Assembly: GCF_041381155.1 (NCBI RefSeq) | Contig: NC_091142.1 | Coordinates: 29,883,528 to 29,947,527, forward strand | Direction: 5' to 3' | Length of the DNA stretch: 64,000 bases | Source: Argopecten irradians | Lineage: Eukaryota | In this document: positions 1-64,000 of the stretch, in pieces | Layout of the letters: every line of letters begins with the position of its first letter | Position numbering within the stretch: position 1 is the first letter of the stretch | Made by a program: the position numbers and the translations under genes | Notes under the pieces: generated by a model | The model's database searches: none | The model's input: the letters and a program-made list of their open reading frames with translations, nothing else | What the model was told of the DNA's origin: nothing

Positions 1-95
1 GGCTATATTCTGTTTTAATTTCATTGAGATGAATGCCACCTTGATTTGGTATGAAACTTAAGCTTCTAGATGACTCTTTTTCTTTCTCTGAGCAG

Positions 96-219
96 AAGTC
101 TAACCATGCTACAACAACAAGCCAAGACTCAGCATCCAGAGATGGAAGGCAAGGCCAAAGAAACAAAGTTCACACGAGAAAAAGCCAAGGAATACAAAGA
201 AAAAATTGCTCAACTTCAG
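96..219 (+). CDS. HAUS1: HAUS augmin-like complex subunit 1 (HAUS1/CCDC5)-like, internal coding exon; the gene's 5' exons lie off-window
   Basis: Open frame ...SLSRSLTMLQQQAKTQHPEMEGKAKETKFTREKAKEYKEKIAQLQ follows a polypyrimidine tract plus AG (ctctttttctttctctgagcag) and ends at the donor CAG|gtaatt at 219/220. It is coiled-coil like the C-terminal third of HAUS1. The acceptor position is uncertain. Confidence 0.4.
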
Positions 220-961
220 GTAATTTCTGTGAACTATATTTTAGCTTTCTCAGTAGTGTGCACGGCAAAATTGTATAGCAAACCCATGCTTGGTCTGATG
301 GAACTTGGGCCTCTATAAGAAAAAATCTGAATTTTAGAAATCTCTTTTTGCATGAATGAATGCACCTTTTTAAAGATGTTTTTGTATCGCCTGTGATGAT
401 AGATCGCGAAGGAGATACTATGGTGATACTTTTCCAGCGGCGGCGTTGTCGTCAACATTTCACTTTACAGTTTTGTGTTTTAGCTTTGTTTCTCAAAAAG
501 TTGAATCCTAACCAAACTTTTTTTCTCAAAAAGCGTAAGTCTTATCCTAACAAATCTTTGAATATAGCTGAAGGCCATCATTATCTACTCAACATATCTT
601 ATTGTTGCAGGATTCATTTCAGGGTGTGGGATTCAGATGCTGTTGTATGACACATTTATGCTGCATTTCTCTTTTCCTTGATTTTGTTTTACTTTCAGGT
701 GTTTTTAAATATTCCATTTATAAATCAACAATGCGGTACGGTTGATACTTATAATTACGCGTAATTCTTGTTTGAGTATGTCTATTAGTTATGACATCTT
801 GAATACTTCAGGAGTTAAAATCTATTGTTTAGATCTAGCAAATTACATTTTGAGGAGAATTATCATTCTTTTTTTTTTTTATCTCATTTCTGTGTTTACT
901 TTTAATTGTTTGAAATAAAAGTGATTTGTGTTTTGAACATATAAATTTCTTTTTTGTACAG

Positions 962-1027
962 AAAGTTTTATCCAGTACTGGAGTTGATTCGTCCATATAT
1001 CATAGAGAACTTGTTCAAAAGTCAGAG
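962..1027 (+). CDS. HAUS1: HAUS1-like coding exon (KVLSSTGVDSSIYHRELVQKSE)
   Basis: Acceptor tttttgtacag|AAAGTT and donor CAGAG|gtaaat. It is 66 nt, phase 0-0, and in frame with the flanking exons. Confidence 0.5.
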
Positions 1028-1226
1028 GTAAATATCTCCACAAATCTCAGTTCCCTTTCTAACAAAAATATTCCTAAACATTAAATTTCATGGCAAACTA
1101 ATATTTCTTTCTTTCAAACTTTGCTGATAAAAAAAATATATCAATTTGATATACAGTACCGGATATGTATATTTTGTATTTTCAAACTGCAGTATATATT
1201 ACAGATTTCTACCTTGTGATTTCTAG

Positions 1227-1299
1227 GAACTACAGAAGCTGAAGGAGCAGATGGCCCCACTCAAGGGAAAGTTACAGACTTACCATAGCCTACCCCCAG
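1227..1299 (+). CDS. HAUS1: HAUS1-like coding exon (ELQKLKEQMAPLKGKLQTYHSLPP-G)
   Basis: Acceptor ttctag|GAACTACAG. The peptide resembles human HAUS1 ...SEKLARLKQQTIPLKKKLESYLDLMP. The 3' end is placed by frame. The intron would start TATGTAAAG, a non-canonical donor; a canonical GTATGT lies 2 nt upstream but is out of phase. Confidence 0.4.
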
Positions 1300-2009
1300 T
1301 ATGTAAAGTATCATTGAAGTGAATAGTTGAGCAAAGAAAACCAGTCAAAATGCGTTCATTAGCCTTCCAAAAGTCCTTACAAATCAAAACGACGAAATTT
1401 GCCTAACTCTTTGAAAGTGAGGCTGCGTGAAAATGTAAACACGGACATAGCTAGCTGGAATGTTTTGTTTTAGGATTTCTATAATTTTAATTGATTTCTT
1501 CGCATGCAGAGTGATTTTAAAGGGAGATTTAATTTTCTATTTTATAAGAAATTATACTGGATACCTTCACAGCATTTTTACCAACTTTAGCCTTCCTTTG
1601 CCTGACTATTCACTTTGATATTGCTAAGAGGAACTAATTACAAGTTATTAATAATATATTACAAGTGACAAATTTTTGTTCAGTGTTCTCAAAGACAAAA
1701 CTTCAGCTTATAATTGTTTCACAAATCTTGTTTTCCATTTAGTTTGAAGCTTGTCTGGAGGCATTAACAAACAAATTTAGTTTTACAATTTCAAACATAC
1801 TTTGTTCACAAAAGACAATGGGATCAGATAACGAGCATTACCTACATAGGTCTTCTCCCTTAATTTAGTTTTACTTATCTTGTTTTCCATGAGTTGATAA
1901 GTTTGAAGCTAGTTCAACTATTCTAATAATGGTGTGGTCTACTTAGAGAATAAATTGTCTGGATCGAGGCATTAACAATAGACTTTAGCTTTACTGATCT
2001 TTCTTACAG

Positions 2010-2059
2010 GACACATCTCATTGACAAAAGTAAAGCTGGAAGAACTGAAGAGAGAAGTG
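2010..2059 (+). CDS. HAUS1: HAUS1-like coding exon (HISLTKVKLEELKREV)
   Basis: Acceptor ctttcttacag|GA and donor GAAGTG|gtaggt. The peptide parallels human HAUS1 SLAQVKIEEAKRELDSIEAEL. Confidence 0.5.
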
Positions 2060-2896
2060 GTAGGTGTTGATATATTCTTAAAAAATCTTTAATATTAATT
2101 ATAGAGTATTATTGAAGCATGATCATTAGATTACATATAAAAACCCTGTAGTCTTGTCCAATAACTATATTGCTTTTATCTGAGAAAATCACTCGCTTCC
2201 AATTATTTATTGTCCATCTCATGTTGGCTTAGATGGCACTGAAGGGTTTTTTAAGAAGTCTGAACATTCCTTCGCTCATTGTATTTAACAATAATATTAT
2301 TAAGGGATTCCCTCCTATTGTTTTTAACAGTCCTCTCCAAAGAACAATAATCTCGCAAATTTATTAACTTTGGTCATATACTTTTGGCCTGTTCTCCACT
2401 GAACCACATGTACAAAATTTGTTAACAAAGTCTATAACTGTAGACTGTATTTTTTACCTATCTTTCTTCGTGAATATCCACTCCATAACATCCCTATGAT
2501 AATATTTTTAACGCCCACCAACAGTTCTGTCCCTTTTCGGCACATCATGCCAATACACATCCACGGGAAAAACCAGAAAGCAGACGACAAAACAATATTG
2601 TGTGACGTAACATCACGTCATACGCAAACCTAAAAACATCGCACATCATCATCAGTGAAGCTTAAAAAGAATGCCTAGGCCATTTTCATCAAAATTATTG
2701 ACGCGACATAAACACGCCTTCATTGTGACTGATACTTTTGGCATGGCACTGTACATATTGTTGATTGTAAGAGATTAATAGATTAGGCAAAAAAGTTTAA
2801 ACACTTTGTTTTTAATATTTGAGAAATAAGGTGACCGTTAAGAACCATAGATCTATTGTTTTGATTTATTATTATTGAATTCAATTGATTTTACAG

Positions 2897-2947
2897 GATC
2901 TGCTGGAATCAGAAGTATGCAAAAATATTGACTTGATGCATATATGA
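2897..2947 (+). CDS. HAUS1: HAUS1-like terminal coding exon (DLLESEVCKNIDLMHI*)
   Basis: Acceptor ttgattttacag|GAT, phase 0, TGA stop at 2945-2947. The peptide parallels the human HAUS1 C-terminus DSIEAELTRRVDMMEL*. Confidence 0.5.
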   Translation, partial: DLLESEVCKNIDLMHI

Positions 2948-3231
2948 AAGCCGAAAACATATTGATGGCCCACCCTTTACAACTGTCACTCAAAAAGAAG
3001 AGGCTCCTGCTCATCACAGAAAGTCTAATTATCAGACAGATCTATCGGCCTGATCTCCGGCAGTGTTCTTCTGATAATTGTAAGGTTTCTGGCTTTTGTT
3101 TATTGTTTTAAGCCAACAAACCTTACAAAACCAGGATTTGAGTTTTCACAAGCACAGATCGGATAAAGATGATAGGCAGACGTTTTTGAAGCTTCAAAAT
3201 AGACTAAATGTAAAGCAATTCACATAAAAAG

Positions 3232-3783
3232 TTAAAGGGACAATTCATTCTAAGAGAACATTAAAATTTGTACATATATCGGAAAAAAACCAGTTCTAAT
3301 GGAATTTAGATCAGTCGGTTTTACTGTGATGTGCCTGAAAAGCCCATGGTGGTGACATGTGTGTGAAATTTTCAAACTTGTGGTCGAACTTCTTGTATGC
3401 CGAACCCTGTCCCTTGCTCGTAGAGTAATGAAACGTTTGTTTATAACTGCTCAAATCGCTCTGACAATAGTGTGTTAACCTTATTATGTGAATTATCTTG
3501 CCTCAAAATCATTTTATCACCTCCGCAGTGGTTATGTAGTTCATTTGTTTAACGTGCGTGACTTTGGCTCGGGTATAGGTACAGCGCCCATATTGTACCT
3601 GCTTAATTGTATTGATCAATGATTTGATATTTCAACGATATTAATTAAAATACTTAACAATGACGTGGAATTTGTCAATATTTAACGTTATTTGTTTCAT
3701 AAGAAATATAGAACAATACATTTATGCCATATTTCACTTCTTGGTTATGTAAAAGAATTAGCCTGAGTGAATTGTCCCTTTAA
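3232..3783. mobile_element. MITE family B, full-length non-autonomous element of about 550 bp
   Basis: Terminal inverted repeats TTAAAGGGACAATTCA ... TGAATTGTCCCTTTAA. A truncated second copy lies at 34598-34835. TTAA at both ends fits piggyBac-style TTAA target duplication but does not prove it. Confidence 0.6.
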
Positions 3784-4528
3784 TATTTACAGGTTACTGT
3801 TAACCAAATTTATTTCACAGTTACTAAATTTCTTAATTTCAGGTTCAAAACATTTTCATAGAGATTAAGTTTTAGCGGATTAAAAATTGAATTGAGATAT
3901 CTTTGAATGTAATTGTGCAAGAATGATCAAAGATATTATTCAAGCGTTCTTGCTACGTGACTATCCTGCACAAAATTGCAAGATGGCGTGATTTGCTTAT
4001 GAATCTAAATGCTACACCTCAGATGGCGTAGCAATGATGCATGTATTGTATATTGTATACACAATGTTAATTAAGTATTGACACTTTGGTCACATAGTAA
4101 CACCCCAAAACTTGGTGTATTAATAAAAAAGTGGTATTCTTCAAAGCAAATTCTGAAAGTATTTTTGGAAATGTTCTATATCCTGAGGGTGTACAAACCA
4201 TGAAAAACATGGTCTTACATGTATAACTTGATGTATTGTTAAAAAAATTTCTAATGAATGGGTACATATACACTTTGTACAGATTGAACAAAAATATATT
4301 CTGCTCGTTTTATCTTGACTGAAAACTGTATTTTCACTATCATAGTGCTATGGGTATATGATACATGTAATTTAATTCATCACATATTTATTGGTACATA
4401 TATTTTTATGAGAGATTAAAATGAAAAAAATTATACTTTGTGTTGATTTTATGTACATGATGATGTTATTATTTAGTATTCTTATTATATGTGTTGATTA
4501 TGTGTACAGGATAAGGTTATAATTATCA

Positions 4529-4750
4529 GGCCAAAAAAAAAATTCTGTTAAGGGTTACCCCTAATTTTTACCCTGACCCTATTTTATTTCAATTTTTCAA
4601 TGAAAAAGAATTAAAAGTTGGGATTTCATTCTCAGACTTCGGTTTCGCCATTATTTTAGAGTAAAAGTCACTAAAAAAAAATCCTTCCGACCTACTGGCC
4701 CTATTTTTTTTCCGCCTATGTCGCCCTAAACAGACATGTTTTTTTTTTGG
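4529..4750 (+). mobile_element. MITE family A copy 1 (about 220 bp), TIRs GGCCAAAAAAAAAAttCTGTTaAGGGTTAC
   Basis: Its terminal inverted repeats match each other. The whole element matches 10451-10679 in reverse orientation, for example aagttgggatttcattctcagacttcggtttcgccattattttagagtaaaagtcactaaaaa. Confidence 0.6.
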
Positions 4751-6010
4751 TCTCATTTAGTAATCTTTATTCTAGATCTGTAGTGTGTTAGTTTCTTCCA
4801 TATAATAGTGTTGGTATGGAAGGCAAATCTCTTTAATATTTTGTAACAAAGTTCGTGTAAATTTTTCACAAGTTTAAATTCCTGGCTGGCACTTTGAGTA
4901 CAAGTAAAATTTTGAGCCTTTTTAGGTAGCATAAGCATGCCTAATGGCATGTGGAATTACTATGTTTCCCGTTAAGTAAAGTTGGGCTATTTCTTTCTTT
5001 GTGGTAGCTTTTATATCATCATCTTACACCAGACTTGATTATTGACTAGTGTGGAGAAATTAATTTATAAAACTGTTCAGCAAATTAAAAGCGATATACA
5101 TGTGCCAAGTACATTTTATGTCTTCTACTGACCTGTATAAACCTACAAATAGATAAGTACTGTATGGACGGTTCTTTTTGCAGGTCAGAATTTCTATGAT
5201 TTGGCCCTATACTGTAAACCAACGAAAATGAAAATATATTGAAATTTACATAAAATATATATATATAGTAATTACTTATTCAGAGCAACATTAAAGATAT
5301 AATTTCAATTAGATTGGGTTTGATTACAACTGTCTGCCGGTTCCGTCTGTGTATAGTCCTCTGAAGCTGTTGAGATAGTTGCCACCTTTCGATTTTCACC
5401 ATTTTCCAATTGCCCTACATACTCTCGATCAGGTATGCAGTTGATGAGTGAAGATCCCTACGAGTAACCTAGAAAAAAAACGGCGTTGACTCTATCCATC
5501 TCTTCCTTCAAAATAGTAATGATAGTAATGATAGACAAAAAACATATAGTTTGTTTTGAATACAGTTTAATATGAACACAAATTATTAATAGGTGAAAGT
5601 TTTTTCTCCTTGATACAAACAAACGAGGACAATACTTCTGTGATAGACATACAACATGAAAATGTACGAGCTGATGTACTTATGGTGTTGGCACAAGTAA
5701 TGCGTTAATTGTCTTCTCCATCTGGGATATGAATCACTTAGATGATGCATGGCATTTTCATTCAAAATGACACTTTTTATACTTTTTACATTAAAACACA
5801 ACTCAAGACCTATGGTCACTAAACAATGTTAACATTATATAAAAGGTTGATAAATGTTTTTCATGACTGAAAATGATTTGTATGACTGAAAACATGTTTT
5901 GTGGCATTTCAGTAAATTAATACGTGTATTTTTACCTATTTTGAACCCATTGCAAGAACAGAAATATAATGGAATATCTGGACTGTTGTTTGTGGAAATT
6001 TCTGAACAAG

Positions 6011-6220
6011 GCTTTTTTATTAGTTTAACATCCTATTAACAGCAAGGGTCAGACAAGGACGTGCCAGGTTTGTTGGTGGTACCCAGAGAAAAACCATCAA
6101 CCAGCGGTCAGTATATCTGGCAACTGCTTCACGTAGGATTCAAACACACGGCCCAGAGCTCGAGGTGGAGGGCTTGTGGAAATGTATTAAGATATCTTAA
6201 CCACTCGGCCACCGCGACCC
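6011..6220 (-). mobile_element. tRNA-derived SINE
   Basis: On the - strand it reads GGGTCGCGGTGGCCGAGTGGTTAAG...GGGCCGTGTGTTTGAATCCTACG. These are a tRNA-like D-arm (GTGGCCGAGTGGTTAAG) and a T-arm-like box (GTTTGAATCC). They are followed by a body and a 3' tail ...GCTGTTAATAGGATGTTAAACTAATAAAAAAGCC. Confidence 0.5.
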
Positions 6221-7904
6221 CTTTATTTTTTTTTGAGCCAAGTCTCCATATCGTGTATTGGTCATTTGTTGGTCGATTACCTTAAAATTGAATGGCTATC
6301 CTTTCCACTGCCTAACTGATTTGAACTAAGACCAAGTTTCATCTGACCCCAACACCTATAGGTCAAATTTCACAACAAAACTGTTTACGTCATTAGTGTA
6401 CAGATTTTTAGATTCCATTATCAGATGTAGAAGCTGGATAGAAAAAAAGAAAACAAGTTAAATACTACACCGGAAAAAATAATAAATTAACGTGAGGTTT
6501 GAACGAAAAACAAAGAAATATGAATGAAAAAAAAAAAATCCAAAATGATGAATATGACAATTTACATATGAGTAACATGGTTTTTCTAGCAAATCACACC
6601 CAGTTACATGGTGTTGAATGATAAAGACCTCAAAATATTCTATTTGGTCATATCTACATTTGCCATTGGTAACAACACAAACTTTGCATAATTTTTTTAA
6701 ATGATTGATGATAACTTAAGTTATGCCAGATGTGTAATCAATTAAAGCTATAAAGTTAAGTCAACATGATCCTCTGACCTTTACACGTAACAATAATAAA
6801 CACATTATGTAAATTTGATACTATTTTTAAGTGCCCTGGGCGCTAAATGACGGCATTATGGTAAGTGCACAAGTACTTGCGTAGTCATTATAAAACCAAA
6901 TTGCATGATATAACTTGTGGTATGTATTACATACATGTAATTAAAAACATCATTAACACTACTTTCCAGGCTTTTGATTAAAATATCCCAAGCCTAATAA
7001 AGAATCTGGTATAAATTTCAGAGTGACATTGTATGATGTAGTACCTTTTAAAATGATCTTGAAATAAACGAAAAGCTAGCCAGCATATATATCAACGAGG
7101 TTTGCCTACTGATCTGGTCCTGCTCCAATAATCAGATGACTTCAATTAACAAATGCAGTTCAGCCTTACCAACTTTTAGTAAATTAGTATATGAAGCTTT
7201 TATTAACTGTCAAAATCTAGAGAGCTGTACATGTCTATATACCATGATGGCAAACGTATAAAAGATGAATTTTGATGGATGAAAGAACAAAGAAAAGAAA
7301 GTCCCACCACTATATGAAACTCATTGGGCTCTTACTTGTAACAGAGATATGCATTATATCAGATTGCCTGTAAACAGGGGTGGAGACTGGTGTAGGACTT
7401 TTATATTACGGTCGTATATTGATTTTATATTACGGTCGTATATTGATTCTAGCACTTGTGCCAGAGAACTTTCTAGGATATAACAAGGCTTATTTTTCAA
7501 TAAATATTTCAGATACCATAGTACTTTTCACAGGAATTTGGCATGTATTTCCACCCAATGATTCAAAATCCTGTGTAAATATACTGGTAGATATTTGGTA
7601 TTTGTACCAAATCCCTGTGACAATAGTAGAAGACATGGGTTTTTTCCAGATGAAAAATAAGAAAACATAATATTTAAAATTATTATGTCATACATCAAGA
7701 ATGCTTAGTATGTGGCATACGTATTTAGCACACCGGCAAGTCAAAAGACCCATTATACAGTTTAATACTAGTGGATAGTAGGTCTTTGATTTACCGGCTT
7801 GCTAAATACCTATATGGTATGGGGTACAATACAAAAACATACTGTACGGTATAAATATATGGCAACGATGGTTTTATGTGCACTTGACAAGATAACACAA
7901 ACAA

Positions 7905-7930
7905 TGAATATATATATATATATATAATAA
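7905..7930. repeat. (TA)n microsatellite
   Basis: atatatatatatatatat seen directly. Confidence 0.9.
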
Positions 7931-8333
7931 TGGGATGAATATATACAGATTGCATGTATAATTACATGTAAATACTGTTTCATAAAAACAACACTTTAGT
8001 AGTAGCTACTATGCACGTACTTCTATGAAGCCAAAAAACCAAAACAAATAATGAAGAAAGAAAAAAAATCAAAAAGGTCAACAGCATAAATGGACAAAAT
8101 ATGGTCACAGTAAAACTAAAACAGATCAAGTAAATATACAAAGGTAATTTATATAATTTATAGCTGTTATTAACATGAATCAAATTTTCGAGACCGTAGC
8201 AATGTCCAGCGAAATCAGGAAATATTGTTTCCACCAAATAAAATGTACATTAAGTTTAAAGTCCTTCATATAGTTTCTTGAAAAACTACATTTTAAACTA
8301 CAGTAATTAAGTAATTCTGAAAAAATGTTTTCA

Positions 8334-8337
<4 letters not shown>

Positions 8338-8367
<30 letters not shown>
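8338..8367. repeat. poly(A) tract of about 28 nt
   Basis: aaaaaaaaaaaaaaaaaaaaaaaaaaaa at 8338-8365. Confidence 0.9.
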
Positions 8368-8368
<1 letters not shown>

Positions 8369-8949
8369 GAAGTACATTTGTATTTCAATGCTGAAATTGA
8401 AGGAAATGGACTGTTGCGTAGCTTTCAATTAATAGACAGTTCACCTAGAACATGTCCTAATTGGCAAGTGAATGCAACAGCTTTTAATGTAAAAATGTAT
8501 TTTTATATGTTAGAAGGGCAGTCATGGGGCGAAATTTTACCTAGTAGTCTTTATCGATGAATTTTAAGTGATTGAATAAAAATGAAATAAATGGATGAAG
8601 AGTGTGTATCACAATTAAGGAAAAATGGCAAGCTCATTAACTTAAAATTTCAGAGAACCCCTCTTTTAATACCTAAGAAAATATACTGTATCCAAGCATA
8701 AATATGAAAGTACCAGATAGAGGGAGTACATACAAATATGGAAAGTCCTCAATGAAAGTGGTCATTATAAGAACCAAGGGAATATGAAAAATGAAACATT
8801 TTTGTGCAAGCCGGAATGCTTGTTGTTTTATCCAGGCAATTTATTTGAAAGAGTAATCTCCCTTTCAAGGTAAAAATTTTTAGGACGGAAAAAAAATGTG
8901 AGATTGTATGACAAAACAAGGACGTATATGAGAAGGATAAGTCACACTG

Positions 8950-9310
8950 AGTTTTAGGCAAAGACAGCGCAGGCGCTTTTGTGTTTGTGCACTGACCATG
9001 ACGTTGGGCGACGACTGATTTCCTTTGATATCCGCCGCCGCAGTCTTTGATGTAGCATGGGGGTGCGAGGGTTACCGTCTTACTTTCTGAAGCGTGCTGC
9101 CATTTCGTGAGCGGTCGTATTTTTTTAACGATAGTTTAAGACATTTTTTCTAAATCTTCCGTCTTTAAAGCAAGTTATAAACGTTGTGAAATTTAATTTA
9201 CTTTACATTGGTGTTTCGTTTGACTCGATAAGACAAGTATTTGTTGAGAAAAACGGTTTTTATTCCCGGTTCATAAGCGTCTCGCGTGGTGTTTAGTAAT
9301 GTAAAGAGAC
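8950..9310. promoter_or_regulatory. CpG-rich island in an otherwise AT-rich intergenic region, a possible promoter or unannotated first exon
   Basis: A local cluster of CG dinucleotides (gcgcaggcgc, gacgttgggcgacgactg, tccgccgccgcag, gtgcgagggttaccg, cgtgagcggtcg, cgtctcgcgtgg) contrasts with CpG-poor flanks. No ORF is present. Confidence 0.25.
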
Positions 9311-10450
9311 AGACACGAATCCTTCTCACTTATAAATCCTTGATTGAATGACAAAAAAATCTTAAACAAAATTGAAGAATAGAAATCGAAGATCCTACTA
9401 AAGCAAGAAGATTTGGAATGCGTCTTCCATGAGTATAGATTAATTAAAAGTTTGACTTTTATTTTGTTTTACATATTTTTAATAACATTTAAATGAAACA
9501 CACACATTAAAAATTTCAATACTGTATACATGAAATGCTACTAAAGATGAATCCAGTACAGGGTACAGTATAAAGTAATTAAAGACAAATTATATTTTCT
9601 GGTGTTGAGAACAGAAATATGTAGTTAGTTAAATCATATTTTTTGCATTGTAGGAGACCCATGGTAACGCTACCTTCATCATGATAAGTGTAGCTGTGCA
9701 TAGCAGTGCGATCAACAGTGGGTTTTTGATGTTCACAAAAATTTCTTGTACATTTATATAGAAATCTATGTTGAATATTTGTAACATTTTTTCCTATTTG
9801 TTCCTTTGTCATCTTCAAAAAGGCTGATAATGTCATGAAAATTCTATCAATCTGTTTAAAACCAGATTTTGGATAAAGCTCCGATACCCCTACGCTCCAG
9901 TACAATAATGTAACAGAGAGGAGGTTTGCCGGAATGGCATGGAAATCAAGATATGATTTTGATCAGATTGAAATTATATCCATGTATCTGGGAAATACAG
10001 ATCCGGATAAATTAATGAAATAAAATTCCCTTACTTGTGAATTTATTAAATCTGGCAATGTTCTAATTCAAGAAAATTCGACTCAAAAATATAATCCGCT
10101 ATATATGGTAGTTGACATTTTACACATATCAATGCTAACAGAGCTATTCATTGCTCAACGATAGTAAGTAAATTCAATGAAAGAAAAAAATCAAGCACTT
10201 AAATTCAACAGTAGAAATACATTTGAAAAAAAAATAGAGAAAAGAACACTTGCAAATAAATATTCAAATAAATTGAACTACAGCAAAAAAACCTATATAC
10301 ATTGTACAGAGGACTGTGATAAATAACACTCCCTTGGGGCAGTGGCCCAACACTCATACAGTTGAAAACAGTAAACCCCTACGCTCAAGGAGAGACAACC
10401 AGAGTATCAAGTATCAATCTTGTTGTGCATGTGATATTGTTGCCATATTA

Positions 10451-10679
10451 GGCAAAAAAAATGCCTGTTTAGGGTTACATTGGCAAAAGAAATAAGGTCG
10501 GTAGGTCGGGAGTTTATTTTTAGTGTCTTTCACTCTAAAATAATGGCCGGAACTGGAGTCTGAGATCAAAATCCCAACTTTTCTTTTTTTTTCGTAGAAA
10601 AGTGGAGAAAAAAATTTGGGTCAATGGTTAAAATTAGGTCGGTCGGGCAACTTTAAACAGACATATTATTTTTTTGCTC
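10451..10679 (-). mobile_element. MITE family A copy 2, inverted relative to copy 1
   Basis: TIRs ggcaaaaaaaatgcctgtttagggttac / gcaactttaaacagacatattatttttttgctc. The internal sequence is the reverse complement of 4529-4750. Confidence 0.55.
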
Positions 10680-11764
10680 TACTAAAGTATTCAAACGGTA
10701 TAATTTCAATATGGGACAATTTTTGTTTTCTGATGTTGTATTACATTATATTGGCGTTCAAAAGGGTCAAGACTACAAGGTTTTGGTAGCTAGATACGGT
10801 CTTCTGGATAGCCGACACTATTTCACACATTTTAAAACAGTATATCGAGATGGCAATATATTAAGGATTTATATATTTATGGCAGTCTCTGATTGGGTAA
10901 TTTTGGTGGCAAGGAAATGTAAGGGTTGGCAGTTCGTGGTGGATGAGTGACTGATGGAAAGGAAAGATTTCATTGTCTCTATATTGGTAACTATGTCTAT
11001 GAATAATCCTTATAAAAATCTGAATTTTTTTTCCAGTGGACAGCATACTGATATACCAATGTGCTAATTAAAGTAAATACAATACCATGATCAGACCTTT
11101 ATAAACACATCAACACACAAAAACATTGTTAAACTGTAACATAACAAAACTTTTTGATTTTCGCATTACATTTCAAAAAAAAAAAAAAAAAAATACAGAA
11201 AAAAAAATCGCATTTGTTCACTAAATGTAGGTAACAGTACATGTAATTAACATATTTAATACTTTTTAAAGAATTAATGTACCATAGCTTTGCCTGCTTG
11301 TTGAACATGAAACCTGCTAATAATATCAGAATTTCCGCCATGCACTGAGGTATGGTGTATGTTTCTTCGTATCAATAAAAAATTATTATCCAAAATGATA
11401 TAAAAATACCAAGTAGAGGTTGTGAACATTTTCATACCATTCATTAACAATCGTAACTTTAATCTATAATTTTCGGTCCACAAACGAAAGAGAATTGTTG
11501 ACATGGAATTGCCTGATCAGCAAATTTTTTGCATCAAGTCTCATAGTACACCGGTCCTATATCATATCCCATCCAGACATAATATTGTGAAAATCAATCT
11601 TACAGCCTTGGTTTTGATCATGCAATAATGAAATTAATACTTGTGAGACATGACAATAAACCTTGTTCTACAACCAATGTTCACTGTATATACACAATTG
11701 AAACAAAAACTTGTGTGAGGAGGAGATTCCTTACTCATTTCGAGTTTGCATAAGCCCTATGACA

Positions 11765-11870
11765 GTCATCCTCGATACTTCAGGGGTTACTATCAATGAC
11801 GAGGATATAACATCAGTGATAGTAACCCCTGTAGTATTGATGATGTATGACAGTAAGTCAACCAACAATA
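11765..11870. repeat. Imperfect ~100-bp palindrome with a 14-bp perfect inner stem
   Basis: AGGGGTTACTATCA (11788) pairs with TGATAGTAACCCCT (11816). The outer arms gtcatcctcgatact and agtattgatgatgtatgac also pair. Confidence 0.5.
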
Positions 11871-12193
11871 TATCTATTACTATACCGTAAACCAACTTTT
11901 TTTGTGTGCAGTTAAATTACCAGGTACCCGTCATTCCAGAGCAATAAGAAATCACGAAAATTGCCAACCACAAAAAGATCTGAGCACAGGTTTAGTAGAA
12001 CTAAATAACTCTAATTTGTGAAATCAAATTGTCTGGAAAATGTCGTTAGGTAAGAAAACGCGAAATTACGTCGCCACAAAAATAAGTTGGTTTACAGTAC
12101 CTAGTCATATCATGACTATTTCTTTACAAACATGACATTTCATAATCATCAAAGGATTTCTGAGGCATCACATGAAATATGTCAGAAGCAACT

Positions 12194-12981
12194 TCACATT
12201 TGTTGAAGACTATTGCCAAATCTGTGGATGAAATCCGTGAACTGTTTCCTGGTCAGCATGTCCATGTTCAAGGTTCGGACACCAAAGTTTGATAGAACAG
12301 TGTCAAGTTCATCCAGACTCGAGTGGAATGTGTCGTGAAGCTTGACCTGGCTAGCCCCTAGACTGGTCACAAGAGGGGTCAGAGGATTCAAGAATGTCTT
12401 GCTAGAAGCCGCCTTGCTAGACATCATCTGTTTACTGGTAGGGCAATCAGTTTTTGTCGACGCAGGGTCTGAATTGTCAGACTTTGTTGATGGATGAGAC
12501 AGAATTTGTTTGTGAGGCTTCAAGGAAAGTACACCAAAATTTGGGTTTATCTTGCACTCTTTTGAAGACTCCATGACCTGTTCTACATTTTGATTTTTAA
12601 TATCAAGTGAGTTATCTCCCCCTTCCATTATCTCCCCTTTTTCACAAATCCTGTCCTTGATATCTAAAGCTTGGTCATTGTTCCATTTTATTATTCTCTG
12701 AACACGTTCTTTGTCTGTAACAGTCTCCTTCTTGCATATGTCGGATTTTAACAGTTTCTCAGCCACATTTACACCTGTAGGTTCTCCTAGGTAGTCCATA
12801 AGGGTAGAATCCTTGGTAAATTTCATGAGACATGCCGGGTGATTCGTATGTTTATCATAACAGTGAAGATGAAGCTGATGTCGAAGTGGAGCAGCGTAGT
12901 AGCAGTACACACAGCTGAATCCCTGGTTGAGGGACTCCATTTTCCTTGGGTGTAATGTGTAAGATGGTGAAGAATCCTCAC
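12194..12981 (-). CDS. AT-hook/C2H2 zinc-finger protein, coding exon 2 (terminal; includes the stop)
   Basis: Acceptor ctttttcttcccag|GTGAGG at 12982/12981 joins in phase 1 with exon 1 (ETP-G|EDSSPSYTLHPRKMESLNQ...). It encodes a further C2H2-like finger FSCVYCYYAAPLRHQLHLHCYDKH. TGA stop at 12194-12196. Confidence 0.55.
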
Positions 12982-13574
12982 CTGGGAAGAAAAAGAGTCA
13001 GTTATAATTACATGTAATTACCATAAGTCATAATCATTTTCAAAGGAATTAACATAAAATTGAAAATATCAGAGTAATAAAGGTTCTAAACTTTAAACAT
13101 ACAAGTGGTCTAGAGGGCCTGTATCACTGACGTGGTTTATTCAGTAATTACCACAAAAAATATTTTACAATTTGAAAATAGCAAAAATTTACAATTTTGG
13201 CCTGCAGTTATGAAGTCTATTGTTGACAGACGACACGGTATTGCATAAGTATAGAGACTTATGAACATGAGACTCAGAAGAGATCTAGATTATTAACCAA
13301 GTAAACAGAATCCGACAGTTCAAAAATTTAGCAATCTGGCTGAGGTCGCAAGTGTTCAGGTTGTCAGGAGTACACTATAAATGTACATCTGGTGAGTTGA
13401 GCATATCAAACATATTAATCACAAATCACATGTATGTGAAGGAATATTGATGAAAATGTGGCAGTTTGTTTCTCTACGTTTACAGAAAACCATACATAAT
13501 AATGTAATATATGGTGATTTGTGGTAATTTGTGGTAATAAGTAATAATGAATTTTAGTGTCTGTGATCAGTTAC

Positions 13575-16500
13575 CTGGTGTCTCAGCTGTCTTTACTTTC
13601 CCAATTTTCCCCTTCCGCTTGGCAATCAGCTGCTGCAGATTTTCTCTATCTTTGATGGATTCTAGTTTCATTTGCCATGTCTTGGGAAATTTCTTCAACT
13701 TTGGCATAGTTGGTGACAAATCAGAATTGTCTGTATTCACTTCAGTGTTGTCTTTAGAGGCCTTTGGTGTCGAGCAACCTTTTGGTGTAGAAATTTTCAA
13801 GTTGAGCTCAGGATCAGGTTCAACTGATATGGCCGTCCTGCATACTTTAGGCTGCATGCCTTTATGATTACGGCGGGCATGTTGAATGGTGAGGGTTTTT
13901 GAAGGCGACATGAACTTGCATTCCCTGCATACCCAGTTTTCAGTGTCATGAGCCATCATTAAATGCCTTCCGACACCACGAACTGTTGAAATAAAGGAAC
14001 ATTTTGGACACCGAGCTTTTAACATCTTATCTCTATCTATAGAAAGAGGTTCCATTACTGTACCAGTGATGTCAGGTGCTCCGGGTGACTTGGAAGGCGA
14101 GGATTCTGAAGACTCGTTGTAATCATAAACATCAGCCTTAGCCAGAGTGTGCTGTTTAGATGGCGATTCGCTGATTAACTCTTTAGATGGCGATTCGCGG
14201 TTTGGCTGTTTAGATGGCGATTCGCTGAATGACAGAGTTAAGACTTTACCCTCTTGGCCTGGGGTAGTGTCTTCTTCTAAGTCTCTCAACACACAGAAAC
14301 TACGCACCAAGGCAACAGTCTTCCCAGGGTGCTCCTCCTTGTAGTGGGCAAGACCTTCAAATCTGTTCAAGGTGAAGTAAGAACATTCAGTACACGTGTA
14401 CTTGCACATCTTATGGACCCAGAAGGCATGAAGCCTGACTCCATTGATTGACTTGGACTGATACTCACAGAGGGGACATTTGATCATATGTTGATCCTTA
14501 GATTTTGTTATTGCTTTGCCCTGGTACTTGGCCTTCGCCAGGTTAGAATATTTCTGACTGTACTTCTTTACATAGTTTTTCATTCTTGTAGATTTCAGAT
14601 GAGTTGGCTTTTTCATCGACGTCTTGGAAGTTTCAGCATTTTCTCCATCATCTTCATCACCATTAGTTTCACAGTAAGCTTTCCCAGAGTCGGCGATAAC
14701 CTTAGTTCGTTTTCCAGCAACAGAAATCTCTTCCAATGGAGTTTTATCACACTCTGAATCAAGTGAATGTACCACTTGTTCACCTACATTTTCTTGTGAT
14801 ACAACTGGAAGCCTTTTCTTGTACTGTCCTCTTATATAAGTTTTTTCTACTTCTTCTTTCTTATCTGATCGTGGTCTTCCTCTTTTGCGTTTCTCCTGTT
14901 TTTCTGGAGTTTGAATGGCTGAAGCACTCATTCCTGTTTCGTTAAGGTCGCGCTGTTCCTCCATAGTACTGCTGCTATTACTGATGGATAGCAATGACGA
15001 CTCACTATGGGAAGTTGCACGGGTTTTAGTGCGTTTCGCTGGCATTGTAATATTTTTTGTTCGCCTAACATATTTCCTTTTCACCCGGTCACTTGTAGCA
15101 GTAATGTTGTCCTGTCGTCGTTTTAAAGCTAGTAGACTATTATTGATAGTCTCCTCTGTGAGAATTCCAGTTTCACTGGCCATCTTCCTTTGCTTCTCTA
15201 TACCGCCTGTTACAGGATCAGTTACACAGTCTATCTTTCTTTTTCTTCCAATTTCACTGACAGTCTCTTTCAGTTCTGATTCTACCTTTTTCTCTTCTGT
15301 CTCCGACAACGTCTCTTCATTTTCTGTATGACCTTGAGTATTTGAACCTCTTCTGGATTTAACGGCGTAATGATCGGTCAGCGTCCCAACAAGTTTCATT
15401 CGCATATATTTCCTCCTCAATGGCACTATCCCACGACTCCTTCCTGGCGGTCGGCCTCTTTTCCGCGACACTGGTTCTGGCCACGAGGGGTCTCCCTCGG
15501 ACCCACTAACTTCACTCTCTGGTACAGAATTATCAGTTGAAGACTGATCAGTCTCTATTTGAGCAAAGCTCCTTGAACTTCCTCTTCTTCTACCTCGACC
15601 TCGGCCAGCCTTAAGACCGAAAAACTTTGCACCTCTCACAGAGGATTTTGCTTCCAGTATTTGACCATGAGTAAGTTTTTGTCGACGCACACCATTGTCT
15701 AGATTCAAAATTTCTCGTATTGTTTTTTTCCTCCCTTTCTTTTTATCATTCTCAATGACCCGTCTTGATGAATCTGACTCAATCATAGTGGGTTGACTCT
15801 GAGATGCTGTGGATGCCATTTGTGTTTGATCTGGTGTCTGTGGTTGGAGGGGAATCTGTGAAGGTAGTGGGGTAGGCATTTGTGCCGATAACTGTATGGG
15901 AATCTGCATGGGCATCTGCATTGGTACAGGGATTGCAATGCCACCGAAGGACATGACAGTGCCAGGATGTGGAACAGTAAGCATTGGAGTTGGACTACTT
16001 TGGTTCATGACTGGAGAGTTTAGACTAACATTACCAGGACTAACTTGTGTTGTACTTCCAGTACTAGAAACAACCGGCGAAGATTCAAGCTCCATCTTTT
16101 TCCTACGACCTGGCCCTCTTCTTCTTGGCTCGGCAGGACTACTCACATCACTGCTTGCTTCAAGCAAGGAATCATCAGTGTTTGTTTGTGAAGATTTCAT
16201 AATTTTAGTCTTTTTTATAGAATTCTTATCCATAACTGGCCCACTATCACCATCTACAGCAGAATCTGTACCTTCCTTTCTTTTATGTTTCTTCGAGTTT
16301 GCATTTTTAAAATCTTTAAATAAGTCAAATGTAACAAGATTGCAGTCTTTGTACTTGGCAGGATTTCTCAGTGCCATTTCAGGAGACTTAACCTTTCCTT
16401 CAATGTTGGTACACATTTCCAAATACCTATCTAAAGCCTTGTCCTTCACCTTTTCGGGAGTATAGCCAAACTCCTCCGCGCCACTGTGTCTTTTCTTATT

Positions 16501-17943
16501 GTGAAAATTCAGTGTTGATTTATCCGTGAACTTGTTACCACACAGGTTACAGAGAAAAGGTTTGTAGTCAATGTTGATGGAGGCATGCCTTCTGAGGTTA
16601 GTCTTGATGTGGGTGCTGTACTTACAACCTTTACACTTGTAGGCTTTGTAGAATCCAGCGACGCGTCCACGATCTGTGTTCACCGAATCATCCAATGTGG
16701 AATTATCAGAAATATTCACTTCAGCATCACTTGGGTTTTCCTCATTCAATAACTTTTCACTTTTTTGATCAACCATAACAGCAGACTCCACTGTATTCAC
16801 TGTCTTTTCATCTTTCATTGAGAGATTTGAAGCATCGTTCATAGATTTAGTAACTGAAGTTAAGGGTTCTGATTTAATTTGTCCTTGACCTTTAGAATCC
16901 AAAACTGTCCTTGACCTTTGCCCTCTACCAGGTCGACCTGATTTCCTCTCTTCCGGTTGAATATCACATTCCTTTGGAGTTTTTGTTTCATTTTTCCCCT
17001 CATCACTTGCTGTCAGTTGTTCAGAAGCTTGTTGTTCTGTTTGTTTTTCAGATGTTTCACGATTTGTAACGTCCTTGTTCTGATCCAGTTTTAACTTATC
17101 AGTATCTAGCGGTTTGGACTCAGATTTTTCTTCTTCAACATTCTTTTCTTTGTCTGTACACTCTTCCTCCTGAATCACACTGTTTTGTTCGTCCTTTGGT
17201 TCTGTACTCTGTTTCAATTGTTCTGTGGTTGTTTTATCTGTAGCTGTTTCGTTTTCATCACCAGCTGTCTGTGATTGTATTTCAGATGTTTCATTTGGTA
17301 TTTTCATTTCCTCATTACTATCCTGTGCTGAAGCTGAGGTTTTTTCCTCTAAATTGTCTTCTTGAGAATCTTGCTTACATGCAGTTCCTTCTTGTAATTT
17401 TGAAGAATTCACATTTTTTGGTTTTGAAGAATTTATATCATCTGGTTTTGGACATTCTATATTGTCTAGTTTCAAAGATTCCACATCTTCAGGTTTTGAT
17501 AGCAAAATATCCTCTTGTTCATTACTACATGTTTCAGATTTGTCTACAGAAGTATTGCTTTGCTGGGAATTTTGATCATTTGAACAGTTTTCAGTCTTGT
17601 TTAAATGCGCCACACATGGTGGTGATTCTTTGGTTTCTGCTATGTTTTCCTCAGAATGGACCTTTGGATCTGTCCCAGTTACTGAGCAAGATTCATCCCC
17701 TGGTTTCTGGTTTTCACTCTGTTTTTGATCCTTTTCCTCCTCTTTGCTAGCACTTTCAGGCACTTTATCCTTACTTTCATCGACAGTCTTCATCTCTTTT
17801 TCTGCACCAGAGACGCTGCCTTGGTCAGTTTCAGGTTCCTCCATGGCTGAAGATTTAGCTTTCTCAGCAGGAGATTTCCCGTCAGTGATTGGTTCCTTGA
17901 CATCATCACCAGACTTTTCTACAGTTGAATCTGATGTTGCCAT
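13575..17943 (-). CDS. Large acidic low-complexity nuclear protein with several AT-hooks (GRP cores) and atypical C2H2 zinc fingers, coding exon 1 (about 1456 codons in one exon)
   Basis: 4.4-kb uninterrupted ORF. AT-hooks KSGRPGRGQRSR, RKRGRPPGRSRG, KRKRGRPRSDKK. C2H2 fingers YKCKGCKYSTHIKTNLRRHASIN, FLCNLCGNKFTDKSTLNFHNKKRH, IKCPLCEYQSKSINGVRLHAFWVHK, YTCTECSYFTLNRFEGLAHYKEEH, ARCPKCSFISTVRGVGRHLMMAH, WVCRECKFMSPSKTLTIQHARRNH. ATG at 17943 is preceded by an in-frame stop. Donor CCAG|gtaact at 13575/13574. Confidence 0.75.
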
Positions 17944-18187
17944 ATTCTAAAGGTTTCTCTAGATCTTTTTACTTGATTCCTCAAAGGTCATCTGTAAAAA
18001 TAAACCGATACAACAATTATGCTCAGAAAGGCTTTGCTCAAAATGCTTTATCATATTTTATACAATATTTGGTAAAATTGCATAACAAAAGAAAAATCTG
18101 AAACAAGATTGACAGGGGTTTTATTTTCTCTCATGCCTACAAGTGTAATACTGGCTGGTCTAGTGTAATACACTTATGTCGCATGAG

Positions 18188-18232
18188 GCTGTATTACATG
18201 GCTAACCATGCAATACAGCCTTGTGAAGTCAC
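18188..18232. promoter_or_regulatory. Hairpin-forming inverted repeat about 250 bp upstream of the ZF-gene ATG
   Basis: aggctgtattacatgg-ctaa-ccatgcaatacagcct: 15-bp stem with one mismatch and a 4-nt loop. Confidence 0.35.
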
Positions 18233-18388
18233 AGCCTTATAAGTAACCCAATTACTATTTTCTCAGTAAAATTTAAACATTTTTTTCAGAAACAAGACAG
18301 ATTTTACTATAATAGATGCAATTCACGGTATTTGTGTTAAATGCAATTAAATGTATTTGTGTTGAAAAAATCACACAATTTTCATATA

Positions 18389-18852
18389 CAGTGGAACTTG
18401 GTTGATACGAACTCGAATAATTCGACAACCCGGCTTAATACGAAGTACTTTGACGGTCCCAACCGAGTTCCCTCTTTATCTTTGTTTAAAGAATTCGGGT
18501 AATTCGAATTCGGAAAGCTCGAAAAACTCGGATAATACGAAGTGAACTTTGGGTCCAAAAGACAAAATCATATATAAAATGTTCTTATAACTGGAAATGA
18601 GATTTTTTTTGGACAACTAGATCGCCGAAATGCCGATTTCTTTTTCATAAATCTGCCGTAGAACGTCATTTCAAAATATATATCTAGGTTTTCTTGTTAT
18701 AATTTTGCAACTATTTTCGACATGGAACTAGTCTATATATACACCATGTAAAGACATAATCAGCAGACAAGAGAACTCGCTTAATTCGAACACTCGGATA
18801 ACTCAAAGTTTTATTTCGGTCCCTTCGAGTTTGTATCAACCGAGTTCCACTG
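18389..18852. mobile_element. Tc1/mariner-type MITE (464 bp), 30-bp TIRs, flanked by TA/TA
   Basis: Left TA|CAGTGGAACTTGGTTGATACGAACTCG. Right CGAGTTTGTATCAACCGAGTTCCACTG|TA. CAGTG termini and TA duplication are the Tc1/mariner hallmark. No transposase ORF is present. Confidence 0.65.
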
Positions 18853-21442
18853 TATGGAGAATTGACTTGCAGTCGCAGTTTTAATTAAACCTTATTTCAA
18901 AATGGAGGGATATCATAGTTGTAAAATTGGAATAAAATATTATTTTATGTATGTCTTTTAAACTTTGTGACGCATTATTATGTTGTGATTCTCATATAAA
19001 AGACTTGCAAGTTCATGTAATATGGGGTATTTTTTTGAAAATATTTTTGATGCATCACATGTTGTAAAACATTGTTAAATCCATGGGTTGGGGTATTTAT
19101 CAAACCTCACTTCCTTCTCCAGAAATGGTGGTAGGGTAGGGGGGTGCGCTTATACAGGGAAGGGCGCTAATCACAGTGAATATGGTACATATTGTGTCAC
19201 ATGCATTGTATTGTGATACATAATGTATAAGGAAACATGACAGAACTTTTTTTTTTAATTTTGCTTTAGATAGGAGACAGATTCAATGTCACCCACTAAA
19301 AACACATAAGATGGTGACTGTAATGATTTCTAATTTTCACATCCTTTAGCATCATGTTTAATGGTATAAAAACAAGTCAATTTATATAAAAATAATGCAA
19401 ATTAAGGAAAATTTGTCGACAGTTGCAATTATTTACAAAAGAGTTAAAGGATTGACATACACAGTTGGGCTGATATTGACAAAAGCTGTGTTTTCTTGAG
19501 TTAATATTGAAAAAAAATAAAATAAAAAATTTGCTAGTGTATCTCTTTGTGTAATATCATGATTCAGATTTTTGATACTAGGGTACAATGTATGTTATCA
19601 TCATTCAAATAGTATGCTCTTGACAGTCTTTTGAAACTTTATGAATATTGTATATAAATATTAAGTAATATGTTATTGTAATGGTTGCAATATTCTTATG
19701 TGTTACATATATGTACTGCGGACATCTGAACACTAGCTGGATGCTATACAAATTGAGCTACCTGGTCACTGATGTTCGACCTTAGCTTGACCATCACCAT
19801 TACATATACCTGCTGGCAATATTGTATGAGCTTGTATTGCCTGACAGATGATTTAACATTTTCTTTAGCACTATAATTATTATATATATATATGTACAAC
19901 AAAATAACTTTTAATACTCTATAGGATGGGTCAGAAACTTAATAGCACTATATACATTAACTGAAATTAGATTCTTAATACTTCAAAACTTAATTGTTAT
20001 TACCTTGCACGAAAATCAATTCACATGTTAAGCTGATGACCTAAGGTATGACTCACACTTATATAACATACTACATGATATTGAATAATATCAGGAAGTA
20101 ATTTAGCGGCAGTCTAAAGGGTGGTAATGCTATTTCAGTGTATATATTAACTCAGTGATAACAGCTGTTGATAATACTGTAATATGTACGCCAGCCAAGC
20201 AAATACTATGATTACTAGGGTTATTGATTGTCAATACAATATTTCTATTGATGCTAAGCTGGATGATTTATGCATTGTTATGTGGTAATTTTTTTCAGAA
20301 AACTAATGTAATATTAAAACCAATCAATATTTATGACAACCGTGGTTTGTTGATAGGGGAATGCGGCTTATTTTACACCTATGTTTTCTTTCTTAACACT
20401 GCATAACTTGCAAGGACAAGTTCAGTATTCAGTTATGCTGCATTAACATGTGTATATGTATCAGTAATCAGATACGGCAAAAAATTAAAACAATGAGTCA
20501 AAATTATATGTGACCGGCGCCTCGATCACTGAAAATAAGTCTATAAATGCCGTGGCATGTAGCCACTGTACAACCGAAGTCAACGCATACTTATTAATCA
20601 CCATAGAAATATGCTGTATAATCAACATGTATTAGATTCTAATATTATAAACAATGCTTAGAAAAGGTCAAGTTCGGTCGTGAATGAATTGTTTACAAGT
20701 GCTATGCCGAACGGAAGTGGCCAGTAATTACAATGTTCAGCTCGGAAAATCAGACGCAAACTCTTGATGCTTTGTTTGTCTTTAAACCACAAACTAGGCC
20801 CTATACTCCACCAAACGGAACATATTTCGTTTGCCTTACCCGATAAATTCGTACATATTGGCTGATGTACGGGACGTGGTGGAGCGTCTCTCTTCGTGTG
20901 TGTATTGTGATAATTCAAGCACTTTGTTGATCAAGATGAATTTAGTGCATCATCAACTATTAGCGGTCGATTCCCCCGATGCAAACGCATGGATGACCCA
21001 GAAAGAGGGAGATAAAGCCAGTGTATTTGGCGGATTTTTTTAATTGGCACTTGTCTGCAAAGTCATTCCCATGATTCCTGATCCTATTATATCTAATGTT
21101 TTAACTTCTTGCTAAAAGATGACTTGCGGTTGGTAATGTCTTTTTCATTTCTTTTGTTCAATGCACATATGTTCAATTATATGGGACATCATTTTGCTTT
21201 TTTTCACATAGACCTAGACCTCTACATACATTTTAGGCCTACATGTACGCCTAATGTCGCTATTGCTTTTTTTCTGAAAAGGAACATCGACATGATAAAA
21301 TGTTTTTATTATTACAACTTGCAAAAACAAACGCTTTCATCAAAAACAATTATGATCCCAGATTGTTAGATTATAATTTATATATTATCTAATGTTAAAT
21401 TAATCTAACTGGAAAACCAGACCAATACAAGGATTTCTATAC

Positions 21443-21725
21443 CAGCCGAATGTTTGTTTGTTTGTTTGATTTATTAACGTCCTATTAACAGCTATGGTCA
21501 TGTAAGGACGGCCTCCCATGCATGCGGTGTGTTGCGTGTATGTTGTGCGAGGTGAGTGTACTGGGAGACTGCGGTATGTTCGTGTTGTGTCTTCTTGTAT
21601 AGTGGAACTGTTGCCCTTTTTATAGTGCTATATCACTGAAGCATGCCGCCGAAGACACCAAGCAACACACCCCACCTGGTCACATTATACTTACAACGGG
21701 CGAAAGCCGAATGTCCATTAGTCCG
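21443..21725 (-). mobile_element. Candidate SINE-like element sharing a 3' tail with the SINE at 6011-6220
   Basis: It has the same terminal block gtcctattaacagc (- sense GCTGTTAATAGGAC) followed by (CAAA)n: aatcaaacaaacaaacaaacattc. The GC-rich body gcatgcggtgtgttgcgtg... is unlike the flanks. The 5' boundary is unclear. Confidence 0.3.
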
Positions 21726-23140
21726 CAAATTAGTAAGTATTACAAGTTTTATAGTTATTATAAAGATATAATTCATGCAATTTTGATAGTTTGATATGAC
21801 TTCGATGATGAGTTTGATGTATACATTTTTCGGTACTGCTTTAAAGTTATTTCAGGATGTATTCTTCTGAGGTTTCAGTCCCGTTGAAGTCTCGTTTCGA
21901 CAAAGATCGAAGAAGTTATGAGATTTTCAAATACATTTTATCAATGTCTGCAGCAAGTTGCCAGATGAAATTTTGTCAATTTTTTTTAAAATACGGATTT
22001 TAAGAAATTGCCCATTTGGCGGCCATTTTGAAATTGTGTCTTTTTACTTAAATCATCACTCCGCCAGCATTTTTAGCTGTATCGAGCTGATTTTTGCTGT
22101 AAATCTTTACTAGGTTCGTGGTAATTAAAATATTGGGCATTACTGCGTGAAATGATACACTTTTGTCACTTTATTTTTTACTATTAAATACTGAAAAATA
22201 ACATATTCAAATGTTGCAAAAAAGTAAGCACACGGACCCCCCCCATTTTTCAGCCTAATTTAGAAAGAACAACCTTTTCTATTAAAGGTTAAATGTGACG
22301 AAAATGGCTGAAATAGTGTATTTTATAGCTCAAAATTAAAGGGTAGGGGTAGCATATTTTGTTATTTTGTTATTTTGAGAATAAATATGAGTCTTCTTAA
22401 TCAAAACTGGTATATTATTAAAGAAGACAGAAAAATAAATTCTACAAACATTCATACATATCAAACATCTCGTTAGGAAATTATGGCTTTAATGTCTTGT
22501 ATAAATGGTCAAAACGACAAAAATCCCATAAAATCCAATATTTTGTCAACTAGGTATCTTTGAGTAACAATAGCTCAAAAACGAGCATATGGACAAATGT
22601 TTTTTCTTCAATTTTATGTAATGGTATGAACTCCTATTTCCAAATATCTATGTGAGAAAAAAAGTTTAAAACAAGAAAATTTTGACTTCTTAGAGTCCTT
22701 AACTGCTATAATTTCTATGGACGGCAAGTTGTCATTTCTTCATGTTTGTATATATACCAAAATTACATCAAAATTACAGAAAAAAAGAGGAAAAAAATGA
22801 AAAAAGAAAATGAAATCATAAAAAAAGAAAATATTTTACATTTTATAAGATATTTCATAAACATAATTCTATGAAATATCTTGCAATAAAAAAGTATAAG
22901 TCTTATGTACACTGTAATTTTTGTTTTCATTTTCCGTGTCATATTTCGAAAGTCCAGTTACATATCTATTTTCGGACTATCGGGCCTTCGGACTATTGGA
23001 CCTTCGGACTAGTGGGCCTTCTGAAGTCCTACATGTATAAAAGGGCCACTCTTGAACTGCTGGGCCTATTTTTGGAATATAAGGCGGTCACCTTTTTGAT
23101 GAGTGTCATTTATGTCCTTGACTAGACGTTTCGGTCACAT

Positions 23141-23290
23141 AACAGAATAGGGTTACTGGTAGTCCGCTAAACCTGCCTATATTTTACTAGGCTACTTTAA
23201 TTTTTTTGCCTTATATATATGTTAGACAAAAAAAATAAACAAAGACCTAATAATTAAGGCAGGTTTAACGGACTAGGTTACTGGTAAATC
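23141..23290. repeat. Inverted repeat with ~30-bp arms and a ~90-bp loop
   Basis: gggttactggtagtccgctaaacctgcc (23141) pairs with ggcaggtttaacggactaggttactggtaa (23259). The adjacent 22965-23030 holds direct repeats cggactatcgggccttcggactattggaccttcggactagtgggccttc. Confidence 0.45.
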
Positions 23291-24329
23291 TACATCACAT
23301 AGTTTACTAGTAGCCCCCTTCCTTTATATTTTACAGCAACTTTATATGTATGGTCTGCAAGCGCCCGTGATTTTGGTCATTAGAAAACGAGGTAACACAA
23401 TAAGTCTTATATACAGTACATGTTATCACCGGCGCGGATTTAGAGGGGGTGGACCCGGCTCCACCGCCCCCCCCCCTTTTTTTTTTTGAGAATCGTCTCT
23501 ATCAAAGATCATGTTAAAATTCGTGATCCTTGATAAAGGCCGGCTATTTTTGAAGAGAAAATAGCCATTTCAGTAGCTTAAACACTTACATTGGGTTTGT
23601 TTTAATATTTTGCTACACTTTTGCTAGCTCAGAGCACAGGAGTTTGACGTTTTGTCAATAATATATAGCATATATAAAAGTTTTCTGCGTGCATAATCGC
23701 GCCTATAATACAATAAAATATCATTCTACACACATATGAACACTAACTTAAGTCATTCTGAAAGTTAATAATATGTTGAAAGTTTGCAAATCGGAAATGA
23801 AATTCGCACACTGACAATCACGAAATCATTTTCATTAACTTGAAGCCGGCCGGAAAACATATAGTAGGCCGGGTATTTACATATTCGTTCTAATGATAGA
23901 CCATAGAGGTTTATATTTTTTTTACCTAATCAGTGATTTGTATGTTTATCTTTTTTATGAAAATCGATAATAATCCTCTAACAACCATAGCTCTAATTGC
24001 ATTGTACAGTATACCTGTACAGACGTAATGTAAATAGAAATCTGGGTTATATATATAACCTGTCTACCTCCTTTCATTTTACTAGACATAGGTGTCAAAC
24101 CACGCAGCATTATGGTGAAATTTAACACTTTTTCATTCGTAAACTTATTAAATATATCTGCTGGTTGGTAAACCCAGATCTTAATTGTTTAAATTGCCAA
24201 AGAAAAATTCAGCAAAATTTAACAAACATTCGGTTTCATATGGAATTTGAAGGACTCAAATACCCAAGCCTCAGTCCAATCTATAAAAAAAATAATATTC
24301 TGTTATTTTTTAGGCGAGAAATAATTATT

Positions 24330-24790
24330 TCAGTAATGGTCATCTAGAAGCATCTAATTTTTCAGAATTTTCAGGGTGATACCTCCCAGACCCCCCATAC
24401 AAGAGTTCTTGAACTTCAATTTGTCCACAATGTGTGCTTCAGATGACAAATGTTTTAAACATAATTGACTTAAAGCCATTATTGGATGGATCTGAGTTAG
24501 CATATTTTAATGGCTAATTGACGATTTTATAAGCTAAGAAATAGTTGATTTTAGCAATTAAAAGTGTCCAAATGCCACCTAAAAGTATCTAGAATATCAA
24601 AATTTTCTGTGGGAGACTCCCCATACCCCCCTTACGAGAAGGGGCTATCGCCGCCCTCTTGTGATCTCCCCGTCTCAGCCTTGAAGCGATGGTCTGCGGC
24701 CACCATGGGAGCCTATATGCCCCCTTCTAATTTTCTGGATCCGCCCCTGTATAATGAATGATTTAATTATCTGTTTACACTGCGCCAACA
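24330..24790. repeat. Local tandem duplication of a ~230-bp unit
   Basis: catctagaagcatctaatttttcagaattttcagggtgatacctcccagaccccccatacaagag (about 24340) matches cacctaaaagtatctagaatatcaaaattttctgtgggagactccccataccccccttacgagaag (about 24570). Confidence 0.4.
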
Positions 24791-24904
24791 TATGTATTGC
24801 AATACCGTTGTTTTCCTGTTCATAAAAAAATATTTATAGTGTTCTACGCGGGGTGGTACGCTTTCAAGGGATTGGGGAAATATCATTACTTACATATGTG
24901 AAAT

Positions 24905-26095
24905 GGAATATCTGTTACCTGTCGTAGAGGTCTTCATGTTTTGAATTGTGATAGCCAGAAATTGTTCAGTCTGCTCTTGAAAGAGTTGATGTTTTCAGCA
25001 TCGACTATATTATCTGGTAATGTGTTCCAACTGTCGATGACGCGTTGTGAAAAGTTGTATTTTCTAATATCCAGTCTACAGTTGCTCTTTAGTAAATTAT
25101 ATTTGTATTATCCAGCTCCTTAGTCCAAATATTTAAAAACATCAATGAGTTGAGTTACACAGGAGTGTCCTTTCCTAAAGCCATGTTGATGTTTGGTGAA
25201 TAGGTTATTTGCTTCCATATGTTTCATAATTCATCACGTATAATTTTTTCCATTACTTTAGATGTAACTGAAGTGAGGCTGATTGGTCTACAGTTGCTCG
25301 CTAAGTTTTTGGGAACTTTTTTATGGATGGCTGTGATATTTTTTTATGGATGGCTGTGATATTTTTTATGGATGGCTGTGATATTTGCTGTTTTCGAGAC
25401 ACATTCTTCATCCAATGATCTTTGGAAGATGGTGGTTAGTGGCTGTGATAAGATTTGAGATGTTTCATTTAAAATCTTAGGATGTATTCCATCGGGGCCT
25501 TGAGATTTGTTAGGCTTGGTGTTCATTAGCAGTTTCTCCACTGATTTTTGATCGATAATGATGTTCTCAAGACGAGATTGAATTGTTCTTTCTCTGAATT
25601 GCGGGATATTAACTGTATCTTCCTCGGTGAAAACACGGGTGAAAAGGTTATTCGATGCTGTTGCTATATATCGCGGTCACTGGTATACATGTTTCCTTCG
25701 TCATCTTTGATGTTACTGATATTTCCGGTGGTTTTGGTTTTAGACTGAACATATTTCCAGAAGGATTTACCTACTGTCCATTTTAACATTATCTGCTAGC
25801 TGTTTCTCATAGTCTCTTTTAGTTAGCTTTACTTCGAGACTTGCTAACCTTTTTGCCCGGGTGTAATTTTCCTTGTTTGTAGGATTCCCACCATGATTGT
25901 ACTTTTTCCCCATTTTCTTCTTTTCTCACGTATGGCATTCATACTAGCATTCGTCATCCATGGTGTTCTGAAGGTCCTATTCTTTCCTTTACACTCTGGT
26001 ATGTGATCATTTATTTCTTTGTGTATTATATCGATAAAGGTAGACCAGGATTCAGGTCTAGTAAAGTATCAAATGTACTTTCAGTGATTTCTTTG
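24905..26095 (-). mobile_element. 5'-truncated, internally deleted CR1/L2-type non-LTR retrotransposon (LINE) relic
   Basis: The - strand translation gives ...RTPWMTNAS..DYEKQLA... then KPNKSQGPDGIHPKILNE...ITAIHKK(V)PKNLASNCRPISLTSVTSKVMEKIIRDELMKHMEANNLFTKHQHGFRKGHSCVTQLI (RT domains 0-2). It then jumps to the C-terminal block FSQRVIDSWNTLPDNIVDAENINSFKSRLNNFW. A 27-bp unit (tttttatggatggctgtgatattttt) is triplicated at 25320-25385 inside the RT region. Confidence 0.6.
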
Positions 26096-26199
26096 CCCTA
26101 TGTACTTTTAAAAGATGTTTTAAATAAATCTATTAGATATGCATATTCATTTAAAAAAAAACCTTCTTAATTAGTTGTTTCAATTGAGATCACATATCG

Positions 26200-26507
26200 T
26201 TAAAGTGAACAGTCGGGCAAGGATGGCTAAAGTCGGTAAAAATAGTGTGAATGTATACAATATAATTTCTTATGAAATGGAAAAATAATCTCTCTCGTCA
26301 AAATCTGTCTGCGTACGAAGAAATTAATTTAAAGTATGGAAATTCTAAAACGTCCTCGGATCCCGGCTCACTATGTCCGTGGTTGCTTTCAACTGGTCAG
26401 AACTGGGAAACTAAGCAGAACTTGACCGTCGTATTAATATGTGAGAACTTTTGGAAGGCCAATGAACGCATTTAGACTGGTTTTCTTTGCCCGACTATTC
26501 ACTTTAA
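26200..26507. mobile_element. MITE family C (about 308 bp), TIRs TTAAAGTGAA(C/T)AGTCGGGCAA
   Basis: Left ttaaagtgaacagtcgggcaagg and right ttgcccgactattcactttaa are reverse complements. Both termini start TTAAAG, as in family B. It abuts the 5' truncation point of the LINE relic. Confidence 0.55.
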
Positions 26508-26689
26508 ATGTGTTTCTGATGAAATATTTTCTTGCTTTACTACGCAAATAAAACGAAGACGCATGAGTGATTATTGATATTTTTAGATACCGGTAATAAA
26601 ACATTCGAATACGAGTTATTTCCCTTTTACCGGGAGCTGTCATCGATAAAAATAGAAACCATACGATTGGACAACTGAAAGGTCACGCC

Positions 26690-26756
26690 CACCTGACCGG
26701 CTTGCAGGATCTTGCTCAACATTCAGAAACTCTGCTGACGCACCTAGAAGAACAGG
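26690..26756 (+). other. MVP: Possible non-coding first exon (5' UTR) of MVP, speculative
   Basis: The ATG exon of MVP is directly preceded by an acceptor (tctgtttcag|ataatcaatcaaaATG), so an upstream exon is needed. 26690-26756 ends in a strong donor, gaagaacag|gtaagc, and lies in a relatively GC-rich block (ggtcacgcccacctgaccggcttgcagg). Confidence 0.2.
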
Positions 26757-29700
26757 TAAGCACTTTTCTCTCTGTTTTTTGCGTAGTAAATCGACACAAT
26801 TTAGTTTATCAATACAAATATTTCACACTAAACCTACGTTTACATGATGTCACTTCATGGAGATTATCAAAATTTGCATGAAACAATGCAAAGTTCACAA
26901 TTTTTTTTACTTCCGCTTACAAAAGATCGATCAAACAGTCCTGTTGATTGGGGTTATCTTGGCGACGAAAACAACAGTTCACTAAAAATTAACAATGTCA
27001 GCAAAATAATTTTGATATTACCATAGAAAACTGACTGTCAAAGTAATGTTGTAATTGCTTTATCTAAATTGACGTCTAATACGCAAATCGCAATGAAAGC
27101 TAATAAATATTTTGCTAGACCAAATAATGCATTGCACAACATTTCCTAAGGGAAGTTGGTAGTAAGACATTCATCTATTTATTGGAATCGATTGCAATGT
27201 CCATTTTTATATTATTTATACGTACATATATCATCAAATTCAATATTTATGCCATGTTTTTTGGTAAAACGTAAAAGCACACATACGTGTAATGTAAACC
27301 GATCAAATGTGCATGTACACGCTTGATCAAAGATAGTTTGACGTCAAAGGGTAATCATGGCTATTTTTAAACATGGGTTTGTCCCAAATATCAACCAAAC
27401 AAAGTCTTGCAGACACAAAGATAGTACTCGGGGATTTCTATGTGGTTGTGAAATACAGTTGGCCAGATATACTCATAAAAGGTTCAGTATGATAAGTCTT
27501 ATTGGTAACCTAATGATACACACTTTAGCAGCCAATAGACAAGTTTACAAAGCGTTGCCGACAAAGCATTGTTAGTCACCAATGACAGGGCAGCACTTTT
27601 ACCCTATAAAACCAAGCCTGTGTCAGTGTATAAGTCAGTTCCATGGATAAACATGTGCTGGTGTGAATATAGTTGCTTCAGACCATCAGGTTGTGACTGA
27701 AGATATCTTGCCATACTTTTAATTTGGCTTGGGCTGTTAACCCTGGCAGTCTACGCTTTGGTGCTAAATTCATTTATTTATCTCCACATAGGTAAGACTG
27801 TATGCTATATTTGTTTGTTTCCTTTGTTACGCTAATTGAAACTTAATATAATAATAATGTATCAGGTATATCAAACTTATATATTAGTGTTATTAGAACA
27901 AATTCAATGTTTTAGTGATTTTAAGCAATACGCCAGTCTCATAGCCTGATACAAGTTTATATATAAAAGCTAAGTGCATAATGCTTTTCAGATAAAACCC
28001 TATGTATTGTTTTCTATTGTGATGCAGTTTATTGTGTAATGTTTTTCATATGATAAGATCTTCTATTACTAAATGATGAGGGTATGAGTAATTGTATATA
28101 CATTTAGACAGTATGTGTATATGTATGACTCAAATGCAACATACATTTGTTATAGGCACTCTTATTCACTAAACATGGTTATCTTCAGAAAATTAAATAC
28201 ATTCTGTAAATGTACATTTACTATCATCATGCCTCAAAATTAAGCAATCTATATCTGAAGTTACCTAAATGTACAAACTTTATATCTCTTCATCCTGGAT
28301 TGGTTTATTTGCAGCATGTATCCATGTAGAGCTGAACATTTTTTTTCTATTTCATTTCTTTAGTACCTTTATTTAGTTGTCGGAAAAGATCAAATTATAA
28401 TTTGTGTGACATGCAAATTGAAATATATATATAATCAGAAATGGAGCTCTTGGGCATTTTTACCTGTGTTTTGTTTTACACAATGAACTAACATATATAC
28501 TGAAATAGGCTTGAACTTTGTAACAAGCCCCTGTGACTAAGATTGAAAAGCAATAGTATTGATTTACTCTGCAATTGTAAGATCAAGGATTACATGATGA
28601 AATATCATGAAATAGTATTAATGTACTGATCAGAGGCCCGACTGTAAAGGACATATATGTTTTTTATGTAACATACACTGAATGTATATCAGTTTCTTTT
28701 CTAAAACTTTAAAGCAATGATTTGAGAATAATTATTATAAGCATGTGGCTTGCAGTCATAATTGGTAACGGACCAAACCCCTGTGATCTATCTACTGTTA
28801 TACTGTGGGTGCGTACACCATGCATCTCACTGTCACTCTACAAGGAAGTGTGTGTAGTGTTGGTTTTTTGTAAGGTGTCAAGTACATGGTATCATGTACA
28901 ATCTAAAGTCTTCCTGTATTATATCCTGCTTGTCCATTTTGTACTAAAAAAATATAATAAAGCAAGGTGTTTCGTACAAGATCTATTATTTTTAAGGGAC
29001 ATAAAATTATCAAAGTTGAAAGATTTTAACAAACCAGTTCAGCAACTATTGCACTAAGATAAGATTTTATTGAACATGTTCGTGAAATAAAAAAATAAAT
29101 GTAAAATTGAGGTTTTTACTCTTTATCAAAATGTGAAAAGGATTGCTAAAGTTGAAGTTGGTCTGTATGATTTGTGCTGTAATATGTTGTATACATGAAT
29201 CACATGTTCAACTCTTTTGATCGACTGTGTGTAATTGGGTACCTGATAGTGCTTTGTCATCAATATCTAAGTAATCAATGCTCTATAAATAGGCTACAGA
29301 GGCCGGCCTACAGGTACATGTAATACTTGAACATGTTGGCACAGATCCAGGGTACACATACCAAATACACAGTAGAATTGAAGTCTACATTATAATCCTT
29401 TGTATCCATGTTCAGTAGACCTTGTACTTAGTTGATACAGTAAGCTACACACTTTATATGATATATAGTCATATAGAGGGTCATTACAGAAGCCAATTTT
29501 TCACTGACCTTCAGATCATTCGTGTTTTGATCTGAATGTTCTGACTGGTAGGGATATTGTGTAATATCATGGGTATATTAACAAGCAATTATAATCCCTA
29601 CTGAATGCTTACAGGTTTTTGTCTGATAAATACCACAAAATCCTCACTGAAAAATAAAACCCAAGCCATTCTACCTATACTGAAAATAAACATGTTTTGA

Positions 29701-30173
29701 AAAGTTTTGTTTTCTAACTGTTTGTGTACACATTTAAATCCGTCAGAGTTACATCCCTTTCTTTTCAGTATAATATGGACAGCCAGAGGGATTTAGCATG
29801 AGGATTTTGATATACATACAATATGTAATATGAAGTAGCTGCTGAATACTTCATTAAATTACATAAAGTGATTGATAATTCTTATAATACCATAGTGAAT
29901 GTGAAGCGATTCTGCGTAATTTACATGATGACAAATGAGATCTACTCCGAGTTTGCTGACATATATATCCATACATCTTAATTCATCTCTGGGTCAGGAG
30001 TTAAAGTCCAAAGTTGGATACCTGCCAGGTACTGACTGCTTGTCAGTGTTTTTCAGCTGTCCATTTACTGAAATTAAAAGATATTGATGTAAGATTATAG
30101 CTAATAATTCAAATATTTTGCTAATTGAAGTAACGAATCAGAATTTGTTGTCTGTTTCAGATAATCAATCAAA

Positions 30174-30316
30174 ATGTCAACCTCACGTCGTGGAGGGGAG
30201 GAGCTCTCCCTGTTCAGGATTCCTCCCTATTACTACCTCCATGTCCTTGACCAGAATCTCAATGTCACCCGCCTGGAGATCGGGCCCCAAACATACATCC
30301 GACAGGACAATGAAAG
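30174..30316 (+). CDS. MVP: Major vault protein, coding exon 1 ([47 protein letters not shown]-)
   Basis: Near-identical to the MVP N-terminus ([35 protein letters not shown]). Donor GAAAG|gtaaaa, phase 2. Confidence 0.85.
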
Positions 30317-30778
30317 GTAAAAAACAATAAGATGTGCTGGAAAAGGTCCAGTGGTCTGCTGACACTTTTCAGGGTCTCATCGGGCTGTACTCATGATTAA
30401 TATAAGATATTTTTGACTGGTAAGGAATTTAACCATAATTGCAAGTAACTTTTCGGAAAGAGTGAATTTGAAAGGAAAGTACTATCAGGAGTAAACAGGG
30501 GAAATTTTGTAATTTTTCTTGATTTTTTTTGTAAATCTGAGCTGATTCCAGTGAGTAATTCCCCACTCTAAAAGTTATTAGTCAAACATCTATATTGACT
30601 TCTAAAGATTATCAATATGGAGAATATATGGGAGATTTTTAATCTAATGAAAAAACCCAATGGTTTCTTATTTTGATTTATGAATTATATAAACTCAAAA
30701 ATTGAAAATATTAACGGTATTGATATAGTTTGGGGTATTAGACCAGATTTTAATATTTGAATATTTTTTTATTGACAG

Positions 30779-30974
30779 GGTTGTGTTTGGCCCTGAGAAG
30801 ATGATCACAGTGCCCCCAAGGCATTACTGTGTGATTGAGAACCCCCATGTCCGTGACAAGGACAGCAAAGTTGTTCTAGACAGCAGTGGTCAAGCCAAGC
30901 TTCTCCATGCTGACCAGGAGATTCGTCTCGCACAAGACCCTTTCCCACTCTACCCAGGAGAGGTCTTGAAACAG
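30779..30974 (+). CDS. MVP: Major vault protein, coding exon 2 ([23 protein letters not shown]...[12 protein letters not shown])
   Basis: Acceptor ttattgacag|GG and donor AACAG|gtaaat. The VTVPPRHYC and [13 protein letters not shown] motifs are diagnostic of MVP. Confidence 0.85.
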
Positions 30975-31401
30975 GTAAATACATGCACATCTATTAAATA
31001 TCATATACAGTCAAACTTTATTATAAGCCCTGAGAGTCTGAATAATGTAACTTGTGGTCTTGAACCAGGATAATATCTGAACAAATACATACTGTATAAA
31101 TATATATTCAATACAATGTATTCAAAATTTATTATCTTAAAACTTGGAAAAGATAATTTAAATGTTTTGATGAGGAATTGTTTTGAGGAAATATAAACTA
31201 GTGTCATGGCCTTAGTGACTTTCAGATATACTGGGTATTAAAGATTTAGTTGAACAATTCCATAATCTGTCATGATAGTATGCAGGTGTTATGACTACAA
31301 ATAGCTAATCCAGAAAAACAAAGATGAACAAAAAATATTCACTAAAATCTAGTGACAGTGAGTGTTAGTCACATAATACATCTATATGATTATGTTTGTA
31401 G

Positions 31402-31752
31402 GTTGTGACCCCCCTGAAAGTTGTGAATGCCAACTCGGCACTGCGTTTGAGATCCATTCTCGACTTTGTGGGAGAAGGAGACGAGAAGAGAACAGCTGGA
31501 GATGAGTGGCTGTTTGAGGGCCCTGGAACCTACATCCCACGAAAGGAAGTGGTCATTGATGAGACGATACGTGCCACGGTGATCCGTCCTAACCAGGCTA
31601 TACGTCTACGGGCTCGTAAAGAGACCATTGACCGTCAGGGAACTCCCCGAGTGACCGGAGAGGAATGGCTGGTTAAGAAGACCGGAGCTTACCTCCCTGG
31701 AGCTTACGAGGAAGTTGTTGATATTGTCAACGCCTTTGTTCTCACAGACAAG
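31402..31752 (+). CDS. MVP: Major vault protein, coding exon 3 (VVTPLKVV...[18 protein letters not shown]...[10 protein letters not shown]...FVLTDK)
   Basis: Acceptor tgtttgtag|GTT and donor GACAAG|gtacgt. 351 nt, phase 0-0. MVP repeat-domain motifs are present. Confidence 0.85.
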
Positions 31753-31857
31753 GTACGTTTGTTTAGTAGAAATATTAATGAACTTTTTTTTAGAATTGAA
31801 AAAGAATTTTGAAAGGAGAAAAGTACATCATTTCTTGTTTTTGTATTTGCTAAAATT

Positions 31858-32345
31858 ATTCCTCCTTTATTGTAAGCTTCCTTCATTAGCTTCCTTTTCC
31901 TCTAAGCTCCCTTCCCCTCTAAGCTCCCTTTCCTCTAAGCTCCTTTCCCCTCTAAGCTCCCTTGCTATCTAAGTTCCATTCTCCTCTAAGCTCCCTTTCC
32001 CTCTTAGCTCCTGTTTCACTTAACAGACCCCTTTCTCTCTAAGCTCCCTTCCTTTCTAAGCTCACTTCCTTTCTAAGCTCCCTTTCTCTCTAAACTCCAT
32101 TTCCCTCTTAGCTCCTGTTTCACTTAACAGACCCCTTCCCCTCTAAGCTTCCTTTCCGTTTAAGATTCTTTCCCCTCTAAGCCTCCTTACCATCTAAGCT
32201 CCCTTCCTCTCTAAGCTTCCTTCTCCTCTAAGCTCCCTTCCCCTTTAAGTTATCTTTGCCTCTAAGATCCCTTCTCCTCTAACTCCTCTTTCCCTAAACA
32301 CACCCTCCCTCTTTATGTGCCTCTTCCCTTGTAAGTTCCTGTCCC
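31858..32345. repeat. Pyrimidine-rich minisatellite in MVP intron 3 (16-18-bp unit CTCTAAGCTCCCTTYCC, about 28 copies) with a ~110-bp higher-order repeat
   Basis: Tandem units seen directly. cctcttagctcctgtttcacttaacagacccct recurs at about 31996 and about 32106. Confidence 0.85.
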
Positions 32346-32452
32346 ACTCCTAAGAACAGTTTTTAATCATATTTTAAATTAGAACTCTTTTCTTACCATG
32401 CATTGGTACTTTAACTTGAGATGTACATCTTTTTTTTCTGATGTTGTTACAG

Positions 32453-32578
32453 AAAGCTCTTCACATGAGATCCCTGAGAACATTCAAGGATGACTTCGGA
32501 GTGGTTAGGAAGAATGGAGAGGAATGGCTGATAACAATGTCAGAGACAGAAACACATATCCCAAATGTCTATGAGGAG
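32453..32578 (+). CDS. MVP: Major vault protein, coding exon 4 (KALHMRSLRTFKDDFGVVRKNGEEWLITMSETETHIPNVYEE)
   Basis: Acceptor gttgttacag|AAAGCT and donor GAGGAG|gttagt. 126 nt. Confidence 0.8.
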
Positions 32579-32800
32579 GTTAGTGTGTTAACATTTTACT
32601 GTCACAAGACTGTCAAAGAGGTGAAATTTCACCAAATCTCCTCTGGATTTTCATTGAAACCTTTAACTTCTTTGGCAATGTCAGCAAAGATTTCATGTAT
32701 AAATAGTTGGCTCCTTAGTTTGTTTCTACTAATATATTTTTTTATAAATTACATATAGCCATGTATTTCCATGATTGCATGATTGTTTCCATGGTTACAG

Positions 32801-32911
32801 GTTGTGGGTGTGGTCTCCATCACAACTTTGACGTCCCGTCAGTACTGTGTAATTTTGGATCCCTGTGATGATTCCGGACGTCCACAATTGGGACGCAAGA
32901 AGCTGGTCAAG
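32801..32911 (+). CDS. MVP: Major vault protein, coding exon 5 ([37 protein letters not shown])
   Basis: Acceptor atggttacag|GTT and donor GTCAAG|gtcagt. 111 nt. Compare human ...YCVILDP..QLGQKRVVKGEKSFFL. Confidence 0.8.
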
Positions 32912-33313
32912 GTCAGTATACACCAAAGTTAAGGAACTCGGTTTAGTCTGACTGGTGTTTATTTTTGTAAATGAATAATGTGAAAAATAAATGTAAAAAT
33001 TTCAACAATATTACATATATATACATGTATATTAAACATGCCTGTCATATATTTGTTGTAATAGGAAGTGAATAATTATGTACAGTGTAGTTTAAAGTTT
33101 ATTTCGTCTCCAAATGCAAATTACGGACCAAGATCATTGACTAGAAATTGTCTCGGAGCAAAATCTTCCTATGTCTGTTTTGTGGCTGCTTGGTAAAAGT
33201 ATGTTTGAACATAAAATTTAGTGAAAAAATAAAATATTTTCCTCTTTTGAATTACCTCTATTTGTTAAGATCTTTTTATATGATCTTTTTATATGTATAT
33301 TTAACTTTTATAG

Positions 33314-33589
33314 GGAGAGAAATCTTTCTTCCTGCTGCCTGGTGAGCGCTTAGAACGAGGTATTCAGAACATTTACGTCCTTGGTGAAGAGGAGGGCCTG
33401 ATCCTCAAGGCGACAGAAACATTTACAGATGAGGACGCGAAGGAGGACCGTCGTCCTGGTGACCGATGGATGATCCGTGGACCAAAAGAATATGTACCAG
33501 TCACTGAGGTAGAAGTTGTCCTGAAGAGACGAGCTATTCCATTGGACGAGAATGAGGGTATCTACGTCCGTGATATCAAAACTGGAAAG
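33314..33589 (+). CDS. MVP: Major vault protein, coding exon 6 ([23 protein letters not shown]...[19 protein letters not shown])
   Basis: Acceptor ttttatag|GGAGAG and donor GGAAAG|gtaaga. 276 nt. Confidence 0.85.
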
Positions 33590-33807
33590 GTAAGAGGTTT
33601 GTGAAGATCAAGGGGTCAAGAGTAATTACAGTTTATGAATTTCCAATCACAAGTAAAATGCTGGATATTAAATGACTATGTTTCATCATTCATACTAAAA
33701 ATGCAAAATCGAAAGTCTTGTCTAGTGTTCTGTTCAAAATTTAATGCATTTCAATGTTGTTTTTCTGTACAAAAGATTCAAAGGAGTATATAACGTGATC
33801 CTTTCAG

Positions 33808-34392
33808 GTTCGTGCTGTCACTGCTGAGACATACATGTTGAACCATGATGAGGAATTATGGGAGAAAGAACTCCCTCCTGCTGTGGAAACCCTCCTGGCC
33901 CAGGGTAAAGATCCCTTGGCTGACCGCGGTACAAGAGGAGGACAGAGCAGTGATTCTTCAAAGGGTCGGGACAAGACAAAGGTTGTGACCTTCCGTGTGC
34001 CCCACAATGCAGCTGTACAGATATATGATTACAAAGAGAAGAAAGCTAGAGTTGTGTTTGGCCCAGAGCTGGTTATGCTTGGCCCTGATGAACAATTCAC
34101 ACAGCTCAGCTTGTCTGGTGGCAAACCAAAGAAACCTAACACTATCAAATCACTTTGCCTGTTGCTTGGCCCAGACTTCATGACAGATATCATCGTCGTG
34201 GAAACAGCTGATCACGCACGACTCAGTCTTCAGTTGTCATACAACTGGCACTTTGAGATTAAGGACAAGTCCCAGGTCTCTGACGCCCATAAAATCTTCA
34301 GTGTGCCTGATTTCGTTGGTGATGCCTGCAAGGCAATCGCCTCCAGAGTGCGAGGAGCAGTTGCCCAAGTACAGTTTGATGACTTCCACAAG
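33808..34392 (+). CDS. MVP: Major vault protein, coding exon 7 ([24 protein letters not shown]...[25 protein letters not shown]...[32 protein letters not shown])
   Basis: Acceptor cctttcag|GTTCGT and donor CACAAG|gtgagt. 585 nt. Long near-identical stretches to vertebrate MVP. Confidence 0.9.
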
Positions 34393-34597
34393 GTGAGTGT
34401 TCAGCATTAGTAATTTTATCCTGTTGGATTTAGAATTAAAATCTCTTGCGGAAGTCATTTGTGGTTAGTTATATGCCAGCCATGAAGCGGACAGATTGTC
34501 ACCCGTGTTCATCCTGTCTTGTTGCGTCATATCCAAGTTTATTTTATCGCAGTGGATGACATTTAAGTCTTAAAGACATTTCTAGTTCATAAAAGGG

Positions 34598-34835
34598 ACA
34601 ATTCAGCCTAAGAGAACATTAAAATTTGTACATATACCGAAAAAAAGCCAGTTCTAATGAAAATAAGATCAGTCGGTTTTACTGTGGCATGCCAGAAAAA
34701 CCCATGGTGGCGAAATGCGTGTGGAGTGTTCAAACTCATTCGCTGTCCACCATTACACATTGTGGTCGAACATCTTGAATGCCGAACCCTGTCCCTTGCT
34801 CGTAGAGTAATGCTACACATGTACTTTTGTCTAGA
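34598..34835 (+). mobile_element. MITE family B, 3'-truncated copy inside MVP intron 7
   Basis: aaagggacaattcagcctaagagaacattaaaatttgtacatata...ccgaaccctgtcccttgctcgtagagtaatg is collinear with 3234-3470. There is no right TIR. Confidence 0.55.
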
Positions 34836-34933
34836 AGTGCTCAAATCGTTCTGACATTTTGATGACAGATGACAACTGTCATTTTACACCAAATGTTTCT
34901 GAAATTGAAATTATTTAATACTTTATGTTACAG

Positions 34934-35389
34934 AACTCTGCCAGAATTATCAGATCTTCAGTGTTTGGCTTTGATGAGAAGGATAAGGTGCGAGATCAGT
35001 TTGTATTTAACCAGAACTGTCTGATGATCACCAGTATTGATATCCAGTCTGTGGAACCAGTTGACCAGAGAACACGCGACGCTCTACAGAAGTCTGTCCA
35101 GCTCGCCATCGAGATCACCACCAACTCCCAGGAGGCCACGGCCAGACACGAGGCCGAACGTCTCGAACAGGAGGCTAAGGGTCGGTTAGAGCGACAGAAG
35201 ATCAGTGACGAAGCTGAGGCTGAGAAGTCTCGCAAAGAACTGCTGGAACTCCAGGCTAACAGTGCCGCTGTGGAGAGTACTGGCCAAGCTAAGGCGGAGG
35301 CTCAGTCTCGTGCCGAGGCATCGAGGATTGAGGGAGAAGCTGCCGTGGAGCAGGCTAAACTCAAGGCCCAGGCCATGAAGATTGAAGCT
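34934..35389 (+). CDS. MVP: Major vault protein, coding exon 8 (NSARIIR...[30 protein letters not shown]...[10 protein letters not shown])
   Basis: Acceptor tatgttacag|AACTCT and donor GAAGCT|gtaagt. 456 nt. Shoulder and cap-helix region. Confidence 0.9.
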
Positions 35390-36024
35390 GTAAGTAAAAA
35401 TATCAGTTTGTCATTGTAAGTTTGATAATTTAGCCCCATAGAATAGCCTTATTGCTGTGATTTTTAAATGTCAAGAAAGGAAACAAGAACAAAACATATC
35501 TGGAGTTAAGAAGACTTGGCAAATGTGTGATTTCTGCTTTTGTTTTAACACATATTTCTGAAGTGCATTCTGCAAACATCCTTAATCTCAAAAATCACAA
35601 AACAAAAGCCAGAATCACTTGGTCTTATGGTCTGTTTTTGGCGTTTGTTTGTGAGTTCTTGAAAAACCATGTTATGTACCTTTGAGATTTTTTTTGTTTC
35701 AATTAGAAATAATGAAAATAGTTACATCAATACTTATAATTAATTTTTTCAGACTCCTTGATGACACAAAATATGTTTAAACGTACGATTCCATTGGTTT
35801 TCCAAAGGATCATGTTTTCTAAATCATACAAAATGTTGAAATCTCTATGTGACGTCATAACAACTTTGGGTTGCCGTGCCATTCTTAAGTCTTTTCTTCA
35901 TAGTATATAAAGAAAAAGAATCTGCCAATCAGAAAGTCGGATTTAGTAAGAAAACAAATAAAAATTAATTATAGGAAGTTGATACTCAAAAACTTCAATT
36001 CATAGATTTGTTCATGGTTTTCAG

Positions 36025-36363
36025 GAATCCGAGCTGGAGAGACTGACCAGTGCTCGGGAGGCTGAACTTAAGTACATTCGTGAACAGAATGATATGGAGC
36101 TCAGCAAATCTAAAGAAATGTCCGCCATCGAAACGGAGAAGTTCAAGAACATGGTGGACGCTATCGGAGCCAGCACACTCCAGTCTATCGCTGTGTCTGG
36201 GCCAGAGATGCAGGTCAAGATGTTGACCGCCCTTGGACTGAAATCTACACTCATTACCGATGGCAGCAGTCCCATCAACCTGTTCAACACCGCCAATGGA
36301 TTGATTGGCGGTCAGCTGGTTCCATCTAAACGCCGTCATGCTGAATCCGATGAGGAGGATTAA
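36025..36363 (+). CDS. MVP: Major vault protein, terminal coding exon 9 ([21 protein letters not shown]...[41 protein letters not shown]...SDEED*)
   Basis: Acceptor catggttttcag|GAATCC and TAA at 36361-36363. [31 protein letters not shown] is the conserved MVP C-terminus. The total CDS is 2583 nt = 860 aa. Confidence 0.9.
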
Positions 36364-37042
36364 AGGGCAAACAACTTCAAGTTATCTGCCGCGGATTGAA
36401 GGGCAGATCACTCCTGTGTAATGGTCCGTGAACTAGAAGGGAGATAACTCATAATCATAGAGATTGTATTTTGGAAGTGTCTATGATGCATAGTAGAAGT
36501 GATTGAAAGTCTTGTGGTTGATTTATATTAGTTCTACATGTTGTGCTTTACAATCAAATATTTAGGTTGTATATACATCTGACATGTGACCATTTTACAT
36601 CCCAGAGATGGGAGTTATGGAGAACACTTCAGGTGATGGCCTTCAAATATTTATATCTTAATATCTGGGATCAAGGACGCTGAGGAACAAAAAAAATTAT
36701 TTCATATTAAATTATCGTTTCTTGTACATTTCATTACTGATGAAGAAAATGTATAATGATATTTATCAAACCCCATTCTTTGTGATTTCTTATGCATAAT
36801 TTAATATTTTCTATGATGATCTTTCTTTATGATTTTTACTGAGTTGTGAGTATTTTTTGTGCATTTCGAGGAATCCTTTATAATTATTCTGTATTCTTAT
36901 TGTATTTATATGCAAATTTTTTTTCATATCGTGTGACTACATTTGTTCTTTATCACTATAGTAACGTACTTAGGGTAAATGTAAAAGGGCGGTTATATTA
37001 CAAGTGCAATTAGTGATGAGAGTTATAATACATGTGATAGAC

Positions 37043-37829
37043 GAATGTAGTGTCATGTTCATACTTTATACAGAGGACTCCACATAATCGAATAACGGTT
37101 ATTCGAATATTTCGGTTATTTGCATAAAATTCTGTGGTCCCGATTTTTTTCCTTCTTTATCTTTGTTTTTCAACTCCGTGTATTTGCATAGACTTTTACA
37201 TGACCTCCGGTTATTTGAATAAAATATTTGGGAAATTCTAAAAATAAAATCGAATATTTTTCAATGTTGCAATATATTTTTAGCGAAATTCGCCGATATA
37301 TGTTTCAAGATACTTCGCTTTTACTAGAAATCATCCTGGTAACAGATTAACGTTATAGTATGGCTTGTTATTTTATGCATGAATCCGCAAAGGTATTCGA
37401 CGCTGTTACGATTTACATCAGCAGCGGTTGATCATAACTTTAGTATATTCACTGACTCAAACATCTAATTAAAGCATTTGCATTTTCAAATATGTTTATT
37501 TATTAACGTAACGTACCTTAGTTCGCGATCGGTTGGAGAAACCATGCTTCCTTACAACAATCGCCATTCATGAGTAGTCTCGTTCAACCAGAGTCTTGTT
37601 GACTACTACAGACATTTGCGTATCAAGCGTCTCGTTGAACGAGACATAAAAGCATGCAAAGTCGGCGTGCAATGACTACCGCAAGTTTCGTACAGTATGT
37701 AAGCTTAGGATACAAAAGATACTTGCTACGTTGTTTCATTGCTACTTGAATATGCATTAATTTCTGAAATGTTATCAAGCTATTCACCGTATAGATCAAC
37801 GAATGTAGTGTCATGTTCATACTTTATAC
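37043..37829. repeat. X-insert-X arrangement: a 30-bp direct repeat (acgaatgtagtgtcatgttcatactttata) flanks a ~722-bp insert that starts TA|CAGAGGACTCC
   Basis: Repeat copies at 37043-37072 and 37798-37827. The first 230 bp of the insert (37073-37300) is related to the Tc1-like MITE at 18389 (shared ggtccc..tcc.tctttatctttgttt and cgaataa blocks). Confidence 0.5.
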
Positions 37830-38155
37830 ATACATATATTTATACAATTTATAGTAAATCCCTTCATCTAGTGCTGGAATCTTTATTCTCTATTGTTAGA
37901 CTATTGACCTTCAAATGACGAATTGACACAGCAATATATTTGTTAACCTTGGTTCGCAGCTGAAGTGGAAAGGTTGCCATGGAAACCTAACTATCTTTTC
38001 TTTCATTTCCATACTGGTACAGAACAGCAACTAAATGTATATGTATAACGTTAACGTTTGCTTATAAGTCACAATTATTTATATACTGTATATAGCTGCT
38101 GATTGATATAATAAAAACCACACATGACAGTGCTAACGTTGTTTGTTTATGGTTG

Positions 38156-41100
38156 TGTGAAGTTGGCTCGATATACGACATTCGACATTCAACATTCAAA
38201 TATCGTTGGCCACCGACGGCCTTTTGAATGTTGTGCAGCTCGACATACGACATTCAACATTCGGAACCTATATATAACTGACAGACGAACGGACTTTTGA
38301 ATGTTGTGCAGCTCGACATACGACATTCAACATTCGGAACTTATAAATAACTGACAGACGAACGGACTTTTGAATGTTGTGCAGCTCGACATACGACATT
38401 CAACATTCGGAACTTATATATAACTGACAGACGAACGGACTTTTGAATGTTGTGCAGCTCGACATACGACATTCAACATTCGGAACATATATATATAACT
38501 GACAGACGAACGGACTTTTGAATGTTGTGCAGCTCGACATACGACATTCAACATTCGGAACTTATATATAACTGACAGACGAACGGACTTTTGAATGTTG
38601 TGCAGCTCGACATACGACATTCAACATTCGGAACTTATATATAACTGACAGACGAACGGACTTTTGAATGTTGTGCAGCTCAACATACGACATTCAACAT
38701 TCGGAACTTATGTATAACTGACTAACGAACGGACTTTTGAATGTTGTGCAGCTCGACATTCGACATTCAACATTCAGAACTTATGTATAACTGACAAACG
38801 AACGGACTTTTGAATGTTGCGCAGCTCGACATTCGACATTCAACATTCAAAACCAATAACTGGCCAACGACAACAGAATCTGAATGTTGCACAGCTCGAC
38901 ATACGACATTCAACATTCAGAACTTATGTATAACTGATAAACGAACGGACTTTTGAATGTTGTGCAGCTCGACATTCGACATTCAACATTCAGAACGTAT
39001 GTATAACTGACAAACGATCGGACTTTTGAATGTTGTGCAGCTCGACATACGACATTCAACATTCGGAACTTATATATAACTGACTAACGAACGGACTTTT
39101 GAATGTTGTGCAGCTCGACATTCGACATTCAACATTCAGAACGTATGTATAACTGACAAACGAACGGACTTTTGAATGTTGCGCAGCTCGACATACGACA
39201 TTCAACATTCGGAACTTATATATAACTTACAGACGAACGGACTTTTGAATGTTGTGCAGCTCGACATACGACATTCAACATTCGGAACTTATATATAACT
39301 GACAGACGAACGGACTTTTGAATGTTGTGCAGCTCAACATACGACATTCAACATTCGGAACTTATGTATAACTGACTAACGAACGGACTTTTGAATGTTG
39401 TGCAGCTCGACATACGACATTCAACTTTCGGAAGTTATATATAACTGACTAACGAACGGATTTTTGAATGTTGTGCAGCTCGACATACGACATTCAACAT
39501 TCGGAACTTATATATAACTGAAAGACGAACGGACTTTTGAATGTTGTGCAGCTCGACATACGACATTCAACTTTCGGAAGTTATATATAACTGACAGACG
39601 AACGGACTTTTGAATGTTGTGCAGCTCGACATACGACATTCAACATTCGGAACTTATATATAACTGACAGACGAACGGACTTTTGAATGTTGTGCAGCTC
39701 AACATACGACATTCAACATTCGGAATTTATGTATAACTGACTAACGAACGGACTTTTGAATGTTGTGCAGCTCGACATTCGACATTCAACATTCAGAACG
39801 TATGTATAACTGACAAACGAACGGACTTTTGAATGTTGCGCAGCTCGACATGCGACATTCAACATTCAAAAAACCAATAACTGGCCAACGACAACAGAAT
39901 CTGAATGTTGCACAGCTCGACATACGACATTCAACATTCAGAACTAATGTATAACTGATAAACGAACGGACTTTTGAATGTTGTGCAGCTCGACATACGA
40001 CATTCAACATTCGGAACTTATATATAACTGACTAACGAACGGACTTTTGAATGTTGTGCAGATCAACATACGACATTCAACATTCAGAACTTATGTATAA
40101 CTGATAAACGAACGGACTTTTGAATGTTGTGCAGCTCGACATACGACATTCAACATTCGGAATTTATATATAACTTACAGACGAACGGACTTTTGAATGT
40201 TGTGCAGCTCAACATACGACATTCAACATTCGGAACTTCTATATAACTGATAAACGAACGGACTTTTGAATGTTGTGCAGCTCGACATTCGACATTCAAC
40301 ATTCAGAACGTATGTATAACTGACAAACGAACGGACTTTTGAATGTTTCGCAGCTCGACATTCGACATTCAACATTCAAAAAACCAATCACTGGCCAACG
40401 ACAACAGAATCTGAATGTTGCACAGCTCGACATACGACATTCAACATTCAGAACTTATGTATAACTGATAAACGAACGGACTTTTGAATGTTGTGCAGCT
40501 CGACATTCGACATTCAACATTCAAAACCAATAACTGGCCAACGACAACAGAATCTGAATGTTGCACAGCTCGACATACGACATTCAACATTCAGAACTTA
40601 TGTATAACTGATAAACGAACGGACTTTTGAATGTTGTGCAGCTCGACATACGACATTCAACATTCGGAACTTATATATAACTGACAAACGAACGGACTTT
40701 TGAATGTTGTGCAGCTCGACATACGACATTCAACATTCGGAACTTATATATAACTGACTAACGAACGGACTTTTGAATGTTGTGCAGCTCGACATACGAC
40801 ATTCAACATTCAGAACTTATATATAACTGACAAACGAACGGACTTTTGAATGTTGCGCAGCTCGACATACGACATTCAACATTCAAAACCAATAACTGGC
40901 CAACGACAACAGAATCTGAATGTTGCGCAGCTCAACATACGACATTCAACATTCGAAACTTATACATAACTAACTAATGAACGGACTTTTGAATGTTGTG
41001 CAGCTCGACATATAATAATCAACATTCAAGCTTGATCGGAATTTTGAATGTCGTGTTGCTCGACTTACGACATTTAACATTGAAAACATATATAGATAGC

Positions 41101-41410
41101 CAACAGGAACGGACTTTTGTATGTCGTACAGCTCAACATACGACATTCAACATGCCGAATTTGATTATTGTTCAGTTCCACATACGACATTCAACATTCA
41201 AATTTTATATATATGACAAACGAACAGAGTTTTAAATGTTTTGCATATCGATATTCAACATTTAACGTACACAAACTATACCTGACCTATGAGCGGAATT
41301 TTAAATGGTGTTTAGCTTGACATTCAACACGTTATTTTCATTTTGACGTTTTATGTTTCGACATTTGACAGTTAACATTTAGAATGTGACTGTTGAAATC
41401 AAATGTCGTG
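38156..41410 (+). repeat. Satellite array A: ~73-bp monomer, about 40 clean copies plus a degenerate inner tail (41050-41410)
   Basis: The period is 73 bp (acagacgaac recurs at 38281 and 38354). Monomer: gacgaacggacttttgaatgttgtgcagctcgacatacgacattcaacattcggaacttatatataactgaca. A subvariant unit carries aaaaccaataactggccaacgacaacagaatctgaatgttgcacagctcgac. Confidence 0.95.
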
Positions 41411-43239
41411 TTTTATATGTATAACGGAATCTTTCTCCAACACAATTTCGAAGATTGTTTTCTTCTTTATTTTGTGTGTTAGCTGATTTTTACCAGCTCA
41501 CATAGGCGCAATGAAGATGGATATAGATAGATGTGAGACAATACGCCAAAAACATGAGATGGCAAAACCAGACACCAAATTAGCAACAGGAATACCACTT
41601 CGTCGTCTTCTTACCTAGAGTTTGTCGCGTTGTCACTATATCTTTTTCTTATCGCGTAATCATATATCATATTGTCGCCTTGGCGCTCCTGTGATTGTGC
41701 AAGAATGCGACCTTACGACAAAGCGACAATGCGCTGAATGTTAAATGTTGTAACAACAGTAATTATGGTATAATTTGTATCTAATTATTTGGGATTCGTA
41801 TTAGTACATACTTATGATAGAAAAAAATCAGTTAATGACCGAAGAGATATAAGATATTGATGGTGTGAAATTTAGCATTTGTTTTTGAAGGTAGCACCGG
41901 TCGTGTATGTGGCCTGCTATGAAAATTATTAAAAGTTGTCAGAAATACATCAGGGCCGTTTCTGTAGAATATCAAACTATGAAGAAATGTCTTATTTTTT
42001 TCAGTATGCATATCACGACCAACATCTTGAAATGCGTATCATCATGCTATATATTCTCCATTGAATGGTACTGCATGGACTTCCAACAGCTTTATGACAC
42101 CAAATCGATTATCCTTTCAAAGAGTCAAATCTCACGAGAAATTGCTATTTATTGTAACAGTGATTATATGCAGGTGTGCCTCTGTGCAGGTCTCCGAAGA
42201 ATTTAGATTTTTATTCTTAATTAATAGACTACTGTGATCTTAAATTTAGATAAATTACACTTTTGAGAAAGGAATGACAAAGACTAAACGTTAGGTTAAG
42301 AGGATCGAGACACCTCCAAGTCAGCACGATGCATATTTATTGTGTTGTTCGGTATTCCTCATATATCTATTTTATACATTTTACAGAACCTGTACATCAT
42401 GTTTGGTGATCATAAACTTAATCACCATATAATTACTGGTATAAATATCACCTAAACCAATGTTCTTGAAGAAAGAAAAATGTTGATCAGTGTCAGTGGC
42501 TTTAGTGCATAATTTTCTAGTGATGTAAGTGGTATGAGGTTTATATACAGAGATCTATTTGTTCAAATGTAAATCAATTTTATGCAAGAATTGTTGGAAC
42601 GAAATTATCCAGTAAAACATGTCTCTTAACTTAACAAATATGTATATATGACAGTGATTTTCAAACTCATCTGACTTATTTCAAGCATTAGTAGCAAATA
42701 CTAATTTCGGTTTTTGAATTCCAACATGCGAAAGGCAGGGGCACAACAACAGAATTGTTGAATACTCACTTGAATATTGTTTTGGTTTGCGTGTGTATAT
42801 TGCTTCATATTGTGTTCGTATGCAAAAGTATTGCATGAAGCTTAGGAATGTGTTCACAGAAGAGAGTGTTGCCTCCGTGAAGTTGATTCCACTTCCTTAT
42901 TCCATTACTTATTCGATTCCCTGATTTCTTATTCGATTTCCTATTTACTTATTCGACTCCAAGGTACTTATTAACATCATAAATGGTTTAAAATGCATTG
43001 TATGTATTCTGATGCACTATCTTATACTTTGATTCCAACTAACCGGATTAGATGGTGTTCAGAGCCAAGAGGCACCACAAGATGGAGAGGCTGGTGCGGC
43101 TTTCCATCAAGATTTTGTCTTACATAGACGGTTTATCTATATAGGGTATGTGCCCGAGGGTTGGATATCTGAGACAGAGCAAGCCAACATACATGACAGA
43201 TATGCCCTTACCAGGGCATTGAGAGTTTTTGCTTCATTG

Positions 43240-44900
43240 TTTGTCAATATCGTGTTGGCAAGGCGTTTTTTGTTTTGAAAAAAACCCGCTTACTTGAGGA
43301 ACCTTGTCGTTCCCGTTTGGTGACTGCCCCTTTGTATGGGTCCAACCTTTTTCGAGGGACTCTTTCTTCTATTCCAAAGGATTTGAAGGAGGCCTTGGTA
43401 ACTTCTGCCCTTCGTTTGAAGATAATGCGGGAAGGCCAGTACCTCACAGGGGTCAGCGCCTCCTGATAAGATGGCTGGAACTTCAGCTCCCCAGTCTGCT
43501 GTGCAGCCGAAATCGAAGCCTTAGTTGAAGGGCAACAAGAGAAAGGTTGATAAAGATAAAACCCCTCCTGGGGGCAATACGAAGAGTTCCTGACTCTTTC
43601 TCCCTTTCCTTTGTCGTTCCAGACGAAAGTTCTTTTCTGCAGGGCTCCGCTCCTCCAATTGTAGATTCTGGTTCTTTGAGGAATAGATTTCAGGAGAGGA
43701 AACGGATTTCTGCATTTCAGGGGAATAGATGTTTACATCTATTTCGACGATTCTTTCATGCTCCAGCTAGTGTGGTATTCTTTAGAATAGAACACCCGTC
43801 TGGTCCTGAAAGTCGGCTTCATTCCTTCCAGGGAGAAGACCGAGGTTTCCCCTTCTGAAGACTTTGTCTTCCTGGGAAACTGTTTCCACACGGTTCAGAG
43901 TATTGCCTTTCCACCGTAGGAGAAGATCGAGAAGGCTAAAGATCTTGTTTTGACCTCCATCGGCTCGTCCCACGTCTAGGTTCCTTGATTTCTGGGTTAC
44001 CTCAATGCTCTGGCAGATTTAGTCCCTCTAGGGAGACGTTATATCAGACCTCCCCAGATGTTCTTCCTTGCGAACTGGGTCCCTGCCATCAGGGAATTAG
44101 CTTCCTCTCAACCAGTCGGAGAAGGATTTATTCGGTGTTAAATATAAAAGACAATGTTCTATGGGGGATTCAGTTGTCCACGACAGCTTTCACGAATGAC
44201 CTTGTTCACGGATGCGTAAATGAAAGGGCGGAGGGCTTACTACCTGGGTGGCCATCGCCAGTCCTTTGTGCCCTCGCTATCTGTATTCACTGTTTTAGTC
44301 AAGCATCTTCCGGACAGGTTGACTGTTCTAGCAGATACTCTTTCAAGGCGCCGCCAGCCGGTTCTGTCAGAATGGCAGCTAAATCCCTCGATCTTCGCGG
44401 GCATTTTTCAGATGTGGAACAGGCCTCACATAGACCATTTCGCCAAAATTTCCTGAACAACTAGTTGCCAACCTTTGTCTATCCGGTGGTAACAGACCAA
44501 ATAATTGTGGACGCACTGTATCTGGATTGGGACGGATGCATTATTATGCTTCCCTTCCATATAACCAGGTATGCAGGGTTCTACATTAGCTTTGGGAGGA
44601 TTATTGCTCTCCTTCTGATATTGCCCCTTTGGGTGAGACAACTCTGATTTCCGGAGCTCTTGTAGTTTTTGGTAGATGTTCCTCTAGCTCTCCCACCCAA
44701 ACCAATATCCTGCGCCAGTCACGGTCCAGGAGTATGCATTCAAGTCCCGAGAACCTCCACCTTCACACAGCGGAAGCTATCTCAAGACGCCTCGCTCAGG
44801 CAGGTTTTTCTTCGGACGTGTCACCTATCACCACCCGATCAATTATGTCTTCCTCTTCTGCGTCTACCAGTCACGAAGATTTTCTGTGACTGGTGAATCG
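43240..44900 (+). mobile_element. Degenerate DIRS-like (tyrosine-recombinase-type) retroelement relic with RNase H C-terminal motifs
   Basis: The + strand frames give ...HLPDRLTVLADTLSRRRQPVLSEWQLNPSIFAGIFQMWNRPHIDHFA, which matches the ADALSR...EW.L.P..F..I...WG.P.IDLFA block. Further downstream VDALYLDWDGCIIMLPFHI matches DAF..W......Y.FPPF.LI. The frames are broken by stops and shifts, the GC content is higher than in the flanks, and no intact ORF exists. Confidence 0.45.
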
Positions 44901-46708
44901 GTAGAAGGATGGATCCGGCCAAGGCCTCTGTCCAGCTCATTGCTGATTTCCTTCTCTTTTTGTTTAGATAATGCAATTTATCGCAGAACTATTGTCATGA
45001 TAGACCGGAGGTAGCATCATCCGCCTCTTTGTCTGCCTTTATTGAGGGGAGGGGAGGGGGTAGTTCAGGCTGGAAATGTATTACTGAAAGAAAATTGAGG
45101 CTTTTGCTATGTAAAACCAATTTTCATGATGTAATATTTATCATAACTTTATGGAGTCCCATCCTTCTCTTTCCTCCCCTTTCCTCCCCAGCCATTTTGC
45201 CCTTGTGATACTTTATAAGCTCTTAATATGGAAGTAAAGGTTAAATAGATCATTTCGATGCTTAATAATGCATTTTGAACAATTTGTGATACCCATTAGT
45301 ACCTACAAAACGAATAAGTAATTTGTCATGTCTGATCTCGGTCGCCTTAGTTTCAAAGAGACGAAACATGAAATGGACGACAATCATGGCAAAATAAATG
45401 ACGAACTTGATGAAAATAAGGAACCAGAACTGTTTTGAGTTTGTAATAGCGTGTGTGGACTCTAACTGGTCCTTGGCCTCTCAAATTCAGTAAGTTACAC
45501 AAAAAATATATCTTAGTTACACTATTTTCTAGTTTGGAACTGATTCAGCAGTACCAGGTATTGCAATTATGGATTCAGTTATCATGAAGCAAATCAAAAT
45601 ATTTTTTCAACTATCTATTTAGCAATATTGAATACCCATCCTTTGGGGATGCATTGATAAAATATGAGAGATATCCATTCCTTACATTCAGATAAGTCGT
45701 TTATATCCAAATAACCTGTTTGAATTCTTGTGGTCCGATTTCTTGATCCCCTGCTTAGTCAATGCCATGATACACATGATGTCATTCAAATCACAACACC
45801 TTCGGTCTGCTACATATTATAGATTAGACTATATTCATTCTTAGCGGTCAGAGAAGAGGTACTTTCTAATATAGACAAGTTGGCCAAATTTAACCCTGAC
45901 ACTTTTACCCAAGGAGTATCAGGCAACCATTCTGGGAGGCTATGTATGAAGAATGACATACAATATGTATATTCACCCCTAGCCGAGCTCTGTCGATTTC
46001 ATCATTACAAAAAGCCCACCAGTTCCTCCACAATGTTAAAATTTAGTTGAACTGGTACATATAAACTTAGACTTAGATATAAACATTGTACATTGTGAAT
46101 CAGAATGGGTTATTACAAGCTCAATAACACTTAATGTTGATTGATGAATTGAAAATGTCAAAATGCAAAATATTAAAACAAAATCCTGCTGATAAGACGA
46201 TGACATTGATTGAATGAAGAATTACCAAAGTCGAGCTGCACAAATTTGAAAACATAGATGGGTCACAAGATACTTTTGATACCTAACGTTACACTAGCGT
46301 GACGTCGAACGGCGTCAAATACGGACAAGGGTTTAAATAAAAACATGTCACATAAACAAATGTCTAATATAGAAAACACAAAATTAATGTGATATTTATC
46401 TAATCCTTATAATATGAGCTATAGGACCATATGCATAAACTATATGATTATATACATTTGTATATTGTGTTCGTGTCTGCCAATATTTCCATTCCGATTG
46501 AATTGTGGATTCCTGTAATGTACGTTGTTGAAACTTCTCTCATGAAATCTCGCGAGCTTTTCGATATGTAATAATCCTGTCGCCTATAAATTAATTAAAC
46601 GAACAAAACAATATCCATACGCATACATAAGATACGGAAGCCTACACTATAGTGTGTTTAATACATTGAAGGAAGGTAACTGATTGGAGAATGTTTATTG
46701 TGGAATCT

Positions 46709-49700
46709 CGAACTGCAAAACATGTCGTATGTCGAGCTGTGCAACATTCCGATTCTGTTGCCGTTGGCCAGTTATTGGTTTTGAATGTTGAATGTCGAAT
46801 GTCGAGCTGCACAACATTCAAAAGTCCGTTCGTTTATCAGTTATACATAAGTTCTGAATGTTGAATGTCGAATGTCGAGCTGCGCAACATTCAAAAGTCC
46901 GTTCGTTTGTCAGTTATACATACGTTCTGAATGATGAATGTCGAATGTCGAGCTGCACATCATTCAAAAGTCCGTTCGTTTATCGGTTATACATACGTTC
47001 TGAATGTTGAATGTCGAATGTCGAGCTGCGCAACATTCAAAAGTCCGCTCAGTGGTCAGTTATACATAAGTTTTGAATGTTGAATGTCGAATTTCGAGCT
47101 GCACAACATTCAAAAGTCCGTTCGTTTGTCACTTAAATATATATAAGTTCCGAATGTTGAATGTCGTATGTCGAGCTGCACAACATTCAAAAGTCCGTTC
47201 GTTTATCAGTTATATATAAGTTCCGAATGTTGAATGTCGTATGTTGAGTTGCACAACATTCAAAAGTCCGTTCGTCAGTCAGTTATATACAAGTTCCGAA
47301 TGTTGAATGTCGAATGTCGAGCTGCACAACATTTAAAAGTCCGTTCGTTTATCAGTTATACATAAGTTCTGAATGTTGAATGTCGAATGTCGAGCTGTGC
47401 AACATTCAGATTCTTTTGTCGTTGGCCAGTTATTGGTTTTGAATGTTGAATGTCGAATGTCGAGCTGCACAACATTCAAAAGTCCATTCGTTTATCAATT
47501 ATACATCAGTTCTGAATGTTGAATGTCGAATGTCGAGCTGCGCAACATCCAAAAGTCCGTTCGTTTGTCACTTATACATACGTTCTGAATGTTGAATGTC
47601 GTATGTCGAGCTGTGCAACATTCAGATTCTGTTGTCGTTGGCCAGTTATTGGTTTTGAATGTTGAATGTCGAATGTCGAGCTGCACAACATTTAAAAGTC
47701 CGTTCGTTTATCAGTTATACATAAGTTCTGAATGTTGAATGTCGAATGTCGAGCTGCGCAACATTCAAAAGTCCGTTCGTTTGTCAGTTATACATACGTT
47801 CTGAATGTTGAATGTCGAATGTCGAGCTGCACAACATTCAAAAGTCCGTTCGTTTATCAGTTATACATAAGTTCTGAATGTTGAATGTCGAATGTCGAGC
47901 TGCGCAACATTCAAAAGTCCGTTCAGTGGTCAGTTATACATAAGTTTTGAATGTTGAATGTCGAATGTCGAGCTGCACAACATTCAAAAGTCCGTTCGTT
48001 TGTCACTTAAATATATATAAGTTCCGAATGTTGAATGTCGTATGTCGAGCTGCACAACATTCAAAAGTCCGTTCGTCTGTCAGTTATATATAAGTTCCGA
48101 ATGTTGAATGTCGTATGTCGAGCTGCACAACATTCAAAAGTCCGTTCGTCTGTCAGTTATATATAAGTTCCGAATGTTGAATGTCGTATGTCGAGCTGCA
48201 CAACATTCAAAAGTCCGTTCGTCTGTCAGTTATATATAGGTTCCGAATGTTGAATGTCGAATGTCGAGCTGCACAACATTCAAAAGTCCGTTCGTTTATC
48301 AGTTATACATCAGTTCTGAATGTTGAATGTCGAATGTCGAGCTGCGCAACATCCAAAAGTCCGTTCGTTTGTCACTTATACATACGTTCTGAATGTTGAA
48401 TGTCGAATGTCGAGCTGCACAACATTCAAAAGTTCGTTCGTTAGTCAGTTATACATAAGTTCCGAATGTTGAATGTCGTATGTTGAGCTGCACAACATTC
48501 AAAAGTCCGTTCGTCTGTCAGTTATATATAAGTTCCGAATGTTGAATGTCGTATGTCGAGCTGCACAACATTCAAAAGTCCGTTCGTCTGTAAGTTATAT
48601 ATAAGTTCCGAATGTTGAATGTCGTATGTCGAGCTGTACAACATTCAAAAGTCCGTTCATTTGTCAGTTATATATAAGTTCCAAATGTTGAATGTCGCAT
48701 GTCGAGCTGCGCAACATTCAAATTGTTGTCGTTGGCCAGTTACTGGTTTTGAATGTTGAATGTCGTATGTCGAGCTGCGCAACATTCAAAAGTCCGTTCG
48801 TTTGTCAGTTATACATACTTCTGAATGTTGAATGTCGAATGTCGAGCTGCACAACATTCAAAAGTCCGTTCGTTGGTCAGTTATATATAAGTTCCGAATG
48901 TTGAATGTCGTATGTTGAGTTGCACAACATTCAAACGTCCGTTCGTCAGTCAGTTATATACAAGTTCCGAATGTTGAATGTCGAATGTCGAGCTGCACAA
49001 CATTCAAAAGTCCGTTGGTTAGTCAGTTATATATAAGTTCCGAATGTTTGAATGTCGAATGTCGAGCTGCGCAACATTCAAAAGTCCGTTCGTTTATCAG
49101 TTATACATAAGTTCTGAATGTTGAATGTCGTATGTCGAGCTGCGCAACATTCAGATTCTGTTGTCGTTGGTCAGTTATTGGTTTTGAATGTTGAATGTCG
49201 TATGTCGAGCTGCGCAACATTCAAAAGTCCGTTCGTTTATCAGTTATACATAAGTTCTGAATGTTGAATGTCGTATGTCGAGCTGCGCAACATTCAGATT
49301 CTGTTGTCGTTGGCCAGTTATTGGTTTTGAATGTTGAATGTCGAATGTCGAGCTGCACAACATTCAAAAGTCCGTTCGTTTATCAGTTATACATAAGTTC
49401 TGAATGTTGAATGTCGAATGTCGAGCTGCGCAACATTCAAAAGTCCGTTCGTTTGTCAGTTATACATACGTTCTGAATGTTGAATGTCGAATGTCGAGCT
49501 GCACAACATTCAAAAGTCCGTTCGTTAGTCAGTTATACATAAGTTCCGAATGTTGAATGTCGTATGTTGAGCTGCACAACATTCAAAAGTCCGTTCGTCT
49601 GTCAGTTATATATAAGTTCCGAATGTTGAATGTCGTATGTCGAGCTGCACAACATTCAAAAGTCCGTTCGTCGGTAAGTTACATGTATATATAAGTTCCG

Positions 49701-50822
49701 AATGTTGAATGTCGTATGTCGAGCTGCACAACATTCAAAAGTCCGTCCGTTTGTCAGTTATATATAAGTTCCGAATGTTGAATGTCGTATGTCGAGCTGC
49801 GCAACATTCAAAAGTCCGTTCGTTTGTCAATTATACATACGTTCTGAATGTTGAATGTCGAATGTCGAGCTGCACAACATTCAAAAGTCCGTTCGTTAGT
49901 CAGTTATATATAAGTTCCGAATGTTGAATGTCGTATGTCGAGCTGCACAACATTCAAAAGTCCGTTCGTTTGTCAGTTATATATAAGTTCTGAATGTTGA
50001 ATGTCGAATGTCGAGCTGCACAACATTCAAAAGTCCGTTCGTTTATCAGTTATACATAAGTTCTGAATGTTGAATGTCGTATGTCGAGCTGCGCAACATT
50101 CAGATTCTGTTGTCGTTGGCCAGTTATTGGTTTTGAATGTTGAATGTCGTATGTCGAGCTGCGCAACATTCAAAAGTCCGTTCGTTTGTCAGTTATACAT
50201 AAGTTCTGAATGTTGAATGTCGAATGTCGAGCTGCACAACATTCAAAAGTCCGTTCGTTAGTCAGTTATACATAAGTTCTGAATGTTGAATGTCGTATGT
50301 CGAGCTGCACAACATTCAAAAGTCCGTTCGTCTGTAAGTTATATATAAGTTCCGAATGTTGAATGTCGTATGTCGAGCTGCACAACATTCAAAAGTCCGT
50401 TCGTCTGTCAGTTATATATAAGTTCCGAATGTTGAATGTCGTATGTCGAGCTGCACAACATTCAAAAGTCCGTTCGTCTGTCAGTTATATATAAGTTCCG
50501 AATGAATGTTGAATGTCGTATGTCGAGCTGCACAACATTCAAAAGTCCGTTCGTCTGTCAGTTATATATAAGTTCCGAATGTTGAATGTCGTATGTCGAG
50601 CTGCACAACATTCAAAAGTCTGTTCGTCTGTCAGTTATATATAAGTTCCGAATGTTGAATGTCGTATGTCGAGCTGCACAACATTCAAAAGTCCGTTCGT
50701 CTGTCAGTTATATATAGGTTCCGAATGTTGAATGTCGTATGTCGAGCTGCACACCATTCAAAAGGCCGTCGGTGGCCAACGATATTTGAATGTTGAATGT
50801 CGAATGTCGTATATCGAGCCAA
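46709..50822 (-). repeat. Satellite array B: the same 73-bp monomer in reverse-complement orientation, about 56 copies
   Basis: Units read gaatgttgaatgtcgtatgtcgagctgcacaacattcaaaagtccgttcgtctgtcagttatatataagttcc, the reverse complement of the array A monomer. The subvariant gattctgttgtcgttggccagttattggttttgaatg also appears as a reverse complement. The outer junction 50760-50835 is the exact reverse complement of 38140-38215. Confidence 0.95.
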
Positions 50823-51490
50823 CTTCACACAACGTTGTTTGTTTATGGGTTGGACTTTCTATATTTTTTTATATTGTTTTTGTACCAGCTTATTGTATAT
50901 TATCTGTGATAGATTTCACCATAGATTACCTTTATTCACCAAAAACAAACTTTTGGTATACTATGTATAGCTGTATTCTCTTCACAACTTGTCCATTTCA
51001 CTCCAGCTGAGAGTGTGGAAATGGATTCAGTGTTAACAATTTTTTCTTGTTTTTGTGAATCCTATTAAACTTGATACAAAATATTTTACATTTGTTGTTT
51101 ATTCGCTTTCTACATGAAGACGAGTCTAACCTCCATATCTCAAACTCATATAACTTGAAGAATGCATGTTTTAATGTAGTGTGTTGGTCTATCTTTACTT
51201 AAAACTTTCATTCAACAAAATCTGACTTGGAGACGACAAACCTGCCATAGCGACCACTTCTGTATAAGGACCAACTACTTATTAAGACCACTTTTGTAGG
51301 GTCCCAAATGACTTCAACACAATTTAACTCTAGTAGTATGTATAGACCACTTGGCTTACTTTTCTCTTGGCTGATCTTTATAGACAGGTTTAGTATATTC
51401 AAGTTAACTAATTTGAGTTCTTGGATAACTTGATGTGTTACCAAAGTCTTGTCAACGTTTGTGGTTTGACTGCAGTGTTTAAGGTGTCTT

Positions 51491-51516
51491 TTTAAAAAAA
51501 AAAAAAAAAAAAAAAA
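51491..51516. repeat. poly(A) tract of about 25 nt
   Basis: Seen directly. Confidence 0.9.
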
Positions 51517-54500
51517 CCAATACTTTATTCCCCAGACATGATAAGCTTATAATTAGATGACTGCCAGGGTTGGGACCCTGGATTCAGCATCCGTACATAA
51601 TTGTCCTCTTGCAAGAGGGCTTTCATTCAACATTCATTTCCCTATATTCTCTCTAACCTTCCAATCATTCACTTACTCTTTCTAATTCTTTATATTATTC
51701 ATTAATACATTCATTCTGTGAATCTTTCATACTCATTACAGTTCTTTCATTCGTAATTCATCCTCGAATTCTGTAGCTAATTCCTTAATTCTTAAATCTA
51801 TTTAAAATATTCTGAACATAATTTATTGATACAATTTTCTTTTTCTTTGATTATTTAAATATTTCTAAATTACTTTGAAATAGGTATTGGACTTTAGTAT
51901 ATATATGATCAACAGCAATTTCTATTTTGTTATACTTAATTTCATTTCTACATTTCCAAATGGACCATTTGAAGGACAATAATGCGGTATTGAGAAGAAC
52001 TAAAGGTGTTAAGGTGTCTTATCATTCTCTATATCCCTCAACATCTGGGTTACAAGTTTGAGACTTAGCTACTATATGTGGTCACAGCTGCCAGGTGCTG
52101 ACCATTGGTCAATGGTTTCTTTCAATTCGGTCTCCTCTGCTTCCATATTATAACAACATGAATTTAAAGCAAAAAGATAACAAAAAATATAATTTTGAAT
52201 TCAGTTTTTTTTTTATTGTGAAAAATTATATTTTACATCAAATACCACTGCATGACCTATAATGTGACTATAACAATGAAAACAAAACTAGCTGTAATTA
52301 ATGCTGGACGCTGACTGGATAAGATAGACACAGGTACAAATATACATCTACAAGATGCTATGGTTAATGGGTACCTTATTCGGCCCAATAAACGCCCAGT
52401 CCATGTATAAATGCCCCTCCCCTTTTTTGAGGCCTCTATTTCACTTTTTTTCCCCACTACAATTGTAATTCAATATAAATGCAAACTGAAAATTTCAAAT
52501 ATGAAAACTGTGTAGTATATTTTTTATATGGTTTCTTTTGTGAATTGATCAATTCTATGAAATTTAGTTCTATTAACCCCCTTACTTTTTTCAATTTTTA
52601 AGCACACTTGGGGCTTATTTGGTCGAATACGGTAACTATAAATGTTAATTTCATTAGGATGTCTTCAGTTGAAGACCTGATAGTTAAAAGAAAATCTTTA
52701 GTTATAGGTACATGTTAAACAGAACATTATAAATTATAGGTATATAGTCAACAGTAGATGTAGCAGACAATAGTAATTAACTATATATATATGTAATTGT
52801 AAATCAGGTTTGTTCAAATATTGAAATTTTATTACTTTCTCAAAGGAAACTTACCATATTCGACCAAATTAGCGCCCAGGGCGTTTAACAATTTGAAAAA
52901 ATGAAAAGATGCATACTAAGATGAAATTATTGCAAAAACAGAGTGCAAACCTATACAGTTTTGATACTTTTAAGTCTTTATTTACGCCCGGGCAATTAAA
53001 ATTGAGGAATCAAAAGGGGAAGGCGTGCTTATTGGATCGAATACAGTAATCAAAATAGTGTGGAGGATACCACGACTACTGACAGATCTTCTAGAAATGG
53101 ATTGGTCAATTTTGATGTTAAAACCTGAGGTCCTGGGTTTTATCCAAGAGGTGACAATGAAATTAATGAACGATTAACGATAAATTCCAACACAAATGAT
53201 TGCAAGATCTTACTAATTACCAGGTATGCTTGCACAGCTACAGGTCAGAGACTCAGTCTCACCAAGTACCAATTCTCGCCATCGCATGTGTGTTTGTGTT
53301 TTTTCACACAACTTTTCATGCAATATTTGGTGGAAACCTGCATGGCAGCATCTTCTATCAGAATATGACTATAAATTTTTTTATAACCATTCAAATACAC
53401 ATGTGATGGTGAGAATTGGTCACCTGCTAGTGTATATAAGGAAATTACACACAAACTTACACAATGTGCGTCTACACAATTTCTGTAATCACTTATAAAA
53501 TAAGATTGGCACAATCACTGGGAAAAAATAATTTAAAAATTGCACAAAGGAATTTACAGCAGTATTTATCCAGCCTCTCTATATCAACTTTGATAATTGG
53601 CCCACTCTGAGTATGAAATAGAAAATTATCAAGAATTGAAACTTTTTTTATGATAGAGTGCAATGTTCATCAAATATGATGATATTTATTTTTGAAGAAA
53701 ACTAATTGCATTAATGATTCTATCTTATATTAATGGATTTTCCCATTTTGAAATTGCTCTAAAAATAATTTATCAAAAATGCTTATATTTAGTGAATTAA
53801 TATGAATATTAATGGTTTTATCTACATCATAACGTATATTTTATTTTCAGAAGAAAATTGGGCAAAATAATTAAATTTCACACATTTAGTCGAAGTACAA
53901 AATTTAACTGTTTAACACTGCAGGAATGTTTGAATTCATAGAAAAATGTTGAACTGCAATTATCCTTAAAATCAAATAAAATGATGAAAGATCAGAAATA
54001 AAAAACACAAGATATAAACTATTCGTAAATATTGTTACCAGGAAAATGGAAAATGATACACACAGACACAAAAACAAAATTTACATAATGTATGTAATGA
54101 TATAAATCATTAATGATTGAATAAAAAAATCATTTCAACATTATTACAGTTGAACCTATTTACTAATTGGCTCAAAGACCATGTTTAATTCAGAAGAACA
54201 TTTATTGGTCCTGGACAACCTAAATAATTATCAAAATAAACATAACTCTAAAAACAGCGATTATTCAAGGTTTGTCCATGGTCCTTCGAACTGAGTCAAT
54301 GAGGTTTGTCTGATTACAAAACATGAGTTTATCTTGAGAATTTTATATCATGCAATTATAAAATAATAATATGAAGTTAAAATCAAATTTATCACAATTT
54401 TACTTCAATACTAAAATCATTATTAACACATCTTTGTATTACATAGTGTCCACCACTCAGTAATATAAGGTTATTCTTCTTTACATATTACAAGAGTTAT

Positions 54501-57369
54501 CTGCCCTTATAGGTATAGTACACTCAACATAGGTTTGATCTATTCATAAATAAAGAGTTTGTTTGAGAGACTTACATCATTTTTTTAATCAAAATTATGA
54601 CGCTACGGTTACAATCACATAATTTATGATAACAATCAGTATCTATACCCAAAAGGGCAGATAACTGTGTAACAAGCAAAACTGAGTAAGCTCTCTAATA
54701 GTTGGTGTCATTAAAATGTCACACTGTAAGTAACAGTGACCTATTTTTTTTCCAATGAAACAAGTCGCCATCCTTACCTAAGTGAGCGGTCAGAATCATT
54801 GGTCTAAGTATGACAAACTTTTAGAAACTTTTACCTCAGTTTTTAGATCATTTGTTCATGTACATTGTATGTAGCATATAATACAGTTATATCTTTCAAG
54901 ATTTAGCTCCCAGATGACGTGTGTGATGAACGAATATGTACTATTTTTATGCACATTACTAAAATGTTTTTCATCGGTAGTCAAAATCTTATAAAAATAT
55001 TAATATGATCTATTTTGACATTACAATGATGGCAGCATAGAGGAACACAACACAAAATCCATTACCCAATACATCTACACCAGCTGAGTGTACGTTAAAC
55101 AGGTCTTTGGGTAGGGTAAACATTTGGGCTATGTTAAATGATGTAGGGCCAATGTTAGTTTACTATATATTACATTGGAGATAAAGGAACGCCTGAGTAC
55201 TTGGAGAAAATCCACAGACCTACAGTGAGTACTTAGCAATCTATATGTGGGTTTCAAACTCGTAATACATCATTCTTGAACTGTATTAATAATTATGTAA
55301 GATTTTCATCAAGAAAAACATATCTCGCCAGTAACATATAAAGAATTCATTTTTTTTTTCACCAAAGAAAAGGTCAACTTGTTATAATACATGGTATGTA
55401 CAAATAGTACTTGGTACCCCAAAACAAAAGAAAAAGAAACACACTAAAATTATATAAATATCATATGTTATTCTTTTTAAATACTAACATAGTTGAGTTA
55501 ATACTTTAACAGATTCATTGTATAAAAAAAGAAGAAAAAATATAAATAAGCATCTGACTCGTTATAAAAACATAAACAAACATAAAATTTGCTAAAACAT
55601 GATGGCACATTATATCATCCTATCCTCCATTAAATCAATGTTACACAAGAGTTCGTATAGACAACATAAAATCACATTACATCGGACATTAAATGAATCT
55701 CAACAAATCATTTTTACTAATAGATGAAATTAGCTAATCTACACATCAAGATTAGTTTAGAATATTTTTCCATCACATATACATTGTATGACAAACCAGC
55801 CTGTATCCAGCACACGACTTTCATATACAGTACTGAATACCTGGTTATTTTCGTGGGGACAATATTTTCATGATTTCGCGGGTGATCAACTTGATCGCAA
55901 TAATTTTTATCAGAGAAAAAATTATTCTAGAGTAACGGTCCAGGAATGGATCAATCGCTGGCGACCAGGCAACTCAAATGCTAGCAAATGTTCAGAGGGT
56001 CCCAGAAATGAAGCCCGGTCAGGTTGTGTATTTACACTAGTATTCAACACATGTATACTACTTTTGGAGCTTATAATACACACTCTATCTACAGAACATA
56101 TTTTTATTCATTGATGCAAGAGTATAAGTTGTCTCCCTCTAGTTACAACAGCCGAGATGAACAGAGGCTTTACAACAGCAGAGAAGAACAGAGGCTTTGC
56201 CTTCAACTGAGTAGAAATTGAAAAGATTTTACTTTACTCCTCAAACATAACAAACCTGTTCTGTGCAGTCAAAGAGCAGTCTACATATTCTCCGTATTGA
56301 CACTCAGGAGCAAAAACAAAGGGACATAACTCCGATTAACAGAAATGTTATTTTCCTCAAGCCAACAGTGAAGATTTATTGTTCTCTCCAGTATATATTG
56401 ATGTTTTACTGTTCTGTGAAAATCCAATTATCATAAATAAATCTACAAACAACATCAAAGAAATATTCCACACCATGAAACCGTCGAATTCAATTACCTT
56501 AGGTATTTTCCCCTTTTATGGCCACATTGAAAAAAATGGTATTAATGGATCTTCGAAAATACTGAAGTAAAAAAGAATCCCAAAAAAAAAAATACAAACT
56601 ATGACTTCATTGATTTGTCCAGCATATCATGTTATATGGAAATTAAAAGATGTCATGAATTTATCACATTCAACTGGATGTAATAAATATTAATGAAATA
56701 CATTACAAAAATATATCATTCAAAAGATGTGACATCATGTCCTTATAATTTATCAATGATGCATCCTCAAGAAAAATAGCATAATGATGAAACATGACAT
56801 GAAATTGCAGATTTGATTACTTATATGTACACACTTTTTGATTAAAAATCAAATTTCAGATTTTGATTGATAATTCTACGTTTTAATCATAATCTATGAT
56901 AATATTTATTTACCAAAATACAAAATTAATGTAGTCAAATTATAAAACAGTCGATCTTAAATACAACTTAATGATTGAAACAGCTGATGTATATAGATCA
57001 ATAAATTCAAATTAATTGACATATCATAATATACCTCAGTACTATTATTTTGATTATTGAATCTGTTTAACCAGATGTATGATTTCAGAATTCAGTTATT
57101 CTACTATTACTTGTATGTCAAACATTGGTTGCTAAGCTTTTAAGCTAATGACCATAAATACATTGTATATAAATACAGGATTCATCAGCATTATGAAGAG
57201 GAAACCAAACTAGTCATGGCTAGTAAATTTAATGGGGGTTTTTCTGTTCCACCTTTTTTGAAACTTTGTACAATTTCTGATTATTCTTATTTTATGGAAA
57301 TTTTCATCATGTTTCAAATACAGGCACTGCGACAACAAATAAAGGATAAAGTAGAATGAACATGACAGG

Positions 57370-57433
57370 TTGGGCGTGGTTGGGAGGGGGCGGGGTAGGT
57401 AGGCCTTGGTGTGGGGTAGGGTGGGGTAGGGAG
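57370..57433 (+). repeat. G-rich block with at least four GGG/GGGG runs, a quadruplex-type motif
   Basis: ttgggcgtggttgggagggggcggggtaggtaggccttggtgtggggtagggtggggtagggagg. Confidence 0.6.
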
Positions 57434-58835
57434 GCAGTTACGTTGAATAATGAGGATTGAACTTTTTCAAACATTGTATCAGGAGAACACAATTATTTCC
57501 ATATCAATAATTTATCAATAATCATTTTTTTCTCTCAAAATAAAACATAATTCATAAAATAATACCTTATTGCTTTCTTTTCTTTTACAGTAGACTTTCC
57601 CACATCAAAATATCTAAGGTGGAGCTCACTTATTACAGCTAGAATACAATATAAAGCTTAATTTCAACTCTGGTATGTTAAAATACTTAATTTGAAATTA
57701 AACAATAATCTCTTATCCTAAGTTTTTATACATGTAGTTCTGTCTCTCCTAATGATTTCAATACAGCTGGGTCCAACTGTACTTGATTGTGTTAAAATCT
57801 GCAACGGTTGTCATCAGGTAATACATGTATCTAAATAAATCTATATTCCACCTGCTATATCCAACAGGTGCTTGATGACGTCATTATAACATCAAGTGAT
57901 TGTCATTTGCTGTACAGTATATACATGCCATGTTAAATTGAAGGGGAACGAGCTTTACACAAGTTGGAAAACCATTGTATATAAAATATGAAAAAGAAAT
58001 AAGTTTAAATTAAAAGGGAAGTAAATCTCATAGTTATTAGGAATAATGACAGAAGTTTTGTCTATTATCTATGACACATGTTATTACGGATGTAGATGAA
58101 CCTAGCTAGGACAGTAAATCTTACTACTGGAAAAGTAAATACTTTGCTGAACAGTATAATTGTCATTAATCAAGTAAGCATATGACAAATATTGCTCACC
58201 CAAAATTACACAAAAACAAAAAACTCAACTTTTCCACATCCCTGGTTCTGATTATTGGAAACAAACTTATTTTTTCCCCTTGATATGTAACGTATATGAT
58301 ACATTTTGTTTTTTTTTACACTCAAGTTTGTTTTGAGAAATCTGGCTCTGATATATAAAGATAAATTGTTGTGCACCTGTTTAATGTGTGAATTAACAGG
58401 ACCTATAGAAGTGTTAAGGGTCTACTGATAAAATATCTTCACTTGGTAACATATTTTATTGTTTCTTAGTTATATCTAAAATAAATTCCTATGTTTCAAA
58501 CTTGAAACCCTCCTTATGAATGGCATGCAAATTCACACATATTAATAATAATCTAAAGGAAGGTTGAGACAGCATCATATTTACCATATGTTAATTTCAT
58601 TTTGAGGAAAAAATATGGCTAAAATGAGACAAGTTGTATATTATCAGTAAACAGTCGATATCAAACCTCTAACCATTCGAACCACTGTTTTCATCTCTAC
58701 AGCTATTACATACTCATCCCAACCAGAGCCATATCCTTATTACAACTTGTGATTCCATGACTTCAGGTACAAATGTTTCTTGAATGAATTATAACAAACA
58801 GCTTACACACAGGATGTTCCTATCCATAATAATCC

Positions 58836-59038
58836 TTAACTCTTGAAGGTATGAACAACTCGCACCACATACTGTCGACAGATTGGACACTCGTTGAGAC
58901 GACGGCCACATTGTGTGCAGGAGATCATGTGACCACATTCAAGAAGTACACAGTCAATAGCAGCATCCATACAGATTTTACAAATGTCATCTTCTCCCTT
59001 TTCTCCTCCAGGGTTTGTTTCTCCATTCACGTCTGCAG
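58836..59038 (-). CDS. RNF34: RNF34/RFFL (CARP)-like E3 ubiquitin ligase, terminal coding exon (C3HC4 RING)
   Basis: (A)[66 protein letters not shown] compares with human RNF34 [48 protein letters not shown]. Acceptor tatttttttgatag|CT on the - strand. TAA at 58836-58838. Confidence 0.85.
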
Positions 59039-59797
59039 CTATCAAAAAAATATTCATTTTAATATGTACATTGTATAGGTTAAATTTTTTTTTAATGATA
59101 ACTGTCAGTTGGTGGCAATAATTGGGACAGAGGAATGTTTTCAGTCTTTAAAGTTCCCTAAAGTATCCTTTGGGTCAGAGAATTTTTGTTTACAGTCTTT
59201 CAAGTACCCCTAAATAAAAGACAGAGCACAAAAAAAAATCCTTCATTTGTCTAGGGAGCATTTGTAGCTCAGGTTGTTATGGGAAAGTGAGGATAACGGT
59301 GAAAAATACAGCTGAATTTTTATATCCTTGTTAGCAAAAGGGCATATCATTTAAACAAATTTCAACTAATATTTAACTAAATTGGATATTTTTTTTTATT
59401 TGAAAACTTTTTCTTTCCTATTCCATTTCCCCCTTTTACTTAAATTTGGTAGAGAATACATGTACTTACTTTCTGGTGAATCTATATCCTTAACTGTAAT
59501 GTAAAAGTAAATAATGAATGATAAGTAAATAATAATAGGTAAAAATTATAGACATGGTTGGCAAAATCACTAAAATATCATCCCTTAAACTTAAACTAAT
59601 CCGCTATACAGTACATTTTGTATTTCATTGATCAATCTTATACAATCTGGGAAACAGCATCAAAAACATAACAAAAACATTATTTTGTGAACTAAAGTCA
59701 TCTTCTGTTACATTAAAAGCCATTGTTTGAAATATGAACAAACTACATTTTTCCCCACTGGTCCTGAACCACCTATCTATTGTGGTAATTGCCATAC

Positions 59798-59993
59798 CTT
59801 TTTGTTCGTTGGCTTTGTGTTCCTTCCAAAGTCTCTTCACTCTGTCGACTAGCTCCGGTTTTTCACAGCACCCTTTGTAATTAACGAAGTTTGTAACTAA
59901 TACTTCTTTTAGCTGCCGGACTGTGAGGCTGTCTACATCCTCTAGTGTTTTTATTTCCCCCAGGTTCATCCTCACACGAGCTGTAGCCGTCTC
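59798..59993 (-). CDS. RNF34: RNF34/RFFL-like, coding exon 4 ([65 protein letters not shown]-)
   Basis: Compare human [42 protein letters not shown]. Donor AAAAG|gtatgg, phase 1. The acceptor is either gcgccccag|GAG (59993) or, 9 nt upstream, ctacag|GCG (60002). Both are in frame. Confidence 0.7.
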
Positions 59994-60256
59994 CTGGGGC
60001 GCCTGTAGTTTTAATTCGGTTCAAATAAAATTATTCAAATACCAACCTTGTGGTTTTCAATAATTGTGAAAGAATGCAATCAAAATGTGATTATTCTTTC
60101 CACTGCCCTATCTTAAGACTGTTAGCTAATATCCGATGGTCTTTTAAGTAAGCATTTTGAAGTTTCATCGTTATTGAACATTATTAAGCAATATAGGACA
60201 ATCCTTGTGTGTGGAATCATAGATTATATGCTTCCAAAAGGTAAGAAAATAAGCAC

Positions 60257-60493
60257 CTCCTCCTCTTCTTCCTCCCCAAGTATTTCCTGCCTAAGTATGG
60301 CTCGTCTCATCTCTTCTTCTTGCCTCTGTCTCAGCCTTTCCTGCCGATCAGCCTCGGTCTCTGGCCCCGGGGGTGGGCCTGGCTCCTGTGGACTAGTGTT
60401 TTGTGATCCCTGGGGTTGGTTATTGTGGTCCTGAGTGCCACCACTACTGACAGTACTACCAGACAAACTGCTAGGCTGTCTAGATAAAGACTC
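60257..60493 (-). CDS. RNF34: RNF34/RFFL-like, coding exon 3 (Ser/Gln-rich then acidic linker ESLSRQPSSLSGSTVSSGGTQDHNNQPQG...RQEILGEEEEEE)
   Basis: Acceptor ttttctacaatgttcag|GAGTCT and donor GAGGAG|gtgctt (a weak donor). 237 nt, phase 0-0. It corresponds to the low-complexity acidic linker of RNF34. Confidence 0.55.
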
Positions 60494-60999
60494 CTGAACA
60501 TTGTAGAAAAGATTTCATTAATTTATACATATATATACAGCAAAATATTCATTCAGTGTAAATCCATTTCCCATCTTTATCTATTCTGTGTGTGATGAAA
60601 CAGGCTACCAAGTATACACTTATAATTATTGTAAGGACTTTATGTGGTCTACTTTTAGAGAAGTTGGTGCTTAAATATATATTAAATAGCATTATTTTGT
60701 CTATAGTGCTACAATTGGTTCAATGGACAGATCTGAAACTTGTTAACAAAATATAAAACATTACATATTTCTTGGCGTTAACTTTCTTATTCTCCACCAA
60801 AGTAATTTTAATGGGAAAAGGGAAGGGGCACCTTTCTTAACGTAGTGCCCTTAACAGGTCAGACTGAATCTGAATTCATAGTCCAATCTAATCGCAAAAT
60901 TATGCAAAAATTTGTATTATTACAAAAATAAAGTGCATAAAGAATATATCCTAAATGCACACTAGTACTGCAGTGATCAATTGCTAATCTAAAACTCAC

Positions 61000-61287
61000 C
61001 AAATCTTCAACTTCTGCTGACTCCTGAGGGGATTTAGCAAAGTTGATAAACAGCAGATCTATGAGGTCATGCTTCTCCTTGCAAGTGCTGGTTGAGACAT
61101 TTCGTTTATTGAGCAAGATTCGTAATTCCTTGACCTTCCACTTCATTAAGTCTGAGCGGGTAAACTTGCCTGACATTAGCACTTTACAAGTATTACATTG
61201 TCTATATGTCATTCTGTTATTGTCTGGATCTCGGTATCGATGTACACAACTCGAGCAGAAAATCCTATCGCAATATTTACATATTTT
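61000..61287 (-). CDS. RNF34: RNF34/RFFL-like, coding exon 2 (second half of the FYVE-like zinc finger plus the helical region KICKYCDRIFCSSCVHRYRDPDNNRMTYRQCNTCKVLMSGKF...KEKHDLIDLLFINFAKSPQESAEVEDL)
   Basis: Compare human HVCCDCKKDFCSVCSV...RRCSTCHLL...LKVKDLRQYLILRNIPIDTCREKEDLVDLVL. Acceptor tcttttcttctctag|AAAATA and donor GATTTG|gtgagt. 288 nt. Confidence 0.75.
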
Positions 61288-62298
61288 CTAGAGAAGAAAA
61301 GAGAGAAAAAAGACAAATAAAACTATTTTTATATATATCATAAACACATTACAATAAGTAAACCTTTACAAAAATGAAAAATATTGTATTCAGAATTCCT
61401 CTTCACCAATTTATCAAGACTCTTTACATTATAGAGCTTGATATATAATGCCAAATTTCCAAGTTACAGTGTCAAGCATATAGTTACAGTAGGACTAAAT
61501 ATTTACATTGGACTAAACATTTACATACTGCATTCAAACTTTTTTTATAGCAATAAGTATTTGGATAATATTAGTAAATTTCCTTAAAATAAAAAAAAAA
61601 ACTATCAGAAAATGTAAACAAAAACATTGAACTGCTTTAAGTAGAAGTGGATAGTAGCCAAGAAGTTATAAATGAGAAGGATTTGTCAACGTCTCTTCAC
61701 ACTACTAAGCACCACGCAAGACGCCAATGAACCTGAAATTTTCTCAACAAATACTTGTCTTATTGAGTCAAATGAAACACCAATATAAAGCTTAATAAAT
61801 TTCACAACATCTAATCCTTGCTTTAAGGACGGAAGATTTAGAAGAAATGTCATAAATTTTCATTAAAAAATACGACAGCTCATGAAATGACTTCCCCCTT
61901 AAAACAGTAAGACAGTATGCCAGGCACCTGCATCAAAGGTTGAGCCAGCGGTTATCAAAGGAAATTCAGCCCAATGTTACATTCAGTATCCAAACACAAA
62001 AGCGCTCACCACTCCAAAACCCTGAGTTATCCTTTTCATCTATATCCTTGTCTTAGCTAATGAATTCAAAGTGATAACGACAGATATGGCTCCGATTTCT
62101 CGAAACAACAGTGCGGACTTAAGTCAAAATTTAAGTTTTTCTCCTTATGTAACTTATATGAAAACTTTAGACTTAAGTCAGTTTTGGAGTTTGTTTCGAG
62201 AAATCGGGGCATGATGCCTGTCCTCAATTCACACTTTGACCATCAGTCATCCACTGACGGAACACACTCTAATGCTTTAGTAATTGCAGCAAACCTAC

Positions 62299-62469
62299 CT
62301 TTCTTTTGAAAAGATTAAAATTTGTCTGACAGGCTTCACAAGACATGATTGTAGGAGGTGCTGAATGTTGTTGCTGGCCCTGATTGAAGTTCACATTTGT
62401 AGTGTAGCCCGACGGATGGAATGTGAAAGTCGCTGTGCCATTCTGGGCTCGAACTGCAGCTGCCCCCAT
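62299..62469 (-). CDS. RNF34: RNF34/RFFL-like, coding exon 1 (MGAAAVRAQNGTATFTFHPSGYTTNVNFNQGQQQHSAPPTIMSCEACQTNFNLFKRK)
   Basis: Contains the first CxxC pair of the FYVE-like finger (CEACQTNFNLFKRK compares with human CKACGLSFSVFRKK). Donor AGAAAG|gtaggt, phase 0, joins exon 2 precisely (FKRK|KICKYC). Confidence 0.7.
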
Positions 62470-62760
62470 CTGGTCAAACTCTCAAGGTCAGGCAAATATG
62501 TCAAGGTCATTCAGAAAATTGGGTAAAGGACTGTATTGCTCAGCTTTATGGTATTCGCAAGTTTTTGGCACAAGTACAGTTTCAGCAGTTAGGAACTTCA
62601 CAATGGCATCATCTAACAGGGGAAAAACAAGAATTGAGCTAATTAACAGGTAAATACAAAGATTGTTCATTGTTCATGTTACACATAACTATATTAATAA
62701 AGCCAAGTAAAATCAATATAACTGAATAATTTACATATAAAATTTTTTGATCAATTCAAC

Positions 62761-62812
62761 ACCCCCACCCCTATCCTCACCCATATCCCCAACCCTATCC
62801 CCACACCAAAAC
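62761..62812 (-). repeat. C-rich block on + (G-rich on -), related in sequence to the G-rich block at 57370-57433
   Basis: acccccacccctatcctcacccatatccccaaccctatccccacacc. Its reverse complement, ggtgtggggatagggttggggatatgggtgaggataggggtggggg, resembles ggtgtggggtagggtggggtagggagg at 57409-57433. Confidence 0.55.
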
Positions 62813-64000
62813 TTCAATACCAAAGAGCTGATTATTTTCGTGGACCAAAGTTTTGCAAATTTGAATTAAAATAAAGAAAATCATGTGTTAACAATTTAAA
62901 TTTTATAGCATTTATAGCAGTGTGCAGGGAAAATAGCATCCCCACAAAAATAACCGGCTGTACAGTATGTATTTTTATGTTTGTGGAGTTGATTGTGAGA
63001 ACAGTAAAAAATGAAGCACAGAAGTATGAAAATGATATAGTCTAGAAATTAGCAGTTGTCAAAAATGCTGGTAACAAATATATATTTGTAGTTTTAAGTT
63101 ACTGTTCATAGGGACACATGTATATGAGATTGGGGTGCTGATATGCAAGTCTATATCTATATATACAAGTCAACTGTACCGCACATAGCAGCAGATCCCC
63201 CAAAATCCATACGGGTATTACAAGCCCATGTGAGTAGACTTTAACCATTTCTTATGGAAATTATAGTGCGTTTAATTTTGCTGTCTTTATTAAACAAGTG
63301 GATCAAATATTACACCATGTCACTTTAAAGAAACAGCGCTCAGAGAAATTATACAAAAGCTTAAATTTCTACAATGAAACAGGAAATAAATATTCATATC
63401 AAAGAAACACAATTTAACAAAGGATGACAATTTATTGAAAATTCCACGTGCCCTAGGAAATAAATATCCTTATATGACTTGTTCCTTCTTCCTGAAATCA
63501 TTTTGTAAACTGCATGTTTAAATAATAGTATGATTGAGTGAATATGAAGTATACCTTTGTATACTTTACAAACAAATACATGTAAAATGGCACATAGATC
63601 ATTTTGTGATTTCACGTTGTTGTAAAACCAAAACGTCACATCAAATGTTAAATGATATATTTTGAAATTAGCATTCCAATATTTAAATGATTTCTATGTT
63701 GATAGATGTAAATTTATCTAAATCCTTCACTTATTACAATGTTCTACACCTACATATATTATTTATTCAAATCTAAACATGTCTTGTACAAACAATACAA
63801 ATAAATTTATAACACTTACTGTATACCTTCCATGCAATAGGCATGTGCCATAGCAAACTTCACACATCTAACTTGTAAACATTATACACATGGTTGAAAA
63901 GCCTTTCTTTTTATCATAATGAAATGAACATTAATATTGTGAAATTATGTATAGGTCTTGTATATCGAGGATGTATTACTACATGTATATGTGTTATTGA

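Follow-up and report, generated by a model that had tools for sequence, protein, structure and literature searches.

A probable foldback-type transposon with satellite-like arms in the MVP 3'UTR of the bay scallop Argopecten irradians

Results

A discrete 12.7-kb insertion in the MVP 3'UTR

We analyzed a 64-kb window of DNA (the whole stretch under study) from the bay scallop Argopecten irradians and found that positions 38153-50832 are a discrete insertion of 12,680 bp. From the single copy examined, this sequence is probably one non-autonomous foldback-type class II (TIR, terminal inverted repeat) transposon that inserted in the 3'UTR of MVP.

The window contains three genes, and the element lies within the transcribed MVP 3'UTR, with MVP on one side and a convergent RNF34/RFFL-like gene on the other. 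The MVP stop codon (36358-36360) is 1.79 kb before position 38153, as the approximately 1.8 kb of the first-pass annotation had implied. The 3'UTR upstream of the insertion (36361-38152, + strand) aligned at 98-99.7% with two A. irradians transcript contigs, L001 and L002, and one of these (L001) carries the 3'UTR on past the insertion (50849-51081, + strand). An AATAAA hexamer is found at 38110-38115, 22 nt ahead of the target-site duplication (TSD) described below. In uninterrupted MVP alleles the insertion point is about 1.0 kb past the stop codon. A heterochromatic satellite would be expected to form long homogeneous arrays in gene-poor DNA, whereas the arrays here are 3-4 kb long and sit in a transcribed 3'UTR; the locus is therefore neither heterochromatic nor centromere-proximal, contrary to the earlier suggestion. 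A second insertion (37073-37798), with a 32-bp direct repeat and without TIRs, was observed about 1 kb upstream.

Arms and termini of the insert

Mirror-image arrays of a 73-bp monomer around a 5.3-kb spacer had been proposed in the first-pass annotation, and both Tandem Repeats Finder and a scan with a 37-nt monomer core bore this out. Tandem Repeats Finder reported 38.6 copies on the left (38216-41027, 89% matches) and, for the reverse-complement monomer, 54.7 copies on the right (46778-50769, 88% matches). With up to 3 mismatches allowed, the core occurred 38 times on the + strand (38226-40954) and 54 times on the - strand (46783-50759), and at this threshold it was found nowhere else in the 64-kb window (chance expectation 0).

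The left arm array extends over 38226-41410 (+ strand); it is well formed as far as 41027, then decays, and it holds about 42 units, five of them variants with a 33-nt linker. The right arm array (46709-50759, - strand) consists of about 55 units of the reversed monomer. Although these lengths come from a long-read assembly and may be imprecise, the arms measure 3.26 kb and 4.12 kb of the 12.68-kb insert, the right one being about 0.8 kb longer. Long terminal inverted repeats thus make up most of the insert, and they are built of internal tandem repeats of unequal length, as in foldback elements. Every monomer bears 7-bp sub-repeats of the CGACATT type and an 8-bp hairpin; the hairpin barely exceeded shuffled sequences (z = -1.97) and we base no structural claim on it.

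Each arm ends in a terminal unit. The left unit (38153-38225, + strand) begins with TTGTGTGAAGTTGGCTCGATATACGACATTCGACATTCAACATTCAAATATCG and is a diverged monomer with CGACATT-like 7-bp sub-repeats; the right unit (50760-50832, - strand) is its reverse complement. The termini of the insert are perfect terminal inverted repeats, TTGTGTGAAG...CTTCACACAA, and the terminal 27-mer TTGTGTGAAGTTGGCTCGATATACGAC has exactly two occurrences, one starting at 38153 (+) and one ending at 50832 (-). The mirrored ends are perfectly inverted over 78 nt, with the first mismatch at offset 78. The structure originally placed at 38156-50822 is therefore real, with true limits that are slightly wider (38153-50832).

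Gapped alignment of one arm against the other showed that the outer 1.25 kb or so is 98.4-99.6% identical, while further in the identity is 82-96% and the monomer counts differ. The outer 14-15 monomers of both arms are in register at about 99% identity, and the order of the inner monomers is specific to each arm. Arms of this kind would lengthen and shorten through unequal exchange or slippage, which would account both for the differing order and number of monomers in the inner arms and for outer monomers (14-15 per arm) that remain in register.

Target-site duplication and empty alleles

An exact duplication of CGTTGTTTGTTTATGG flanks the insert, with one copy at 38137-38152 and the second at 50833-50848, both on the + strand. 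A length of 16 bp is the most parsimonious, but the boundary is ambiguous and 14-18 bp is admissible: the maximal direct repeat on the left is 38135-38152, and the 18-mer AACGTTGTTTGTTTATGG, at 38135 and 50831 on the + strand, adjoins both outer ends. Both the mirroring of the outer junctions and the 18-mer in direct orientation were thus correctly recognized at the outset. The 18-mer had been read as marking an inversion breakpoint at the palindrome AACGTT, an interpretation that we replace, since the repeat is the target-site duplication and AACGTT arises at the right junction because the element end (..CAA) overlaps the duplicated target by 2 nt.

Two independent RNA-seq contigs of MVP mRNA, L001 (SRR19746228) and L002 (SRR19746226), from A. 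irradians samples other than the reference, run through the site without the element and with a single CGTTGTTTGTTTATGG copy, exactly as predicted for an empty site. Both read ...GACAGTGCTAACGTTGTTTGTTTATGGGTTGGACTTTCT... over the site, and the empty-junction 31-mer is GCTAACGTTGTTTGTTTATGGGTTGGACTTT. One possible source of such a gap in a transcript is splicing, and this was rejected as no GT-AG or AT-AC pair fits within the direct repeat. Logan assembly uses 31-mers, which exceed the 18-nt direct repeat in length, so an assembly jump in the contigs is unlikely. A cDNA resembling the empty site could also arise if reverse transcriptase switched templates from one direct repeat to the other where the two meet at the foot of a giant hairpin.

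The whole 12.7 kb is also absent from the orthologous regions of Pecten maximus, Mizuhopecten yessoensis, and Ylistrum balloti, where the right-flank sequence is found 1.1-2 kb past the MVP stop codon. No match to the monomer or to the interior was detected in these three orthologous regions. The empty allele and the three orthologous loci all retain one copy of the 16-mer. Comparison with the genomic orthologues shows that the empty state is ancestral, even if the cDNA evidence were artefactual. The insertion is therefore discrete, flanked by a TSD, and matched by a demonstrable empty site, as for a foldback element. In the first-pass annotation the whole was attributed to a single inverted duplication; that it is one entity formed in one event stands, but the empty-site transcripts and the three scallop genera identify the event as an insertion.

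The middle domain carries a decayed pol fragment

Between the arms is a middle domain of 5.3 kb (41411-46708, no strand assigned) without an intact ORF and with a weak monomer-like trace at 46210-46251. A Pfam search of ORF pieces and six-frame translations of the interior found no transposase domain. Outside the retroelement fragment described next, it found no Pfam domain at all in the ORF pieces or in any of the six frames across 41.38-43.3 kb and 45.0-46.73 kb. The element as a whole shows no coding capacity for a transposase (ORFs, Pfam), and Rfam and tRNA scans over 36-53 kb were negative.

The one recognizable component is a decayed DIRS/Ngaro-like pol fragment (43704-45049, + strand) comprising the C-terminal half of the reverse transcriptase (RT), RNase H, and the start of a tyrosine-recombinase-like part. 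It is frameshifted, truncated at both ends, and accounts for no more than 1.35 kb of the 5.3 kb between the arms. Exhaustive phmmer searching returned 611 matches, the best being A. irradians XP_069109293.1 (E=2e-29), while a word-indexed protein search with the reconstructed fragment gave no match; tblastn on the fragment mapped residues 103-599. Homologues carry RVT_1 and RT_RNaseH. A weak Phage_int_SAM match lies in the C-terminus. An exact look-up of an A. irradians DIRS-like protein (P0121) found no record. The M. yessoensis relative of the fragment has nothing in common with the 73-bp repeat. We also considered an inverted 55-bp match that flanks the fragment (42945-42999 and 45267-45321), which at 76% was weak and judged not significant. 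The DIRS-like fragment is most simply seen as a decayed passenger, or a nested remnant, of the element.

Discussion

Comparison with known mobile elements

The kind of element described here is already known. In foldback elements, long TIRs comprise a terminal domain and a domain of tandem repeats, the non-coding middle domain varies, and complete copies are few (PMC4079207). The scallop element resembles Drosophila FB, Galileo (P superfamily), Tetris of D. virilis, and TU of sea urchin in that very long TIRs dominate it; each TIR likewise opens with a short terminal domain and continues as tandem repeats, the arms are unequal, the middle domain is variable and non-coding, and the whole is flanked by a TSD (PMC4079207). 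A further likeness is that these transposon-borne repeats resemble satellite DNA in euchromatin (PMC4079207).

There are also differences. The 73-bp repeat unit and its sequence are unrelated to those of described foldback elements, and the host is a bivalve. The TSD is also unusually long: described foldback elements have TSDs of 7-10 bp (8-10 bp for Tetris and FB; PMC4079207), a length expected of a Mutator- or P-type transposase, whereas that of the scallop element is 14-18 bp. As the integrating enzyme dictates TSD length, a 16-bp TSD on an element with perfect TIRs points to a type of transposase undescribed in animals.

The only described group of eukaryotic DNA transposons with TSDs of about 15-16 bp is IS481EU of the parabasalids Trichomonas and Histomonas, in which the TSD is approximately 15-16 bp (or 4 or 25) and the termini are TGT...ACA (PMC10045372). 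The scallop TSD agrees with this length. Its termini, TTGTG...CACAA, contain the TGT/ACA of IS481EU one base in, an offset match rather than identical ends. Unlike IS481EU, which has short TIRs (<50 bp) and an IS481-like DDE transposase, the scallop element has TIRs of kilobases and no transposase was found in it; moreover, IS481EU is known only from parabasalids while this host is a bivalve. It could tentatively be speculated that the element is a non-autonomous foldback derivative from an undescribed lineage of animal DNA transposons whose transposase makes staggered cuts of about 16 bp, either IS481EU-like or a new superfamily.

Short satellite-like arrays borne by mobile elements and dispersed in gene-rich bivalve DNA are described for Helentron derivatives of oyster (PMC7492417), and the scallop arrays are similar in being carried by a mobile element in gene-rich DNA. 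The scallop element differs from Helentron derivatives in its two inverted arrays, perfect TIRs, and 16-bp TSD. Helentron repeats are carried in one orientation, and Helentrons are not known to make a TSD.

Several searches were directed at further copies or earlier descriptions. There were 0 matches to the monomer in metagenome contigs and 0 to monomer strings in a full-text literature search. An exact look-up of a 43-aa ORF encoded by the monomer, aimed at other copies, gave no record, and literature searches turned up nothing specific either on foldback elements in scallops or other bivalves or on the 73-bp satellite described here. These searches yielded no second insertion, autonomous copy, or transposase.

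Proposed mechanism and alternative explanations

As a foldback-type transposon, the element would be mobilized by a transposase supplied in trans that binds to the terminal unit and probably also to the repeated monomers. This enzyme would bring the two ends together and attach them to target phosphates with a stagger of about 16 bp (approximately 1.5 helical turns), and gap repair would then produce the duplication of the target.

An unlikely alternative, though the one that survives best, is capture of a pre-formed palindromic DNA, such as a hairpin or extrachromosomal DNA derived from a 73-bp satellite at another locus, at a staggered break or at LINE-type endonuclease nicks. Such DNA would need no transposase of its own, and fill-in of the stagger would create the 16-bp duplication. 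TSDs of 14-17 bp are indeed typical of target-primed insertion of LINEs and SINEs and have no precedent among metazoan DNA transposons in the literature searched, and the nearby insertion with the 32-bp direct repeat hints at long-stagger events at the MVP locus. Against capture, the insert starts and stops exactly where the perfect inverted repeat does, as expected if a transposase had recognized the termini; a tail of poly(A) or simple repeats, 5' truncation, and filler DNA are all absent from these ends; and a 12.7-kb RNA with self-complementary arms of 3-4 kb would be a poor template for reverse transcription.

It is very unlikely that the structure is an artefact of assembly, as had been raised initially, whether through a long read that was chimeric or palindromic or through a join collapsed over a satellite. 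The transcript contigs without the element would agree with an artefact, but a palindromic read yields perfectly symmetric arms that meet at one point. The arms here differ in length (3.3 and 4.1 kb), show 82-99% identity, and have 5.3 kb of unique sequence between them; nor would a misjoin make the exact 16-bp target duplication on either side of the insert.

Local inverted duplication of an existing array, by fold-back or template switching with a breakpoint at AACGTT, would fit the mirror symmetry of the outer 1.2 kb and the AACGTT over the right junction. This explanation is already contradicted and highly improbable: the empty allele and the three orthologous loci lack the left array, the spacer, and the right array together, an inverted copy reaching past the end of the array would carry the reverse complement of the 18-mer but a direct copy was found, and monomer order differs between the inner arms. 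Least probable of all is that a tyrosine-recombinase retrotransposon of DIRS type had its inverted terminal repeats amplified into arrays. DIRS1-type elements do have inverted terminal repeats and the interior does contain a DIRS/Ngaro-like fragment, but that fragment is short, truncated, and full of frameshifts in place of a recognizable gag, RT/RNase H, and tyrosine recombinase, DIRS elements are not known to make a TSD, and the related M. yessoensis element bears no likeness to the 73-bp repeat.

Significance

On the foldback-transposon reading, what appeared to be a palindromic megastructure beside a housekeeping gene becomes the result of a recent transposon insertion into the 3'UTR of MVP, one that is probably polymorphic in this aquaculture species. 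The element offers a clean case of a mobile element that delivers satellite-like arrays into euchromatin. Read-through of the filled allele would give a dsRNA hairpin of 3-4 kb, and this could affect the fate of MVP mRNA or yield small RNAs. If the element does belong to an undescribed lineage, elements of this kind would scatter satellite-like arrays of 73-bp units through scallop euchromatin and give rise to presence/absence variation within genes.

Boundaries and architecture of the element

The insertion in the 3' UTR of the major vault protein gene (MVP) is a 12,680-bp element at 38153-50832. Its ends are marked by a terminal 27-mer (TTGTGTGAAGTTGGCTCGATATACGAC) found exactly twice: one copy starts at 38153 on the + strand and the other ends at 50832 on the - strand. 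From both ends inwards the two arms show perfect complementarity over 78 nt; in gapped alignment they are 98.4-99.6% identical across the outer ~1.25 kb and 82-96% identical, with numerous whole-monomer indels, in their inner parts.

The first-pass annotation had described the arms as 73-bp arrays in opposite orientation, and our repeat analysis agrees. Tandem Repeats Finder placed 38.6 copies of the unit on the + strand (38216-41027, 89% matches) and 54.7 copies of the reverse-complement monomer at 46778-50769 (88% matches), array lengths that may, as in any assembly, be imprecise. A 37-nt monomer core, allowing up to 3 mismatches, had 38 + strand matches between 38226 and 40954 and 54 - strand matches between 46783 and 50759, with none elsewhere in the window and a chance expectation of 0.

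Each arm opens with a 73-bp terminal unit, a diverged monomer containing CGACATT-like 7-bp sub-repeats. The arrays are built from two unit types: the commoner has a 36-nt linker and a variant has a 33-nt linker (AAAACCAATAACTGGCCAACGACAACAGAATCT). The left arm contains 5 of these variant units and the right arm 6-7. The succession of variants is identical between the arms for the outer 14-15 monomers; further in, the order is arm-specific. The inner end of the left arm fades gradually to about 41410. The right arm stops abruptly near 46709, and a weak trace resembling the monomer lies at 46210-46251. Each monomer includes an 8-bp internal hairpin (GAATGTTG/CAACATTC), the stability of which is only marginally above that of shuffles (z = -1.97).

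The target-site duplication

The mirrored outer junctions and the direct 18-mer beside them were likewise confirmed, the two copies of AACGTTGTTTGTTTATGG, at 38135 and 50831, having the same orientation. The filled allele has the layout X-D-E-D-Y, where D is CGTTGTTTGTTTATGG, 16 bp long given perfect terminal inverted repeats (TIRs) from the first base (TTGTGTG...CACACAA). The boundary can be shifted over bases common to the element ends and the flank, so the target-site duplication (TSD) ranges from 14 bp (TIR GTTGTGTG...) to 18 bp. An inverted duplication that extended beyond the end of an array would yield the reverse complement of the 18-mer, and a direct copy was seen instead. The inversion breakpoint formerly placed at AACGTT is a 2-nt overlap, in which the terminal AA of the element meets the duplicated CGTT.

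The empty site

Two MVP RNA-seq contigs from A. irradians, L001 (SRR19746228) and L002 (SRR19746226), both read ...GACAGTGCTAACGTTGTTTGTTTATGGGTTGGACTTTCT..., in which the left flank, a single repeat copy and the right flank follow one another exactly. L001 aligns to 37799-38155 and then directly to 50831-51081, the overlap being the direct repeat. Because the 18-nt repeat is shorter than the assembly k-mer, which we take to be 31 for Logan, the empty junction must exist in the reads. Splicing was ruled out as the cause of the gap, since the repeat offers no position for a GT-AG or AT-AC pair; the gap is therefore not an intron. A SNP between L001 and the window, 10 bp beyond the insertion site on its right side, further shows that L001 derives from another haplotype. 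The insertion is very probably polymorphic.

In Pecten maximus, the counterpart of 50839-51096 lies 1.1 kb past the MVP stop, the site aligns without interruption over the junction (ACATGACAGTGCTGAC...TTGTTTACTGGTTTGAAG), and no 73-bp repeat was found within 10 kb. Mizuhopecten yessoensis and Ylistrum balloti have the same compact arrangement, with no matches to the monomer or the interior in their orthologous regions. As the empty-site transcripts and the genomic orthologues agree, the entire 12.68 kb is an insertion in the Argopecten lineage. One possibility is that reverse transcriptase, switching templates at the base of a giant hairpin, mimicked an empty site in cDNA. Even allowing for this, the three genomic orthologues establish that the empty state is ancestral.

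The target lies inside the transcribed MVP 3' UTR, ~1.0 kb past the stop in uninterrupted alleles and 22 nt past an AATAAA at 38110-38115. As the duplicated target is also GT-rich, in the manner of a downstream element, the transposon may sit right at an MVP poly(A) site, although L001 reads 235 nt further.

A second insertion, of 726 bp (37073-37798), occupies the same 3' UTR between exact 32-bp direct repeats (ACGAATGTAGTGTCATGTTCATACTTTATACA; 37041-37072 and 37799-37830). L001 and L002 have one copy of the 32-mer without the 726 bp, an absence that may be an assembly short-cut because 32 nt barely exceeds a 31-mer. The insert lacks a TIR, poly(A) and any ORF of at least 60 aa, and the window contains no other copy of it.

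Genomic setting

Joined MVP exons were 95% identical to "major vault protein-like [Argopecten irradians]", a figure depressed by crude exon joins, and three Logan RNA-seq contigs that code for precisely this protein are 99-100% identical in nucleotide sequence to the window exons, which identifies the window as DNA of the bay scallop. Transcript contig alignment places the start of MVP at ~26.67 kb and the stop codon at 36358-36360. Convergent with it is a gene for an RNF34/RFFL (rififylin)-like E3 ligase (58839-61287, - strand; SAP_RNF34_RFFL, RNF34L-like_3rd and C3HC4 RING). An uninterrupted 1459-aa ORF (13570-17946, - strand) has several weak, sub-threshold C2H2/C2HC zinc-finger matches and is rich in acidic and basic stretches of low complexity; it probably represents a zinc-finger gene with a single exon. 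The setting is ordinary gene-rich DNA and not the heterochromatin suggested earlier.

An MVP intron contains a CT-rich tandem repeat (31888-32295; 17-bp unit, 104-bp higher-order unit, ~24 copies). A 110-aa open frame at 25347-25676 (- strand), with ...KSQGPDGIHPKILNE..., had no Pfam match; its sequence may be similar to the N-terminal region of LINE reverse transcriptases.

The middle domain

The middle domain is non-coding and of arbitrary content. It contains no long ORF, no Rfam family or tRNA was found in it, and outside 43.3-45.0 kb no Pfam domain was detected in any frame. At 43704-45049 (+ strand), phmmer and tblastn identified a frameshifted retroelement pol remnant. An exhaustive phmmer search returned 611 significant matches, led by uncharacterised proteins from Argopecten irradians (XP_069109293.1, E = 2e-29), M. 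yessoensis and Mytilus galloprovincialis. RVT_1 and RT_RNaseH are present in these homologues. The best of them has, at its C-terminus, sub-threshold phage-integrase SAM-like matches and, by eye, the R...HxxR...Y motifs of tyrosine recombinases; tblastn placed its residues 103-599 on the window in five pieces at ~60% identity. The remnant is therefore a truncated, old DIRS/Ngaro-like fragment and does not drive the element. In M. yessoensis, a related locus (NEDP02003051.1) has the pol segment alone in common with the element and shows no similarity to the 73-bp repeat. At that locus, tandem and dispersed repeats of ~150-160 bp (1159-3968 and 11271-11491), unrelated to the 73-bp monomer, flank a DIRS-like gene.

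A probable foldback-type transposon

The published definition of foldback elements (FB, Galileo, Tetris and TU) fits the scallop element, because it has perfect inverted termini, a target duplication, an empty site, unequal kilobase arms of tandem repeats and a non-coding middle (PMC4079207). Most copies in this class are non-autonomous, with transposase supplied in trans (PMC4079207). The insertion in this gene's 3' UTR is real and well delimited, and is best explained as a foldback-type transposon. We propose that the terminal unit would serve as the recognition site of a transposase, probably together with the reiterated monomers, and that the inner arrays would be remodelled by unequal exchange with the outer 1.2 kb kept near-identical. 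A report cited in the references of the Tetris paper is said to describe multiple THAP-domain binding sites in the long TIRs of Galileo.

The TSDs of described foldback elements are 7-10 bp (PMC4079207), in contrast to 14-18 bp here. In the literature searched, duplications of 14-17 bp belong to target-primed LINE/SINE insertion, prokaryotic casposons and IS481EU. A LINE-mediated or break-capture origin would accommodate such a length; however, the insert begins and ends precisely where the TIRs do and shows neither tail nor truncation nor filler, and for the single copy examined this origin is disfavoured. IS481EU of parabasalids are the eukaryotic DNA transposons tied to 14-17 bp TSDs in that literature, with termini TGT...ACA (PMC10045372). 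The scallop ends, TTGTG...CACAA, are a near but offset match, and the element differs further in its kilobase TIRs and in having no transposase found in its interior; membership was rejected on these grounds.

The scallop insertion belongs to a known class of element, here in a new host, and its target duplication is atypically long. The insertion would be of greater interest if other copies were to confirm a TSD of ~16 bp and reveal the transposase.
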